A stretch of 64,000 nucleotides of DNA, taken from contig CAWIRC010000003.1 of the NCBI GenBank assembly GCA_963838495.1, positions 24,999-88,998 on the forward strand, written 5' to 3'. Both the position numbers and the translations under genes were made by a program. This DNA is from Pirellulales bacterium. Lineage in GTDB: Bacteria; Planctomycetota; Planctomycetia; Pirellulales; Thermoguttaceae. Below the pieces are notes generated by a model that was not told where the DNA came from, did no database searches, and saw nothing but the letters and a program-made list of their open reading frames with translations. Of this stretch, positions 1 to 64,000 are shown piece by piece; within the stretch, counting starts at the first letter, position 1; each line of letters opens with the position of its first letter.

Positions 1-68
1 AGGCATGCGCTCGATTGCTTCAAGCAGTGCCGCCGGCGAGAAAATGCGCTCGCCCGTGTCGTAAGCTA

Positions 69-455
69 TCAAGCCGCGAGTCGACCAAGTGCAGTTCCAT
101 TCCCGCCCGGCACCACGGCGCCCGCTCCAAGTCCCAGAGCCTGATCCTCGATGGCGTTAACCAATACGCCGCGCAACGCCTCGGTGGACGGTTGCTGGTA
201 AGGATCGACCAGCCCCAGTTGTTCGCCTAATACATGATCTCCGAGCGCGTCCCAGCACCAGCGGGCCAGATCGTTGGGAAATTCATGGAGTTCGAAATGA
301 TCCTCCAATGCGCAGCGCATCATGTGGTGTTCCAGGACGCCGTCGGGCACGGTGTAAATCGCATCCAACAAATCGCGCAAATTCACACATACTCGCCCGG
401 TGGCGCGGCGGATCAGGCTGCATTCATACAGGCAAAATGGCTCAATGGCATCCAT
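69..455 (-). CDS. small conserved hypothetical protein (pattern resembles DUF5752-type proteins that accompany sugar/compatible-solute genes)
   Basis: 128-aa ORF with coding-like composition, divergent from treZ. The family assignment is from memory of the motif pattern (HH..RC.L....L.EFPNDLA.W) and is unverified. Confidence 0.5.
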   Translation of the reverse strand: MDAIEPFCLYECSLIRRATGRVCVNLRDLLDAIYTVPDGVLEHHMMRCALEDHFELHEFPNDLARWCWDALGDHVLGEQLGLVDPYQQPSTEALRGVLVNAIEDQALGLGAGAVVPGGNGTALGRLAA

Positions 456-505
456 GGCAATGGGTTATAGAGTTCTCTCATAGTGAATAGTGAATGTAGT
501 TTCAG

Positions 506-526
506 GCCCACGGGTTGCAATCCCGT
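506..526. repeat. REP-like hairpin, family GCCCACGGGTTGCAACCCGTGGGC (degenerate copy)
   Basis: gcccacgggttgcaatcccgt. A near-perfect copy lies at 31711-31736 and a degenerate one at 34911-31. Confidence 0.6.
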
Positions 527-675
527 ATGCTTGACTCGAATCATAATTTCCAAAACGACATTCTTTTCCGAGTCACGATTTTCTATTAGAACGGCTTGTC
601 ACAAAAAATATCACCTAAATAATTATATTAAGTAGGCAATTCGCAGAAGTGATCGTTTTTTGACGGGGATGGCAA

Positions 676-2535
676 ATGCCCAAAGAACCGGAGCACAAGC
701 CGCAGGGAGCATTGCGCCAAATCGGCGGAAACGTTTGCTGGCGCGTGTGGGCGCCCCTGTCGGACAAGGTGTCATTGGTTTTTTATCTACCCGAAGGCCG
801 CAAGGAAGCGGCAATGACGCCCGAAGGCTATGGATATTTCGTATACGAGGGGCGGGAGATGAGCGAAAAGCTACGATACGCGCTGAAATTGGGCGACGGT
901 CAGGAATATCCCGATCCCGCCTCGCGCTGGCAACCCGATGGGGTGAATCGCCCATCCGCTTTATACTTTCCCGAATCTTACGATTGGACGGACATAGAAT
1001 GGCGCGGCGTTTCGGCTGAAGAACTGGTGATCTACGAACTGCACGTGGGCACGTTCACGCCGGAAGGCACGTTTGAGGCGGTCATTCCGCGCCTTCAGCA
1101 ATTATCCTCGCTGGGTGTAACGGCCATCGAAATCATGCCCGTGGCACAATTTTCCGGAGAGCGAAACTGGGGCTACGACGGAGTTCATCCTTACGCGGTG
1201 CAAAACAGTTACGGCGGGCCGCAAGCCTTCCAACGCCTCGTCGACGCCGCGCACCAAATCGGCCTGGCGGTGATCTTGGACGTGGTCTACAACCACGTCG
1301 GACCGGAGGGAAATTATTTCGCCAAGTTCGGGCCGTATTTCACCGATCGCTACCATACTCCCTGGGGAAAAGCCATAAATTACGACGGGCCGCAGAGCGA
1401 CGCCGTGCGGCAATTCGTCATCGACAACGCCTGCGCGTGGGTCCGCGATTTCCACGTCGACGGCCTGCGCCTGGACGCGGTGCAGACGATCTACGACTTT
1501 TCGGCCCGCCACATCCTTGCCGATATCAAGGCGGCGGTCAAACATGTCGCCGATTCGCAAGGCAGGATCGTACACGTCATCGCCGAAACCAACCAGAACG
1601 ACGTCCGCTTGATCAATTCCCCGGAGCAGGGCGGGTACGGACTGGACGGTGTTTGGAGCGACGATTTCCACCACAGCGTGCACGCGCTTTTGACCGGCGA
1701 GCAAGACGGCTACTACCAGGATTTTGGCCGGGCAGAGGACCTGGTAAAGGCATTCAACCAGGTGTTCGTGTACGACGGCTGTTACAGCCCGTTTCGCAAG
1801 CGCCGCCACGGCAGCAAGGTGGATTCAATCGATCGAACGCGATTCGTCGTGTGCGTGCAGAATCACGACCAGGTGGGAAACCGCGCCGAAGGCGACCGTT
1901 TAGGCGGCATCCTTTCTCCGGCCGCGCAGCGCTTGGCATGCGGTTTGTTGATGCTCTCGCCGTGCGTGCCCTTGCTGTTCATGGGCGAGGAATACGGCGA
2001 AAGGCGGCCGTTTCCATTTTTCTGTTCGTTCAGCGATCCAAGGCTTATCGAAGCGGTGAGGCGCGGGCGGCGCGAGGAATTCGCCACCCTGCGATTCAAT
2101 TGGTCGTTGGAAATCCCCGATCCGCAAAGCCCGGAAACCTTCCTCTCGGCCAAGCTCGCATGGTCATGGCCGGAGGGATCCGCGCAGGCGAAACACAGGC
2201 GGCTTTATCAAGACCTCTTGGCCGCCCGGCGCGAGTGGCCCGCCTTGCGCGATCAGCGACATACAAACGCCCGCTTAATCGATCCCGATTCCGGCGATCG
2301 AGCCGGCCTGTCCGCCGTATTGCTATTGGAACGCGGCGGCGACGACGGACTGCTGGCCGCGGCCAATCTATCCGATAAAATCGCCGTTTTACCGCCGCTG
2401 GAACTTGCCGGGCAACGTGTATTGCTATCGACCGAAGACACGCGTTATGGCGGAGGCCGAGAGGAAAACCAATCTCTGGATCGCTTGCTTCCTTATGAAA
2501 TGTTGATTCTAAGCAGGAGCCAATCAACGCAATGA
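676..2535 (+). CDS. treZ: malto-oligosyltrehalose trehalohydrolase (GH13)
   Basis: 619-aa ORF with GH13 regions GVTAIEIMPV, VILDVVYNHVGPEGN, VDGLRLDAV, IAETNQND and VQNHDQVGNR. Its stop overlaps the treY start (ATGA at 2532-2535). Confidence 0.92.
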   Translation: MPKEPEHKPQGALRQIGGNVCWRVWAPLSDKVSLVFYLPEGRKEAAMTPEGYGYFVYEGREMSEKLRYALKLGDGQEYPDPASRWQPDGVNRPSALYFPESYDWTDIEWRGVSAEELVIYELHVGTFTPEGTFEAVIPRLQQLSSLGVTAIEIMPVAQFSGERNWGYDGVHPYAVQNSYGGPQAFQRLVDAAHQIGLAVILDVVYNHVGPEGNYFAKFGPYFTDRYHTPWGKAINYDGPQSDAVRQFVIDNACAWVRDFHVDGLRLDAVQTIYDFSARHILADIKAAVKHVADSQGRIVHVIAETNQNDVRLINSPEQGGYGLDGVWSDDFHHSVHALLTGEQDGYYQDFGRAEDLVKAFNQVFVYDGCYSPFRKRRHGSKVDSIDRTRFVVCVQNHDQVGNRAEGDRLGGILSPAAQRLACGLLMLSPCVPLLFMGEEYGERRPFPFFCSFSDPRLIEAVRRGRREEFATLRFNWSLEIPDPQSPETFLSAKLAWSWPEGSAQAKHRRLYQDLLAARREWPALRDQRHTNARLIDPDSGDRAGLSAVLLLERGGDDGLLAAANLSDKIAVLPPLELAGQRVLLSTEDTRYGGGREENQSLDRLLPYEMLILSRSQSTQ

Positions 2536-5500
2536 ACACTATTTCCGATTGGGGCCGAGTCGTTGCGGGCGAAGTGGCGAAGATGGTCGGAGAACGCCAC
2601 TGTAGCCCCCTGGCTACGTATCGCCTTCAGTTTGCCAAGGATCGAATGACATTCCGCGACGCGGCGGCCATAGTGCCTTACCTCGACGAACTGGGCATCA
2701 GCCACATTTACGCCTCTCCATATTTTAAAACTCAATCCGGGGGCTCGAATGCTTATGCCATAGTGGATTACGGGCAATTGAATCCGGAACTAGGCGGCGA
2801 AGAGCAATACCGGCCCCTTGTCGAGGCCTTATCTGCCCGCAAGATGGGGCAAATCATCGATATCGTGCCCAATCACATGAGCGCCGTTCCGGTGGAAAAC
2901 CGCTGGTGGACCGACGTCTTGGAAAACGGCCCCAGTTCGCCCTTCGCCGCCTATTTCGATATTGATTGGCGCCCCGTCAAGGAACAATTGCACGACAGGA
3001 TACTTTTGCCGGTGCTGGGCGATCAATACGGGCAAGTCCTCGAACGCGGAGAATTGAAATTGGAGTATTCCGAGGGCGCCTTTTTCATCCGATATTATCA
3101 AACTCTTTTTCCGCTGGATCCACGCACATACCGCCTAATCCTGGCGCGCCGCATGGAAGAGTTCAAGGCAAACCTGCCGGCCGAGTCCAAAGACCTGCGC
3201 GAACTGGAAAGCATCGTGACCGCCTTGGAACACCTGCCCGAACGCACAGAAACCGAAACGGACCGCGTGACCGAGCGGCAACGGGAAAAAGAGGTCGTCA
3301 AGGATCGCCTGCGGCGCCTTGTCGAGCGTTCCCTGGAAATCGCCGATTTCATCCGCCAAAACGTGCGGGATTTCAACGGAACCCCGGATGATCCGCGAAC
3401 TTTCGACGAACTGGACAAGCTCCTCGACGCCCAGGTGTACAGGCTCTCGCACTGGAAGGCGGCGGCCGACGAAATCAATTACCGTCGCTTCTTCGACATC
3501 AACGATTTGGCGGCGGTTTGCACCGAGGATCCCAGAATCTTCCAGGAAAGCCACAAGTTGGCCTTCGACTTGCTCGTATGCGGCGACGCGGCCGGTCTGC
3601 GCATAGATCACATCGACGGGTTGTACGACCCCATGGAATATCTCCGCCGCTTGCAATGGAACTACCTCCGCGCCCTGGGGAAAATCGCTTACAGGCAAAT
3701 GATAGAATCGTCCACGCATGCGCAAGCCATTGTTACCGGTCAAGACAGCAACGGCAACGAGTCCAAATCCGAAGCACCGCCCAATTGGAGCGACGTGGAA
3801 CCCGCATTCCTCGACAACGCGCTGGCCCTGCTTGACCGCACTCCGGCGGTTTCGGATTCCACGTTCTCCCCTCTCCGGGCACCGACCGAAGGTTGGTCGG
3901 GAGAGGGGCAGCGGGGTGAGGGCCCAAGGTTTGAGGACAACTCCGCTTTTCGCGGTGGTGGAAAAAATCCTCGGGCCCGAGGAGCCGCTCCCGCAGCAGT
4001 GGCTCACCGAAGGAACCACAGGTTACGATTTCCTGAATTCGGTAAATGGCCTGTTCGTCGACGGGTTCGGGTTGCGGGAACTGGTCAAGTTGTACGGCCG
4101 TTTCATCGACCAGCGGCTAAACTTCCAGGAAGCGGCGCACCAATCAAAAATGTTGATCCTCCGCACCGCCATGTCCAGCGACCTGCAATTGCTCGCCCAC
4201 CGGCTGAATCTTATTTCAGAACGGCACCGGCGCTCGCGTGACTTCACGCTCAATACGCTGCGGATCGCGCTCCGCGAAATCCTGACCTGCTTTCCCGTTT
4301 ACCGCACTTACATCCGCGAAGGGGACGTCTCCGACCGCGACAGGCAATTCATACACCGGGCGGCGGCGCAAGCCAAGCGCCGCAACCCGGCCACCGACGC
4401 CGCGGTCTTCTACTTTATTCGCGACGTGCTCCTCCTCGAATCTCCTCCCGGATTGGACGAGGCCGGACGCAGCGAGCGGGCGCTGTTTGTGGGCCGCTTC
4501 CAGCAAGTAACCAGTCCGGTTATGGCAAAAGGCGTCGAGGACACCGCCTTTTACCGCTACTTTCCCTTGGCTTCGCTCAACGAAGTGGGCGGAGATCCGG
4601 CCAGGGGCGCCGCCACCGTCGAGGAATTCCACAGCCAGAACCTTGCCCGGCGGGCACAATGGCCGCGGTCGCTCATCGCCACCACCACGCACGACACCAA
4701 GCGTAGCGAAGACGTGCGGGCGAGGATAAACGTGCTTTCCGAAATCCCGCACTTGTGGCGAAAGGCCGTGAACCGCTGGGCGCGCTTGAATCGCCGGCAT
4801 CGCCGCGAAACCGGCGGCCAGCCCGCACCCAGCCGCAACGATGAATATCTTTTCTACCAGACTTTAATCGGGCATCTGGCCGCTTGCTGAGCCCGACGCC
4901 GAGGCCCTCGGCCAACTTACCCAGCGGATGCAAATTTACATGGAAAAGGCCACCCGCGAGGCGAAACTACAGACGAGTTGGATCAATCCCGTCCCGGAAT
5001 ACGACGCCGCCGTGCGCGAGTTCGTGGCCGCGGCCCTTAGCGGCCGGGGAAAGAACCGCTTCCTGGCCGAATTCCGCCGCTTCCATAAACAAATCGTAAA
5101 CTGGGGACTGTACACCGCGCTCTCGCAAGCGCTGCTAAAATTGACCTCGCCCGGCGTGCCCGACATCTATCAGGGCCAGGAACTATGGGACTTCAGCCTC
5201 GTCGATCCGGACAACCGGCGGCCTGTCGATTTCGCACTCCGCCGGGAATTGCTGGATCAATTGCAAAAATACAACCTGGAAGACGCCCCGTCCTTGCTCG
5301 CTTTGGCCCGGCGCCTTGCCGAAAATTCCCGCGACCCCATGCTCAAACTCTTCGTCACCTGGCGGGTCCTACAATTCCGCCGCCTACATGCCGAGCTTTT
5401 TCAACTAGGAAAATATATCCCCTTGGAAGTTCAAGGCTCGCGGGCAATATACGTCTGCGCATTCGCATGGGAATATCCGCCGCCATCAGGCTCGCCCCGC

Positions 5501-5749
5501 CAGGCGGCCGTCGTAATCGCCCCGCGTTTAATCGCTAAGCTCACACCGCTGCCTGAAAATGCCCCGCTTCCCCCGCCGCCTCTAGGCCCGGAAGTTTGGG
5601 AAGACACGCGAGTCCTTGCCGGCGATTCGGGGCCGTCGCCGCTAAAGAATCTGTTCACCGGGCAGGTCTGTTCGACGAAGGACTCGGCCGTCTTCCTGGC
5701 CGATGCTCTTTCCGATTTCCCCGTGGCGCTGCTGACCAAGGAGCCATAA
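2532..5749 (+). pseudogene. treY: malto-oligosyltrehalose synthase, reading frame broken twice in this assembly (possibly sequencing indels)
   Basis: TreY-like sequence runs through three ORF pieces (2532-4241, 3718-4890, 4928-5749). Motifs: ATYRLQF, ISHIYASPYFK, IIDIVPNHM, LRIDHIDGLYDP, TTGYDFLN, SPVMAKGVEDTAFY, ATTTHDTKRSEDVRARI, PGVPDIYQGQELWDFSLVDPDNRRPVDF. Hand translation joins ..YQTLIG / IWPLAEPDAEALGQLTQRMQIYMEKATREAK with one extra nt near 4870-4873. The first shift lies between ~3866 and 3940. Confidence 0.88.
3868..3923 (+). repeat. REP element (CCCCTCTCC..GGAGAGGGG..GGGTGAGGGC family) inside the treY variable linker
   Basis: cccctctccgggcaccgaccgaaggttggtcgggagaggggcagcggggtgagggc. 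It is 56 nt, versus 55 nt for the copies at 17121-17175 and 17653-17707, because of an extra C at ~3912. Confidence 0.85.
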
Positions 5750-5866
5750 CACAGCCTCAGGCGACGAGATTGTCCGGGAATTCAAATACCCCGGTTCTAC
5801 ATGTCACATGAGATTATTGGCACGGAAGACTTTTCGACCCCGCTATAATAGTATATAGAAAGTCTG

Positions 5867-6931
5867 ATGCGCAATTACCTGGTGCGCGTGCTTGGCCCTG
5901 CGCGGAGCGCGGCGGTCGAGATGGAGGGAAAGACCAAAATGTGGGTCGGGGTGGTTGCCGCCGCGGCACTGATCATTGTCGTGCTGATCGACGCTTTCGA
6001 GGTGGTGCTCCTGCCTCGCCGCGTCCGGCATGGCTACCGGCTGGCTCGCCAGTTTTATCGCATATCCTGGATGATCGGGCGGACGGCGGCGAGGCTCTTT
6101 CCTGCCGGGCCGTGGCGCACGGGATTCTTGAGCGCCTTCGGGCCTTTGTCCTTGTTCGTGCTGGTGGTGATATGGGCCGCTGGACTCATTACAGGCTTTG
6201 CGCTAATGCACTGGTCGCTTGGCACCGCGATGTCCGCGGGAAACGCGGGCTTCGACGCTTACCTGTACTTCAGCGGCAGCACGTTCTTCACACTCGGCTA
6301 CGGCGACGTGGTGGCCACTAGTGCGTTAGGCCGGATGCTCAGCGTCGCCGAGGCCGGCATGGGTTTTATGTTCCTGGCGGTCATCATCAGCTATCTACCG
6401 GTGCTTTATCAGGCCTTTTCGCGGCGCGAGATCGCCATTGCTCTGCTCGATGCTAGGGCCGGGTCGCCGCCCAGCGCCGCCGAACTGCTTAGGCGGCTGG
6501 CCGAGGGCCGGAATTCGGCCGGGCCGGGTCCCTTCCTGGTCGAGTGGGAGCGATGGGCGGCCGACCTGCTCGAGAGTCACCTCTCGTTTCCAGTCCTCAG
6601 CTACTACCGTTCGCAACACGAAAACCAGTCGTGGGTCGGCGCGCTCACGGCCATCCTCGACACGTCATCGCTGCTGATAGCAGGCGTGGAAGGGCCGGAT
6701 GGCTATCTGGCCCGGCTGACCTTTGCAATGGCCCGGCACGCGGCGGTTGACCTGGCGCTTGTGTTTCAAAGGCCGCCCTTGCCGCCGCAGACGGACCGGC
6801 TGCCTGACGAAAAATTCGCCCGGCTAAGGGAATCGCTCCGCGCGGCGGGGTTTAAGTTCGCGATGGGCCCGCAGTGGCGGCGGCGATTAGAGACCTGCGC
6901 GTCTTGTACGAACCATTCGTCAACGCCTTAG
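5867..6931 (+). CDS. potassium channel family protein (2-TM pore); the C-terminus probably continues in ORF 6874-7077 after a 1-nt frameshift near 6866-6876
   Basis: Selectivity-filter signature TLGYGD sits between hydrophobic helices. The alternative frame 6874-7077 reads protein-like (AAAIRDLRVLYEPFVNALAAHFLFALPPFQPEKPPVDNWQTS). Confidence 0.8.
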   Translation: MRNYLVRVLGPARSAAVEMEGKTKMWVGVVAAAALIIVVLIDAFEVVLLPRRVRHGYRLARQFYRISWMIGRTAARLFPAGPWRTGFLSAFGPLSLFVLVVIWAAGLITGFALMHWSLGTAMSAGNAGFDAYLYFSGSTFFTLGYGDVVATSALGRMLSVAEAGMGFMFLAVIISYLPVLYQAFSRREIAIALLDARAGSPPSAAELLRRLAEGRNSAGPGPFLVEWERWAADLLESHLSFPVLSYYRSQHENQSWVGALTAILDTSSLLIAGVEGPDGYLARLTFAMARHAAVDLALVFQRPPLPPQTDRLPDEKFARLRESLRAAGFKFAMGPQWRRRLETCASCTNHSSTP

Positions 6932-7288
6932 CGGCGCACTTCTTATTCGCGCTGCCGCCGTTCCAACCGGAAAAGCCGCCTGTGGACAACTGGCAGACCA
7001 GTCCCGGCATGTCACGCTCGCCCGGCCTCACCGGCCTAATGCCCACGTCAAGAGGCGGAGACGAACACTTCGATTAATTTCATTTGATTGATTTAAATAT
7101 CAACTCTGCCAGGTAGCCTTCCCCTCCGATGCCGAGACCCCGGCCCTTACCCAGGTTGCCGGGGCCAGTGCGCTCTGTTCGCAAACGGGCAATCGGCGCT
7201 GTGGATAGACTTCTACGGGACATACCAAACGGGGGTTGAATTGACCCAGCGACACGCCGAACAATTAATTACCGGATCGAGAAGAGCC

Positions 7289-7936
7289 ATGACATTCAAC
7301 AAGAGCGATACCGCGATAGTCATCATCGACCCACAGAATGACGTCTTGAGTGAGAAGGGCGTCTCATGGGGCATGGTCGGCGAGAGCGTCAAGGAAAACA
7401 ATACAATCGAAAACATCGAACGACTCTTCAAAGCCGCGAAAGAACTAGACTTCGCACTCTTCATCTCCCCTCACTACCTTTATCCTCACGACCAGGCGTG
7501 GAAGTTTGGCGGCGCAGTCGAGCAGATGATGCTGGATGACAAAGAATTCTTTCGCCCTGATCCGCTAAGTATAAATGGATTCTCCGGCTCCGGGGCCGAC
7601 TGGCTTGAGCGCTATAAGCCATACATCGAGGACGGCAAGACTGTCGTGGTCAGTCCACACAAAGTGTGGGGACCTCAAACCAACGACCTCGTCCTACAAC
7701 TGCGCAAACGCCACATCGCTAAAGTCATCCTTGCGGGAATGCTGGCAAATCTCTGTGTCGAGAGCCACTTGCGCGAATTGCTCGAGCAAGGTTTCGAGAT
7801 CGCAGTGGTGAAGGATGCGACTGCTGGTCCCCGGCACCCCGAGTTGGGCGACGGTTACAAGGCGGCGATTGTCAACTACGGGTTTTTAGCGAATGCCGTC
7901 CTGTCGACGGATGACACCGTGAAAGCCATGAGGTAG
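7289..7936 (+). CDS. isochorismatase-family cysteine hydrolase
   Basis: Motifs [12 protein letters not shown] and [23 protein letters not shown] at 7289 is preceded by gagaagag; the ORF track start at 7241 is a TTG. Confidence 0.82.
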
Positions 7937-8006
7937 ACGATCGGCTCATGGTGCAAAACAGACGGCTGAGTTAACTATATTTGTGAATGCAAAAGGAGTC
8001 GGAACG

Positions 8007-8498
8007 ATGAGTACGGACTTGCTGATGGAAAAGCCGCCCATGGTGATTGCCCCGCCGTTCACGTTTGAGACGGCCACGCTCAAGGTGCGATTGGCCGAGG
8101 ACGCGTGGAACTCGCGCGATCCAGACCGTGTTGCCCTGGCCTACACCGAGGACTCCGCCTGGCGAAACCGCAGTGAGTTCATCATCGGCCGTGACCAGAT
8201 TCGGACATTCCTCATCGGCAAATGGGCTCGGGAACTCGATTACCGGCTCGTAAAGGCTCTGTGGGCATTCACCGACAACCGCATCGGCGTGCGATTCCAG
8301 TACGAGTGGCACGACGACGCCGGGCGCTGGTACCGCAGCTATGGCAATGAACTGTGGGAATTCGACCAGCGCGGCCTGATGCGACGCCGCGAAGCCAGCA
8401 TCAATGACGTTCCCATACTCGAAACCGATCGCAAGTTTTTCTGGTCCGCTCCCGGTCCTCGACCGACGGACCACCCCGGCATCCCTGACGTCAAGTAA
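8007..8498 (+). CDS. DUF1348 (NTF2-like) family protein
   Basis: Motifs [59 protein letters not shown] lies 8 nt upstream of the ATG at 8007. Confidence 0.8.
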
Positions 8499-8542
8499 CT
8501 TCGAACTTTCAACACCCATTGTTTCTATTTGGAGAAATAATC

Positions 8543-9511
8543 ATGACCCATACGACGAACGCTACTTTGGCTCCATCACCGTTCGCATCCACCACGTTGC
8601 CGCTTGGCCCGGCCAACTCGGTAATTGCTCGACAATCGGCGACCGTGCGCTACAAGACCGTTAAGGTCGGCGAACTGGAAATCTTCTACCGCGAGGCCGG
8701 ATCGAAGGACACCCCGACGGTGCTGCTGCTTCACGGATTTCCGACCAGCTCGCAGATGTTCCGCAATCTGATCCCCAAGCTGGCCGATCAGTACCATTTG
8801 GTCGCACCGGACTATCCTGGCTACGGCCATAGTTCGATGCCGCCGCACGACAAGTTTTCTTACACCTTCGACAACCTGGCAAAGGTGATCGATGAGTTCA
8901 CCGAGAAACTCGGGCTGACGCGGTATGCCATTTACGTACAGGACTACGGCGCACCGGTCGGCTACCGTTTGGCAGTCAAGCACCCGGAGCGGATCACCGC
9001 CATCGTGGTCCAAAACGGCAACGCCTACGACGAGGGACTCGACAACGACTTCTGGAAACCGATTAAAGAATACTGGAAGGAACCAAAGAGCAAAGAGAAA
9101 CGCGACGCCATTCGCAAGCTGCTCACATACGAAGCCACCAGGTGGCAGTATACGGACGGGGTCAAAGACCCGGAACTCGTCAGCCCGGACGGAGCGGCAG
9201 AAGATCAGTTCCTGTTGGACCGCAAGGGAAACGACGAGATCCAACTCGATCTGTTCCTGAGCTATGGTAGCAATCCGCCGTTGTATCCGAAGTGGCAGGA
9301 TTACTTTCGCAAACACCAACCGCCGATGCTAATAGCGTGGGGGAAGAACGATAAGATCTTCCCGGCTGCCGGAGCCGAGCCCTATAAGCGCGACTTGAAG
9401 ACGCTGGAATACCACCTGCTCGACGCCGGCCACTTCGCCCTGGAAACCAATGGTGACGAGATCGCCAGGCTGATGCGAGACTTCCTCGGGAAGCACGTGG
9501 TTGAAAAATAG
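8543..9511 (+). CDS. alpha/beta-fold hydrolase (epoxide hydrolase / haloalkane dehalogenase-like)
   Basis: [37 protein letters not shown] and [10 protein letters not shown] nucleophile region. GGAGA lies upstream of the ATG at 8543. Confidence 0.82.
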
Positions 9512-9591
9512 CGCCTTTCGACTGCGGCCGAAAGACTGGTAGCCTTGGCTCCCATCTTGCAACCCCAAAGAATGATCGAAACCAATCCCAA

Positions 9592-12220
9592 TCAAATCCA
9601 GCCGCGGCGGATGAGCCACATTTTCACAAATTGGGTCAAAAGCACGTAGCAAGCCAGCGTCAGCACCAAAAGCGGCCAATAGAGCGGGGGCACTTTATTG
9701 GTAAAGAACAGCCAGCCGCCGATGGGCGAGAAGGGCAGCCACATGCCCACGATCATCACGATCAATGACATGGTTATCACCGGCCAACTTGCCCGGCTTT
9801 GGATGAAAGGAATACGGTTGGTGCGGATGATGTGGATGATCAGCGTTTGCGTGAGCAGCGATTCGATGAACCAGCCGGTCTGAAACAAAGACGCATTGTT
9901 CCAGGAGTTAAAAAGGTAAAGCATCATGAAATAAGTGGTGTAATCGAAAATCGAGCTGCACGGCCCGATGAAGAGAATAAACTTGGCGATCTCGCCCATC
10001 TGCCACGGCCTCGGTTTCGCGATCTGTTCCGGATCCACGTCGTCGGCTGGAATTGGGACCTGCGAAAAATCGTAGAGCAGGGTGTTTGTCAAAATTTGCA
10101 TGGGCTTCATGGGCAAAAACGGCAGAAACGCGCTGGCCCCCATCACGCTGAACATGTTGCCGAAATTGGAACTGGCGCCCATGCGGATGTATTTGAGGAT
10201 GTTGGCATAGACCTTTCGCCCTTCGAGCACGCCTTCTTCCATGACCATCAGGCTTTTTTCCAGGAGGATCACGTCGGCGGCTTCCTTGGCGATATCGACG
10301 GCCGTATCGACGGACACGCCCACGTCGGCGGACCTTAGCGCGGGCGAATCGTTGATCCCGTCGCCCATGAATCCCACTACATGCCTTTTGCTTTGCAGGG
10401 CCTTGATGATCCGCTGCTTGTCCATGGGCGAGAGGCGGGCAAAGAGCACGGTGTTTTCGGCGGCATCGGCCAGTTGGGCGTCAGTCATGACCTCGACCTG
10501 CGAGCCCAAGAGCACCTCCTCTGTCGATAGGCCCACTTCCTGGCAGATCTTTCGGCTCACCAGTTCGTTGTCGCCGGTGAGGATTTTCACGGTCACGCCG
10601 TGGTCGCGCAAGGCAAGCACGGCCGGCGAGGCGGTTTGCTTGGGCGGATCGAGAAACGCCACGTAGCCCTTTAGCACCAAATTGCTTTCGTCGTCCTTGG
10701 AGTAGGCCGGCTTGTGTTCCAAATCCTTATAAGCGATGGCCAGCACGCGAAAACCGTCGGAGCTCAGGTCGTCGTATTCCTCTTTCAGATCTTGAATCAG
10801 TAGCGGATCGATGGGATAGAGTTTTCCTTCCAGCTCGAATTGCGTGCAGCGCTGAAAGACCGACTCCGGGCGCCTTTGCAGATCAGGCGGGGGCGCCCGC
10901 TGTTGTCGCCACGACCACGGACATCAATTTGCGGGAAAAATCGAAGGGAATTTCATCGACTTTGCGATAGGTTTGCAAGGCGGCGGCCTCGATGACCTCG
11001 GTGTGGTCAAGGATCGCCCGATCCAGCACGTTCCTGAGCCCCGTCTGAAAATGGCTGTTAAGGAACGCCAATTCCAGCACCTCGTCGTCTTCCTTGCGGA
11101 CCACGTCGCAGTGCCGTTCCAGAATCACCCGGTCCAAGGTGAGCGTGCCGGTCTTGTCGGCGCAGAGGATGTCCATGGCGCCGAGGTTCTGGATGGCGTT
11201 TAAGCGTTTTACGATCACTTTTTTCCGCGACATGGCGATCGCGCCCTTGGACAGGCAGACCGTAACGATCATGGGCAGCATTTCGGGCGTCATGCCCACG
11301 GCTACGGCCAGGGCGAAAAAGAAGGCGTTCATCCAATCGTGTTTCGTCAGGCCATTGATAAGGAAAACCAGCGGCACCATGACCAGCATGAAGTAGATCA
11401 TCAGCCAGGTGAATTTTCCCACGCCCTTGTCGAAACTGGTGGCCACTTCCTGCCCGATGATCGAACTGGCCATGCCGCCGAGATAGGTTTTCAGCCCGGT
11501 TTCGACGACCACCCCCGTGGCCGCGCCGCTCTCCACGCTGGTGCCCAGAAAACAAACGTTTTTCAAATCCAAGAGGGATTTCACGGGGCCGGTTTCGGGG
11601 TAATCGAATTTTTCCACGGGAAACGATTCGCCGGTCAAGCTCGATTGAATTACGAACAAGTCCTTGCAGGAAAGAATGCGGATGTCGGCGGGAATCATGT
11701 CGCCGGCCGCCAGCCGGATTATGTCGCCGGGAACAAGCTGCCCCAGGGGCAATTCGCTTGCCGCCCCGCCGCGCACCACCGTCGCCGTCACGCTGATCAT
11801 GGCCTTGAGTTTCGCGGCGGCGTCGTCGGCCCTGGCCTCCTGCACGAATCGCAGCGATACGCCAAGAAACACCATTATCAGCATCACGGTTCCGGCCCGC
11901 GGATCGTCGGCCAACAGGAACGACACGGCGGCCAGCACGAGCAGGAGGATGACCAGCGGATTCATGCAGGCATGGCCCAAAAGCCTCAGCCGCCCCAGCC
12001 GCTGTTCCTGGGCGATCACGTTCGGCCCGTATTTCTCCAGCCGCTCCTGGGCTTCCTCCGGATTTAAGCCATTTTCGTCAGTTTTAAGTTTGCCCAGAAC
12101 TTCCGCCGGAGCCTTTTGCGCAACCTCGAACACTAACGGCGAGGCCTGAACCTGGTTCGCCTGCCGCTTAATAATGGCAAGGATGTTTTTCGGCAGGATT
12201 GACGTGGGAAGAATGGGCAT
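9592..12220 (-). pseudogene. mgtA: Mg2+-importing P-type ATPase, one frameshift in this assembly
   Basis: Motifs ICADKTGTLT, TGDN and MGDGINDSPALRSADVGV. ORFs 10883-12220 and 9592-10746 join by hand translation as ..MSVVV.. / ..LICKGAPESVFQRCTQFELEGKLYPIDPLLIQDLKEEYDDLSSDGFRVLAIAYK. The shift is within ~10885-10915, which includes a GGGGG run at 10889-10893. Confidence 0.9.
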
Positions 12221-12377
12221 GATTCGGAGAATTTACAATTACCGATGTAATTATTGTCACACTTATCTTTTTTACGGAATCAAGCAATATACTAGAATCG
12301 CGATCTATCCGCCAGAGGAATAAAAACCGCCAGAATAATCATTCCCGGCGTGTAAGAATTTCATCTTCCCGGCGTTT

Positions 12378-13801
12378 TCAGCCGCCGTTTGCCTTCGAAT
12401 CCTGGGCCGATTGCAATCCGCCCGAGAGCAGCAGGCCCTCCAGGGTCACGGCGCTTAAACGCAGTTGACGCAGGCTTTCCAGATAGGACAAATTCGCCTG
12501 AAAATAAGTGCGCTGGGAAATGAGCAGGGCCTGATAGTTGAATTCCCCTTGTTGATAACCGGCCCGGATCAAATCCAGGGTCTTGGCCGAGTTGGGCAGG
12601 ATGCGTTCGGCGTACTTTTGCGCCTGCTGCCGGGCGTTGGAATATTGCTCGAAGATCGAGGCGAATTTCTGCCGCAGTTCCAGTTCCATCCGGCCGACCT
12701 CATATTGGGCGGCTGTCAACTGCGCCTGGGCCTTGGCGATGTTGCCCTGATTGCGGTTGAAAATCGGCAATGGCACGCCCACTTCCACGGCGGCGATGTT
12801 CTCCCCGATCTCGTTGTTGTAATGCACCGCGGTGCGGAGGTTCACGTTCGGCGTGCGCTCGGCGTATTGCCGGTCGAGGTTGCATCGGGCCCGATCCAGG
12901 CCGGCGCGGGCCTCGGCCAACTGCGGGCTGGCAGACAATACTTGCTGCAAGGATGAGTTCGCGTCAAGCTGCGGCGGGTTGTCTTCCAGTCGACCGACCA
13001 GGACTGCAGGCTCCATTTCCGACGCCCCCAGGACGGCCGTCAGTTGCCGCCACGCCCCTTGATGCCGGTTGCGGGCGTTTTCAAGCTGGATCCGGGCGGC
13101 ATCGGCCTCCACGCCGGCTTGCAACACGTCTACCCGGCTCACTTCCTTGGCGGCAAACAAATTCTCCGCCGTCTTCAAATTCTCGTCGCCGATGCGCACC
13201 AACTGCTCGTTGATATCAATTGTCTGCTGGGCATAGAGCACCTCGTAATAAGCCGAGTGAACGTCGTTGAGCACCCTCAAGATTTGCGATTGCCAGGCCC
13301 ATTGGGCTTGCCTGATCTCTTGAGAGGCGACGGCGCGGTTGAGTTTCAATTTTCCCGCCGTTACGACTTCCTGGCTCACAAATGCCCCTTGCTTGCCCGC
13401 CGTGCCGATGGTGCCCATCTCTTCGCTGGAATAACCGGCCACTGGATTCGGATAAAGCCCCGCTTGCTCAAATTGGCCGTTAGCGGCCCGGATCCTCATT
13501 GCCGCCTGGCATAGAGTGGGATTGCGATTAAGTGCAATCTGTTCCAACTGCGACAAGGATAGCCCCGGATAAGCAACTTCTACGCCCAACGGCGGCTGTT
13601 GCAACGGTGGCACAGTAACGGGCTGCGGACGGGCGATTGAACTGGGGAAATATCCGGCCTTTGCTGCGCGACGGCTTCAGGCATCGTCTGGACCGGAATA
13701 GATATCGACAATGCGTTCTGCGCCTCAACACCGGCTGCACTCAACACCGAAACCGCACAAATCAGTAAAAAAAGGCCGGGCAAAGAGCGCTTCCAAAGCA
13801 T
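12378..13801 (-). pseudogene. TolC-family outer membrane efflux protein, signal peptide in a different frame (1-nt frameshift near 13615-13650)
   Basis: The mature part (12378-13613) has typical OEP repeats (LSLSQLEQIALNRNPTL..). The only signal peptide (MLWKRSLPGLFLLICAVSVLSAAGVEA, ATG 13801) lies in ORF 13580-13819, and the body frame has stops upstream. Confidence 0.8.
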
Positions 13802-14062
13802 ATCGGCAATCCTTTGCACAAGCTAAGTTGCAGGTTTTTTTGACCCGGAGTTGATTAAGATTCGCTTTACCAATCGATCGCCGATTTTGAGTCTTCCGAT
13901 CCTATCAATTATGTCGGAATTAAGTTATGTGAGGCTCAATAGATTACCCTAAGCCGATCTAGGATTTGGGTGGAATAACCGGCATATGTTATCGCGGTTG
14001 CCAAGTTATCCCATATTATCATTATGAGAAATGGCCCATGATTATCATCTGTTTGCGTAAAA

Positions 14063-14344
14063 TCATGGAGCTCGACGTCCGTGGGCGAGAAGATTCAAAA
14101 CCCCCACAAACAACGCGGCGCCGATGATCGACCAAAGAACCGGAAAGTTTTTGCCGCCGATTTGCAGCATGAACGGTTCGGGCAGGCCTATTAACCCTGC
14201 CAACCATGATCCAAACAGCGCCCCGATAAAACCCAGCACAATGCACACCAGGCAGCCGCGGTGAGAATACCCCACGATCGACTGGGCGATTGCGCCGCAT
14301 ATTCCGGCCACAAGCAGCAGGATCAGGAATCCGACGATACCCAT
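14063..14344 (-). CDS. GlsB/YeaQ/YmgE-family stress membrane protein
   Basis: 93-aa, Gly-rich, 3-TM pattern MGIVGFLILLLVAGICGAIA..GFIGALFGSWL. Confidence 0.8.
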   Translation of the reverse strand: MGIVGFLILLLVAGICGAIAQSIVGYSHRGCLVCIVLGFIGALFGSWLAGLIGLPEPFMLQIGGKNFPVLWSIIGAALFVGVLNLLAHGRRAP

Positions 14345-14991
14345 GTTTTATCAACTCGGTTCCTTAAAGATTCGTTTTTTGTATTTTATGCATTACCCCA
14401 TGCATATACCAATAATACACTCAAAATGCTCGTCTTATTATGAAACTTAGTGAACAGCAAACATATTTAATTATTTTGTAGCTATCGATTACGGCAGTCG
14501 AATTATTATACGCGCACCGGGGACCCCTCCATTAAGCGGTCGGAATAAAGCCAACTTCAACCAGGCCTTTCGAATTATTCAGAAAGCCCCTTTTTCTTGT
14601 ACCATCGGGCGCCGCGGCTAGGCCCTGGTCGGCATGGACGGTTGGTCAGGAGAGTGATAGCAGAGGGCAAAATGTCGCTTCATTATTCAACTTCTTAAAT
14701 GCGCCGGATTGTTTCTAAAACGGTCAATGACCGCCGTCAGGATAAAACGGCTTGCACTCCACTTCCGATATATTGGCCAGGCGCTGCAAAAACCGGCCGT
14801 TGCCAGGGTGGTCTCGCGCGTCTCTTGCCCGGCATTCGTCGCCGGAGATTATCGGAGGTTGTATTTTGGGCATCGCAGTTGGTATTATTATACTTTGGCC
14901 GTATCTTTAAAAACGCCCGCTTTTGAGCCACAGCCCAGCCTATATATGCAACCATCTCTTTAAAAACCGTTCCTTGGCAAAAGCAAAAACG

Positions 14992-17589
14992 ATGAAAACT
15001 CTAACTATCCGGGCTCTGCTGACGAGCCTTTTTATTATCGATTTCCTCCCGATTTACGCCTTGGCGGCCGATGAAAACAATTTCGTTGTAGAAATGCAGC
15101 CGACGGCAAATTCTTTCCCTCTGGTTCACAACGGCGAGAGCGCTGTAATCCTTTTCGATGCCGCCGACGCTTCGGTAGTAAAAATCGCGGCCGAGGCACT
15201 GGTTAAGGACATCGCCCTTGTCACCGGCGCTGAACCGGACATTTGCACCAACGGCGAAAAACTTCCAAAGCTGGCCGTCATTATTGGGAGCATGGAAAAA
15301 TCCCGCTTTATCAAGGAATTGTGCAAAGCAAAAAAAATTCCCGCCCACCGGATTCAGGGAAAATGGGAGACGTTCCTCATCGCCGCGGTGGACCAGCCGC
15401 TTAAAGGCGTCGAGCGGGCGCTGGTCATTGCCGGCGGCGATCCCCGGGGCGCGGCCTTCGGCGTTTTCGAACTATCAAAGCGAATCGGCGTTTCGCCCTG
15501 GTATTGGTGGGCCGACGTGCAGCCGGAAAAACGCGAAAGCCTTTTCATCGGTCCCCGCATGATGGTCTCCGGGCCGCCCTCGGTCAAATACCGGGGAATA
15601 TTCCTCAACGACGAAGACTGGGGACTAAAACCCTGGGCAGCCGCAAACATGGACGCCGACGTCAAGGACATCGGGCCGAAAACTTACGCGAAAATATTCG
15701 AACTGCTCTTGCGCCTAAAGGCCAATTTCATCTGGCCGGCCATGCACTCCTGCACCAAGGCCTTTTATTATTACAAGGATAATCCGATAGTCGCCGACCG
15801 CTACGCCATCGTGGTCGGATCGAGCCACTGCGAACCCATGCTGCGGAACAACGTCAACGAATGGAGCCATAACTTCAAGAACGAGTATGGCAAGGCGCCG
15901 GGTGCGTGGCGCTACGACACCAACGAAGAAGAAATTTACCGCTACTGGGACGACCGCGCGGCCGAGTCGGCCGGGTACGAATCGGTCTACACCATGGGAA
16001 TGCGGGGGATTCACGATTCGGATATGCCCGGCCCAAAAGATGATAAGCAAAAAATCGAACTACTCAACAAAGTCATAGCCGACCAGCGGAAAATTCTGGC
16101 CTCCAGGCTGCAAAAACCCATCGAGCAGATCCCGCAGATCTTTTGTCCATACAAGGAGGTTTTACTCTTGTATCAGAAGGGCATCGATTTGCCCGACGAC
16201 GTGACCATCGTCTGGGCCGACGACAACCACGGCTATATCCGCCAACTATCGACTCCCCAGGAGCAACTCCGCTCCGGCCGTAGCGGCGTGTATTATCACC
16301 TCTCCTACTACGGCGCGCCGAGCGATTATCTATGGCTTTCTTCGATATCGCCGGAACTGATCTCTTATGAGATGACAAAAGCATACGAGTTCGGCGCCGA
16401 CCGGCTGTGGGTATTCAACGTCGGCGACCTGAAGCCCGCCGAGGCCGAGCTCCAATTCGCCATGGATTTGGCCTGGGATGTAAAGCAATGGCCGCCGGAA
16501 AAGGCCCATCAGTATATCGAGCACTGGGCCGCCGAGACCTTCGGGCCGGATTTTGCCCGGCCCATCGCGAAAATAAAAAGCGAGTACTATCGCCTGGCTC
16601 AAACCGGCAAGCCCGAGCATCTGGATCTAATCACCTTCACCCGCGATGAGGCCCAAAACCGCTTGAAGGCGTACCAAAAGATCGCCGCCGAAGCGACCGA
16701 GCTTGCCCAAAAAATGCCCGACCGGCTCAAAGACGCCTATTTTGAATTGATTTTGTATCCCACGCTCTGCGCATGCCGCATGAACGAGAAATTCATTTAC
16801 GCCGCGATGAGCAACGATCCGAAATCGAGCGGGGGCGACTCGGCCGGCGAGTATGCGAAAAAGGCGCAATTCGCTTTTTCCGAAATCCAGAGGCTCACTA
16901 AAGTCTACAACCAGGAAACGGCCGGCGGAAAATGGAACAAGATGATGGATTGGAAACCGCGCAACCGGCCGGTGTTCCGCATGCCCCAGGTTTCCGAATC
17001 GTCCAATGCCATACTCCCCTCTCCTTCTGGGAGAGGGGCCGGGGGTGAGGGCGCTGCGGTTAAGGAAGCTTTTCGGCAGGATTCGCCGCTGGCCGTTATC
17101 AATGCCGCCGATCTAAATCTCCCCTCTCCGGGCACCGAACGAAGTTTGGTCGGGAGAGGGGCAGGGGGTGAGGGCGCAAAAGGGGAGCCGAACATCCGAT
17201 TGATTGATGGCCTTGGCGTAAGCGGTTCAAGCATCACACTGCTTCCTTTCACAACCCCCAGCATATCGGACGACAATGTCGCCCAAGCCCCGTTTGCCGA
17301 ATATGAAGTAAAACTTCCGGCAGGACAACGAATCATCGAAGTAATTTGCACCCCCACCGAACGAATCCACGAAGGCCGCGGCCTGCACTACGCCATATCC
17401 ATCGGGGACGGCCCGCCCACAATCGTGAACGTCCACTCCGCCGCCGAAACACCCCAATGGAATAAAAATGTTATCCGTGGTTACGCGGTTGGCAAATCTA
17501 CCTATAATCTCGATAATGAAGGACCGGTAAAACTTCGCCTTTCCCTGCTCGATCCGGGCTTGCTCGTCAGTCAAATCAGAATTTACTAA
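14992..17589 (+). CDS. glycoside hydrolase family 115 protein (alpha-glucuronidase-like), secreted
   Basis: Motifs GVSPWYWWADV, YRGIFLNDEDWGLKPWA, KANFIWPAMH, SSHCEPMLRNN, GMRGIHDS, YYHLSYYGAPSDYLWLSSISP. A signal peptide follows the ATG at 14992. Two REP copies are read through in frame before the C-terminal beta-sandwich domain. Confidence 0.88.
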   Translation: MKTLTIRALLTSLFIIDFLPIYALAADENNFVVEMQPTANSFPLVHNGESAVILFDAADASVVKIAAEALVKDIALVTGAEPDICTNGEKLPKLAVIIGSMEKSRFIKELCKAKKIPAHRIQGKWETFLIAAVDQPLKGVERALVIAGGDPRGAAFGVFELSKRIGVSPWYWWADVQPEKRESLFIGPRMMVSGPPSVKYRGIFLNDEDWGLKPWAAANMDADVKDIGPKTYAKIFELLLRLKANFIWPAMHSCTKAFYYYKDNPIVADRYAIVVGSSHCEPMLRNNVNEWSHNFKNEYGKAPGAWRYDTNEEEIYRYWDDRAAESAGYESVYTMGMRGIHDSDMPGPKDDKQKIELLNKVIADQRKILASRLQKPIEQIPQIFCPYKEVLLLYQKGIDLPDDVTIVWADDNHGYIRQLSTPQEQLRSGRSGVYYHLSYYGAPSDYLWLSSISPELISYEMTKAYEFGADRLWVFNVGDLKPAEAELQFAMDLAWDVKQWPPEKAHQYIEHWAAETFGPDFARPIAKIKSEYYRLAQTGKPEHLDLITFTRDEAQNRLKAYQKIAAEATELAQKMPDRLKDAYFELILYPTLCACRMNEKFIYAAMSNDPKSSGGDSAGEYAKKAQFAFSEIQRLTKVYNQETAGGKWNKMMDWKPRNRPVFRMPQVSESSNAILPSPSGRGAGGEGAAVKEAFRQDSPLAVINAADLNLPSPGTERSLVGRGAGGEGAKGEPNIRLIDGLGVSGSSITLLPFTTPSISDDNVAQAPFAEYEVKLPAGQRIIEVICTPTERIHEGRGLHYAISIGDGPPTIVNVHSAAETPQWNKNVIRGYAVGKSTYNLDNEGPVKLRLSLLDPGLLVSQIRIY
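17016..17052 (+). repeat. REP element, short-loop form, inside the GH115 CDS
   Basis: cccctctccttctgggagaggggccgggggtgagggc, translated as LPSPSGRGAGGEGA. Confidence 0.85.
17121..17175 (+). repeat. REP element, 55-nt form, inside the GH115 CDS
   Basis: cccctctccgggcaccgaacgaagtttggtcgggagaggggcagggggtgagggc, translated as LPSPGTERSLVGRGAGGEGA. Confidence 0.85.
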
Positions 17590-17652
17590 AATGAAGCCTG
17601 CCATGATGAACATCAAACACTTAAAAATAAAATAAGGGGCTCCACAAAACCT

Positions 17653-17707
17653 CCCCTCTCCGGGCACCGAACGGAGTATGGTCGGGAGAAGGGCAGGGGG
17701 TGAGGGC
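17653..17707 (+). repeat. REP element, 55-nt form, intergenic
   Basis: cccctctccgggcaccgaacggagtatggtcgggagaagggcagggggtgagggc, 64 nt after the GH115 stop. Confidence 0.85.
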
Positions 17708-17756
17708 ATTTATAAAGGTTTTGTTAACAATCCTAATTTAATCAAAGGAGACTACT

Positions 17757-18350
17757 ATGAAAAAAACTTCCCAAATTTGGTTGTACCGGGCGGCATGGTG
17801 TTTGGCGATTGCCGTCGGCGGCTGCGGCGGCAAGGCCATAGTGCCCTCTTCCTACAGCACGTTCACCGACGAGCTGAATGTCTTTACAATCCAATATCCG
17901 GACGGATGGTCTGCCGATGGCGGAGGCCAGAAGGATTATTCCTGGGCCAAGTTCTCCTCCGGCAGCGCCCAGATCGAAGTGGATTCCGATCTGGCCACGC
18001 GCGTGCTGCTGAGCCAGATCGCCGTAACCGGCCAAGTTCCCTCGACCAGGCTGGGGTCTTTTGATTCCGGGAAGGCCGCGGACAAAGCCCACTGGCTGGA
18101 AACAAAACAATTCACCGATGAAAGGGCCGTCAAGGAGGAAAAACCGGTGCGGGTGCAAATGAAATTGGGCGACGGATTGAAATCCGAGTTTACCGGCTCA
18201 TCCGCCTTCGGCACCGAATTCCGCGGATACCGGGCGACCGGCATGCTCGATAACAAGCGAGTCCGCATCGTCTGCCAGTGCCCGGCCGACCAGTGGGAAA
18301 CCCTGAAACCGGTTTTCGATAAAGTGATTTCCAGCCTGGATGGAAAGTGA
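17757..18350 (+). CDS. hypothetical lipoprotein
   Basis: Lipobox AVGGC follows a hydrophobic leader. AAAGGAG lies 8 nt upstream of the ATG. I recognise no family. Confidence 0.65.
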   Translation: MKKTSQIWLYRAAWCLAIAVGGCGGKAIVPSSYSTFTDELNVFTIQYPDGWSADGGGQKDYSWAKFSSGSAQIEVDSDLATRVLLSQIAVTGQVPSTRLGSFDSGKAADKAHWLETKQFTDERAVKEEKPVRVQMKLGDGLKSEFTGSSAFGTEFRGYRATGMLDNKRVRIVCQCPADQWETLKPVFDKVISSLDGK

Positions 18351-18734
18351 TTTAAGCGGCTTTCATAATTCAGGGATCCGTATCGATTGTAACAAAAACG
18401 TCAGCCGCTCGCGTGCCGCTGGCTTTGCCACTGCGGCGCCTGGAGCACACATCGCATTTATTTAATGCGAAAACTCATAAGAACGGAAATACGTCGGTTT
18501 TAGTCAATTCATTCCCGATTTCGCGCTTTCGACATTTCGTAGTCAGTATTCAAAAATGTTTAAAAATAGATTAGCTTAAAGAAAAAAAGTCGGCAGATGT
18601 TACCGGCCCTTGTTCAAGAAGCCCCCCCTTTCCCTATGCGGTAAAATGACGTAGAAATGGAAAATCGTATGAATCCTTGGTTATCGCTATTATTGCGGCC
18701 GTCGGCGCCGGGCGTCTTTTAAAAGGAGATCCGA

Positions 18735-19205
18735 ATGAAAGGTAATGCCGAAGTTATTAAAAAGCTCGATCAGTTATTGGCCGAGGAACTTACGGCCATC
18801 AATCAATACGTGGTCCACGCTGAGATGTGCGCAAACTGGGGCTACGACCGCCTGCACGAGGCCATCGAAAACCGGGCCAAGCAGGAAATGAAACACGCGG
18901 AAAAACTCATCGAGCGAATAATTTTTCTTGAAGGCGCCCCCACGGTCAGCAAGCTCAATCCGATCCACATCGGCCAGGAAGTGCCCAAGCAATTTCAATC
19001 GGACCTGGAGTCGGAACACAACGCCGTCCGCTTGTACAACGAGGCCATCCACATAGCCGACCAGGCCAACGACGCCGCCACCCGGGACATTTTGGAATCG
19101 ATCCTCAACGACGAAGATCGTCACGTCAACTGGCTCGAGGAACAGCAGGACCAGATCGCACAGATGGGTGCGCAGTTGTACCTGGCCCAACAGATCGGCG
19201 AATAG
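18735..19205 (+). CDS. bfr: bacterioferritin
   Basis: MKGNAEVIKKLDQLLAEELTAINQYVVHAEMC..EMKHAEKLIERIIFLEG (ferroxidase ligands and heme Met context), 156 aa, with AAGGAG as RBS. Confidence 0.93.
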   Translation: MKGNAEVIKKLDQLLAEELTAINQYVVHAEMCANWGYDRLHEAIENRAKQEMKHAEKLIERIIFLEGAPTVSKLNPIHIGQEVPKQFQSDLESEHNAVRLYNEAIHIADQANDAATRDILESILNDEDRHVNWLEEQQDQIAQMGAQLYLAQQIGE

Positions 19206-19211
19206 GCGGTT

Positions 19212-19598
19212 TCAGGCTAAAATCATGGGCAGGGGTTTTAGTTCGCGTTTTAGCGGGTCCAGCGCCAGGCCCAGTGCTTCCAGGGTGAACGCGCCTAAAA
19301 GCGTATGGTCGCCCTTTTCGCCGAAGATCACGTCAGCCACTCCAACTTGATCTTTGTACTTGAAAAAAGCCCCGCCTTTCTTGCGTGTGATTTTCGATCC
19401 GTCGGCCAGGCGGAAAGATTGTTCCGAAATTGGTTTAATGCCCAACTTTTTCAAAATCGATGCGGGCACAACGGAATAAATCGTCCCGGAATCGATAAGG
19501 AATTCCACTGGCTGCGTAATCTTGGGTTTGGCCGGATTACCCACATTGATTTCAAGAACGGTTAAGCCCATAAATATGCTCCCTTTACTTTTGCTCAT
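19212..19598 (-). CDS. retropepsin-like (clan AA) aspartic protease
   Basis: FLIDSGT active-site motif with a LLG..LEALGL flap/dimer pattern, 128 aa. Confidence 0.7.
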   Translation of the reverse strand: MSKSKGSIFMGLTVLEINVGNPAKPKITQPVEFLIDSGTIYSVVPASILKKLGIKPISEQSFRLADGSKITRKKGGAFFKYKDQVGVADVIFGEKGDHTLLGAFTLEALGLALDPLKRELKPLPMILA

Positions 19599-19679
19599 TA
19601 TATTGTAGCATACCTACCCAGAAATGAGAATTGGCAATTACCATTGCGTTACGAAGCTATTGCAGTGAGGGCAAGTCCG

Positions 19680-20495
19680 ATGAGCGAATACCAATTCATC
19701 CATTTCCTGGCGATTGACAAGCCGTTAAATGATAAACAGTTGGCTTTCATGCGCCGTCAGTCAACTCGGGCCGAGATTACCGAGTGGGAGTTCACGAACG
19801 AGTACACTTTCGGCGACTTTCACGGCAATGCAAAAGAAATGTTGCGGCGCGGATTCGATATCCATTTGCATTATGCCAACTTCGGCATCCGGCGATTGAT
19901 GATTCGCTTGCCAAGCGGACTTCCGTGCGATCGCCGCATGTCCAACAAATTCCAGGTCGACGATTGCGTGGAATGGATCGCCGACAAAAAAGGTAAAGGC
20001 GGCATTCTGGATATTTACCCGGAGGCAGATGCGGGAACATACGAAGAAGAGATTTTTGACGTTGACACATTGCTCCATAAACTCGTTCCGATCCGCAACT
20101 TATTGATCAACGGCGATTTGCGGCCTCTTTACATTGCCTGGCTGGCATGCAACTACGACGAGAAGTCGATGGAGCCGCCCGTGCCGGCTGGATTGGGGAA
20201 GTTGACGCGAGAACTAAAGGCGTTGGCTGAATTCTACGAACTGGACAAAAAATTTCTCGCGGCAGCCGCAAAGCGGTCGCCGCCGCTGGGCAAAGCATCC
20301 GATATCGGCGATACAATAAAAGATTGGATTGCCAAGCAATCGCAAAAAGACCTGCGCACACTTGTAGGGAAGTTTTTAATGAATGAAGCAGCCGAGATTC
20401 GCGCTAAAACGCTGTCTCGCATCCGTGAACAAATGGGGGCAGTGACCTGGCCAACCGCGGAACCGACACGCACTTGGGCTCAGTTGCGCAATTAA
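19680..20495 (+). CDS. hypothetical protein, unknown family
   Basis: 272-aa ORF from the ATG at 19680, with coding-like composition. It is divergent from the retropepsin gene. Confidence 0.6.
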   Translation: MSEYQFIHFLAIDKPLNDKQLAFMRRQSTRAEITEWEFTNEYTFGDFHGNAKEMLRRGFDIHLHYANFGIRRLMIRLPSGLPCDRRMSNKFQVDDCVEWIADKKGKGGILDIYPEADAGTYEEEIFDVDTLLHKLVPIRNLLINGDLRPLYIAWLACNYDEKSMEPPVPAGLGKLTRELKALAEFYELDKKFLAAAAKRSPPLGKASDIGDTIKDWIAKQSQKDLRTLVGKFLMNEAAEIRAKTLSRIREQMGAVTWPTAEPTRTWAQLRN

Positions 20496-20769
20496 ATAAT
20501 CAAGCCTCGAAAAAATAGATCATAAAAGAACGAAAAAACACGGCAACACAAGCACAGCAATGTCACCATTTAGTTGATAATCTTCAAACGATTAGCACAT
20601 CACAACAACACTGCTGGGCAAGCAAGCAGTGACACCCAGGCGAGTGCAGCCTCCACTCTCATTAGGTGGGGATTGCTGGATGATGAGATTTTTGCTATCT
20701 TGGGGTAGTTCTTGGTGTGCTTGTTCGAAGGTTCTTTCGCGATATTCCTGTTTTCGAAAAGGTAACATC

Positions 20770-21105
20770 ATGGAATCTGACAAAACTCCTGAGAAACCGA
20801 AATCCAACTCCCCTCCCTGGTCAGAACCCGGCTTGCTCCCGTTCCTCGGTCTCTTTATTCTACTTGTTCTACCGTGTACTGTTGGCGTTGGGTGCTGCTA
20901 TGTTTTTAAGATATCTTACTGGTGGACGTTGCTGATTGGGTTTGGCATATCCTGTTTCTTCTCATTGATTATTGATGTGATTATCCGCTATTGTTATCCT
21001 TCTTACTATTCATATTTTTATAGGTCTAGTGGATCAGGAATTGGGGAGCCAGTTTGTTCTCGTTGCGGTGCTCGACAGTCGAGTTGTATGTGTGGCCAGG
21101 GGTGA
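20770..21105 (+). CDS. small membrane protein with Cys-rich tail (hypothetical)
   Basis: Two predicted TM helices followed by GEPVCSRCGARQSSCMCGQG, in an AT-rich context. Confidence 0.45.
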   Translation: MESDKTPEKPKSNSPPWSEPGLLPFLGLFILLVLPCTVGVGCCYVFKISYWWTLLIGFGISCFFSLIIDVIIRYCYPSYYSYFYRSSGSGIGEPVCSRCGARQSSCMCGQG

Positions 21106-21518
21106 ATAAGTCTGCAGTATCACTTTCTACAGTTTGGCTAAGTACCATAGTCCAGTTTCCGCCGGGTGCCACTTTACGCCGTTAACCTTTTTTGATAATC
21201 AATTTTAAGTTGTAGTGCCAGCCGCCGGGTGCCACTTCTGGCTTGTCCAGCAGTGATTTTCAATTCACTTCTTTGACTTTTCCTAGGCCGGATTCCTCAA
21301 TTTTCCCGATTAATTTTTTGTTTGAAATTAAGCCAGTCATTTTGTTGCACTCCAATCCTTGAATACCAACCTCACACTGCACTGGCAGAGCCAGTGGCAC
21401 GCGCTTTGCTCAGAATGACGCTTTAGAACTCTGAATAACGCTTCAGCACTCAGAGTTATGCTGCGTTCAGAATGACAGCCGGGTTTTCATGGCCGAAGCG
21501 CATGTCTCATGAAATTGA

Positions 21519-21609
21519 AAACTGTTTACAGTAAACTGTGAACAGTAAACAATGTACGAAGTACGAAGTACGAAGTACTGAATGCTGATCGCTGAAAGCC
21601 GACCGCTAA
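21519..21609. repeat. heptad-periodic array, 13 units in one phase
   Basis: aaactgt ttacagt aaactgt gaacagt aaacaat gtacgaa gtacgaa gtacgaa gtactga atgctga tcgctga aagccga ccgctaa. Confidence 0.85.
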
Positions 21610-21624
21610 ATTACAAGAAAAAAA

Positions 21625-21731
21625 TCCGGCGACACCTACTCTTGCGCTTTTGGCACTAGCAATCGGCTCCGAAAGCTTAACTACCGTGTTCCCAGTGGGA
21701 ACGGATGTGGTATTTCGAAAATCGTCACCGG
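21625..21731 (-). ncRNA. orphan divergent 5S rRNA-like gene (copy A)
   Basis: Aligns end to end with the genuine 5S. It shares with copy B the clustered changes CCCAUUCCGAAC>CCCACUGGGAAC and GAUGGUAGUG>GAUUGCUAGUG, and has 4 further substitutions. The T-run is retained. Confidence 0.75.
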
Positions 21732-21955
21732 AAAGGAGTGCGGCGATCGATTAAGACCTGGGTGTTTTGGTTTCAGTGCGCTGGATGTACTGCTGGGCAA
21801 GCCAGCATTAGCACTCGGCGTAAAGTGGCGTCCGGCACAAAAAAATTCCAATATTTTTCTATTTCCGACGAATTACGCTTATATGTCGCATACAAACAAG
21901 ACGCTTGAGATTTTTATATTTGCAATCTTTTTGGTATCTTTTTGAGGGAATCATT

Positions 21956-22738
21956 ATGACAACATTAATTCGGGCAATTGTAGCCCTTTCGATCTTTATT
22001 ACACCGACTTTTATATACGCCCAAAAACCAAGACAAGACATTACGGGCGAATATTTGTTAAAAACCGAATGGGGAGGTGGGGATCCTTTTAACAAATTCA
22101 CGCCCGATAACCAGTCGCTAGGCTGCCATTCGGTAGCAATCGCGCAGGTACTCTATTATCACAGACTGACTCCTTACGGAATCGTCAATTATAAATGCGG
22201 CAAAGGATATAGTATCGAAGAGGACTTTTCAAAATATCATTTCAAATGGGATTCATTTGTTGAAAAGTTAAATGATTCAAAAAAGAATGAAACAAATGAT
22301 GAAACTGCGAAGTACATGTACCTCGTGGCCACGGCCATCAAAAAGGATTTCGGAACCGATCAATATATTAAATGCGAAGACCAGCACAAATCCCAGGTCG
22401 AAGAGCATTTCAATTGCATCTACGATTGCCGATTGAAAAAATTCAATACTATCTCTCTCGACGTGTTCCTCGAAAAAGACGGCTTTTACCCAGTTATCAA
22501 ACAAGAAATAGATCTTAAAAGACCGTTGGGCTTTTACTACAGCAACGAGAACGGTTCGGGGCATGCCGTCGTAATAGACGGTTACGTCGTCAAGGATGGG
22601 ATTTTCTACGCGCATGCCAATTTTGGATGGCAAGGCAAAAGCGACGGCTGGTACAATATGATCGAAGCCTTGCCAAAAGACATAAAACTTGTGGCGCTGA
22701 TAACCATCAAGCCGAAGAAGTCAGACGGAAAAATGTAA
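21956..22738 (+). CDS. C10-family (streptopain-like) cysteine peptidase, secreted
   Basis: Cys motif LGCHSVAIAQVLYYH, His motif GSGHAVVIDGY, then HANFGWQGKSDGWYNM. A signal peptide follows the ATG at 21956 (GAGGGA RBS). The gene is very AT-rich. Confidence 0.75.
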   Translation: MTTLIRAIVALSIFITPTFIYAQKPRQDITGEYLLKTEWGGGDPFNKFTPDNQSLGCHSVAIAQVLYYHRLTPYGIVNYKCGKGYSIEEDFSKYHFKWDSFVEKLNDSKKNETNDETAKYMYLVATAIKKDFGTDQYIKCEDQHKSQVEEHFNCIYDCRLKKFNTISLDVFLEKDGFYPVIKQEIDLKRPLGFYYSNENGSGHAVVIDGYVVKDGIFYAHANFGWQGKSDGWYNMIEALPKDIKLVALITIKPKKSDGKM

Positions 22739-22756
22739 AGTCTGATCTTTACTTCA

Positions 22757-22800
22757 CCCGACCTCTTCGGGTACCGACCGAAGGTTGCTCGGGAGAGGCG
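22757..22800 (+). repeat. degenerate REP element copy lacking the GGGTGAGGG tail
   Basis: cccgacctcttcgggtaccgaccgaaggttgctcgggagaggcg. Confidence 0.6.
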
Positions 22801-22824
22801 ACAATAGGGCCAAGAAACAAAAAA

Positions 22825-22931
22825 TCCGGCGACACCTACTCTCGCGCTTTTGGCACTGGCAATCGGCTCCGAAAGCTTAACTACCGTGTTCCCAGTGGGA
22901 ACGGGTGTGGCCTTTCGAAAATCGTCACCGG
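22825..22931 (-). ncRNA. orphan divergent 5S rRNA-like gene (copy B)
   Basis: Identical to the genuine 5S except for two clusters (loop C and the loop E strand). It shares a ~20-nt 5' flank with copy A only. Its start is exactly 1200 nt from the copy A start. Confidence 0.78.
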
Positions 22932-23087
22932 AAAGGAGTGCGGCGACCGGTTAGGATCGACGCACTATATTTCTAAGTGGGGAGTGGATAGTGAGTAACT
23001 ACCTACTACATACCAGCCATCAACGAAAGCGGTAAGCAGATGGTGAGTCTGTTTTAATAGTTCATGCCACTAATAGCATCTTTTCTT

Positions 23088-25097
23088 TTACTCACTTTTT
23101 TTCACCCTCTGTGAGTGCGTTAACTTGGCCATGGCCGCCATTACATGTTCTTCAGACCCTTGGTAGCCACATAATTCGAACAGCCACCACAAGTTCTCTC
23201 CGGCTAGAGTTGAATAGAATGCTGCAACCGCCTCATCTTCGATATACCCCGCTTCTTTTAGTATCAGCCAAGATTGGGCCCAGCCTCTCAAGAAACCTCG
23301 GGTAATGTCCGAGCCAAATCGCTTCGGGAGATAAGATTCGATTACAAATCGGACATTAACCCGCTCACGTTTCATCGTGTCCGGATGCTGAAGATTGTCG
23401 AAGAACTGCTGCGTATTCCATCTGCGTATAAACTGTCCCGCCCGCTCGCCATGCAGCTTATCAATTGCCAATGATCTTAGCAGATCGGAAATCGCTTCTG
23501 TGCTTTCGCCCGTCGGATGAAGCACTTGATCGCCGACCCGAAAGTGCTCCAATTGGATGCGATGTCCGATCTCATGCAGCATGCATCCTTCCCATTGCAG
23601 CGATGCCGGGTCTCGTGGGTGCCACGAAATGAAACCGTGTTGGAAAAGTTCCTGTCCTTTGTCGCTCGCCCACAATCCCGCCGGTTCGATGTAAAAATGT
23701 TTCGCCTCGGTCAAGGGCGGTTCGCGGCCGATCCAATCGGCGTAGATCGAAAAAACCTCCTCCAAACGCCGCGACAATTCAGCCGTTCGCTTTTGATGGC
23801 CCCGAGGAGAGTGGATTGTGAAATGGGTCGTGGTTACGGTGTCAAATTGGTATTGAAGCTTCGGATCATCCAAAACGCCTTCAACGACCTGAGTGTCTCC
23901 CCATGGTCCTAACGGCCATTCGACACGGAACCAAGCTCCCTGCGGCAGATCTCGATCGACTTGAAAACCAGGATTCTGATGCCGATCAAAAGTGGTCGAG
24001 TAAATCTGGGGACCGTTTTTCTCGGCGGACACGGTTATCGGAATGCTGATCTTTGAGCCCTCGGGAAAGTACCAGAAAATCCTATTGTCGTGGGCATCGA
24101 TAACTGGGTCCAAGAGAAACTGAGTCCGGCCGAGGGCGCTGCGCCCCAGAATCTGAAGCTGGGCTGACAATCTTCCTCCCGCCTTCAAACTTACAGTCTG
24201 GTTTTTTCTCAAATCGAGCCCTCGCGGGTATGACTCGTAGTGCCAAACATCGGGCTTCGGAAAATGCACCCAAAATACATAGTTTACAAACGGCACATTC
24301 AGGTATGCTTCCCCTCGTCCGCGGATCATGAAGGAAGTATGACCGAAACGGCGCTCCAGGTCTTGTTCGGGAAACCAAAGCTGCCATTCAATAGGACCTG
24401 GGCGATCGTCGGGGCCGAGACTATCGAATTCGATGTGCGACAGGCTCATTTGGCTGGCTCTACATTCCAACTTCGCTCGCGGATTAAACTTGGGTGCGAA
24501 CAAGAAATAACCTTCCTGTCTTTCGGCAGGACGTCTAACCAGGAACAATGCGATCTCCTCGGTAACATTCGAGCTTATGCGGCAAGTTCCTTTTGATGTA
24601 GCGCCAATTTCCGGCATGAGACAATTCGGCACCAACGCGGCAGGCGAGGCATAGATGGAATCCAGTTCGGCTGCAACGTTAGTCCGATTCCAAAAAGAAA
24701 CCGTCATTGACTGCGACGGAATCGGTCGCAGTTGCACGGTCGTGTCGGAATCGATATTTACAGTCTTGACTAGAAAGAGCCCTCGGCCGCTAACAGGGCT
24801 ATTGTAGATCCCGCCCCCACCAGCCACTATTATCCAACGTCCCTTGGGTATTCTCAGGCTTGCGTTGCCGCCAGCATCGCTCTTAACGAAATCATCATGC
24901 GGGTAAGCCAGCGGCCAGTCATCAGAGTAGACCTTAAGCGAACAACCTTCCACCGGTCGATTGGATTCATCCACTATTTGGATGCGGATAGCAACATGCC
25001 GAAATTCCTCAACTCCAGCCCGACTTGCCATCGGAAGTCCGAGTCCAAACCCTGCCAATACCCAAAAAACAATGCTTTTTCTGCAGTTTTTCAGCAT
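23088..25097 (-). CDS. secreted hypothetical protein with HExxH zinc-metallopeptidase motif
   Basis: Signal peptide, N-terminal carboxypeptidase-regulatory-like beta segment (IRIQIVDESNRPVEGCSLKVY), and MLHEIGHRIQLEH. Confidence 0.55.
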   Translation of the reverse strand: MLKNCRKSIVFWVLAGFGLGLPMASRAGVEEFRHVAIRIQIVDESNRPVEGCSLKVYSDDWPLAYPHDDFVKSDAGGNASLRIPKGRWIIVAGGGGIYNSPVSGRGLFLVKTVNIDSDTTVQLRPIPSQSMTVSFWNRTNVAAELDSIYASPAALVPNCLMPEIGATSKGTCRISSNVTEEIALFLVRRPAERQEGYFLFAPKFNPRAKLECRASQMSLSHIEFDSLGPDDRPGPIEWQLWFPEQDLERRFGHTSFMIRGRGEAYLNVPFVNYVFWVHFPKPDVWHYESYPRGLDLRKNQTVSLKAGGRLSAQLQILGRSALGRTQFLLDPVIDAHDNRIFWYFPEGSKISIPITVSAEKNGPQIYSTTFDRHQNPGFQVDRDLPQGAWFRVEWPLGPWGDTQVVEGVLDDPKLQYQFDTVTTTHFTIHSPRGHQKRTAELSRRLEEVFSIYADWIGREPPLTEAKHFYIEPAGLWASDKGQELFQHGFISWHPRDPASLQWEGCMLHEIGHRIQLEHFRVGDQVLHPTGESTEAISDLLRSLAIDKLHGERAGQFIRRWNTQQFFDNLQHPDTMKRERVNVRFVIESYLPKRFGSDITRGFLRGWAQSWLILKEAGYIEDEAVAAFYSTLAGENLWWLFELCGYQGSEEHVMAAMAKLTHSQRVKKSE

Positions 25098-25346
25098 TTT
25101 TTATTACCCTTGAAAAAAACGGCCTCGCATGAATTGGGCCATGCTTAATCAAGTTAATATACCCGCGATAAGTTTTTGGATTATACCGAAAACTATTCAC
25201 ACCATTATAAACGTTAATGAGGTTTTGCTGTAAAACTGTGAAAAAAGCGATAAAGGCAGAGGATGGAAGGTGGAATTAGAGCTGACTATGGATGGCAGGC
25301 AAGAATCAATGCATAATGCAATAGTTATAATGTGGAAAGGCGAAAT

Positions 25347-25374
25347 GTAAACTGTTTACCGTGAACTGATAACT
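25347..25374. repeat. heptad-periodic array (4 units)
   Basis: gtaaact gtttacc gtgaact gataact, 3' of the genuine 5S. It is related to the start of the 21519 array. Confidence 0.6.
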
Positions 25375-25395
25375 TTACGGCAAGAAATAAAAAAA

Positions 25396-25501
25396 TCCGG
25401 CGACACCTACTCTCGCGCTTTTGGCACTACCATCGGCTCCGAAAGCTTAACTACCGTGTTCGGAATGGGAACGGGTGTGGCCTTTCGAAAATCGTCACCG
25501 G
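25396..25501 (-). rRNA. rrf: 5S ribosomal RNA
   Basis: The reverse complement reads CCGGTGACG..CCCATTCCGAACACGG..GCCGATGGTAGTG..GAGAGTAGGTGTCGCCGGA, followed by T7. It lies 188 nt downstream of the 23S. Confidence 0.93.
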
Positions 25502-25545
25502 AAAGGAGCGGAGGCCCCAATCGTAAAGGGGCGGACCGCTAAAAA

Positions 25546-25621
25546 GCTGTCAGCCGTCAGCCATCAGCCGTCAGCCAAACAAGTTTTTCTGGCTGAAAGC
25601 TGAGAGCTGAATGCTGATAGC
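25546..25621. repeat. imperfect hairpin in the 23S-5S spacer built from two complementary heptad arrays
   Basis: Arm 1 is gctgtca gccgtca gccatca gccgtca gcc, the loop is aaacaagtttttct, and arm 2 is ggctgaa agctgag agctgaa tgctgat agc. Confidence 0.75.
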
Positions 25622-25671
25622 TAAAATGGCGTGGTAAGAAGTGACTTCCTAAACTTTTTTTCCAGCTCTTA

Positions 25672-25688
25672 GGAGCGTTGGATACATG
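25672..25688 (-). promoter_or_regulatory. 3' strand of the 23S rRNA processing stem
   Basis: RNA CAUGUAUCCAACGCUCC pairs with the 5' flank GGAGCGUUGGAUUCAUG (12 perfect bp, one mismatch, then 4 bp), directly flanking helix 1 (GGCCAAGC/GCUUGGCC). Confidence 0.8.
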
Positions 25689-25689
25689 C

Positions 25690-28610
<2,921 letters not shown>

Positions 28611-28611
28611 A

Positions 28612-28628
28612 CATGAATCCAACGCTCC
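28612..28628 (-). promoter_or_regulatory. 5' strand of the 23S rRNA processing stem
   Basis: See 25672-25688. Confidence 0.8.
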
Positions 28629-28634
28629 ATTTTC

Positions 28635-28661
28635 GTAGGACGACTTTCAAAGTCGTCTTAC
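28635..28661. repeat. GTAGGACGAC-type palindromic hairpin in the 23S leader
   Basis: gtaggacgactttcaaagtcgtcttac. Same family as 32370-32396 and 39742-39768. Confidence 0.8.
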
Positions 28662-28802
28662 TAGTCTGAAGCCGATTCATGGGTTCGCTATCGGAATCGT
28701 GCATTCGATTCCATGTAACGATTGCTCTTCGACCCTTGATATGAATCCACAGACTCCTATCAAAGGTCATCTAAGTGCCTCGGAACCGCTTGGGATGTAA
28801 AA

Positions 28803-28827
28803 TAGGACGATTTTAAAAATCGTCTTA
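28803..28827. repeat. GTAGGACGA-type hairpin variant in the 23S leader
   Basis: taggacgattttaaaaatcgtctta. Confidence 0.7.
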
Positions 28828-29076
28828 CAAAAGCACCCTTCGCGGATCAAAATTTAAGATGCCACTTCATTACCACAACCAAATTGTCAAAGATCGCCGA
28901 AATTATGCCTTATTTAGCCCCCGGCGAATTAACCGGAGGCTTTTTTTAAAGCCTTAATCTCGCTGTCAGATCGACAGGGGTCGCGTTCCAAGGGCTTGCC
29001 ATACACAGCCTTAAGGGAACCTGACCCCTGTTGATCTTTATAGGGTTATACCTTCGCCCAAATTGGCGAAACCTTG

Positions 29077-29105
29077 ACTCTATCAGGACCCGAAATGGGT
29101 GTCAA
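29077..29105 (-). promoter_or_regulatory. candidate sigma70-type promoter of the 23S-5S operon
   Basis: The minus strand reads TTGACA, a 17-nt spacer, then TAGAGT, preceded by the A/T-rich tract aaaaaaaacatttaaaagatttatt. It lies ~460 nt upstream of the 23S. Confidence 0.4.
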
Positions 29106-29264
29106 CGTCCAATAAATCTTTTAAATGTTTTTTTTCCCAATAAATTTCAGGGGGGAGGATATTACCTCATATCTACTATCTTTTTCTCTTTGTAATACTA
29201 TTATATCGGTCTGAAAACCGGAAACAACCCACCCCGAATTCACAGACTTTTGCCGCTATTCACT

Positions 29265-30202
29265 TCATAATGCTTTCCGCTTGCGAATCACATGCCAGGC
29301 CAATCCCAAACGCTCCAGCAACCGGATCTCCATATACGTCACGTCGATTTCCCACCAACGATGACCATGCCGGGCACTGCTGGGAAATGCATGATGGTTG
29401 TTGTGCCAGCCTTCTCCGTAAGCCAGTAGCCCTACCCACCACAGATTGCGGCTGTTGTCGTCGATCTCATAATTTTTATAGCCCCAAATATGCGAGGCGG
29501 AATTTACCAGCCACGTGACGTGCATCACCCACACCAGCGCAAGAAAACTCCCCATAACAAAAACGACATCCCGATATAAAAATTCCAACCAATCCAGCCG
29601 GCGAAAAGAAGCGCCGCTCCCAAGGCGAAGTGCCAGAGCAGATACGTCTTGTCCAGCAATCGCATAAAGCCGTCTTGCGACAAGTCTCGTCCATACAAGT
29701 GCATCATCTCTTGCCAGTCGGGATCGCGGGGGCGGGGAAAGAGCCAAAGCACGTGGCTCCACCAGGCCCCGTCGTGCGGCGAATGTGGATCGCCTTCGGC
29801 ATCGCTGTTGAGATGGTGTTTGCGATGCACGGCCACCCAGGTAATCGGCGGACCTTCGCCTGCCAATGCGCCGCAAAGGGCGATCAACCTTCGAAAGAAA
29901 CGGTACGTCTGGAAACTCCCGTGCGCCAACAGCCGGTGATAGCCCAAACAAATGCCCAGCCCGCCGGTGATCCAGGACAGCAATAAAAATATCCCCAATG
30001 CCTTCCAGGTGAAGAAAAACGGCGCAGCCAGTGCGCAAACATGCACTACGCCTATCCACAATACGGCCGGCCAATCCAATCCGTTTGCCCAGCGATGCTT
30101 ACGATCTGGCAACCAAGGATTCGGCTCCACCCTGGTTTGATTGGCAACCGGCATAACATCGGTTTGTGCCGAAGCAATTGTTGCACTAGTTAACGTTTCC
30201 AT
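29265..30202 (-). pseudogene. acyl-CoA/acyl-lipid delta-9-type fatty acid desaturase, one frameshift in this assembly (~29535-29545)
   Basis: His boxes HRLLAH and HRKHH lie in ORF 29525-30265; HNNHH and WVMHVTWLVNSASHIWGY lie in ORF 29265-30074. The junction reads ..LWGVFLR / (L)VWVMHVTW. The start is the ATG at 30202. Confidence 0.88.
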
Positions 30203-30414
30203 ATATATACTGTTCCTTTCGGCAAATATTTTTGTTATGAAGCAAGTCTGACGAGCGCATATCATCGATTAAGAATAAGCCTCTCTAAAAGTAATTCTCC
30301 TGTCCTATGCTCACAAAACGATGTATATAACGTGTACAAAAAGTAAAACTTATGTAAATATGGCGACCGCCGCCGAGAAAATCGATAGCGGCGAGAATGA
30401 TAAGTCGGCAGGTA

Positions 30415-31191
30415 CTAATTCACTGCCCGTCGGATAGATTGCACCAAGCCGGGCATCGTGTATTGCTCCGCTTCAGCGGCCGGTTCGTAACCCAGTTTGC
30501 GCAGGGTTGTCGAAGTCACCGGGCTAATGCTTGCTAGTTTGCTGTGCCGCAATTTATCGCCGAAAAGATTTACAAGCGCCCGGGCAATCGAAGAACTGGT
30601 TACTGTGATCCAATCAATGCTTCCGGCTGCAAGTTTTGTAACAATATCAGGATCGGCTTGGTCCACGTCGCTGCTTGTATAAGCGACGACCTGCTCCACG
30701 ATTGCCCCGGCCGATGTCAATTGTTCCGCCAGGATTTCCCGTCCCCGGCTGGCGCGAATCAGTAAAAACCGTTTGCCCGACGCCTGCCCGGAGAGCGATT
30801 CGGCCAGCGATTCCGCGCGGAACTCGGGCGGAATCACGTCGGCAAGCAGGCGACGCCGAAAAAGCGCGTCCGAAGTGGCCGGGCCAATCGCCGCCAGTTT
30901 CGCCCGGCGCAACTGGTCAAAATCGCCGCCAATGGCATCCAACCGCCCAAGAAAATATCGCACCCCATTGGCACTTAAAAAAACAATCCAATCAAATTCG
31001 GCCAAGCGATCTAAAGCATTATCGACCGGGCCCCAGTCCGGCGGATCGGAAATGCGAATCACCGGCTGATGCAACACCCGGGCCCCCAACTCGCCCAATT
31101 GCCTGCCGAGCGCATCGTCATCCCCGCCCGGCCGGGTTATCATCACCGTCTGGCCGGCCAGAGGTTTGGCGTCATGTTTTTCCTCGGACAT
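30415..31191 (-). CDS. hemD: uroporphyrinogen-III synthase
   Basis: HemD-like two-lobe pattern (ITRPG.., WIVFLSANGVRYF, AAIGPATS, ASISPVTS). The start at 31191 lies 7 nt after the upstream stop. Confidence 0.75.
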   Translation of the reverse strand: MSEEKHDAKPLAGQTVMITRPGGDDDALGRQLGELGARVLHQPVIRISDPPDWGPVDNALDRLAEFDWIVFLSANGVRYFLGRLDAIGGDFDQLRRAKLAAIGPATSDALFRRRLLADVIPPEFRAESLAESLSGQASGKRFLLIRASRGREILAEQLTSAGAIVEQVVAYTSSDVDQADPDIVTKLAAGSIDWITVTSSSIARALVNLFGDKLRHSKLASISPVTSTTLRKLGYEPAAEAEQYTMPGLVQSIRRAVN

Positions 31192-31198
31192 TATAATT

Positions 31199-31666
31199 TT
31201 ATTTCTTATCAGGTTTCGTCGGCGACCAGTGCGACTGGATAATTCGCCATTTTCCGTCTTTTTCAAGGGCATATACCTCGGTGCAATTCCAGCGATATTC
31301 TTTCCCCTTTTCTACGGAAATCAGGTTAAACGTAAGAACCGCCATATCTTTCACCGCCTGCACCTTGGCATTTGGCATTTCGTATTTGTCGGCATGGATT
31401 TTTCCACGGATGGACTCATATAGCTTGGTCAGATTTTCTTTTCTGTCTAGGCGTCGATCGAGTGTTGGATCAAAATAAACCACGTCCTCCGAGAACATAT
31501 CAATAAAACCAGATGGATCGCCTTTATTCCATCTTTCCAGTGCGTCCCGTTCCATTTGAATGATTTGTTTCGCCAAAGGATCGTTTTCTTGCGATAAAAT
31601 GGCTTTGCCCGCTCCCCAGGCGGCAATAGCAATGGCAAAAACAAGTAATGCAACAACGGTTCTCAT
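31199..31666 (-). CDS. DUF4440/SnoaL-like (NTF2 fold) protein with signal peptide
   Basis: MRTVVALLVFAIAIAAWGAG.. followed by the ERWNKGDPSGFIDMFSEDVVYFDP pattern. Confidence 0.6.
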   Translation of the reverse strand: MRTVVALLVFAIAIAAWGAGKAILSQENDPLAKQIIQMERDALERWNKGDPSGFIDMFSEDVVYFDPTLDRRLDRKENLTKLYESIRGKIHADKYEMPNAKVQAVKDMAVLTFNLISVEKGKEYRWNCTEVYALEKDGKWRIIQSHWSPTKPDKK

Positions 31667-31710
31667 AATGTGCTCCCTAATAGAAAGTACTCTGCGCACT
31701 TTAACGCATA

Positions 31711-31736
31711 AGCCCAGGGGTTGCAACCCGTGGGCT
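31711..31736. repeat. REP-like hairpin, GCCCACGGGTTGCAACCCGTGGGC family
   Basis: agcccaggggttgcaacccgtgggct. Confidence 0.75.
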
Positions 31737-31765
31737 TGAATTTACGATCCCCGATTCTCGATTCC

Positions 31766-32341
31766 CTAAGCAAAGCGCCGACGGACGATTTGGCGGACCT
31801 CGTTTAGCCAATCGGTGCGTTGCTCGGGCGTGCTCAAGATTATCGATTCAAAATTGCGGCGGTAAAAATCTTCTACGCCGCAGAACCCGAAGACGCAGGT
31901 CTTCCAGAGGTTTTCCAGGGGATCGCCGAATATACGCAGTTCATCTTCGCGCGGGGTGTTCGAGGTGGTGAAGACCACGGCCTTGCGGCCTTTTAGAAGC
32001 CCGTTTACGCCCTGGGCAGTGAATTCATAGGTCACGCCCTGGCGAAACACCCGGTCGAGCCAGCCTTTGAGTATCGCCGGAGGCATGGCCCACCAGTTCG
32101 GATGCACGATCACATAACCGTCGGCCGCCACGATTTCTTCGCAGTGCCGCTTAACAACCGGATCGAGTTCACCATTGGAAAGAATTTCTTCATGCGGCAA
32201 AATGGGATCGAATTTTTCCGCGTACAGATCGTGATAAATAATCGAATGGCCGGCCGCTTTGAGCTCCTCCACCGCTACGGCGGCAATGGCGTGGCAAAAA
32301 CTTCCCTGGTGCTGATGGCCGATAAGAACAAAGATTTTCAT
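31766..32341 (-). CDS. flavodoxin-like NAD(P)H-dependent (quinone) oxidoreductase
   Basis: MKIFVLIGHQHQGSFCHAIA..YHDLYAEKFDPIL..VIVHPNWWAMPPAILKGWLDRV. Confidence 0.82.
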   Translation of the reverse strand: MKIFVLIGHQHQGSFCHAIAAVAVEELKAAGHSIIYHDLYAEKFDPILPHEEILSNGELDPVVKRHCEEIVAADGYVIVHPNWWAMPPAILKGWLDRVFRQGVTYEFTAQGVNGLLKGRKAVVFTTSNTPREDELRIFGDPLENLWKTCVFGFCGVEDFYRRNFESIILSTPEQRTDWLNEVRQIVRRRFA

Positions 32342-32366
32342 GGTGGGCAGTGGATAGTGGGCAGTG
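32339..32366. repeat. heptad-periodic array (4 units) including the complement of the start codon at 32341
   Basis: catggtg ggcagtg gatagtg ggcagtg. Confidence 0.65.
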
Positions 32367-32422
32367 TTAGTAGGACGACTTTCAAAGTCGTCCTACGGTC
32401 ACCGCGAAACCGCAAGCGGTTT
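32356..32422. repeat. ~67-nt composite repeat (GTAGGACGAC hairpin plus AAACCGC..GCGGTTT hairpin), copy 1
   Basis: agtgggcagtgttagtaggacgactttcaaagtcgtcctacggtcaccgcgaaaccgcaagcggttt, about 90 percent identical by eye to 39728-39795. Confidence 0.85.
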
Positions 32423-32431
32423 CCCGAAGCT

Positions 32432-32466
32432 ATTCATCCATCATCCTTCATCTCTCATCCCTCATC
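32432..32466. repeat. heptad-periodic array (5 units), 6 nt from the glgP stop
   Basis: attcatc catcatc cttcatc tctcatc cctcatc. Confidence 0.8.
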
Positions 32467-32472
32467 GTTCCC

Positions 32473-34671
32473 TTACTTCACGTTCATATCGCAGCTCAGG
32501 CCGCCGGAGGCGTGCAGGTAAGCTTGGCGGACGTAGTCGGCCACCATGCGGTCGGCGCTGAATCGCCAGGCCAGAGAGCTGATGGAGTTCATCATCCGCT
32601 TGATCCAGGCCCGGGGCAGGCCGTCCACGTCACGATCGTAATATAAGGGGATAACTTCTTTAATCAGCACCCGCTGCAAATCAGCGCAATCTCGCGAATC
32701 GGTAATCTTCTCGTCGGCGTGATGGGTTCCCTTGCCTATGGCGAAGCCGTTCGAGCCGTCGTAGGCCTCGGCCCACCAGCCGTCGAGGACGGACAGGTTC
32801 AAGGCCCCGTTGAGCACGGCTTTTTGCCCGCTGGTGCCGGAGGCTTCCAAGGGCCGGCGTGGATTGTTCAGCCACACGTCTACGCCCTGGATCAAGTGCC
32901 GGCACACATTAATGTCGTAATCTTCGACAAAGGCGATGCGCCCGGCAAAGCGGGGATCGTGCCGCAGGTTGGCGATGCGCTGAATGAGTTGTTTTCCGGG
33001 GTCGTCGGCCGGATGGGCCTTGCCGGAAAAGATGATTTGGATCGGCCGTTCCGGGTCGTTGACGACCTTTGCCAGCCAATCCATGTCGGTAAGAATCATG
33101 GCGGCCCGCTTGTAGGTGGCGAATCGCCGGGCAAAGCCGAAGGTAAGAATGTTGGGATCGAGGATGTTCCGCGCCGCCTCGACCGCCTCGTCGCTTTCGC
33201 CGCGCCGCCGGCACTGCCGGCTCACCCGCCGCCGGACAAAGGCCAAAAGCAGATTTTTCAGGGCGTAGTGCGTTTCCCAAAGCTCGCCGGGATCGACGTC
33301 GTGGATCATCTGCCAAACCTCGGGCTCGCCCATGCGTTCCATCCAAGTGGCGGGGAAATAACGGTCGTACAACTGTTGCATACCGCCAGCCAGCCAGCTT
33401 TGAATGTGCACGCCGTTGGTAATATGCCCGATGGGTATTTCCTCTTCCACGTGCCAGGGCCAGAGATGGGCCCACATCCGCCGGGTGACGTGCCCGTGCA
33501 GGTTGCTTACGGCGTTTGCCCGCCTGGATAGTTTCAAGCCCAGCACCGTCATGCAGAACGATTCGTGGTCGTTCTGGGGTTCCACGCGCCCCAGTCCCAT
33601 GAGTTGGTCCAGCGAAACGCCCAATTCGTCGCGCAGGGGGCCAAGGTGTTCTTCCATAAGATTCTTGTCGAAGCGGTCGTGGCCGGCCGGCACGGGCGTA
33701 TGAGTGGTAAACACCGTATGCTGGGCCACGTCGCGCAAGGCAGTGTCGAAACTCATGCCGTCGTCTTTCATCCGCTCGCGGATGGCTTCGATGGTGGCGA
33801 ACGCGCTGTGCCCTTCGTTAAGATGATAAACGCCGGGGCTGATGCCCAAGGCCCTCAAGGCCCGCACGCCGCCCACCCCGGCCACCATTTCCTGGCGGAT
33901 GCGGGTGCGGTTGTCGCCGCCGTAGAGCCTGGCGGTAAGTTCGCGGTCCTCGGGCGAATTGCTGGGCACGTCGCAATCCAAAAGATACAAATTCACCCGC
34001 CCCACGCGCATCAGCCACACCTTAGCCAGCAGCCGGCCGGTGCGGGTGTCGATGCGAATCGTGATCGGCTTGCCGTCGGTGCCCATGGCCGGTTCCATGG
34101 GCAGATTCTCGACTTTTGTATCGATGTATTCCTCGTGCTGCCAGCCGTTTATGTCCAGATGCTGCTTGAAATAGCCTTGATCGTAAAAAAGTCCGATGGC
34201 CACCAGCGGCACGCCCAGACCGCTGGCGCTTTTTATGTGGTCGCCCGAAAGCACGCCCAGGCCGCCGGAATATACCGGCACCGACTCGTGCACGCCGAAC
34301 TCCAGGGAAAAATAGGCCACCGGCTTCGATCCCAACACCCCGGCGTGAGTCCTGCCCCAGCGCGGCGTTACGGATATATATTCTTTCAGCCGGCGATAAG
34401 CCTGATTTATGCGGCTGTAAAGCACCAGTTCGGCCGCCCGCATTTCCAGGCGTTCAGGGGTGAATTCGGAGAGCAAGGCAATTGGATTATGGTCCAGTTG
34501 CCGCCAACGGATGGGGTCGAGATCGCGAAAAAGATTAATCACTTCCGTATGCCAACTCCACCACAAATTTCGCGCCAAGGCTGTACATTTTTCATAAAGG
34601 TTTTCAACCGAACGCCCAACCGGCATCGGCGACAGCGACGAACGTGCAACAACCGTTTCGATCTGGCTCAT
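32473..34671 (-). CDS. glgP: alpha-glucan (glycogen) phosphorylase, GT35
   Basis: [28 protein letters not shown] and [25 protein letters not shown] (PLP lysine region), 732 aa. Confidence 0.92.
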
Positions 34672-34848
34672 ACTAACCCGTTTGTTTTAAAAATACCCGT
34701 ATGATTGTGGAACACTAATATTATATCGGCTCGAATTTGTTGACGCGACCCCACCCGGGCATGAATAATCATGCTTATTGATGATTTTACTGAGGTTTAC
34801 GACTATTGCAGAAAACTCAATGTCAACGTATCATGCGCGGTTTTACAT

Positions 34849-34883
34849 ATTAGGGTTCAGGGTTTAGGTATTAGAATGATGAG
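34849..34883. repeat. heptad-periodic array (5 units)
   Basis: attaggg ttcaggg tttaggt attagaa tgatgag. Confidence 0.7.
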
Positions 34884-35020
34884 CTTTTTCGACACGGAAA
34901 TCCTACCAAAACCAAGGGGTTGCATCCCGCGGACTAAAAATCGTCTATTGCCCAGTCTCCTATTGATGGAATGAATGTTACTACCCATTGGAGGCATCCG
35001 GCGAGCCAATCCGAGCACAA

Positions 35021-35140
35021 CTAGTAGTCGGCCAATACTTAAATTGTGAATGTTGGGATGGCAGTTGCACTGCCATCCCGGGGCGACAGTGCAACTATCG
35101 CCCCAACATATTCACAAAGTTAGCTTTGGCCGACTACTAG
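35021..35140. repeat. 120-nt nested imperfect palindrome (MITE-like or structured RNA) 41 nt upstream of cysC
   Basis: A perfect 15-bp outer stem pairs ctagtagtcggccaa (35021-35035) with ttggccgactactag (35126-35140). Inside are a stem tgtgaatgttgg/ccaacatattcaca, a hairpin at 35056-35078 (9 bp) and a hairpin at 35080-35104 (7 bp). Confidence 0.8.
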
Positions 35141-35180
35141 GCAAAACGCCCGATAATTTAAACCAAGCGAAGGATCTTTT

Positions 35181-35861
35181 ATGACAGATCATCATGTTCA
35201 AGTACATTGGCACGATCATGCGGTAACGCGGGAAGAGCGGGAAAAACTCAACCGCCACAGGGGATGCGTGATTTGGTTTACAGGCCTGAGCGCTTGCGGC
35301 AAAAGCACCGTGGCCAACCTGCTCGACCACAAACTGCATAGTTTTGGCTTACATAGTTTCGTCCTTGACGGCGATAACATCCGGCACGGCCTGAACGCCG
35401 GCCCAGGGATGCTCAAAGGGCAGCACGGAGAAGAGTATGCCAAGCGGTTCGGGCTGGGCTTTTCGGCCCAGGACCGGGAGGAAAACATCCGCCGCATCGG
35501 CGCCGTGGCCAAACTTTTCAGCGATGCGGGGATTATCGCCATCACCGCCTTTATCAGTCCATATCGAGTGGATCGAGATCGGGTGCGGGCATCGTTGCCA
35601 AAGGGCGATTTTATCGAAATCTTTGTCGATGCCCCCCTGGAAGTATGCGAAGCCAGGGATCCCAAAGGACTTTATAAAAAGGCCCGACTGGGGGAAGTCA
35701 AGGGATTCACGGGCATTGATGATCCCTATGAACCGCCGCTTAAACCTGAGCTTGTCCTGGACGCCGGCGCCAAACCGGCGGAGATATTGGCCGAGGAAGT
35801 GCTAGCATACCTAAGATCCAAAAATATCCTGGACCGCTTGCCGGCCGGGCAAGAATGTTAA
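35181..35861 (+). CDS. cysC: adenylyl-sulfate (APS) kinase
   Basis: P-loop FTGLSACGKST, FVLDGDNIRHGLN and ITAFISPYR, 226 aa. Confidence 0.92.
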   Translation: MTDHHVQVHWHDHAVTREEREKLNRHRGCVIWFTGLSACGKSTVANLLDHKLHSFGLHSFVLDGDNIRHGLNAGPGMLKGQHGEEYAKRFGLGFSAQDREENIRRIGAVAKLFSDAGIIAITAFISPYRVDRDRVRASLPKGDFIEIFVDAPLEVCEARDPKGLYKKARLGEVKGFTGIDDPYEPPLKPELVLDAGAKPAEILAEEVLAYLRSKNILDRLPAGQEC

Positions 35862-35898
35862 ATCTCCGTAACATATCCACGCCCGCATAGGCGATGCC

Positions 35899-35920
35899 AT
35901 GTCCACGCTAGCGTGAACAT
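35899..35920. repeat. 22-nt near-perfect palindrome / hairpin
   Basis: atgtccacgctagcgtgaacat, 38 nt after the cysC stop, with no T-run. Confidence 0.5.
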
Positions 35921-36396
35921 ATTGCGGCCTCTTGTCTCAAGGCGGGCAATGTCCCTCTAATTTGCCTTAATTACCAGCATTTTAATAGCATTTCCCCTTG
36001 TACAAACCAAGTCTCACCAACCACTTTTGCCCCACAATTAGCTTTAGAGGAAAACCAAGGCCTGTTAAATCAAATTGGCAAAGCAGGCAGAGACCCAAAA
36101 GGCTCACCCACATGAATTTATCAGGAAATAGAGAATATGCTCTTTGTGGGGTTGACTTTAATTGATTTTTGGAGCTAAATTATGAGTCGTGGGACAATCG
36201 CAACTTTGATCCCGGAATAGGTTGTAAAGCTCCGTGTGACAAGGTTGATCGCCGTTGGGGATCAGTTGGCAGGCGTCTCAGTCGGGCCGGAACGTAATTA
36301 TCGTCTGACTGTTTTGTACGACGGCTGGCTGAAAAAAGCAGCGGCGTGAGCGCACGCAAAAGCGGGCGCGGAATCGGCGTGAGGAGCTTGAATTGG

Positions 36397-36624
36397 ATGA
36401 CTGCGACAGCGATTAACGAATTACATGCGCGGGCCCAGGCGGCATTGGCAAACAGCCCGTTCTTCGAATTGCACGAATTACAGGTCGAGCAACGTGATGG
36501 CACGCTATTTATATCCGGCAACGTTTCCAGCTTTTACCACAAGCAATTAGCACAGGAGGTTGTCCGTTCGGTCTGCAAAGGAATTGAAGTGACCAATTCG
36601 ATTGAAGTGGAATTGGCCGAATGA
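36397..36624 (+). CDS. small BON-domain protein
   Basis: LQVEQRDGTLFISGNVSSFYHKQLAQEVVRSV.GIEVTNSIEV. The start is uncertain (36346 or 36397). Confidence 0.65.
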   Translation: MTATAINELHARAQAALANSPFFELHELQVEQRDGTLFISGNVSSFYHKQLAQEVVRSVCKGIEVTNSIEVELAE

Positions 36625-36627
36625 GTT

Positions 36628-36674
36628 GTAGGACGGATTCGTATTCCTTATTGGCGAATTGAAAAATCCGTCCT
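36628..36674. repeat. GTAGGACGGATT..AATCCGTCCT hairpin directly after the BON gene stop
   Basis: gtaggacggattcgtattccttattggcgaattgaaaaatccgtcct. Confidence 0.65.
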
Positions 36675-36803
36675 CCAGCCAAAATTAAACGCAGACGCGC
36701 GGAACGAACCTGGATGGCGTACATACGTTGGAACACGGAAGTTCCTGGGCGTTTCTGCTGACGCCGCTTGAAGGGATTGCTTGCGGCGATCGAGGAGAAA
36801 GCC

Positions 36804-37082
36804 ATGGAAGATCAGCCCGCCTCGGCCGGATTGGCCTTGCGCACGTTCCGCGATTATCTGCCGGAAACCTTGGAAGAAGCCGAAGAGTTGGCCGCCTCGA
36901 TTGAACGGGCAGTGCAACAAGAGACGGGACACGGCGTCCGCAACCTGCGCGTCGTGGTCGATAACGACTCGGTCGTGCTCAAAGGCCGCTGCGACAGCTA
37001 CTACTGCAAGCAATTGGCCCAGCACGTCGCCATGAATCTTTCGCACGGCGAAAGGCTTGTAAACGGAATCGAAGTGCTGTAA
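36804..37082 (+). CDS. small BON-domain protein (paralog of 36397-36624)
   Basis: LRVVVDNDSVVLKGRCDSYYCKQLAQHVAMNLSHGERLVNGIEV. Confidence 0.65.
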   Translation: MEDQPASAGLALRTFRDYLPETLEEAEELAASIERAVQQETGHGVRNLRVVVDNDSVVLKGRCDSYYCKQLAQHVAMNLSHGERLVNGIEVL

Positions 37083-37220
37083 CCGCCGCCGGTTGGTTAT
37101 TATCGAAATTGCGACGTATGGAATGCATCGCATCCGGTCGGCGCAGGTTCCCTTCATAAAAAGCCTTATCCTTGATATACTGGTTGATATCAAGGTTTCA
37201 CCCCAGGGAATCCCATCGCC

Positions 37221-38114
37221 ATGAAATGCTCCTCCCGCCGAAAATTTTTAAAGCAATCACTCGGACTTGGCGCCCTGGCCCTGGCCGCCGGGCCGCTGAG
37301 CGATTCATTGTTGTTCGCCGCTGAAAAACCGGGCTCGAAAATGAAAATCGGGCTGGTCACGTTTCGCTGGGGGCAAGACTGGGACTTGCCCACGCTCCTG
37401 GCCAACTGCGAAAAAGCCCAAGTCCTCGGCGTCGAATTGCGCACTGGGCATAAACACGGCGTCGAGCCCGCTCTCGGCGCCGCTGAAAGAAAAGATGTGC
37501 GGAAACGGTTCGCCGACAGCCCGGTGATCTTTGTCGGGTTGGGCACCAACGAGTGCTTCGATAGTCCCGACCCGGCCAAGCTCGCCCAATCCATGGAAAA
37601 GGCCAAGTCTTTCGTCGTGCTCAGCCACGACTGCGGCGGCAGCGGCGTAAAAGTCAAGCCCAACGATTTTCATCCCGATGTGCCCCGCGAAAAAACCATC
37701 GAGCAAATCGGAACGTCGCTAAATGAACTGGGCAAATTCGCCGCCGATTACGGGCAGTCGATCCGCCTGGAAGTCCACGGCTCCTGCGCCGAATTGCCCA
37801 CCATCAAGCAAATCATGGATATAGCGACCGAAAAAAACGTAGGAGTATGCTGGAATTGCAACGACGAAGATCTCCGCGGCGGCGGCCTGGAATACAACTT
37901 CAACCTGGTAAAAGACCGCCTGGCCGATACCGCGCACGTGCGGGAACTGAACGTCGGCAACTATCCCTATCAGGAACTCATCAATCTGTTTGTGAAAATC
38001 GATTACCCGGGCTGGATCATGCTGGAATGCCGCACAAATCCCAAAGACCGCCTGGCCGCGATGATCGAGCAGCGGGAAATCTGGCAAAAAATGATCGCCA
38101 ACGCCCAGGCCTGA
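37221..38114 (+). CDS. sugar phosphate isomerase/epimerase (xylose-isomerase-like TIM barrel) with Tat signal
   Basis: Twin-arginine leader SRRKFLKQSLGLGALALAA and TIM-barrel pattern (..IRLEVHG..ECR). Confidence 0.8.
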   Translation: MKCSSRRKFLKQSLGLGALALAAGPLSDSLLFAAEKPGSKMKIGLVTFRWGQDWDLPTLLANCEKAQVLGVELRTGHKHGVEPALGAAERKDVRKRFADSPVIFVGLGTNECFDSPDPAKLAQSMEKAKSFVVLSHDCGGSGVKVKPNDFHPDVPREKTIEQIGTSLNELGKFAADYGQSIRLEVHGSCAELPTIKQIMDIATEKNVGVCWNCNDEDLRGGGLEYNFNLVKDRLADTAHVRELNVGNYPYQELINLFVKIDYPGWIMLECRTNPKDRLAAMIEQREIWQKMIANAQA

Positions 38115-38160
38115 TCGCCCGGTTTAGCCCGGGAGCTTGCTCCCGGTGATATTGACTGCG

Positions 38161-39687
38161 CTACACCGACCCAAGTTCCGCCATAACCCGGCACCCAACG
38201 ACCGCCGGAAAAAGCCGTTTTGCCCTTATTGCACCCCGGGCATCAGCTTCTTGATGGGCTTTGTCAAAACGAGCATGCGCTATTCCCGCCGCGGACGTGA
38301 TCAGAACGATCAGCAGGAACCGGCCAGGCATTTGAGGGACCGACTCTTCGGAAAATGCCCCTGCTATCAATCCGGCGCAGAGGTTTCCCAACGAGGTGGC
38401 CAAAAACCAAATGCCCATCATCTGCCCCACAAGCCGCTGCGGGGCTAGTTTTGTTACCGAACTCAAGCCCACCGGGCTAAGGCAAAGCTCGCCCACGGTA
38501 TGTAAAAAATAAGTGGCGATAAGCCAGGTCGGCAGGACTTTCTCGCCCTCCGCCACATACACCGCCGCCCATGCCATAATCGCAAATCCCAAGCTTAAAA
38601 ACAGCAACCCAAGGCTGAATTTCACGGGTATGGATGGGTCTTTTTGCCGCCGCGCCAAATACACCCATAGCCCTGCCGCCAAAGGCGCCAGAATAAGAAC
38701 AAAAGCGGGAGGAATCGATTGAAACCAGCTTGCCGGCACCTCGTAATTCATAAAACCCATGTCTCGATTGGTGTGTCGTTCGGCAAACAGGTTTAAAGTC
38801 GATCCGGCCTGTTCGTACCCCGCAAAAAACACGGCCGAGGTAATAAAGAGCACCGCTATTACGGCGACCCTTTTCTTTTCGACCCCGTCCAGTTTGCCGA
38901 AAAGAAACACGTAAGCGAAATACAACACAGCCATCGAGATAATGACATAACTTGTTCTTTCCGCCAACCATAATGGATCGATTTTTACTATCCCAGTCAA
39001 AACCAGGACTATGACTCCCGTTAAAACCGCCAATCCTGAGCCCAAAAGCAGCCAGTCATTGCGTCCGGTTGGCCGGGCAGGATCGAGCCGTTTGCCGGCG
39101 TCTCCTAGAATAGGCGCAAAAATGCGATATTGGATCAACCCAAAGACCATGCCTACTCCGGCGGCGGCGAATCCATAGTGCCAGTCGATTTGTTTGGCAA
39201 AGTAGCCGCAAACGAGCGGTCCGATCATCGCGCCGAGGTTGATGCCCATGTAGAAGATTGTAAAGCCGGCGTCGCGTCGTCCGCCGCCCTCGGGATAGAG
39301 CCGCCCGACCATGGCGCTGATGTTGGGTTTAAGCATGCCCGTGCCTAGGATTATTATCAGCAACCCGAGAAAAAAAGTATTGTCCCTAGGCACGATCAAA
39401 GTGAATTGCCCGAGAGCGATCAGAATCCCGCCCCACCATACCGTCCGCCTTGCGCCCAACAAACGGTCGGCGATCCACCCGCCGGGCAGGGCCGCCATGT
39501 AAACACCCGCTACGTATAGTCCGTAAATGGCCGTCGCCGTTTTGTCGTTTAAGCCCAGCCCGCCTTTTTCCACTAGTGCCACCATGTAAAGCACCAGCAG
39601 CGCCCGCATGCCGTAATAGCTGAACCGCTCCCACATCTCGGTGAAGAACAGCACGTACAGTCCGCGCGGTTGGGCCGATGCTTTCAT
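38161..39687 (-). CDS. POT-family di/tripeptide:proton symporter
   Basis: [16 protein letters not shown] and [19 protein letters not shown], ~14 TM, 508 aa. Confidence 0.9.
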
Positions 39688-39689
39688 GA

Positions 39690-39738
39690 GTCGGTTATCA
39701 GTTGTCCGTTATAAGTTGTCAGTGATCAGTGGGCAGTG
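39690..39738. repeat. heptad-periodic array (7 units) directly 5' of the POT start codon
   Basis: gtcggtt atcagtt gtccgtt ataagtt gtcagtg atcagtg ggcagtg. Confidence 0.8.
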
Positions 39739-39795
39739 TTGGTAGGACGACTTTCAAAGTCGTCCTACGGTCATCGCAAAACCGCACACGGTTTT
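39728..39795. repeat. ~67-nt composite repeat, copy 2
   Basis: cagtgggcagtgttggtaggacgactttcaaagtcgtcctacggtcatcgcaaaaccgcacacggttt. Confidence 0.85.
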
Positions 39796-39804
39796 TCTGC
39801 CACA

Positions 39805-39874
39805 ATTCATCCCTCATCCTTCATCCCTCATCCTTCATCATTCTGCATTCTGCATTCTGCATTCTTCATTCCTG
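39805..39874. repeat. heptad-periodic array (10 units) overlapping the S9 peptidase stop
   Basis: attcatc cctcatc cttcatc cctcatc cttcatc attctgc attctgc attctgc attcttc attcctg. Confidence 0.85.
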
Positions 39875-42394
39875 CCGCGGCTCAACGCCCAGCAGGTTGC
39901 GCACGAAAAAGTCCTGGCGGCGGCGCTGGCCGTAGGGCGATTCGGCCGAGCCGTGCCCCCGGCCCGGGAATATCAAGAGCTCAAAATCCTTGTCGGCCTT
40001 GATCAGGGCGTTGACCACCTGCATCGTCGAGGCGGGGTCCACGTTTTCGTCCATTTCGCCCACGCAGAGCATGAGTTTACCTTGAATCTTGGCGGCGCCG
40101 GTCACATTCGACTGCGCCTCGTATTCCGGGCCGACGGGCCAGCCCATCCACTGCTCGTTCCACCAGATCTTATCCATGCGGTTGTCGTGGCAGCCGCAAT
40201 CGGAAACGGCGACTTTGTAAAAATCGCCGTGGTCGATAAGCGCCCGGGTCGAACTTTGCCCGCCCGCCGACCCTCCGTAAATGCCTACGCGGCTTAAGTC
40301 CATATAAGGATATTTCTCCGCCGCGGTCTTGATCCACAGTATGTGATCGGGAAATCCGGAATCGGCTAGATTCTTCCAACAAACGTCGTGAAACTTCTTC
40401 GAGCGGTTCGACGTGCCCATCCCGTCGCTCTGCACCAGGATGAATCCCAACTCGGCCAATATCTGCGGCGAATGCAGGGGGCTGAAAGCCTTGGGCACAA
40501 AAGCTCCCTGCGGTCCGGCGTAAATCAGCTCGATAACCGGATATTTTCTCGATGGATCGAAAATCGTGGGCCGATAGATCACCCCGTAAATATCGGTCGC
40601 GCCGTCGCGGCCCTTGGCCACGAACCGCTCCGGGATCTTCCATCCGGTCTTGAGCAATTCGCTCCAGTCGGCCTCTTCCAATTTGCAGACCAAAGAGCCG
40701 TCTTCCATGCGGCGAAGTTCATTTACCGGCGGCATGTCGATGCGCGAGAATGTATCGATGAAAAATCTCCGATCGGGCGAGAATTTAATCGTGTGCGTCC
40801 CGTCGCCCTCGGTGAGCATGGTCAGGCCCGTGCCGTCGAAATTCACCCGGCAGTAATGGATGTAATACGGATCCTGCCCGGGCCGAATGCCCCCGGCATA
40901 GAAGTATATTTGCCGTTTTTCCGGGTCCACCTTTTCCACGCTGCGAACGACCCACTCTCCCTTGGTGATCTGGTTTTTCACGTCGCCGGTCTTGGCGTCG
41001 TAGAGATAAAGGTGATTCCACCCGTCTCGTTCGGACATGCAGATGATCTCGCCGCTCTCATCGAGATACCGCAGAAATTGTTTGCCGGAATAATCGATAA
41101 ACGTGGGGCTCTGTTCCTCGACCACGGTTTGCACTTTGCCCGTGGCTGCGTCGGCGGCAAGCACCCGCATCACTTGGTGGCCGCGCTGATTGTGGTGGAA
41201 CATGAAGCGGCTGGAATCGGGATCCCAATGCACGTCGCTCACGCTCCATGGATTGGGGAACAATTCATCGCTTATGGGAATGTGCTTCCGGCCGGCCACG
41301 TCGAATAATTGCGGCTTGGAAAAGGGGATTTTATCGCCCGGCTTCAGGTAATCGTACGAATGCAGCTTGGGCTGAACCTGGTCCTTGGGCGAAGATTCGA
41401 CGTAATAGACCTTGTGCTCGTCGCCTTTTTTAGTCCGCAGGACAACCAGTTTTTTTGAATCGGGCGACCAATATAACTCCCCGGAATATTCGTCTTCCGG
41501 GTTCCCGTCGTCGCTTAGTTCAGTCTCTTCGTGCGATTCGGCGTCGCGCAGATATACATTGTGATCCTTGAAAAAGGCCGCCCACTGGCCGTCGGGCGAC
41601 GTGGCGCTTTCCGACCTGGGACCGCGGTAGCGGCGCCCCTCGGGCGGATCGGGAATCTTTTGATTGTCGTCTATTACCGCCGAGCCCGCCTGTTCCTCGG
41701 CCTGGAATATGCCCAGTGTTTTTCCCTGCGGATCGGCCGCCAGCCACACGTGCCCCGCGTAGGTATGTTGCACCAGTTTATCGCCCGGCTTGATTTTGCC
41801 GTACGAATGTCGCCTGCCTTCCTCGTCGAGCCAGAAGATTTCCACCTCGGTCTTGGTCTGGTTGATAAATGTCAGCGAGGTTTCTTCCCCGGCCGGCCCG
41901 CTTCGCCGTGGAAATCTCCGCGGCTCGGACGGGCGTGTGGGTTTTTCCCCGTCTTTTGCCTCGCGCAGCTCGTAAGTTTGCAAATCGCATCGCCAGATCT
42001 TGCCCGCATTGTGCACGAATACGGCGCTCGCGTCTTCATTGTATTCCAACGTGTCGATGGGCAGCCTCTGGGCGTCAACTTCCTTCTCCAGCGCCTTGCC
42101 CAGCGCTTTTGCCATTTTTTCGTGGTCAAAGGCCGGTTCGCGCGTGCCCTTTACTGCGTCGACTAAAATGAATTCACACTCGCCCCCGCCCCATTCGTTG
42201 CGATACCAGAATCGGGCATTGTCGCCGTACCAGTTGGGCGTTACCCGGTTCTTGAAAACCTTGTTGGTTGTAACTTTTCGCAAGCCGTTGGCCCGCTCGT
42301 AATCGGCCTTCGTGCCTTGGGCCGGAGATGATGCGCATAAATTCAGAAAAACCAGAATTGCCAACGCGTAAATTGATAATGCGTGTCTTTTCAT
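39866..42394 (-). CDS. S9-family serine peptidase (DPP-IV-like beta-propeller plus alpha/beta hydrolase), secreted
   Basis: Signal peptide, nucleophile elbow GIYGGSAGGQSS, and C-terminal ..FPGRGHG, 842 aa. Confidence 0.9.
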   Translation of the reverse strand: MKRHALSIYALAILVFLNLCASSPAQGTKADYERANGLRKVTTNKVFKNRVTPNWYGDNARFWYRNEWGGGECEFILVDAVKGTREPAFDHEKMAKALGKALEKEVDAQRLPIDTLEYNEDASAVFVHNAGKIWRCDLQTYELREAKDGEKPTRPSEPRRFPRRSGPAGEETSLTFINQTKTEVEIFWLDEEGRRHSYGKIKPGDKLVQHTYAGHVWLAADPQGKTLGIFQAEEQAGSAVIDDNQKIPDPPEGRRYRGPRSESATSPDGQWAAFFKDHNVYLRDAESHEETELSDDGNPEDEYSGELYWSPDSKKLVVLRTKKGDEHKVYYVESSPKDQVQPKLHSYDYLKPGDKIPFSKPQLFDVAGRKHIPISDELFPNPWSVSDVHWDPDSSRFMFHHNQRGHQVMRVLAADAATGKVQTVVEEQSPTFIDYSGKQFLRYLDESGEIICMSERDGWNHLYLYDAKTGDVKNQITKGEWVVRSVEKVDPEKRQIYFYAGGIRPGQDPYYIHYCRVNFDGTGLTMLTEGDGTHTIKFSPDRRFFIDTFSRIDMPPVNELRRMEDGSLVCKLEEADWSELLKTGWKIPERFVAKGRDGATDIYGVIYRPTIFDPSRKYPVIELIYAGPQGAFVPKAFSPLHSPQILAELGFILVQSDGMGTSNRSKKFHDVCWKNLADSGFPDHILWIKTAAEKYPYMDLSRVGIYGGSAGGQSSTRALIDHGDFYKVAVSDCGCHDNRMDKIWWNEQWMGWPVGPEYEAQSNVTGAAKIQGKLMLCVGEMDENVDPASTMQVVNALIKADKDFELLIFPGRGHGSAESPYGQRRRQDFFVRNLLGVEPRQE

Positions 42395-42511
42395 GGAAGT
42401 TATTCTCGGTCTGGTTGTTTAACCCCGGGATACCGGCAGAATAGGACTTATGTGACCAATAGGACTTATAAGACTCATCGGTCACATAGGTCCTATCATG
42501 ATTGCGTATAT

Positions 42512-44280
42512 TTATCGCGCTCTGCTCAACCGCTCGCGCACCAATTCAGGCAGATACTTGACCGGCACCGAGGCCGGGGCCAGTACCGCTTCGTGGTACC
42601 GCCCCAGGTCGAATTTATCGCCCATCTCCCGCTCGATTTGCTGGCGCAGGCGGTACATCGCCGTTCGGCCTATGAAATACGTGGAAAGCTGGCAGGAACT
42701 TTGCTTGGAGCGGATGATCTTCAGCCTCGCTTCGCCCTCGGACTGATACGCGCCGTTGACCAGGAATTTCAGGGCCTCGTCGTCGGTCATCTCGGTGCAG
42801 TGCATTTTATAGTCTAAAATGGCGTTGGCCACCGCGCGGAGATAGAACTTCTGCTGTGTCAAACGCAGGGCCAGGCTCCCGTCGCCGTAGCCCTGGTCGA
42901 GCATCATCTGCTCGGTGTAAACCGCCCAGCCTTCGACATACACCCCCGATTCCAACACCCGGCGCACAAGCGATGGATTCCTATGGGCATACTCCAATTG
43001 CACAAAATGGCCGGGATAAGCCTCGTGAATTGTCAGAATCTGCATCATGTGTGAGTTGTATTCCTCCAGCAAGGTTTCCACGCGCTTGGCGTCCCAATCC
43101 TTGGGCGGAGGGCTGACCGCGTAAAAACTTACCGCCTTGGGATCCAAGGGCGGGGCCGGCTCGCAATAGGCCGTCGAATTGCCGCGCTTGAATTCCGGCA
43201 TCTCCACGACCTGGCAATTGTCGGGCTCGGGCAGGCGAACAATATCATGCCCCGCAATGAACGTCTTGATCTTCTGCACGTTCGCCCGGGCGTTCGGCAC
43301 AAGGTCTTCCGGCTTGCCGTGTTCCAGGCCGATCTTCTCCAGCACTTGTTCGATGCAAAAGCGGCGGCCCTCGGCGTCGTCCGGCGGCAGCGCCTGCTGC
43401 GGGAAGTAACGGCTCCAAAGCTGCCTGGCGATAAGATACATGTCGCGCTCGACGCGCGTAAACTCCGACTCGGCCTCGGCCAGGACCTGCTCGGGCGTCA
43501 CGTCGGCCTCCAGATCGAGCCGCAGCTTTTCCGCGAATTTCTCCCTTCCCAACCGCCACTCGCCATGCGCACGCGGCAGCAGGTCTTTTTCCAGAAATTG
43601 CTGGTATTGCTTTAAGGTTCCCACGAGCGGTTGTGCGGCTGCTTTCAAGGCGTCGATTTGCGGCGTTTCGCCGGCCAGTTGAAAGATATCCCGCTCATAA
43701 AAACCGATCGCCCCCAGGTTCTGCTTGATCGCGGTTTCGGTAACTGCCGCCGGCGGATTTTGCAGGCTCCGCCGGGCCTCGGCAATCGCCTCGGGAATGA
43801 GCTTCATGCGGGCGATCGAGTTCGTTATGTTGGTTTCCTTGGGCAGCGTGGACTGCGTGAGCGGAACGTATACGCTGTCGTTAATATAAGCGTTGTACGT
43901 ACGGGGATCCAACTCGAACGGCCGAATATTCTCCGCGTTCCAAATGAACGACTTGAGATGAAGTTGAAATATTTCAAAGTCGATCTTTCCGTCCCGCGAC
44001 AGATTGTCGTAATCCACCTGCCTGGGCAGTTCTGCCAATGTTTTGCGCCATGTTCGACCCAGTTTTTTCGGGCTTGCGGTGAAATATCGTCCAGCAGATT
44101 GTCGTAACGGTGCTCGCCCAGCCTGGTGGCGTCCAACGGCCGCAGTTTAAATGTTTCCTCCAGATATTGTTTAAAAAAAGCGTTGAGCCTGGCGTCGGCC
44201 TCTTCGGCGAAACCCGGAGATAAACCGACCGAGAGAAGACACAGCGTTGCCATAATGTTTCCTATCAATATTATTCTCAT
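42512..44280 (-). pseudogene. DUF885-family protein, signal peptide/N-terminus in another frame (1-nt frameshift near 44049-44053)
   Basis: IHEAYPGHFVQLEYA is the DUF885 signature. ORF 43825-44280 supplies MRIILIGNIMATLCLLSVGLSPGFA..ISPQARKNWVE, and the body frame continues WRKTLAELPRQVDYDNLS. Confidence 0.85.
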
Positions 44281-44465
44281 ATTACTTAGCCTTGCTGTTT
44301 CGGATAACCTGAATGTGCCTGGACAGCTTGATACAAATGCCGTCCTATGCAGTTGATAATAGATCTATTATAACCGGTATTCGTCGTATATAATACTTCT
44401 TGTAAATGGGTAACTATTTTAGGCAATAACTTTTTTTTAAATTTACGACAAGGGCTATCGGATAC

Positions 44466-46607
44466 ATGAACGCGATTTTTAAGAAATGGATTCTGGGTTT
44501 GGCAACGGCATGTGTTTTGTGGTTGCCGTCGCCTGTTTCGGCGCAATCGGGTTTGTTCGAGGGCAATCAAGGCGGAGGATTCTTCGGCGCAGGCGCCGAC
44601 GCTAAAGACATTGTCAAACTGGATGCCCGCTTCACCCCGCCCGCCGGCAACAGGCTAGCCATGTTGTTCATCACCGCCGATATCAAACAGGGCTGGCACA
44701 TTTATTCCATCACCCAGGAGCCGGGAGGGCCGATCCGCACGAAAATTGATCTGGTCCCGTCACCGCAATATCGGCTGGCCGGCGAGTTCCAATCGCAGCC
44801 GCCGCCGAAAAAGGAAAAAGAACCCGACGCCTTCGGCGATTTGCCGATCGAAAGTCATTCCGGATCGGTAACCTGGTTCGCTCCCTTGGAATTTTCCCCC
44901 GGCGTTGACCCGGCCTCGCTGAGGATCGAGGGAAAGGTGACGGTGCAGCCTTGCGACGCCAATGCCTGCCTGCCGCCGCGTGATGTGCCGTTCAGCGCCG
45001 TTCTCGGCCGCGGCATTGATTTGTCGCCGGAGCAAATCAAAATGCTTTCAGTGTCTAAGCCGTCTTTGCCTGGGGGAGGTACGATTCAAATTCCGGCATC
45101 TCAAAATGAATTGCCTAAACAAACACTATCCCCCATACCGGCAGTCGAACAATCCGAAAAAAAGGGATTGGAATGGCTTCCATTTTCAACGCCATCGTTC
45201 AAACAATTCGCCGGACCAATGTTCGACGAGCAAATTCTCAAACATAATATTCAAAGCCGCCTGCAATTCACAAGCTTATGGCGGGAAATGCTGCTGGGCT
45301 TTCTCGGCGGCATTATTCTGAATTTGATGCCCTGCGTGTTGCCGGTAATCGGATTGAAAATCATCTCCTTCGTCGAGCAATCGGGAAAAAACCGCTTACA
45401 CGCCTTTATGTTGAATGTGTGGTATTCGGCCGGGCTGATCTCGGTCTTCCTGCTCCTCGCCGCGCTGGCCGCTTTTAACAAACTGGGCTGGGGACAACTT
45501 TTCATGTTCCCGGCCTTTAACGTAGCCATGGCGGCCGTGGTGTTTGTAATGGGGCTCAGCTTTTTGGGCGTGTGGGAGATTCCCATACCCGGTTTTATCG
45601 GCAGCGGAAAAACAGCCGATCTGGCCCAGCGCGAAGGACTGTCCGGCGCCTTTGCCAAGGGCGTCGTGACGACCATCCTGGCCACCCCCTGCACCGGACC
45701 TTTCATGGCCTCCGCCTTGTTTTGGGCGGTAAGCCAGCCGCCGCAGATCACCTTCCTGGTTTTCGCCAGCGTGGGGTTGGGCATGGCCAGCCCTTATCTC
45801 TTGATCGGCGCATTTCCCGAACTGATCCGCTTTCTACCAAAGCCCGGCGCCTGGATGGATACCTTCAAGCACATCATGGGCTTTGTTTTGATGGCCACAG
45901 TGGTTTATATTTTTACATTTTTAGAATGGCCGTACGTCGTGCCCACCATCGGCCTGCTGATGGCCTTTTGGGCGGGATGCTGGTGGATAGGCCGCACCCC
46001 GTTATACGCCGAGCCAAGCGCCCGATTTCGTGCCTCGGCGCAAGCCGGCATTTTCGTCGCCGTGATTTGGATCTTCATGTTTCCCGGACTGAGCGGCCTT
46101 AGCGGCGGACGTATAAACTGGGGCGGGCTCTACGACGTGATGAACGGCCGCTTGAACGAATCTTACCAGCGCTGCGTCCAACGACATTGGGAAGATCTTC
46201 AACGCCAAGGTTTTACATTGGTCCGGGACGCGGGCATATTGCAGCCGATTAACAACTCCGGTGGGCCGAAAACCATCGTCGTCGATTTCACCGCCGATTG
46301 GTGCGCCACCTGCAAAACCCTGGAGGCAACCATTCTTAATACCGATGCCGTGCGGCAAACCGTTCTTCAAAACGATATAGTTTTAATGAAGGCCGACTGG
46401 ACCCACGAAGATCCCCAAGTCACGGCCATGCTTGACCTGCTGGGCGCCCGGCAGGTGCCCACCTTGGCCATTTTTCCGGCCAATCTGTCCAACGATCCCA
46501 TTGTTTTCCGCGGCTGGTACGGCAAGCAAGATTTGTTAAAGGCATTGAATGATGCCGGAGCGTCGAAAAAAGCTTCTGAGCTAGAGATTCAGGGTTCAGC
46601 GCTATAA
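44466..46607 (+). CDS. dsbD: DsbD-like thiol:disulfide interchange protein (N-terminal domain, CcdA-type TM core, C-terminal thioredoxin)
   Basis: QPCDANACLPP, LNLMPCVLPVIGLKI, TPCTGPF and DFTADWCATCK. Confidence 0.88.
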   Translation: MNAIFKKWILGLATACVLWLPSPVSAQSGLFEGNQGGGFFGAGADAKDIVKLDARFTPPAGNRLAMLFITADIKQGWHIYSITQEPGGPIRTKIDLVPSPQYRLAGEFQSQPPPKKEKEPDAFGDLPIESHSGSVTWFAPLEFSPGVDPASLRIEGKVTVQPCDANACLPPRDVPFSAVLGRGIDLSPEQIKMLSVSKPSLPGGGTIQIPASQNELPKQTLSPIPAVEQSEKKGLEWLPFSTPSFKQFAGPMFDEQILKHNIQSRLQFTSLWREMLLGFLGGIILNLMPCVLPVIGLKIISFVEQSGKNRLHAFMLNVWYSAGLISVFLLLAALAAFNKLGWGQLFMFPAFNVAMAAVVFVMGLSFLGVWEIPIPGFIGSGKTADLAQREGLSGAFAKGVVTTILATPCTGPFMASALFWAVSQPPQITFLVFASVGLGMASPYLLIGAFPELIRFLPKPGAWMDTFKHIMGFVLMATVVYIFTFLEWPYVVPTIGLLMAFWAGCWWIGRTPLYAEPSARFRASAQAGIFVAVIWIFMFPGLSGLSGGRINWGGLYDVMNGRLNESYQRCVQRHWEDLQRQGFTLVRDAGILQPINNSGGPKTIVVDFTADWCATCKTLEATILNTDAVRQTVLQNDIVLMKADWTHEDPQVTAMLDLLGARQVPTLAIFPANLSNDPIVFRGWYGKQDLLKALNDAGASKKASELEIQGSAL

Positions 46608-46634
46608 TAACGTTTAACGCTATAAAAAATTTAA

Positions 46635-46664
46635 CCCCCGGTGATTACACCGGGGGGGTTTTTA
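46635..46664 (+). terminator. intrinsic terminator hairpin after the dsbD-like gene (convergent with purM)
   Basis: cccccggtg atta caccggggg followed by ggttttt. The stem is the same as at 53314-53335. Confidence 0.75.
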
Positions 46665-46682
46665 CTTTCATCCTTCCTCCAC

Positions 46683-46717
46683 AATCTCTAATCCCTAATC
46701 CCCAATCCCCAATCCCT
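46683..46717. repeat. heptad-periodic array (5 units) abutting the purM stop
   Basis: aatctct aatccct aatcccc aatcccc aatccct. Confidence 0.8.
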
Positions 46718-47781
46718 CATTTCCCCCAAACGACGCCCCGCGGGCCTTTTTCCACACGCCCTATGGCCCAGCTTTTCAGCTTCGACCGCTTTAATTGCTG
46801 GCGTATGCTGTCGGCATAAAACGGCGCGACTGCCAACACCAAGCCGATGCCCATGTTGAACACCTGGTCCATCTCGGCCTGATCCACCTCGCCCAAGCGC
46901 TGAAGCCATGAAAAAATCGGCGGCGCCGGCCAACTGCCGCGCTCGATTATCACCTGCACGCCTTCGGGCACGATCCGCTCCAGGTTCTCGCACAATCCGC
47001 CGCCCGTGATGTGAGCGATGCCGTGCACGATGTTCTTGACCGTGTAGTAATTCAGAATTTGCCGCACCGGCCGGGCGTAGATTTTCGTCGGCTCCAGCAG
47101 CGCTTGGCCCACGGCTCGCCCCAGTTCCTCCACGTGATCGTTTATCGAAAGCCCGGCGATGTCGAAAACAATTTTCCGCGCCAGGCTGTACCCGTTGGAA
47201 TGCAAGCCCGTCGACGCCACGCCCAGCACCACGTCGCCGGGTTCGATGGCCTTGCCGTCAATTATGTTTTTCTTGTCCACCACGCCCACGCAGAACCCGG
47301 CCAGGTCGTAATCGCCGGGGGCGTACATGTCGGGCAGGATGGCGGTCTCGCCGCCTAAAAGCGCGCAATCGCTTTGGATGCAGCCCGCCGTGATGCCTTC
47401 TACAAGCTGCTCCAGCAGGTCCGGATCGTCCTTAGGCATGGCCACGTAATCCAGGAAGAACAAAGGCTCGGCCCCGCAGCACAGGGCGTCGTTTACGCTC
47501 ATGGCCACCAGGTCGATGCCCACCGTATTGTGCACGCCCATGGCCCCGGCCACTTTCAGCTTGGTCCCCACGCCGTCGGTGCAGGAGACAAGCACCGGCT
47601 GCTTGTACTTTCGGGCAAAAAGCTTATTTTCAAAATCGAGTTGGAACAGCCCGGCAAACCCACCCTCCAGCGGTATAACCCTGGGCGTGAACGTCCGCGT
47701 CAAAAGCCCCGGCAGCCTCGCCATCGCCTGGCGGTAAACATCCAGATCAACTCCCGCATCCTTATAAGTCGCTTTGGCCAT
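46717..47781 (-). CDS. purM: phosphoribosylformylglycinamidine cyclo-ligase (AIR synthetase)
   Basis: GGFAGLF, DGVGTKL, AMSVNDALCCGAEPLFFLDY and HSNGYSL, 354 aa. Confidence 0.95.
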   Translation of the reverse strand: MAKATYKDAGVDLDVYRQAMARLPGLLTRTFTPRVIPLEGGFAGLFQLDFENKLFARKYKQPVLVSCTDGVGTKLKVAGAMGVHNTVGIDLVAMSVNDALCCGAEPLFFLDYVAMPKDDPDLLEQLVEGITAGCIQSDCALLGGETAILPDMYAPGDYDLAGFCVGVVDKKNIIDGKAIEPGDVVLGVASTGLHSNGYSLARKIVFDIAGLSINDHVEELGRAVGQALLEPTKIYARPVRQILNYYTVKNIVHGIAHITGGGLCENLERIVPEGVQVIIERGSWPAPPIFSWLQRLGEVDQAEMDQVFNMGIGLVLAVAPFYADSIRQQLKRSKLKSWAIGRVEKGPRGVVWGK

Positions 47782-47799
47782 TTGTTAATAATAATCAGT

Positions 47800-47834
47800 C
47801 CCCTCTCCCTTTGGGAGAGGGCTAGGGTGAGGGC
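47800..47834 (+). repeat. REP element, short-loop form, 19 nt upstream of the purM start
   Basis: cccctctccctttgggagagggctagggtgagggc. Confidence 0.8.
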
Positions 47835-47985
47835 TTTTCTTGGACAGGTAAAACCTCCGTATTTTAATGCACGGCCTGCGAATTGGAAAGGCTGCGGTAA
47901 TTCTTCTTGACATTTTCCAACGTAAAAACTTATGCTAGAAGTCTTGAAAAACTTTTTTAGTCCGAATTAGACTTTCATATGCGTT

Positions 47986-48339
47986 ATGAACACCCGATGC
48001 CCACTTTATAGAATAGTTGGAATAAGTAGCGGCTTGTTCACCGCTATCGGATTTATCGGCTTATGGATATGCAAGATCGTAAGAGATCATCTTGCAATGA
48101 CCGAGAAACAATTCATGTCAACCAATGGCGGCAGCTTAGCAGTTTGGATACTATCGGCGTGTTTTATCCTTGGGCTCTGCGTTCTGTTTCCCATTGCTCT
48201 AATCTTTCAACGCCGCGCAAGAGTTCCTATACCAGGTCCAATTTTGCCCGACTGGTTGGAACGCGTGTTGATAGTTACCGTCTTTTGTATAATAGTCTTC
48301 TTTGCGGTTATTATTTTAGTTAATTTATTTCATATATGA
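47986..48339 (+). CDS. hypothetical 3-TM membrane protein
   Basis: 117-aa AT-rich ORF with three hydrophobic segments. Its stop overlaps the antitoxin ATG (ATGA at 48336-48339). Confidence 0.5.
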   Translation: MNTRCPLYRIVGISSGLFTAIGFIGLWICKIVRDHLAMTEKQFMSTNGGSLAVWILSACFILGLCVLFPIALIFQRRARVPIPGPILPDWLERVLIVTVFCIIVFFAVIILVNLFHI

Positions 48340-48587
48340 ATAAAGCTATGAAAAAAATGGCTCTATCGGAAGTAAAAGACGATCTTTCGAAATATTTGCA
48401 CATTGCGGAAAACGAGGAAGTTATTATTACACGTCACGGCAAGCCCGCCGGGGTGTTGATCGGATTTGAAACGGAAGACGACTGGTTCGATTATCGCCTG
48501 GAAAATGATCCAAGATTTCTGCGGCGGATCGAGAAGGCCGGAAACAGCATCAAGTCGGGCAAAGACGTCAAATTGGAAGACGTGTAG
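48336..48587 (+). CDS. Phd/YefM-family type II antitoxin (no cognate toxin recognised)
   Basis: ALSEVKDDLSKYLHIAENEEVIITRHGKPAGVLIGFETEDDW. An alternative ATG is at 48348. Confidence 0.8.
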   Translation: MNKAMKKMALSEVKDDLSKYLHIAENEEVIITRHGKPAGVLIGFETEDDWFDYRLENDPRFLRRIEKAGNSIKSGKDVKLEDV

Positions 48588-48704
48588 GCAAAACTAAGGC
48601 AATATGCTAAGCTTATCGTGGTCATGTCGGGAGTTTATAAATACCGCAAATTTTTTAGACATTTGGAGTGATCTCGTAATTTAGCCGCGAAGCGGCGACG
48701 TATT

Positions 48705-48859
48705 GTAGCCAGGGGCGTCAGCCCCTGGGGAAAGGTTGTATTATCCATGCAAGCCCCGGAGGGGCGACATCGGACGCGGCAAAGAACAAATGTCGCCCCT
48801 TCGGGGCTTTCGCAGTTTTTAATAATTGCCTTGCCCCAGGGGCTGACGCCCCTGGCTAC
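48705..48859. mobile_element. MITE-like 155-nt element with 26-nt terminal inverted repeats and a nested inner inverted repeat
   Basis: Outer repeats are gtagccaggggcgtcagcccctgggg (48705-48730) and ccccaggggctgacgcccctggctac (48834-48859). Inner repeats are agccccggaggggcgacat (48752-48770) and atgtcgccccttcggggct (48790-48808). ATT is present on both flanks and could be a target-site duplication. Confidence 0.5.
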
Positions 48860-49008
48860 ATTAATCCGGCCCTCCGGGCCTGATGATTCTTATTCACGCA
48901 AAAAGCTAAAACATCACATAAAACCGTAGTATGTCCGCGCAAGCGCGGACATGGCGCCCGCAGCAGTGGTTCTTTATTTTCATCCTACCGAGGAGTTTAA
49001 TCGCCGTT

Positions 49009-49857
49009 ATGAGAACAAGAGTTGGCCGATCAATTTTCACGTGTCCGGGCTGGGGAATTGCTGCCGCATGGATATTGGCGGCAGTTTGTATGCTTGCGCT
49101 GGCGGGCGGGGCCGAAAAAAAGGAAGATGCCGATGCGCCAGCGCCGCCCAAGGCCCCAAAACTGTCTTCTTTCGCCCCCGCCAAGGACCTGGCCGGTCAA
49201 TTGCAGGATTACATCAAGGAAATCGATTCCACGCTGGCAAGCGAAGATGAGTACAAAGATTCGGAAGCCAAGATCGGCAGGTGCACGAACACGCTGGCGG
49301 TGATCGCGCTTTGCCTGGGGCTCGACGACGAAGACAACCAGTACAAGACCCGGGCCGCCGCGTTGATCAAGGCCGCCCAGGGGCTTGCCGCAGCCGGCGA
49401 TTATCAATCGGCCAAAAAGGCCTTCGACGCAGTCAAGGCGGCCGCCGACGGCAAGATCGCAAGCCAGGAAAAATTGAAGTGGGAAAAGGTGGCCTCCTTG
49501 CCAGACCTGATGAAGCAAGTCCCCAATATCAACACCAAGCTGAAACGAAACATAAAGGGGGCAAAGTTCAAAACCAAGGCCGCGGAGACGGCGGGCTACA
49601 CCGCGGCCATCGCCGCAATCGCCCAAGGTTCGATGGCCGACACCAGCGCGGCGAAAAATCCCCAAGAGATAAACGAGTGGTACCGATTTTCCGCCGCCAT
49701 GCGCGATGCCGCCGGGGCGGCCAACGCCGCCATCCACGCCGGCAACGAGCCCGCCGCTACCGAAGCCATGCAAAAACTCGCCAAAAGCTGCAACGATTGC
49801 CACGCCGTATTCCATCCCGAGGCAATTCTCAAGGAAGAATCCGATAATAGCCCCTGA
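49009..49857 (+). CDS. secreted protein with C-terminal cytochrome c'-like four-helix bundle (single CxxCH)
   Basis: Signal peptide, and CNDCH about 20 residues from the C-terminus after Ala-rich helices. GAGGAG RBS. Confidence 0.6.
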   Translation: MRTRVGRSIFTCPGWGIAAAWILAAVCMLALAGGAEKKEDADAPAPPKAPKLSSFAPAKDLAGQLQDYIKEIDSTLASEDEYKDSEAKIGRCTNTLAVIALCLGLDDEDNQYKTRAAALIKAAQGLAAAGDYQSAKKAFDAVKAAADGKIASQEKLKWEKVASLPDLMKQVPNINTKLKRNIKGAKFKTKAAETAGYTAAIAAIAQGSMADTSAAKNPQEINEWYRFSAAMRDAAGAANAAIHAGNEPAATEAMQKLAKSCNDCHAVFHPEAILKEESDNSP

Positions 49858-50051
49858 CAAAATAGAGGCGGCAACGGCACACGAAGCGTGCCTGCTACAC
49901 AATAAACGGATCACGGTGTGCTTGCCAAAATGGCGAAAAAATGGATAATCTCCTCTGACAAAACGAGGGACGGGAGCCCCTACTTAATCTTTTAGGAAAC
50001 ATACTATTATCGGCCGCATATTATGGGCCGCCTTCATGGAGATCGGCGAAC

Positions 50052-50756
50052 ATGGCGAAATTCACACACAATCCCAAGCTGCAAAGACTGGTCGGCGGCG
50101 GATTTTTGGAGCGCACATATATAAACACTCTTTCCCGGGTGCAAATCTTCTTATTGGGACTGCACAAGGAGCCCGAGGTCGTGCGGTTGTTAAAAAAAGT
50201 CCGCCGCGAGCGCCAGTCGCTGCAATTCGCCTACGAATCCTACACGGTGTATTCATTTTGCAAGGCCTACAGCCACCTGCCCGGAGCGATGGCCGAGGTC
50301 GGCGTGTTCCAGGGCGTCTCGGCCAAGCTGCTGTGCGAGGCAAAGGGCGACGCCGAACTGCACCTCTTCGACACCTTCGGCGGCATGCCGCAAAGCAGCA
50401 CTGCCGACAAGGGCGTGCATCGCGTAAAGCAGTATCTCTGCTCGCTCGAATCTGTGCAACAATACTTGAAAGATTATAAGAACGTCTATTTCTACCCCGG
50501 GCTTTTCCCCGAATCGGCCAAGACGCTGCCCGAACGCCGGTTCTCCTTCGTGCACCTCGACGTGGATTTATACGAGAGCACTTTGGCGGGCCTGGAGTAT
50601 TTTTATCCGCGGCTGATTACGGGCGGGGTCATATTGTCGCACGATTACTCCATCTTGGCGGGAGTAAAAAAGGCCTTCCAGGACTTCCTGCGCGACAAAC
50701 TGGAACGGCCCGTGCAATTCCCTTCCACGCAATGCGCGTTGATCAAGTTGGCCTAA
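50052..50756 (+). CDS. TylF/MycF-type class I SAM-dependent O-methyltransferase
   Basis: MAEVGVFQGVSAKLL, LHLFDTFGGMP and FVHLDVDLYESTLAGLEYFYPRLITGGVILSHDY. Confidence 0.8.
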   Translation: MAKFTHNPKLQRLVGGGFLERTYINTLSRVQIFLLGLHKEPEVVRLLKKVRRERQSLQFAYESYTVYSFCKAYSHLPGAMAEVGVFQGVSAKLLCEAKGDAELHLFDTFGGMPQSSTADKGVHRVKQYLCSLESVQQYLKDYKNVYFYPGLFPESAKTLPERRFSFVHLDVDLYESTLAGLEYFYPRLITGGVILSHDYSILAGVKKAFQDFLRDKLERPVQFPSTQCALIKLA

Positions 50757-51000
50757 ACCGGGCAAGTCATTCCAATCCCGAAGCTCACATCAGCCCAAAT
50801 CGAAAGCAAGAAACGGGCCTAGGCACTTGCTTGATATTCGTCCCTACCATAGCAGAGTCGAGTTGAATACAGCCGCAACTAGTATAAACATAAGAGGTAT
50901 ATCGTTATAACACTGTCATACTAGTTTCTTCATGAAAACTCGCTAATTTCATGGCATCTGCTGACGATGCCGATAACAAGGGTGCGAAAGGCATTTTTCA

Positions 51001-51057
51001 GCCCCTCCCGTGCAACAACCGAAAAATAGTTGAACGCAACGGATGGAGGGCTTTTTT
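51001..51057 (+). terminator. possible long imperfect hairpin plus T6
   Basis: gcccctcccgtgcaac...gcaacggatggagggc followed by tttttt. It lies ~250 nt after the methyltransferase stop and just before glgX. Confidence 0.35.
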
Positions 51058-51111
51058 CTCGGCCTTTCACCTTGCCCTACAGACTTAAACTATATTTACA
51101 TCAGGTTTAGC

Positions 51112-53283
51112 ATGTCGATTGACGTAAACCAATGGTATGCTTGCCAAGTAGGGATGGCTCCAGGATATGGCACCGGGCTAAGTACAATGTTTGAACGTCC
51201 CGCAGTATTGAAGTTTGCACACCCACTTCCTTATGGTGCCATTGTACACGATGGGGGGGTGCAATTCGTGGTCTTTTCCCGCCGCGCAACGGCCATGCGG
51301 GTGCTTTTATACGACCATGTCTCAAGCCGCGAGCCTAGCCAAAGCATCGATTTCGACCCCGATTTAAATCGCTGGGGCGATATCTGGAGCATCTTTGTTC
51401 CGGGCGTAGGACCCGGTCAGCTTTATCATTATCAAGCCGATGGCCCCAACGAACCCGATAAAGGAATTCGCTTTGATCCCAATGCCCGCCTGATCGATCC
51501 TTATGCCAAGGCCCTGGCTGGCGATTTTTTGCCGGCCGACGACGGCCTGATCCGGCCGCCCAAATGCGTGGTCATTAGCGACGAGTTCGACTGGCAGGGC
51601 GACAGGCACTTGCGCCGCTCCTTGCCGGAGACGGTTATTTATGAAATGCACGTCCGCGGTTTTACCTGCTCGCGCACAAGCGGCGCGGATCATCCTGGAA
51701 CATACCTGGGAATAATCGAAAAGATATCGTACTTGCAATCCCTCGGCGTGACCGCCGTGGAACTCATGCCGGTGCATGAATTCTCGCCCGACATCGATTG
51801 CTTCGGCCACAAACAGCAGCGCCCGAATTATTGGGGTTACGATCCCTTGGCGCTTTTCGCACCGCATCGCGGTTATGCCGTTGGCCCGGAGCCGGGTTGC
51901 CAGGTGCGGGAATTCAAGGAAATGGTCCGGGCCCTGCACCAGGCGGGCATCGAAGTGATCCTGGACGTGGTTTTCAACCACACCGCCGAGGGCAATGAAT
52001 ACGGGCCCACGCTGAGCTTCAAGGGATTGGAGAATCGTGTTTATTACATGCTGGAAAACGGGGGACGAACCTATCGCAATTATTCCGGCTGCGGCAACAC
52101 CCTTAACGGCAACCACCCCATAGTCCGCGAATTGATATTCCATTGCCTCCGCTACTGGGTGCACAACTGCCACGTGGACGGCTTCCGTTTCGACCTGGCT
52201 TCCATTTTAAGCCGCGACCGCAACGGCGAACTGATCCCCAATCCGCCGGTGGTGGAATCCATCGGCGAAGACCCGCTTTTGGCCGATACGAAAATCATCG
52301 CCGAGGCCTGGGACGCCTCGGGCGCTTACCAGGTAGGCACCTTCGGCAGCATGCGCTGGGCCGAATGGAACGGACGGTACCGCGACGACGTCCGCCGCTT
52401 CTGGCGCGGCGACGAAAATATGGTCGGACCTCTGGCCACGCGCCTGGCCGGTTCCAGCGATCTTTACCAGTCCAGCGGCCGAAAACCGTACCACAGCATC
52501 AATTTCATCACCTCGCACGACGGCTTTACGCTGAACGACCTGGTAAGCTACAACGAAAAACACAATGAGGCCAACGGCGAAGGCAACCGCGACGGCGAAA
52601 CCAATAATTTCAGTTGCAATTGCGGCGTCGAAGGCCCCACCCGGCGCACGGGCGTTGAAAATATCCGCACGCGGCAAATCAAAAACATGCTGGCCACGCT
52701 CATGCTCAGCCAAGGCGTGCCCATGATCCTTTACGGCGACGAGTGCCGCCGGACCCAGGGCGGAAACAACAACGCATATTGCCAGGACAACGCCGTTTCC
52801 TGGTTCAATTGGTCGCTGCTCGAAAAAAACCAGGCCCTGTGGCGGTTCTGCCAGGCGCTGATCGCCTTTCGCCGCGCCGAACCTAGCGTGCGCCGCACGA
52901 ATTTCCTCTACGGCGAGCCCCCGCTTCCCAGCGGATTTCCCGACGTCACCTGGTCGAGTGCCGCCGGAGACACGGTCGATTGGACGGACGAGGAAAGCAC
53001 CTTGATTTGTCTGCTGGCCGCCGCGCTGCGGGAAAATCCGCTCTCACCGGAGAATCATCACCTGTTGATGATGTTCAACGCCGGGATCGACCCGCAAGAG
53101 TTTATTATTCCCGCCTCCGTGGGACGAATCGCCTGGCGGAAGTTCATCGACACCGCCGCCGAAAGCCCGGCCGACATCTATCCTTTACTGGACGGCCCGC
53201 CGCCTCCGCCTAATGGCCGAGTGTCGCTTGAAGGGCGCTCGATGCTCGTTTTCATCGCCCCCGATGAAACAATCGTGTTTTGA
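51112..53283 (+). CDS. glgX: glycogen debranching enzyme (GH13 isoamylase type)
   Basis: VILDVVFNHTAEGN, VDGFRFDLASIL, IAEAWDA and INFITSHDGFTLNDLVSYNEKHNEANGE. The start is uncertain (51112, 51154 or 51187). Confidence 0.9.
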   Translation: MSIDVNQWYACQVGMAPGYGTGLSTMFERPAVLKFAHPLPYGAIVHDGGVQFVVFSRRATAMRVLLYDHVSSREPSQSIDFDPDLNRWGDIWSIFVPGVGPGQLYHYQADGPNEPDKGIRFDPNARLIDPYAKALAGDFLPADDGLIRPPKCVVISDEFDWQGDRHLRRSLPETVIYEMHVRGFTCSRTSGADHPGTYLGIIEKISYLQSLGVTAVELMPVHEFSPDIDCFGHKQQRPNYWGYDPLALFAPHRGYAVGPEPGCQVREFKEMVRALHQAGIEVILDVVFNHTAEGNEYGPTLSFKGLENRVYYMLENGGRTYRNYSGCGNTLNGNHPIVRELIFHCLRYWVHNCHVDGFRFDLASILSRDRNGELIPNPPVVESIGEDPLLADTKIIAEAWDASGAYQVGTFGSMRWAEWNGRYRDDVRRFWRGDENMVGPLATRLAGSSDLYQSSGRKPYHSINFITSHDGFTLNDLVSYNEKHNEANGEGNRDGETNNFSCNCGVEGPTRRTGVENIRTRQIKNMLATLMLSQGVPMILYGDECRRTQGGNNNAYCQDNAVSWFNWSLLEKNQALWRFCQALIAFRRAEPSVRRTNFLYGEPPLPSGFPDVTWSSAAGDTVDWTDEESTLICLLAAALRENPLSPENHHLLMMFNAGIDPQEFIIPASVGRIAWRKFIDTAAESPADIYPLLDGPPPPPNGRVSLEGRSMLVFIAPDETIVF

Positions 53284-53313
53284 TGATCTATTCCCTCATA
53301 ATCTCATATTTAG

Positions 53314-53340
53314 CCCCCGGTGAATACACCGGGGGTTTTG
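53314..53340 (+). terminator. intrinsic terminator after glgX
   Basis: cccccggtg aata caccggggg followed by tttt. Confidence 0.75.
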
Positions 53341-53492
53341 CATGTATCTTTATCCCGCGTTACAAACATAACGAATCTTGACTTAAAAATTCCTTTTTGT
53401 TCTACTTATCGCTTGCGGCTCATGCCTGTAGGGTGCGTGAAACGCACCATTCCCAAACACGCTACGCGTGAATCGCTGCAAAAGGAATTTTC

Positions 53493-55818
53493 ATGGTACC
53501 GTGCAAAGTCAATTCCGTTCTCGAACTGGTTGGAAACACCCCGCTCGTGCGCATCAACCGCATGAATCCGGTTGCCGGCGTCGAGGTTCTGGCTAAGCTC
53601 GAAGTGCTCAATCCGGGCGGATCGGTAAAGGACCGCATTGCCTTAAGGATGATCGAGCAGGCCGAGGCCACGGGCGAACTGATTCCCGGCAAAATCGTGC
53701 TGGAGGCCAGTTCCGGCAACACGGCCATCGGGCTGGCCATGGTTTGCGCGGTCAAGGGCTACCAGCTACTGGTCACCATGAGTGAATCGGCCAGCGAGGA
53801 ACGCAAGCGGATTCTCAAGGCCTACGGCGCCCAAATCCTTTTAACCCCCGGTTACCGCGGCACCGACGGCGCAATCGAAGAGGCCTATCGCCTGGCCCGC
53901 GACGAGCCGGCAAAATACGTCCTCGTCAACCAGTTCAACAACGAGGCCAACTGGAAGGCGCATTACGACGGCACCGGCAAGGAAATCTGGCAGGCCACCG
54001 GCGGAAAAGTCAACGTCGTCGTCCTTGCCATGGGCACCACCGGGACGCTGATGGGCATAACCCGGGCGCTGCGCGACCTGAATCCGGCCGTGCGCGTGGT
54101 CGGCGTCGAGCCCTTCAAAGGCCACAAAATCCAGGGCCTCAAAAACATGAAGGAAAGCTACGTGCCGGGCATTTTCAAGCCCGAGGAATTGCACGACATC
54201 GTCCACGTCAACGACGATTCGGCCTACGAAACCGCCCGCCGACTCGCGCGTGAAGAGGGAATTTTTGTAGGTATGAGCGCAGGCGCCGCCATGAAGGTGG
54301 CCCTGGACGAGGCCCGCACCCTGGGCAAGGGCACGGTCGTCGCCCTTTTGCCCGACGGCGGCGAACGCTATCTTTCCACCTCGCTTTTCGTCTCCGATAC
54401 CGTGCCCGAGCCGCTTCGCTTCCACAACACCCTTTCCGGACAAATGGAAAAGTTGGAGCCTGTCTCGCCAGGAAAAGTCACCATTTATTCCTGCGGCCCG
54501 AGCCTGGACGGACCTCCCGACCTGGGCCTCTGCCGCCGGCTGGTCTTTTCCGACGTCCTCCGCCGCTATCTAGAATATCGCGGCTACCAGGTAAAGCACG
54601 CCATGAACCTGGGCGACATCGACGACCGCACAGTGCGCGAGTGCCTCAAAAGCGGAAAAAATCTCCGCGCTTTCACCGCCCACTGGGAAAAGATCTTCTT
54701 CGAAAGCCTGGATACACTCCGCGTCAAGCGGGCGCAGCACTACCCCAAGGCCAGCGAACACGTCGCCGACATGGTCGAACAAACCCGCGCACTGCTGGAA
54801 AAGGGCCTGGCCTACGAAAAACTCCGCTCCGTCTACTTCCGCATCAACAGCTTTCCCGATTACGGGCGGCTTTCCGGCATCGAGCCCAAGCGGATGCAGC
54901 TCGGCTTCATCGACCAACTACGACTATTACGAAAAGGACAATCCCGGCGATTTCGCCCTTTTCAAGCGCCCCACGCTGGCCGAACTCAAGGCCGGCATAT
55001 TCTGGCCCACTCCCTGGGGCAACGCGAGGCCGGGCTGGCACGTCGAGTGCGCCTGCATGGCCGTCGGTTGCCTGGGCCAGCCGCTGGACATCCACACCGC
55101 CAGCACCGACCTCACCTTTCCCCACGGCGACAACGAGATCGCCATCGCCCGCGGCCTGCAAGACAAACCCTTTGCCAAGCTCTGGATGCACTGCGAAGTG
55201 GTCATGGCCGAGGGGAAAAAAGTAAGCCGCGCCGCCGGCAACGATCTAACCCTGGCCGAACTCCTGGAGCAAGGCTTCATCGGCCCGGCAGTCCGCTACT
55301 GGCTCTTGGCCGCGCATTATCGCACCGTGCTGAACTACTCCGCCGTCGAACTCCAGCGGGCGGCGAATTGCGTCGCCCGGCTGAACGAGTTTGTCGCCCG
55401 GTTGAACAGCGTTGCCGGCGGCCGGCAGAGTCCGGAAGTCGGCCAGGCCCTGTTTGCCACCCGCGCCGCCTGGCAAGAGTCTCTGGACAACGACTTGAAC
55501 ATGCCCAAGGCCCTGGGCCGGCTCTTCGCCTTCATCCGCATGGTCAACCGCCTGCTTAACGGCGGCGAACTCGACGCCGACCAGGCCCGCCAGATCCTCG
55601 ATTTCATGCGCCAGGTAAATAAGGTCCTGGATGTCATCGATTTCCGCCCCGCCGAATCCGACGAAAGAATTTCCAAGCTAGTCGAAGCCCGCAACGCCGC
55701 CCGCCGCAAAAAAGATTTCCCCAAAGCCGACGCCCTGCGCCAAGAACTCCAGACAATGGGCATCCTCCTGACCGACAGCTCCTCCGGCACAAAGTGGAAA
55801 CGATCCGTCCATAATTAG
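53493..55818 (+). pseudogene. fusion of PLP-dependent cysteine synthase (CysK/CysM family) with a full-length cysteinyl-tRNA-synthetase-like protein lacking canonical HIGH/KMSKS; one frameshift in this assembly (~54905-54915)
   Basis: The N-terminal part has NPGGSVKDR, SSGNTAIGLA, GTTGTLMG and MSAGAA. With no intervening stop it continues LRFHNTLSG..IYSCGPSLDGPPDLGLCRR..DIDDRTV. After a +1 shift it reads NYDYYEKDNPGDFALFK..RPGWHVECACM..LDIHTASTDLTFPHGDNEIA..GKKVSRAAGN..ARRKKDFPKADALRQELQTMGILLTDSSSGTKWKR. Confidence 0.85.
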
Positions 55819-55931
55819 CGAGAATCAGTGTTCTTGAAACGCGTAAAGACGCGATTTGTTCGCATATTCATATAAACAAAAAGGGGTGACGGAATAACCG
55901 TCACCCCAATCATGTTTTTCAACTTATGGTC

Positions 55932-58900
55932 TTACCGGCTGCGGCGCCAGTAAATTCCCAGCCCCATGGCGGCCAGCATGAGCATTGCCCAAGTGGCCGG
56001 CTCCGGTACAGGAGAAATTCCTCCTGCAGCCGCGGGTTGCGGGCCGCCCGCGAGAGGATTAATTCTCAAGGTGGCCCCCGCGCCTATCGTCAAGGTGTTT
56101 ACCCTGACGGAATCGGCGGTTACGGAGGGCATAGCCGTGCCGTTGCCGATATTAAGCGTACCGGTGCCGGAGACTGCGTGCAGGGCAACAGTCGAGCCGG
56201 CTACACTATTAATCTGCAGCGTACCAGAGTTGACTGTGGTGTTGCCGCTGTAGTTGACAGTAGAGCTGGTAATGATCACGGTGCCGGGACCGGGGCATGT
56301 CAGGCCGCCCCCGCCCGTGCTGCCGATACTTCCGCTCACGGTCATTATCGCGAGGGGATTCGCGGCATAGTCGTCGCGTGCGCCGCCGGCGTTGAATTGC
56401 CCGCCGCCGCTGCCAAGGGAAACCGCTCCGGAAACCGTATTATCGGTGCTGGCGGAATTCGACAAGGCGTAGAGCTGGCCGCCATGTAGAAGCGCGACGT
56501 TCTTGGTCAAAGCCGTGGTGAGAACGTTCATCTGCAAAATCGACCCGCCGGAGTTCTGGCCCAGGGCGGTTCCGTCCACCGTAACCGTGCCCGCATTGCC
56601 GAGCGTGGTTGTGCCTTGCAGGCTTAATACGCCCTCGTTGACATCGACGCTGCCCAGCGCGGTATCAACGTTGGCGTTCACCAACATGATCTGGTTGTTG
56701 CCGACCTTGGTAAGGGTGTAGGCGTTTCCACCCGTGTTCAGGGTGGGGTTTCCGGATGATGCCCGCAGGGCCCAACGACCTATAAATTCACTGCCGGGCA
56801 AACCGGAATTGGTGGTGACGGTCGTGGACTTGCCTCCAATCGTCGTATTACCGCTTAAGGTGACATTGCTCACATCGTATTGAGTAACGAGCGGCGCGTT
56901 AACCGTATTGTTATTGACGATCGCGCCGTTGCTGCTCACGCCCGCGCCTTGCACGGTGATGGGTTTGGCATAAAGCTGATGGACGTTGAGGTCCAGGGTG
57001 GCTCCATTGCCGATTGTCAGCGCGGCGGATGAGCTGCCCAGGGCGCTGTCGTTGCCGAGGATAATTGAACCGCCGCTGATCGCTGTGGTGCCGGTGTAAC
57101 TGTTAGATGAGTTAAGGGTCAAGCTGCCCGAGCCCGATTTTGTCAGCGTGGTGCCGCCGCTTATTGGTCCACCGGCTAAAGTGTAATTATGGCTGGTGTT
57201 GTTGTCTACGGTGATCGCGCCCGGAGACACGCCCGTGGAAGCAATATTCACGGTAGTGTTCGCCGAGGAATTGTCAAAGGTGACCATGTCGGTGATGTAG
57301 AACACATCTGGATTAACCGCGGGCGGGCCGGGATTGTTCCAGTTTGCGGTTGATTTGACGTCCCAGGCGTTGGTGTTCGTCCCTCCTATCCAGGTCAGGT
57401 TGCCCACGGTGCCGGTCACCACCAGGTCGATGGAGTTGGTTGCCGGGTTTTTAGCCACGGCGTAGCCTTGCCGCGAGTCGATCAGCGGTATTGCCCAACT
57501 AGGCGAATTTTCGCTGATTGAGTTGTAATGGATCAACTGGTAGTGAGTGCCGCCGGTGCTGCCTTGCAAATAACCACCGACAATATTGACGGCGACGGCG
57601 GTGGTTCCCCATAGGGTCAGCCCCCCGCCGGTTACATTTATCAGGTCGTTTCCACTGGACGGATTGTTAGACAGATCCAGAGTGATCGTGCCCTCGCCGT
57701 TATACCCAAGCGTGAGCCCACCGGTAAAGGTAAGAACGCCGACCGATCCGGTGTTCGTATTAGCGCCGGAGCAATGTTGGTTCTATAATTGTCGGAAACC
57801 GCGCCGCTTATCGTGCCTGTGCCGGACAGGGTGGGAGGTACGGGGCTGGAGGAGTAGCCCATGACAATTGGGCCGGCCCAGGAGTTGGAGATGACCACTG
57901 TTCCGTCATTGTGATTCAAGGTGCCGTTAAACGTGTTGACGCCATTGAAGATCGCCGTGCCCGGCCCCAGCTTTGTTAAGGTATCCGAACTGCTGCCGCC
58001 GCTGTCGTTTTGGATCGCGCCATTGATGGTCATAACCACACCGGTGTAGCTGGCGGCGGAGTAATTGGCGATATCATCCCTCGAACCGCCGGTGTTAATC
58101 GTGCTGCCTTGACCGGATTGGTTAATGACATAGACAGCACCGCTAAGGGTGTTGTCGGTGGCCTGCGAGTTGCTTTGGGCATAAAGCATGCCGCCTTGCA
58201 GATGGACCTCCTTGTCCAACGCGGCGGCTAAACTGTATAAATTCAAGATCCCTCCGGATTCGACGGTAACTTTATTAGCCGGGTTGCCCAATCCGTTGGT
58301 GCCCTGCTGCAGGTTTATAATACCCTGCTTAATATCAACGTCGCCCAGGGCCGAATCGATCTGCACGCCCACGAACGATATCTGATTGTTGCCTACTTTT
58401 GTAAGTTTGTAGGCATTTCCGCCGGTGCTCACTTGAGCGAGCGTGGCCGTGGACCCCGTCATATCCCAGCGGCCGGCGTTGGGCGCACCAGGATAATTGG
58501 CATTGGAAGCTATCGTGGACTGGCCACCGAAAGTCGTATCGCCGACTAGGGTGATGAATCGCAAGGCATTTAGGGGAGTAGCGGAGGACTCGGTGTTATT
58601 ATTGACGATAGCGCCTGCGTCGTTTACGCCCGCGCCTTGGACGGTAACCGGCTCAGCGCCAGATTTCGGTTGTTTATATCCAGGGTGGCGCCGCTGGAGA
58701 TCGTGGTGCCGCCGACCGTGGTGCCCAAGGCGGCGTTGTTTCCGGGTTGCAGCGTGCCTGAGGTAATCAGAGTCACGCCGCTGTAGTTGTTCGACCCGGA
58801 AACTGTAAGGGTGTTGGTTCCTTTTTGCTCCAGGCTGCCCGTCCCGGATATTGCATTGGATAACGTTGTTCTGGTGGAACCGTTCTGGTAGAAAACCAAT

Positions 58901-61900
58901 TGGCCGCTATTGGAAATCGCGCCCGTGCCCAAGCTTCCATAGTTGTTGCCCGGGCCGTCGCCGATTTGCAATACGCCGTTGTTGATGGTGATCGCGCCGG
59001 TGAAATCGCTGCCGGCATTGACCAGGGTTAGAGTTCCGGTACCGGTCTTGTACAGCCCGGTGATGCCGGTGATCTTGAACCCGGCGAAAGTATAATTCTT
59101 CGTGTTGTTTTCGACGGTAATCGAGGACGGCGTCACGAAGCCGTGTGTTCCGTCGTCAGGGGCAATATTTACGGTGTTGTAGCTGGAGTTGTCATTGAAG
59201 GTGACGTCATCGAAGTTATAAAAATAATTATCCGGCTCAGAGCCGCTCCATATTTTATTCCCCGAGTCGAAGACGTCCCGAGAAGTTGATGAAGATCCGC
59301 CTACCCAGGTCAGGTTTCCGTTCGAGCCTATCACGCTCAAGTTGACCTGTTTGGGAGCGGTACCAGTGTTAAAGGTGATGTTGAAGGTCCGCCGTGTGAA
59401 TCCGGGTACGTTCAAGAGATTTAGTTGATTCGTGGTGCCGGTTATAGTTCCGCCGACATTCATCAGGCGATAACTGGGGTTGCTCGCCAAAGTACTTATA
59501 TTGGCTACATTAATATTGGTGGTCCCGGTAAGCGTCAGGTTGCCGCCGGCGCCGCTGCTGGCGACCAGGTTTATCAAGTCGCTTCCGCCTGTGGTTGCCA
59601 GGTCGTAATTGATCTGGCCGCCCCCGCTCAGCGCAAGATTGTTCATGGTAAGAGTGCCCACATCTCCGGCAGCAGCGGTTGCTCCCGGAGCGATGAGCAC
59701 GCCGGATGCGTCGGTGACCGTGCTAGTTGAGCCGGCAGCGCCACCGTGCCCGTCCCGGTCAAAGTAGTGGTGGTGCCCTGTGTGGGATTGTTAAACATCG
59801 TCAACGAACCCGCCATATAATTGTTGACAATTAAAGTTCCATCCTTGTGGTTAATGGTGCCCGCAAAGGAGCTGGAGCCCCCTAGGGTAATGCTGCCGGG
59901 CCCGAGCTTGGTCAAGACAGCCCCGCTCGGTTCGGTGATCGCGCCGTTAAGATACATTCTCGCAGCGGGGGTCCTGTAGGTCGTGTCGAGATCGGTCCGC
60001 ACGCCGCCGGCGTTTATTACGCCTCCGGTGCTTTCTACGGCTATCGGCCCAACGACCGTGTTCGCGCCGGTGGAATCGCCGGGGTTTAGAACGACATATA
60101 TAGCGCCGTTGTTTTTAAGCGTGATATTCTTGTTTAGGGGTGTGGTTAAACAGTCTAACTCCAAAACCGTGCCGAACAAGCCTGCATCTGTACTATTACC
60201 CGTCTGGCCGATACCCGTGCCGTCTACGGTGACGGTTCCCGCCGGGTTGCCCAAATTGGTTGATCCTTCCAAGCGCAAAATGCCTGCTTTTAAATTGACG
60301 TTGGCCAAAACAGTGTCAACGTTGGTGTTATACAAGACGATTAAATTGTTGCCGACCTTGGTCAAGTTATATGCATTTCCGCTCGTGGAAATGCTAGGCG
60401 GATTGTCCGCGTTGTACATCTCCCAGCGGCCGGCTGTAGAACTGGGCAAACCGGAATTATTGGTACTGGTCGTGCAAGTGCCGCCGAACGTGGCGTCACC
60501 GCTCAGCGTGATGCTGGGAAGATCGGCCGTGTGGCTGGTGATAGTACCGGTATATGTGCTGGTGGAATTATTCACGATTACGCCTAGGCCGCCCGCGCCT
60601 ACGCCGCTGACGGTTACGCTTCTACCCCCTAATGTGCCGTGGTTTATATCAAGCGTGCCGCCTGGGGACACGTCCGTGCCCCCGTTGATGACCAACGGGC
60701 TGCTGCCCAGCGCCCCGTCAGGGCCGAGCCTAAGTTTGCCCCCTGAGACAGTCGTCGTGCCCGAGTAGTCGTTGGACATGTTAATCGTCAATGTCCCTGT
60801 ACCTTGCTTTAAGAGGGTGGTGGTGCCGCTGATCCGATTGATCCCGGCGGTGGAGTTGGCGGCTATAACATAATCGTTGTCGGAATTTACCGTGATCGAA
60901 CTGGGATAAAACCCGGCCACCGCGCCGGTAATAGTGTTGTTGATATTGACAGTGGTCGCTGTTCCGGGTGTACCACCGGTAAAGTTCAAGGCGTCGAGGT
61001 CGTAATATTTGTCCGCGCCGGGAGGGGATCCGCTCGTCCAGTTGGAGGTCGTAGCCCAATCCCAGATCGCCGTAGTGCCCGCGGTCCCGGCCCACGTTAA
61101 GGTGTTCCCCGGAACGGCAGTGGCGATAGTGATATCAATACTGCCCGAGCCGTTATCAACGGGGTCATTAATTTTATTTCTGGTCGTGTTATTTGTTATC
61201 CAAGTGACGGCTCCCCCAGAGTTGTGCTTGGTTGTATAGGTAATCACGTGGTAGGTGCCGGTAGAAAAGGAAGTACCCAGCGGGGAGACACTCACATAGT
61301 TAGTGCCGCCGTTCAGGTAAAGATCGGTTGCGGCGACCTGGTCGTTGCCAGCGCCGCTGCTGGAGAATTCCGTATAGTAAGTCACACCGGCAGGCAATGT
61401 CAGATTGCTGACGTTGAAGGTGTTTGTGGCGGAGTTCCGCATGTCGATGGTGCCGTTGTAGTAACCCGTGTTGGTAATCGTCAGCGGTTCGGAATTAAGC
61501 GTGTAGTTGTTATTGACTCTGAAATTGGTGACGTAAAGGCCGCCCAAATTGGTGATGCTTCCACCGCTGACGGTAAAGTTGGTTATGGGAATAATCGTGC
61601 TGCCGTCGTATCCGATGTAGTTGCCCTGCATGTTGAGAGTGCCGCCGGTCATGGAAATATTGGAGTAGCTGCCGATAGATGGACTTTGAGGGATGCCGCC
61701 TGCCAGAATGTTTGCACCAAGGGTCACGGTTGCGGTGCCCCTGATATTCAGCGTGCCGGTCGAAATTCCAGCCGTCATGCCTCCCGAAGGCGTAGGCCCT
61801 TTTCCCAGTTTTATGCCGCCGGTGCCTACTATTAGATTTGCCGTGCCGTTGACATTAAGGGTGCCCTGATCTGCGCTACCAGTGCCGGTTCTATTAGTAT

Positions 61901-63128
61901 TTAAGTCTACAGTCATGTTACCAAGAATGATGCTGGTTGCATCGACGGTGCCGCCGTTGAAAGTTAATGTTCCTCTGCCGCCGTATGATGCATTAGTAGT
62001 AGTGGAACAGGTCGAGGTGCCCATTACGAGGGTTGAGACCTGGATGTCCGCGATGCCGCCCGTTAAATCCATTGTCCCATCGGCGATATTAGTGGCGCCA
62101 GTTCCATTACCCGTGTTGTCGCCAATGGATATTTGCGTCACGCGGCTGGTCCCGTCAATGCCGCGCATCTTTAAAGTAGGACTGGTGCCGCTATAAGCAG
62201 GATTGAACCGCATGACGGCGGTTTGCCTTCGCCCGGCAACATATACGTTCTGCACGTTTATCGTATTTGTCTGGCCTAGGTAAAGAAAAGTCGTTTGGCC
62301 CGTCGCATGGTTGCCTGCGAATCCGAGTATCAATCCCCCCTCGATAGTGTTGATGACAAAGCTATTGCCGGAATTAGTGTACGAGTTGGTGTTGTTCAAT
62401 GTAATTGTGTTCGTCTGGGCAAGGTACATTGTGCCGTTGGGGCGATCCACCATGGAGGTGTCTGTAGTCCCTGTAAAAGAGATTAATATCTGGTCCACGT
62501 TGGCATTAAAGGAAGAAAGTCCCGACAGATCGAGTACCGAGTTGTGCGTTCCGGCGGTTGGGTTGACCTGGTTGACTACAATGTCGCCGCCGGTGTTCCC
62601 GCTCGTGGAGCTGGAAATGTCCATTTGACCGCCGCCCGTGAATAGGGTCAATGAAGTGTCATTTGCGCCGGAGGCGGAGGCGCATGCCCATAACGAAGAA
62701 CTGCCGTCTACGCCCCAGGTCGAAGGAGGAGTAGCCGCGCCTGAAATCTTCATCAGAATGCTGGGGGCGACATCTGTGCATTGAGCGTTGAGCGTTGGAG
62801 CATAGATCAGAGATTTGATCGTAATGCTATGGTCCACTACATTGGTAATTGTGGGAGGAGGACCACTATATACTTGCGTTCCCGAGTTCCCAAAAGTCAC
62901 GTCATCAGTGTTGCCGGGAACAGAACCCGTGCTCCAGTTGCCAGTATTACTCCAATAGCCCACGCCACTGGCGCTTGTGCGGGTCCATGATACGGCAGCC
63001 GCCGAGGCCGGATAGGCCAGCGCCAAAACAATCGCGGCCGTAAGCATGAACCGCATTGCTCGAACGACCAATTTAGAATCGAAATTAAACATCTGACTAT
63101 CACGACTGATTTGTTTAGTCGGACTCAT
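55932..63128 (-). pseudogene. giant (~2400 aa) PEP-CTERM-anchored surface protein of autotransporter-associated beta-strand repeats; three frameshifts in this assembly
   Basis: The ATG at 63128 has AGGAG 7 nt upstream. The signal peptide is MRFMLTAAIVLALAYPASA. GTGTLTL/NSYTGTT-type repeats run throughout. The C-terminus is PVPEPATWAMLMLAAMGLGIYWRRSR. The four ORF pieces join by hand translation at ~59741, ~58660 and ~57767. Confidence 0.85.
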
Positions 63129-64000
63129 GAGGTAACTCCTGTCAAAAAAATATGCCGGATATACTAAAGAAAACACTCTAATCGGCTGTTAAACAAACGT
63201 AATGATTTATTATTTGGCGGCTGGGCTTATTCGTTTTTTAAAAACCAAAGCATGGGCCTTCGTTTCCCATGAATCCAGCCGGCAAGGTTTGCATGAAACC
63301 GATGGTTTTTATTATCCACCAAGTGCCAGCGAGTAAAACAAAAGATGAACGCCGGCTATTTACGGCATTCAAATAAAAACTGGCACGTCCAACGGTTTAT
63401 AACCGCTGGCGCATAATATAGCTCATCAGCCTCACCACTACTCCCACCGACTATAAAAGCCAAGGCCAAACCAAAATAATTGCCGTTATCCTTCCGGGAA
63501 AAGGTTACCGACAGCTCTTTAGCTTTTCTATCTCAACTTCATTTCCAGTGGAATTGCGATTAAATTTTACACCAGTGAAAAAATTACTCCTAAGTTGCTG
63601 TATCAGTATGTAACCAAAATCGCGACAGCGCCTAAACAACGATCGCAGTGGAAAAATTATCACAACAACCGACTTGTTTGAGGGCCGACGGTTGAGCGCG
63701 GCTATATGTAACTCTCCTTTTTTAAGATTAAAGCTTACATTCCTCATTGTAATTATTATTAAAAAATACGCAACATTTTATTTCGGAAAAACTTATGTCT
63801 ATTTATGTCCCATGATGGATATTTTTGTCTCCTGCCCCACCCGTTTCCAGGCAGGTCAGCCATTATATGGATTGTATAAATAGGCATTGCACCGAACCGA
63901 GTTATGATATCCCCCAAATAGCTTAATTAGTTCCCAAAAAGTTTTTTTCTTGCAGATTATGTGCGCAATATGACCGGTGGATAGAAGAACCTCCTACCGT

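Follow-up and report, generated by a model that had tools for sequence, protein, structure and literature searches.

What are two 5S rRNA-like genes doing outside the rRNA operon, within a few kilobases of a genuine 5S gene and on the same strand? Orphan or aberrant bacterial 5S genes are usually dismissed as pseudogenes. The two considered here lie in a 64-kb stretch of DNA (the window, i.e., the whole stretch that was analyzed), for which a first-pass annotation had reported two extra 5S-like copies sharing changes in loops C and E. With a probability of about one half, these copies, A and B, are redundant orphan 5S duplicates that derive from DNA with a “type-2” 23S-5S spacer, have been homogenized by gene conversion, and persist as relics that no longer assemble into ribosomes. 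The rRNA genes of the window are the following:

25395-25502, minus strand: resident 5S rRNA gene, 23S-linked (Rfam cmscan, 72.6 bits)
22824-22932, minus strand: orphan 5S-like copy B, 109 nt (Rfam, 54.6 bits)
21624-21732, minus strand: orphan 5S-like copy A, 109 nt (Rfam, 48.2 bits)
25688-28610, minus strand: 23S rRNA gene (Rfam, 2673.5 bits)

Rfam bears out both additional copies, with the earlier coordinates off by at most 1 nt; the start-to-start spacing of A and B is indeed 1200 nt, a distance without evident meaning. All three 5S matches exceed the gathering score of RF00001 (38 bits), and the comparison of bit scores that had been suggested places the orphans 18-24 bits under the resident 5S. 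A and B each span model positions 1-120, so that neither is truncated or interrupted as a 5S pseudogene might be, and they share 94-95% identity with the resident gene. A permissive Rfam scan of 19000-25650 returned these three 5S matches and otherwise only sub-threshold chance matches on a spacer hairpin. The resident 5S, located 185 nt downstream of the 23S gene, is the only copy that follows a 23S, and protein-coding genes stand between it and B and A. Neither a 16S gene (Rfam) nor a tRNA gene (tRNA search) is present within the 64-kb window, and the rRNA genes are therefore unlinked, which is the usual state in Planctomycetes. The resident 5S is identical in alignment to the 23S-linked 5S of a relative, L010, and is likely the donor in gene conversion.

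Alignments confirm every base difference that had been listed for the two orphans. B departs from the resident 5S at two sites only: loop C has three substitutions, and the 5' strand of loop E has an inserted U and two substitutions. Loop C reads CCCAUUCCGAAC in the resident gene and CCCACUGGGAAC in both A and B, corresponding to U40C, C42G, and C43G in E. coli numbering, and the conserved loop C sequence CCCAUNCCGAAC, a uL5 contact, is accordingly missing from both. Loop E reads GAUGGUAGUG in the resident gene, GAUUGCCAGUG in B, and GAUUGCUAGUG in A; the motif GAUGGUA opposite GAGAGUA is replaced by GAUUGCCAG in B and by GAUUGCUAG in A. Beyond the loops, A has four further substitutions (GG to UA, C to U, and G to A), and helix II has lost its terminal pair to one of these. 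As previously noted, none of the three copies has lost helix I or the T-run. If the six differences of B were placed at random in 108 nt, the probability of their falling into two 4-nt windows would be about 4e-5, which is a naive null if conversion leaves unconverted patches. The 15-mer GUUCCCACUGGGAAC and the sequence GAUUGCYAGUG serve as diagnostic sequences.

Orphan copies recur beyond this one genome. Two relatives, L012 and L013 (Pirellulales/Thermoguttaceae-like), each carry one orphan 5S near the same neighboring gene, and the orphan lineage extends over at least three related genomes, in each of which the orphan lies within a few kilobases of the real 5S on the same strand. The orphan-carrying genomes are well separated (23S 95.4-96.3% identical; the neighboring gene Y, 83-90%). 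The L012 orphan has the exact loop C triple of A and B and shows no other difference from the 23S-linked 5S of L012; the triple alone costs 12.2 bits (75.9 vs. 63.7, Rfam). The L013 orphan has the exact loop E change of copy A, along with a different, unclosed loop C and a C-C mismatch in helix I, at a locus that is orthologous to that of the L012 orphan (flanks ~85% identical, by eye). The bodies of these two orphans are ~89% identical, with 12 differences counted by eye. All orphan bodies are 89-95% alike, and their flanks past ~55 nt no longer align. In the alignment, loops are normal in five of five 23S-linked 5S genes and loop C is altered in four of four orphans, all of which keep helix I, the U-run, and ~20 nt of 5' flank. 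Helix damage is confined to the helix II mismatch in A and the helix I mismatch in L013; B and the L012 orphan have none. At the corresponding loci of L009, L010, L011, and L014 (three or four close relatives), no orphans were found.

According to the first-pass annotation, arbitrary, non-shared decay in relatives would speak against a conserved variant, and the relatives display both patterns: the loop C triple of L012 and the loop E change of L013 are shared, but the loop C and the helix I mismatch of L013 are not, to which the helix II mismatch of copy A and the orphans missing from close relatives have to be added. The accompanying argument that random decay should not give the same changes twice is weak for A versus B, because these are paralogues sharing ancestry or conversion, and its weight comes only from the cross-genome data.

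The surroundings of the copies contain several features that bear on their origin:

22933-22987, minus strand: 5' flank of copy B, left over from a type-2 23S-5S spacer; the spacer before the linked 5S of L011 is homologous
22791-22823, minus strand: 3' flank of copy B (T-run plus TTTCTTGGCC...), homologous to the 3' flanks of the linked 5S genes of L009, L011, and L012
21733-21756, minus strand: 5' flank of copy A, common to B and the L012 and L013 orphans (TAAY...GCNGCACTYC), edge of the duplicated unit
21513-21611, no strand assigned: short repeats of families D2 and D3, just downstream of copy A
21956-22738, plus strand: peptidase C10 gene (Pfam PF01640, 2e-31)
23088-25097, minus strand: gene for a 669-aa protein with a HEIGH motif, between the real 5S and copy B
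19644-20495, plus strand: gene Y, encoding a conserved planctomycete hypothetical protein, syntenic anchor

A and B have a 5' flank of ~22 nt in common (TAAYCGRTCGCCGCACTCC), and alignment confirms the earlier observation that it is unlike the resident 23S-5S spacer. The orphans come from spacer-bearing DNA: copy B and its flanks (window 22791-22987) are 88.3% identical over 197 nt to the real 5S and spacer of L011 (14599-14794; blastn), which points to an origin in rrn-end DNA. The two orphans are linked by a repeat family, D1 (138 nt, 94%). The repeats beside copy A occur otherwise only at the real rrn locus, where D3 lies at 25343-25373, just 3' of the real 5S, and D2 at 25593-25626, within the 23S-5S spacer, and therefore the copy A locus carries rrn-derived sequence; the repeat motif there has a count of 6 against 0.55 expected. 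The peptidase C10 gene, flanked by A and B as direct repeats, has a G+C content of 41.6% compared to 54.4% for the window. In every relative examined, gene Y is found next to the 5S/23S locus and the orphans. The 669-aa protein matched no Pfam family, and only four homologues (43-49% identity) were available for synteny, none of them encoded next to a 5S.

The orphan and linked 5S genes evolve in concert. Gene conversion, offered at first as an alternative explanation, is supported by L012, where the orphan and the linked 5S both have the lineage-specific A10, A13, U23, and loop-D C and differ by the loop C triple only, so that, within a genome, paralogues resemble each other more than orthologues from different genomes do. 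The window itself contains just one informative site for conversion (the loop D A). Concerted evolution of rRNA copies by gene conversion is known, e.g., for the rrn operons of E. coli (PMC8022953), and the L012 paralogue likewise tracks its own genome's 5S at lineage-specific sites. Here, however, the same small patches escape reproducibly in different genomes, and the conversion partner is an orphan instead of a second operon.

Structure prediction suggests that, with the shared changes, loops C and E lose their irregularity and become Watson-Crick helices. For B, the MFE fold has the canonical Y shape and includes a closed hairpin of 6 bp and a 3-nt loop (-42.7 vs. -38.2 kcal/mol for the resident 5S), in line with the closed hairpin that had been proposed for loop C. 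For loop E, the change had been described as a disruption of one strand; the change itself is real, but its effect is that the altered strand can form Watson-Crick pairs with its unchanged partner, owing to the inserted U and the G-to-C exchange (U72-A93, C74-G92, and U75-A91 in A-type copies), and the G-G position of loop E becomes a C-G pair in A and B. The L012 orphan has an MFE of -42.4 kcal/mol (z -3.94) compared to -36.8 kcal/mol for the L012 linked 5S; the L013 orphan, with its unclosed loop C, folds weakly (z -0.65). Across nine sequences, the canonical three-way junction (helices I, II/III, and IV/V) has standard pairs in 93.6% of cells. Pair 36-40 is C-G in three orphans and U-A in one, and positions 75/90 differ between A and B as C75/G90 versus U75/A90, with U/G in L013. 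The latter series would fit compensatory change, if 75 and 90 pair. Covariation within the four orphans is not significant, as 54 of 500 shuffles reach the observed value.

In the favored reading of the orphans as relics, each duplicate would have been copied with ~25-55 nt of type-2 23S-5S spacer and ~15-33 nt of 3' flank. Conversion from the resident 5S would then keep the orphan body near-identical to its own genome's 5S, with two small patches persisting: the loop C triple, which would reduce the 7-nt loop to a 3-nt loop by two extra closing C-G pairs, and the inserted U plus G76C, which would turn loop E into a near-regular helix. Loop E is the bL25 site, as known from E. coli 5S. Positions 42-43 of 5S contact uL5 (PMC7812874). 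The patches would thus remove the irregular surfaces read by uL5 (loop C) and bL25 (loop E), and the orphan RNA, which may fold by itself into a 5S-shaped three-way junction, should for that reason not assemble normally into the 50S subunit. The orphans therefore probably cannot assemble into ribosomes. The copies, the patches they share, concerted evolution, and the spacer origin are shown by the sequences; that protein binding is lost, that the orphans have no function, and in what order the events took place, we infer. Such relics would be harmless due to their inability to enter ribosomes, and would look well preserved because conversion keeps repairing them. Several signs of relaxed constraint agree with relics, namely the C-C mismatch and weak fold of L013, the helix II mismatch of A, and the relatives that have no orphans. 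However, the L012 orphan keeps its 4-nt patch amid homogenized flanking markers, which requires either at least two conversion tracts or selection. Moreover, both patches create Watson-Crick pairs, unlike random damage, compensatory change at 75/90 would be unexpected in a relic if these positions pair, and useless DNA is usually deleted in bacteria, yet the lineage persists across ~4-5% 23S divergence. The proposed inability to assemble faces an objection of its own: genuine 5S genes that follow a 23S in metagenomes (L003 and L004) can have C43G alone, and uL5 binding need not be lost with every change.

A less likely alternative is that the orphans encode a functional 5S-derived small RNA that folds by itself without proteins and acts outside the mature ribosome. 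Its two protein-reading loops would be closed to helices, it might still bind uL18 via helices II-III, and it could, for example, provide a 5S-binding protein with a decoy or a buffer, or help to control ribosome assembly. The recurrence of the loop C triple in two genomes and of the loop E change in two genomes would be expected for a selected RNA, as would the survival of the L012 patch between homogenized sides, the pairs that stabilize the canonical fold of B and the L012 orphan, the retention of helix I, U-run, and 5' flank in all four orphans, and the U-A/C-G exchange at pair 36-40 together with the series at 75/90. However, the L013 orphan with its unclosed loop C, mismatched helix I, and poor fold fits badly, as do the helix II mismatch in A and the close relatives that do without orphans. 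The bodies of the L012 and L013 orphans are also no better conserved (~89%) than the intergenic flank (~85%), the covariation is not significant, and consensus scans for promoters and terminators upstream of A, B, and the L012 orphan gave no convincing match, and no sigma-70-like promoter in particular, bearing in mind that planctomycete promoters are poorly defined. A bolder and somewhat more doubtful version envisages a Thermoguttaceae-like family of 5S-derived RNAs in which both protein-reading loops are deliberately zipped while conversion prevents the remainder from diverging from the ribosomal 5S, i.e., an extraribosomal 5S mimic that, for example, titrates uL18 or another 5S-binding factor, or reports the supply of 5S in ribosome assembly. 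If true, the extraribosomal roles played by the eukaryotic 5S RNP would have a counterpart in bacteria.

It is unlikely, although compatible with the orphans being relics, that neighboring genes use the 5S-like fold as a co-opted terminator or 3'-end stabilizer. Copy B follows the 669-aa gene on the same strand, at a distance of 155 nt, and its helix I and U-run are the sole terminator-like feature downstream of this gene, so that B could end its mRNA. But no gene on the same strand precedes copy A or the orphans of L012 and L013, and the loop changes would go unexplained. A bidirectional terminator was considered and rejected, since the antisense strand has no U-run after the stem and convergent genes cannot be terminated in this way.

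Quite improbable is the view that the orphans are a working alternative 5S, used in a subpopulation of ribosomes and perhaps under specific conditions. Their full length, helices that are largely intact, scores above the Rfam gathering threshold, and terminator-like ends could be read in this sense, and C43G on its own is tolerated by genuine 5S genes with 23S linkage. Yet the two most conserved protein-contact sites are both rewritten, including the uL5 contacts 42-43, the loop E motif is replaced by regular pairs, and the copies are not 23S-linked. In addition, among 185,579 species-representative genomes (a set that does not include the window's genome), the closed loop C CCCANNGGGAAC in a 5S context occurs only in the L012 genome, which implies that the GG state is essentially absent from working 5S genes. 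The same search gave no match in viral contigs and, in JGI metagenome contigs, only unrelated 23S-linked 5S genes with the single C43G (L003 and L004) and an expanded 5S, the window's genome being absent from both sets; in metagenomic L004, a further 5S follows 1 kb downstream. A protein database was searched with translations of copy B in all six frames, so as to find 5S genes wrongly annotated as ORFs; of the two matches, neither had the variant, and one, P0005, is a 5S whose loops are normal and whose spacer is of type 2.

An assembly artefact, or collapsed or chimeric repeats, can practically be set aside: repeats adjacent to rRNA genes are classic sites of misassembly, but an independent short-read unitig (L005, Logan ERR10755944) matches window 21717-22845 at 100% identity, with its two ends inside A and B, thereby supporting both junctions, homologous orphans exist in two other assemblies, and each copy has unique flanks.

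Among known systems, bacterial 5S (RF00001) is matched by the orphans in their short planctomycete length of 108-109 nt, helices I-V, loops A, B, and D, and the U-run after helix I, but not in their missing 23S linkage, their loop C triloop, and the Watson-Crick pairs of loop E. The second 5S of E. coli rrnD exemplifies extra copies at operon ends, which are near-identical, functional, and part of the operon transcript. The orphans resemble these as additional same-strand 5S genes downstream of the operon's own 5S, but they are separated from it by protein-coding genes, one of them on the opposite strand, and their loops are altered. More closely related are the stand-alone 5S of Desulfallas gibsoniae and the 5S remnants of Pseudoalteromonas and Peptococcaceae, for which early pseudogenization or an extraribosomal shift were discussed, recombination with normal 5S was proposed, and expression is uncertain (Stepanov and Fox, 2021; PMC7812874). 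These also lie outside the rRNA operon with a piece of the normal upstream region. However, they are truncated or contain large insertions (expansion segments), whereas the orphans are full length with one inserted U and have small, pair-forming changes in two protein-binding loops that are shared across genomes. No description of a planctomycete orphan or variant 5S of this type was found in the literature.

Pair-forming changes that recur exactly at the uL5 and bL25 contact sites, in genomes with 4-5% 23S divergence, are of interest in either case. If selected, the orphans would be a rare bacterial case of an rRNA-gene duplicate that has taken on a role outside the ribosome, and would offer a natural 5S mimic to probe 5S RNP assembly; if neutral, they would be a clean case of partial conversion between an rRNA gene and an orphan, and of the survival of assembly-null alleles. 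Rfam and annotation pipelines will label the orphans as 5S rRNA genes and thus inflate 5S copy numbers in planctomycete genomes. As a minor observation, inverted repeats of 26 nt bracket copy A (21156-21181 and 21816-21841). No integrase or transposase lies nearby in the window, and a mobile-element origin of copy A is not favored; the inverted repeats belong to a local REP-like repeat that is also present at 20610.

The window carries, on the same strand as the 23S rRNA gene, one 23S-linked (real) 5S gene and two orphan 5S-like genes, copies A and B:

25688-28610, minus strand, 23S rRNA gene (Rfam)
25395-25502, minus strand, real 5S gene, 3' of the 23S gene (Rfam, 72.6 bits)
22824-22932, minus strand, copy B, full-length 5S match (Rfam, 54.6 bits)
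21624-21732, minus strand, copy A, full-length 5S match (Rfam, 48.2 bits)

No 16S or tRNA genes were found in the 64-kb window, which means unlinked rRNA genes, the usual arrangement in Planctomycetes. The real 5S is of the short type (108 nt). A gene for a 669-aa HEIGH-motif protein, on the minus strand like the 5S copies, separates it from copy B, and a peptidase C10 gene of low G+C content (41.6%) on the opposite (plus) strand separates copy B from copy A. The first-pass annotation had described shared loop C and near-identical loop E substitutions in A and B, a common 5' flank and intact helices, and all of its sequence statements were borne out by the 5S copy comparisons (alignments A1, A2, A6): copy B departs from the real 5S solely in loop C (U40C, C42G, C43G; E. 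coli numbering) and in the 5' strand of loop E (one inserted U, G76C, U77C), and copy A has the same loop C, only the inserted U and G76C in loop E, and four further substitutions. About 22 nt of 5' flank are common to A and B, unlike the resident spacer, and helix I and the T-run are preserved in all copies.

Positions 42-43 of 5S rRNA contact uL5 (Stepanov and Fox, 2021, PMC7812874). In copies A and B, loop C is predicted to shrink from 7 to 3 nt, closed by two new C-G pairs, and the energy of the isolated hairpin changes from -2.1 to -8.2 kcal/mol. In loop E, the bL25 site as established from E. coli, the 3' strand is unaltered, and the inserted U together with G76C gives the 5' strand complementarity to it (new pairs in A-type copies: U72-A93, C74-G92, U75-A91). 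Loop E had been described as disrupted in one strand only; the 5' strand is indeed altered and its partner untouched, but the loop is not merely disrupted, since new Watson-Crick complementarity arises. Given the closure of loop C and the complementarity in loop E, both irregular protein-reading loops would become ordinary helix.

When 185,579 species-representative genomes were scanned for a loop C in the GG state within a 5S context, one matched, the Pirellulales MAG L001 (extended as L012). Hits of the metagenome pattern scan for closed loop C, all on unrelated contigs, were limited to linked 5S genes in which C43G stands alone and an expanded 157-nt 5S (L002 887-1043, minus strand). One of the contigs, L004, has a normal linked 5S (107.7 bits) and, some 1 kb further downstream, a second 5S with a lower score (1823-1937, minus strand, 62 bits). 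Because gene Y (19644-20495), encoding a conserved planctomycete hypothetical protein, is a neighbour common to L001 and the window (87% nucleotide identity), the Y protein served as anchor for retrieving the loci of six further relatives. Y adjoins the 5S-23S locus in all relatives retrieved, and identities of 83-90% for Y and 95.4-96.3% for 23S indicate distinct lineages.

Loops C and E are normal in all five 23S-linked 5S genes (window, L009, L010, L011, L012). The linked 5S of L009 (13431-13538, minus strand, 65.2 bits) carries C2 to A and G106 to A, which leave two neighbouring mismatches in helix I; either a long-read assembly error or a genuine variant could explain them. No orphan was found in the retrieved regions of L009, L010, L011 and L014. 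The L012 orphan lies about 3 kb beyond the real 5S of L012, divergent from Y, and has exactly CCCACUGGGAAC in loop C and a normal loop E; outside loop C it equals L012's own 5S, including the L012-specific A10, A13, U23 and loop-D C. In another relative, L013, an orphan occupies the orthologous site, its upstream flank being about 85% identical to that of L012, and its loop E, GAUUGCUAGUG, is that of copy A. Its loop C, CCUACUACGAAC, differs, yet has U40C, with U-A instead of C-G at pair 36-40, and stays open in the predicted fold; the orphan also has a mismatch in helix I and another substitution, and folds poorly (z -0.65). Copy B and the L012 orphan fold into the canonical Y shape (whole-molecule MFE -42.7 and -42.4 kcal/mol, the latter with z -3.94), and the MFE of the real 5S is higher in both genomes (-38.2 in the window, -36.8 in L012), with non-canonical folds.

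Bacteria are known to have stand-alone and expanded 5S genes as well as truncated 5S remnants; these have been viewed as pseudogenes at an early stage or as RNAs with a possible extraribosomal role, recombining with normal 5S (PMC7812874). What is new is a full-length orphan 5S lineage, common to several genomes, whose sole consistent differences are small rewrites of the uL5 and bL25 sites that create base pairs; no account of this variant turned up in literature searches.

Copy B with its flanks (55 nt 5', 33 nt 3') matches the real 5S of L011 with its 23S-5S spacer and 3' flank at 88% identity over 197 nt, which implies two spacer types in the clade. In the window, L009, L010 and L012 the linked 5S is preceded by type 1. 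Type 2 stands before the linked 5S of L011 and before every one of the four orphans, in full length at copy B and over about 25 nt at the other three. A called "protein" from JGI sample 3300075153 (P0005) is a spurious ORF, the antisense translation of a 5S gene; this 5S has normal loops behind a type-2 spacer near-identical to the copy B 5' flank over about 45 nt. Copy A is followed downstream by short repeats whose other occurrences are confined to the resident spacer and to the DNA immediately 3' of the resident 5S. Together with the type-2 flanks, these rrn-locus repeats indicate that the orphans are pieces of rrn-end DNA, which might be what is left of a vanished second operon, or might have been acquired from a related species through recombination at the rRNA locus. 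The second origin would be in keeping with the low-G+C accessory genes lying between the 5S copies.

Concerted evolution of rRNA genes via gene conversion is well known (e.g., PMC8022953). Conversion involving the real 5S and the orphans near it is the best-supported process: the L012 orphan follows its own genome's 5S on either side of loop C. The leading hypothesis, to which we assign a probability of roughly 50%, is that the orphans are relics maintained by conversion. Neutrality is in line with the different, unclosed loop C of L013, the helix mismatches in L013 and copy A, the several close relatives without orphans, the lack of a recognisable orphan promoter, and the roughly 89% identity of the orthologous L012 and L013 orphans, a divergence no lower than that of the intergenic flank. 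Survivorship offers a further argument for neutrality: a redundant 5S copy does no harm when it is fully normal or wholly assembly-incompetent, so that persisting copies should be enriched in knock-outs of protein-binding loops.

That the orphans are instead a functional 5S-derived RNA is possible, if doubtful. Selection would account for the loop C triple substitution and the loop E change, each found in identical form in two genomes, the L012 patch kept although both its sides were homogenised, the Watson-Crick pairs created by all shared changes, the exchange at pair 36-40, and the C-G/U-A/U-G series that B, A and L013 show at positions 75/90. Covariation statistics are not significant with four orphan sequences. 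A role of copy B as a terminator, compatible with the other readings, seems improbable, and an alternative ribosomal 5S slightly more so. An artefact can practically be dismissed: an independent assembly collection (Logan) contains a short-read unitig, L005, that is 100% identical to 21717-22845 and enters both orphan copies, which makes misassembly very unlikely.

Across 21619-22956, copies A and B form 138-nt direct repeats on either side of the peptidase C10 gene, and copy B and the real 5S likewise bracket the 669-aa gene. This layout, the expected remnant of single-crossover integration at a 5S sequence, suggests that 5S copies act as recombination anchors for accessory genes. The genes beside the rRNA locus (19212-20495: Y, its retropepsin-like neighbour X, small ORFs) vary in order among the window, L010, L011 and L012: X is to the left of Y in the window and in L011, but to its right in L010 and L012. 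The region near the 5S is a hotspot for rearrangement and gene turnover.

The 23S-5S spacer contains 7-nt periodic repeats (25529-25626; GGCTGAC and CAGCTNT types) forming a long hairpin, with related heptads (ACTGNNN) at the same position in L009-L012. They recur downstream of copy A (21513-21611) and of the real 5S (25343-25373), with 6 motif matches vs. 0.55 expected, and may act in these rRNA operons as an element for processing or binding. A REP-like repeat (ACTGCTGGRCAAGC plus AAGTGGCACCCGGCGG) occurs at 20610-20635, 21156-21258 and 21789-21841, with no further copy within the window; two copies provide the arms, 634 nt apart, of a 26-nt inverted repeat around copy A. A 37-nt stretch (22762-22798) lying after the C10 stop codon and before copy B matches 3870-3906 at 92% identity (blastn). 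Two Acido-Lenti-1 RNA motifs (RF01687), a family with no function known to us, lie 108 nt apart on opposite strands, directed away from each other:

48683-48728, minus strand, Acido-Lenti-1 RNA motif (53.4 bits)
48836-48881, plus strand, Acido-Lenti-1 RNA motif (52.8 bits)

Their host here is a planctomycete, outside the phyla behind the family name.

Follow-up and report, generated by a model that had tools for sequence, protein, structure and literature searches.

A cysteine synthase fused to a cysteinyl-tRNA synthetase-like module with replaced HIGH and KMSKS motifs in Pirellulales and Desulfarculales

The 64,000-nucleotide stretch of Pirellulales DNA analysed here (the window) carries a gene that joins a CysM-type cysteine synthase to a cysteinyl-tRNA synthetase (CysRS)-like module (53493..55818; all features below lie on the + strand) and encodes 774 aa once one extra base is removed. 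Rather than a housekeeping CysRS, its product may be a cysteine synthase with an attached pseudo-synthetase that binds cysteine and tRNA(Cys) without forming an adenylate, a reading that we regard as evenly balanced between right and wrong. The identities of the domains, the states of their motifs and the conservation of both are established by the comparisons described here, and the function of the module is inferred.

The ORF listing and a three-frame translation showed that frame 0 runs from an ATG at 53493 through the CysK/M-type domain into the N-terminal half of the CysRS homolog, and that frame +1 holds the C-terminal half, with a stop at 55816-55818. The change from frame 0 to frame +1 lies at 54903..54906, where DNA alignment with 10 relatives revealed a single extra base: the window reads GGCT (against GA-T), and every relative has three bases. 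An earlier note on this DNA had placed the frameshift at 54905-54915, which held in part, the real site being a few bases upstream. The repaired read across the site is ...KRMQLGSSTNYDYYEKDNPGDF, and the repaired 774-aa product aligns end to end with the uninterrupted homolog P0001 at 88% identity. A programmed frameshift was ruled out, as the extra base is absent from every relative. Another explanation is that the insertion is real and that the gene is a recent pseudogene in this genome. The frameshift does stand in the sequence as given; however, both halves read cleanly, with 88% identity to intact homologs and no further stops, and an FA_desaturase gene, the second split gene in the window, is broken in the same manner. 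Moreover, the broken copies in relatives are nearly all in nanopore MAGs and at differing sites (10 of 11 multi-frame loci are MFD nanopore MAGs, with a different break site in each). We therefore consider a pseudogene unlikely. Since no relative shares the additional base, and since almost all broken copies come from nanopore MAGs, an assembly error is the most likely source of the one-base frameshift.

The N-terminal part of the repaired protein is a CysM-type PLP domain of fold-type II (PALP; 53514..54389, aa 8-299), with a Pfam PALP match at aa 11-288 (E 7e-72). The linker joining the two halves, VSDTVPEP (54390..54413, aa 300-307), is the least conserved region of the protein, and pLDDT fell below 50 at residues 289-303 of the structure model. 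It is followed by a CysRS-like Rossmann catalytic domain with CP insertion (54414..55365, aa 308-624; tRNA-synt_1e match at aa 322-624, E 6e-79), a DALR_2 helical domain (55471..55629, aa 660-712; Pfam E 1.4e-08) and the C-terminal anticodon-binding domain CysS_C (55660..55797, aa 723-768; Pfam E 4e-07). The protein passed the NCBIfam cysS model TIGR00435 (342.5 bits, cut-off 340). In HMMER alignments to solved CysRS structures, PDB 8qhp (1.6e-92) and 1li5 (2e-77) matched the CysRS-like domain; identity to E. coli CysRS is 36%. Foldseek TM values of the model against CysRS structures were 0.81-0.91; the model had a pTM of 0.58 and did not resolve the interdomain geometry. The claim that this is a real fusion held, with an uninterrupted, full-length, single-frame ORF in 59 of 72 GTDB loci.

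The active site of the PLP half is complete and conserved. We found the Schiff-base lysine K46 in NPGGSVKDR (53628..53630), invariant in 38 family members, the Asn substrate loop SSGNT (53709-53723), the Gly-rich phosphate loop GTTGT (54033-54047) and the serine to PLP N1 (MSAGA). The half passed the cysKM model TIGR01136 (358.3 bits, cut-off 344.15) and stayed below the cut-off of the cysM equivalog TIGR01138 (351 against 394). Its top PDB match was E. coli CysM 2bhs (6e-76), and the loop IQGLKNMKESY aligned without gaps to the short CysM loop. Compared with CysM, or O-acetylserine sulfhydrylase B (E. coli 2bhs; K12339), the fusion thus has the same PLP-site motifs and the same short loop, but adds a 470-aa CysRS-derived C-terminal extension and has SSGNTA as substrate loop in Pirellulales members where CysM has TSGNTG. 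In the Desulfarculales endosymbiont DcD-1, the N-terminal half of the fusion scored above the KofamScan threshold of K12339 (S-sulfocysteine synthase). No gene other than the fusion has a cysteine-synthase KO in the DcD-1 table, which lists no CysE or CysK KO either. We read this half as an intact CysM-type, PLP-dependent cysteine (or S-sulfocysteine) synthase, with activity and substrate inferred from sequence alone.

In the CysRS-like half, motifs were placed by HMMER alignments to solved CysRS structures and by MAFFT alignments to E. coli CysRS. DLGL stands at the HIGH position (54519..54530) and is followed by invariant C347-R348-R349. KVSRA stands at the KMSKS position (55219..55233), with R579 invariant in 38 members; across the clade, the second lysine of KMSKS is replaced by arginine and the last serine by alanine. 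In the NLGDIDD stretch (54612..54638), G374 replaces T68, which contacts the substrate alpha-amino group, and RTVR replaces KIIK, whose lysines have been described (PMC10655014). In the stretch with WHVEC, DIH-TAS and FPHGDNE (55048..55137), DIH-TAS stands at the DIH-GGG position (55093-55104), and FPHGDNE takes the place of the HHENE region, with H235 replaced by G and E236 by D. Canonical representatives in the same alignment carry HIGN or HIGH, T, HxGG, HHENE and KMSKS at these places. In the homolog MshC, a mimic of the adenylate phosphate is held by the second histidine of HIGH together with the first lysine of KMSKS, and T83, the counterpart of T68, contacts the amino group of cysteine (PMC9736012). 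The loss of adenylation is inferred from the motifs, without biochemical data. Class-I enzymes allow some motif variation; for instance, the motif reads TIGN in TrpRS, and KMSKS is missing from some ArgRS. The new arginines R349 and R579 could rebuild a phosphate site, an observation that counts against the loss of adenylation.

The binding residues are retained. The zinc ligands C28, C209, H234 and E238 of E. coli CysRS correspond to C334 (54492..54494), C519, H544 and E548, all present and invariant in the family. At 55702-55740, R737, F742, D746 and R749 correspond to E. coli R427, W432, D436 and R439, so that three anticodon contacts are conserved and the W432 equivalent is phenylalanine (for the roles of these residues, see PMC13449415). 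Retention of cysteine/zinc and tRNA(Cys) binding is likewise inferred, without binding data. The earlier note's claim that DLGL replaces HIGH and KVSRA replaces KMSKS held in these alignments. Its claim that the zinc/cysteine-binding positions are retained also held, but its zinc histidine, the H of DIH, was wrong, and the actual ligand is the first H of FPH(G). At the level of motifs, its picture of a CysRS scaffold that still recognises cysteine/zinc and tRNA but lacks the adenylation motifs was upheld.

Database searches recovered over 120 clusters, about 770 aa long and at 65-88% identity, that combine PALP and tRNA-synt_1e, as well as 72 loci in GTDB species genomes of Pirellulales/Thermoguttaceae and Desulfarculales, the best DNA match among the latter being 83%. 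HIGH was absent from 120 of the 120 closest clusters and from the 72 GTDB genomes, and no histidine occurred at either position in the 120. The replacements recur across these relatives: DLGL in 113 of 120, TAS in 114 and HGDNE in 118. The dN/dS values from 40 close pairs were 0.07 for the CysM half, 0.11 for the CysRS-like core and 0.17 for the helical and anticodon domain; only close pairs were used, since distant-pair estimates were saturated and misleading. Mean pairwise identity was 81% for CysM against 70-73% for the CysRS-derived parts. The degenerate CysRS-like domain is thus under purifying selection and is not decaying, in line with the claim that it remains a conserved scaffold. For a mere sensor, however, the former adenylate pocket seems more conserved than necessary, which counts against the pseudo-synthetase reading.

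The DLGL clade was supported in 50 of 50 bootstraps and is nested in a clade of PALP-linked CysRS-like proteins only (35 of 50 bootstraps). CysM is fused in all complete DLGL loci, and the apparently standalone members of the wider clade lie 2-4 nt downstream of a separate PALP gene, showing that the partnership with CysM is obligate across the wider clade. The forms in this clade range from HxGN/KMSRS through DLGL/KVSRA to those without the zinc cysteine, and in the sister lineages P0130 and P0131 of the same clade, C209 is replaced by S and KMSKS is absent. The nearest canonical CysRS representatives, P0129 and P0285, stand alone on unrelated metagenome contigs.

The genome of DcD-1 carries an intact 779-aa DLGL-type ORF, and its KO table (PMC13103400 supplement) lists two K01883 genes: OFFAJMMG_01336, with K01883 at score 461 and K12339 at score 391, and OFFAJMMG_00980, with K01883 at score 712, which adjoins ispDF. 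A separate canonical cysS therefore coexists with the fusion in DcD-1, which is shown for this one Desulfarculales genome and for no Pirellulales genome. The earlier note had held that its idea would fail if the fusion were the only cysS in its genome and showed normal aminoacylation; it is not the only one in DcD-1, where the second K01883 gene is the higher-scoring one. No second CysRS homolog was found elsewhere in the 64-kb window, and tblastn with E. coli CysRS against every locus returned nothing but the fusion itself. Relative to canonical class-I CysS (EC 6.1.1.16; E. coli 1li5/1u0b), the fusion has the same four-domain architecture, zinc ligands and anticodon contacts, but differs in DLGL, KVSRA, TAS, the change of T68 to G and of H235/E236 to G/D, the fusion to CysM and its coexistence with a separate cysS in DcD-1. 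Of the features of a functional CysS, the HIGH and KMSKS signatures are absent, and in DcD-1 the fusion is not the sole cysS.

These comparisons bear on the possibility that the protein is a still working bifunctional cysteine synthase and CysRS, in which a rewired ATP site channels new cysteine to tRNA(Cys). In its favour, the protein passes the TIGR00435 cut-off and the KofamScan K01883 threshold, the full CysRS architecture with zinc site and anticodon contacts is kept, new arginines lie beside both motifs, and some fusions carry canonical motifs (the CysM-CysRS protein P0134, from Nanoarchaeota, and the CysE-CysRS protein P0164). However, those canonical-motif fusions do not belong to the clade, all ATP-contacting motifs have changed together, the first histidine of HIGH having given way to an acidic residue, and T68 is lost. 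P0130 and P0131 lack both C209 and KMSKS, and aminoacylation is therefore dispensable in the clade. DcD-1, moreover, keeps a canonical cysS despite genome reduction. We consider the bifunctional reading unlikely. The suggestion that the role differs from plain aminoacylation is supported, with the function itself inferred.

In the pseudo-synthetase reading, the N-terminal CysM-type PLP half would do the protein's catalysis, and the C-terminal half would descend from a class-I CysRS but would no longer activate cysteine with ATP, its HIGH, KMSKS, GGG ribose loop and two pocket residues having been replaced by a new fixed set. The zinc site would grip the cysteine thiolate, the anticodon domain would read tRNA(Cys), and a separate canonical CysRS would charge tRNA(Cys) in the organism. 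The pseudo-synthetase would bind cysteine and/or tRNA(Cys) and couple the signal to the attached cysteine synthase, either as feedback by cysteine or as activation by uncharged tRNA(Cys), following the logic of HisZ/HisG or GCN2. This regulatory coupling is inferred, and there are no enzyme kinetics. HisZ (a HisRS paralog and regulatory subunit of HisG) and the HisRS-like domain of GCN2 are synthetase modules inactive in aminoacylation, each attached to an enzyme whose output bears on the module's amino acid, and each occurring alongside a real synthetase. The fusion meets HisZ-like criteria in that its catalytic motifs are absent and it is obligately linked to an enzyme that makes the corresponding amino acid. 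The likeness is one of logic only: HisZ and GCN2 involve class II modules without homology to the fusion, whose partner catalyses the final step of cysteine synthesis, and regulation has not been demonstrated.

The genomic surroundings were also searched. ORF clustering across 75 loci found no shared partner gene beyond close relatives, and the gene contexts inspected individually were unlike each other. ARAGORN scans of the window and of 60 loci detected no tRNA-Cys, and no credible Rfam match was found upstream (53200-53560). In the loci examined, independent functional hints from conserved neighbours, tRNA(Cys) genes or riboswitches are thus lacking, which speaks against the explanation as a whole. 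A ThiF-family gene follows the split pair in locus L078 and is absent at L081 and L082; a link to ThiF, seen in that one locus, was dropped.

A rival that we consider rather unlikely is tRNA-linked sulfur chemistry. The CysRS-like half would dock tRNA(Cys), charged by the canonical CysRS or bearing another residue, and the PLP enzyme or the remodelled pocket would act on the tRNA-bound amino acid or hand its product over, as in a SepCysS-like conversion or the formation of tRNA-bound cysteine persulfide or S-sulfocysteine. The retained zinc ligands and anticodon contacts favour this, as do the strong purifying selection on the old active site with its new fixed residue set and the family-specific cysteines C85, C347 and C384 conserved in the Pirellulales set. 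Two precedents exist: canonical CARS reportedly has PLP-dependent persulfide synthase activity (PMC10655014), and cyclodipeptide synthases are HIGH-less class-I-like enzymes that use aminoacyl-tRNA (PMC2922099). Against it, the PLP half is a fold-type II CysM of the ordinary kind, with a carboxylate-binding loop suited to a free amino acid; linked tRNA genes were absent from the window and 60 loci, and C347 is valine in DcD-1. Of the four reported CARS PLP lysines, K269 and K73 are both replaced by R, and K76 (R in the window) varies in the family. SepRS/SepCysS likewise pairs a PLP enzyme with tRNA(Cys) recognition, but SepCysS is a fold-type I PLP enzyme that needs the class II SepRS. The PALP/CysM nature of the PLP half does not fit a SepCysS-type system, and the SepRS KO (K07587) was not found in the DcD-1 KO table. 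The roles that the earlier note had offered, SepCysS-like tRNA-tethered synthesis and a persulfide-related or regulatory function, are speculative. Whether as sensor or in tRNA-linked sulfur chemistry, the role of the module is inferred only.

A further alternative is that the pocket binds a non-tRNA small molecule produced by the attached synthase, for example S-sulfocysteine or a different anionic derivative of cysteine, which is processed or buffered there, the tRNA-binding parts being vestigial. The K12339 call for the N-terminal half, the enlarged pocket (T68 to G, H235 to G) with its gained R349, R379 and R579, and the kept zinc site are consistent with this. However, the anticodon contact residues are specifically conserved, the anticodon-binding part is under purifying selection (dN/dS 0.17, as above), and the clustered neighbourhoods offered no supporting genes. 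We regard this alternative as very unlikely.

The CysRS paralogs with non-housekeeping roles are MshC, the cysteine ligase of mycothiol synthesis, and CysRS* of Desulfobacterales, which charges a SelC-like tRNA (PMC9437257); a 2022 review lists these two as the sole CysRS paralogs. MshC has no anticodon domain but retains HIGH and KMSKS. The fusion scored 165 bits against the 485 cut-off of the MshC model TIGR03447 and has an anticodon domain, and so is not MshC. CysRS* is active and also lacks the anticodon domain, and neither paralog is linked to CysM. In the literature searched, we found no description of a CysK/CysM-CysRS fusion or of a HIGH-less CysRS.

NCBI and JGI records give members of the family the name "cysteine--tRNA ligase" or that of "cysteine synthase". 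Because the family passes curated cysS thresholds (TIGR00435, K01883), inferences on Cys-tRNA formation, genome completeness and cysteine metabolism may err for these lineages. The family offers a clean natural case of a class-I synthetase without HIGH and KMSKS that remains strongly selected, retains its amino-acid and anticodon contacts, and is always partnered with the enzyme making its own amino acid; the wider clade provides a graded series for studying the passage from synthetase to pseudo-enzyme. A bolder reading, possible but not likely, is that of a dedicated tRNA(Cys) reader welded to a cysteine synthase, serving as an uncharged-tRNA sensor or in ATP-independent sulfur chemistry on tRNA. 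If true, a class-I fold would have been reused without adenylation across a family spanning Pirellulales and Desulfarculales, and uncharged-tRNA(Cys) sensing would be a bacterial metabolic counterpart of GCN2. If the module does read tRNA(Cys) status, translation demand would be linked directly to cysteine supply in these bacteria.

The gene under study (window 53493-55818, + strand), in which a CysM-type PLP enzyme is joined to a CysRS-like protein, appeared in the ORF listing as two overlapping ORFs in different frames. Frame 0 (+) starts at ATG 53493 and encodes the CysK/M-type domain and the first half of the CysRS homolog before running into low-complexity nonsense, while frame +1 (+) encodes the remaining part of the homolog up to the stop at 55816-55818. 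In an alignment of the DNA flanking the frame switch, all ten relatives had an unbroken reading frame, and the window had one surplus base, located at 54903-54906 (GGCT versus GA-T). Dropping one base gave a 774-aa protein, reading ...EPKRMQLGSSTNYDYYEKDNPGDF... around the repaired site, with 88% identity over its full length to an uninterrupted database protein (P0001). A single uninterrupted frame spanned both domains at 59 of 72 related loci from GTDB species genomes, and 10 of the 11 multi-frame loci were 'MFD' MAGs with nanopore-style contig names, the break site differing in each. A second frameshift was present in the window, where a fatty-acid desaturase gene (29265-30265, -) is split into two overlapping ORFs covering profile positions 2-168 and 147-232. 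Because this gene is split alike, most related loci are unbroken and the breaks fall mainly in MFD MAGs, the frameshift is probably a technical error. That the window copy is instead a true pseudogene of very recent origin seems unlikely, although ruling it out would require read data.

Other indels may be present in the window. At 2532-4890 (+), long ORFs in different frames overlap (2532-4241 and 3718-4890) with an alpha-amylase match in the first only, possibly representing a third indel-broken gene. At 55932-63176 (-), a run of large ORFs (55932-57569, 57641-58564, 58624-59700 and 59643-63176) with PATR repeats and a PEP-CTERM anchor could be indel-broken fragments of one or two giant surface proteins. 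The window also carries a 23S rRNA gene (25688-28610, -), followed within the region 21624-28610 by three 5S rRNA matches on the same strand, at 25395-25502 (-, 72.6 bits), 22824-22932 (-, 54.6 bits) and 21624-21732 (-, 48.2 bits), the latter two being extra, weaker copies 2.5-3.8 kb past the operon end. No 16S rRNA or tRNA was found across the window. Two full-length matches to the Acido-Lenti-1 sRNA, whose gathering score is 37, face opposite ways directly upstream of an ORF at 48931-49857 (48683-48728, -, 53.4 bits; 48836-48881, +, 52.8 bits), with about 110 bp between them.

Pfam matches to the protein comprised PALP (aa 11-288, E 7e-72) and tRNA-synt_1e (aa 322-624, E 6e-79), with DALR_2 and CysS_C C-terminal to the latter. 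The N-half exceeded the NCBIfam cysKM cut-off and retained the PLP lysine, Asn loop, Gly loop, serine and short CysM loop; from these motifs it is inferred to be a working CysM-type synthase. The C-half barely exceeded the cysS cut-off (342.5 versus 340), and no second CysRS homolog was found in the 64-kb window. An AlphaFold2 model (mean pLDDT 79.5, pTM 0.58) superposed on structures of CysRS, the tRNA complex 1u0b among them (TM 0.81-0.91), and on CysK/CysM (TM 0.8-0.87), and no PDB entry among the structure matches spanned both halves.

HMMER alignment to solved CysRS structures and MAFFT alignment to E. coli CysRS placed DLGL at the HIGH position and KVSRA at the KMSKS position. When 5.8 billion protein clusters were searched, at least 120 proved to combine both domains in about 770 aa, at 65-88% identity. 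DLGL occurred in 113 of the 120, with near variants in the remainder and histidine at neither position in any, while FPHGDNEIA was found in 118 and DIH-TAS in 114. When 150 representatives covering all CysRS relatives were aligned together, the canonical members showed C / HIGN or HIGH / T68 / HxGG / HHENE / KMSKS (E. coli numbering) and the window's clade C / DLGL / G / HTAS / HGDNE / KVSRA, demonstrating that the motif loss is real and family-wide. The altered positions matter because the homologous enzyme MshC uses its second HIGH histidine and its first KMSKS lysine to bind the adenylate phosphate mimic, and the residue equivalent to T68 to bind the amino group of cysteine (PMC9736012). 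All four zinc ligands (C28, C209, H234 and E238) were invariant across the family. The same was true of the anticodon contacts R427, D436 and R439, residues targeted in recent work to engineer E. coli CysRS (PMC13449415). The earlier note held in its claims that DLGL replaces HIGH, that KVSRA replaces KMSKS and that the zinc/cysteine-binding positions are retained, except that the zinc histidine is that of FPH rather than of DIH, and in substance in placing a frameshift near 54905-54915.

The degenerate CysRS-like half is not decaying. Mean pairwise identity among 38 members was 81% for CysM, 70-73% for the two Rossmann halves and CP insertion, and near 50% where the protein is helical or anticodon-binding. 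By the Nei-Gojobori method, dN/dS over 40 close pairs was lowest in CysM (0.07), intermediate in the CysRS-like core (0.11) and highest in the helical plus anticodon region (0.17).

Searching exhaustively by phmmer, with the CysRS-like domain as query, revealed a graded motif series: fused P0124 and P0127 carry HLGN or HLGL with KMSRS; P0125, P0126 and P0132 carry HIGL or HIGT with KMSRS or KMARS; fused P0156 carries TLGL; and fused P0130 and P0131 additionally lack the zinc cysteine C209 and show no trace of KMSKS. In a neighbour-joining tree, the DLGL group (50/50 bootstraps) was nested in a clade of 14 representatives (35/50). Every clade member with readable gene context was linked to a PALP enzyme, and two seemingly standalone members each proved to lie 2-4 nt downstream of a separate PALP gene (296-305 aa), indicating that the CysM/CysRS-like partnership is obligate, whether fused or split. 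One locus (L078, 4209-7293) holds an apparent operon of PALP (4209-5126), a HIGL/KMSRS CysRS-like gene (5131-6537) and a ThiF-family E1-like gene (6553-7293), the ThiF link being seen only once. Outside the clade, a CysM-CysRS fusion with canonical HIGN and KMSKS (P0134, Nanoarchaeota MAG, MFW6014224.1) and a fusion of CysE, a hexapeptide acetyltransferase, to CysRS with HIGH and KMSKS (P0164, 167-kb ENA contig) likely arose independently.

The 72 GTDB loci came from Pirellulales/Thermoguttaceae MAGs and Desulfarculales, including the isolates Desulfocarbo indianensis and Dethiosulfatarculus sandiegensis, with a few MAGs under other labels; the nearest to the window copy were Thermoguttaceae MAGs (83% DNA identity). 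We found no conserved neighbourhood around the fusion loci, no linked tRNA(Cys) gene at the loci scanned or in the window, and no riboswitch upstream of the window gene. Two MAGs carried two or three copies on separate contigs (JAZDIQ01: L036, L045, L054; JAMOVV01: L039, L048), possibly paralogs, strain mixtures or binning artefacts. The fusion also occurred in MAGs whose labels look wrong, Ignavibacteriota (L077) and Rickettsiales (L071); the L077 gene shared 82% DNA identity with the Pirellulales-type window gene, suggesting mis-binning or mislabelling.

We examined the separate cysS question in DcD-1, a ciliate endosymbiont belonging to the Desulfarculaceae (2.8 Mb) with a published gene-by-gene KO table (PMC13103400 supplement), whose contig (L055) holds an intact 779-aa DLGL-type ORF. 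OFFAJMMG_00980, adjoining ispDF, was assigned K01883 with score 712, and OFFAJMMG_01336 both K01883 (461) and K12339 (CysM, 391), indicating that DcD-1 has a separate, higher-scoring cysS. The earlier note would have been refuted had the fusion been the only cysS of its genome and shown normal aminoacylation; in DcD-1, the one genome tested, it is not the only cysS, and a separate cysS in the window's planctomycete is inferred by extension. The fusion was the sole cysteine-synthase KO in the table, which had no CysE, CysK, SepRS or phosphoserine-pathway entries. Genome-reduced DcD-1 still keeps the fusion intact.

From the motif loss, the C-half is inferred to be a pseudo-synthetase that can no longer make cysteinyl-adenylate. 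Compared with functional CysS, the protein differed in lacking HIGH and KMSKS and, in DcD-1, in not being the only cysS, whereas it agreed in fold, zinc site and anticodon contacts; a rival reading, a bifunctional enzyme that stays active through a rewired ATP site, is unlikely. The putative pseudo-synthetase would retain a zinc pocket specific for cysteine and the ability to read the anticodon of tRNA(Cys), and binding of cysteine and/or tRNA(Cys) may control the attached synthase. HisZ acts in this way on HisG, as does the HisRS-like domain in GCN2. The regulatory step remains tentative, and its main weakness is that it accounts poorly for how strongly the replacement residues of the former pocket are conserved (P-D-L-G-L-C-R-R, G68, TAS, GD, KVSRA). 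Alternatively, the protein might perform tRNA-linked sulfur chemistry, which is possible, or the pocket might accept small molecules such as S-sulfocysteine-like products, which is very doubtful. For the preferred reading as a whole, a CysM synthase with a pseudo-synthetase in a coupling or regulatory role, we see the balance as roughly level.

Identity with MshC was rejected (score far under the cut-off, anticodon domain present), as were CysRS*, which has no anticodon domain, and SepCysS, which has another PLP fold. For CysRS, MshC and CysRS* are the only paralogs given in a 2022 review on synthetase paralogs, and neither a CysK/CysM-CysRS fusion nor a CysRS without HIGH was described in the full-text literature searched. 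We regard the window protein as a putative synthetase-derived pseudo-enzyme of an undescribed family, one that standard pipelines in practice label cysteine--tRNA ligase.
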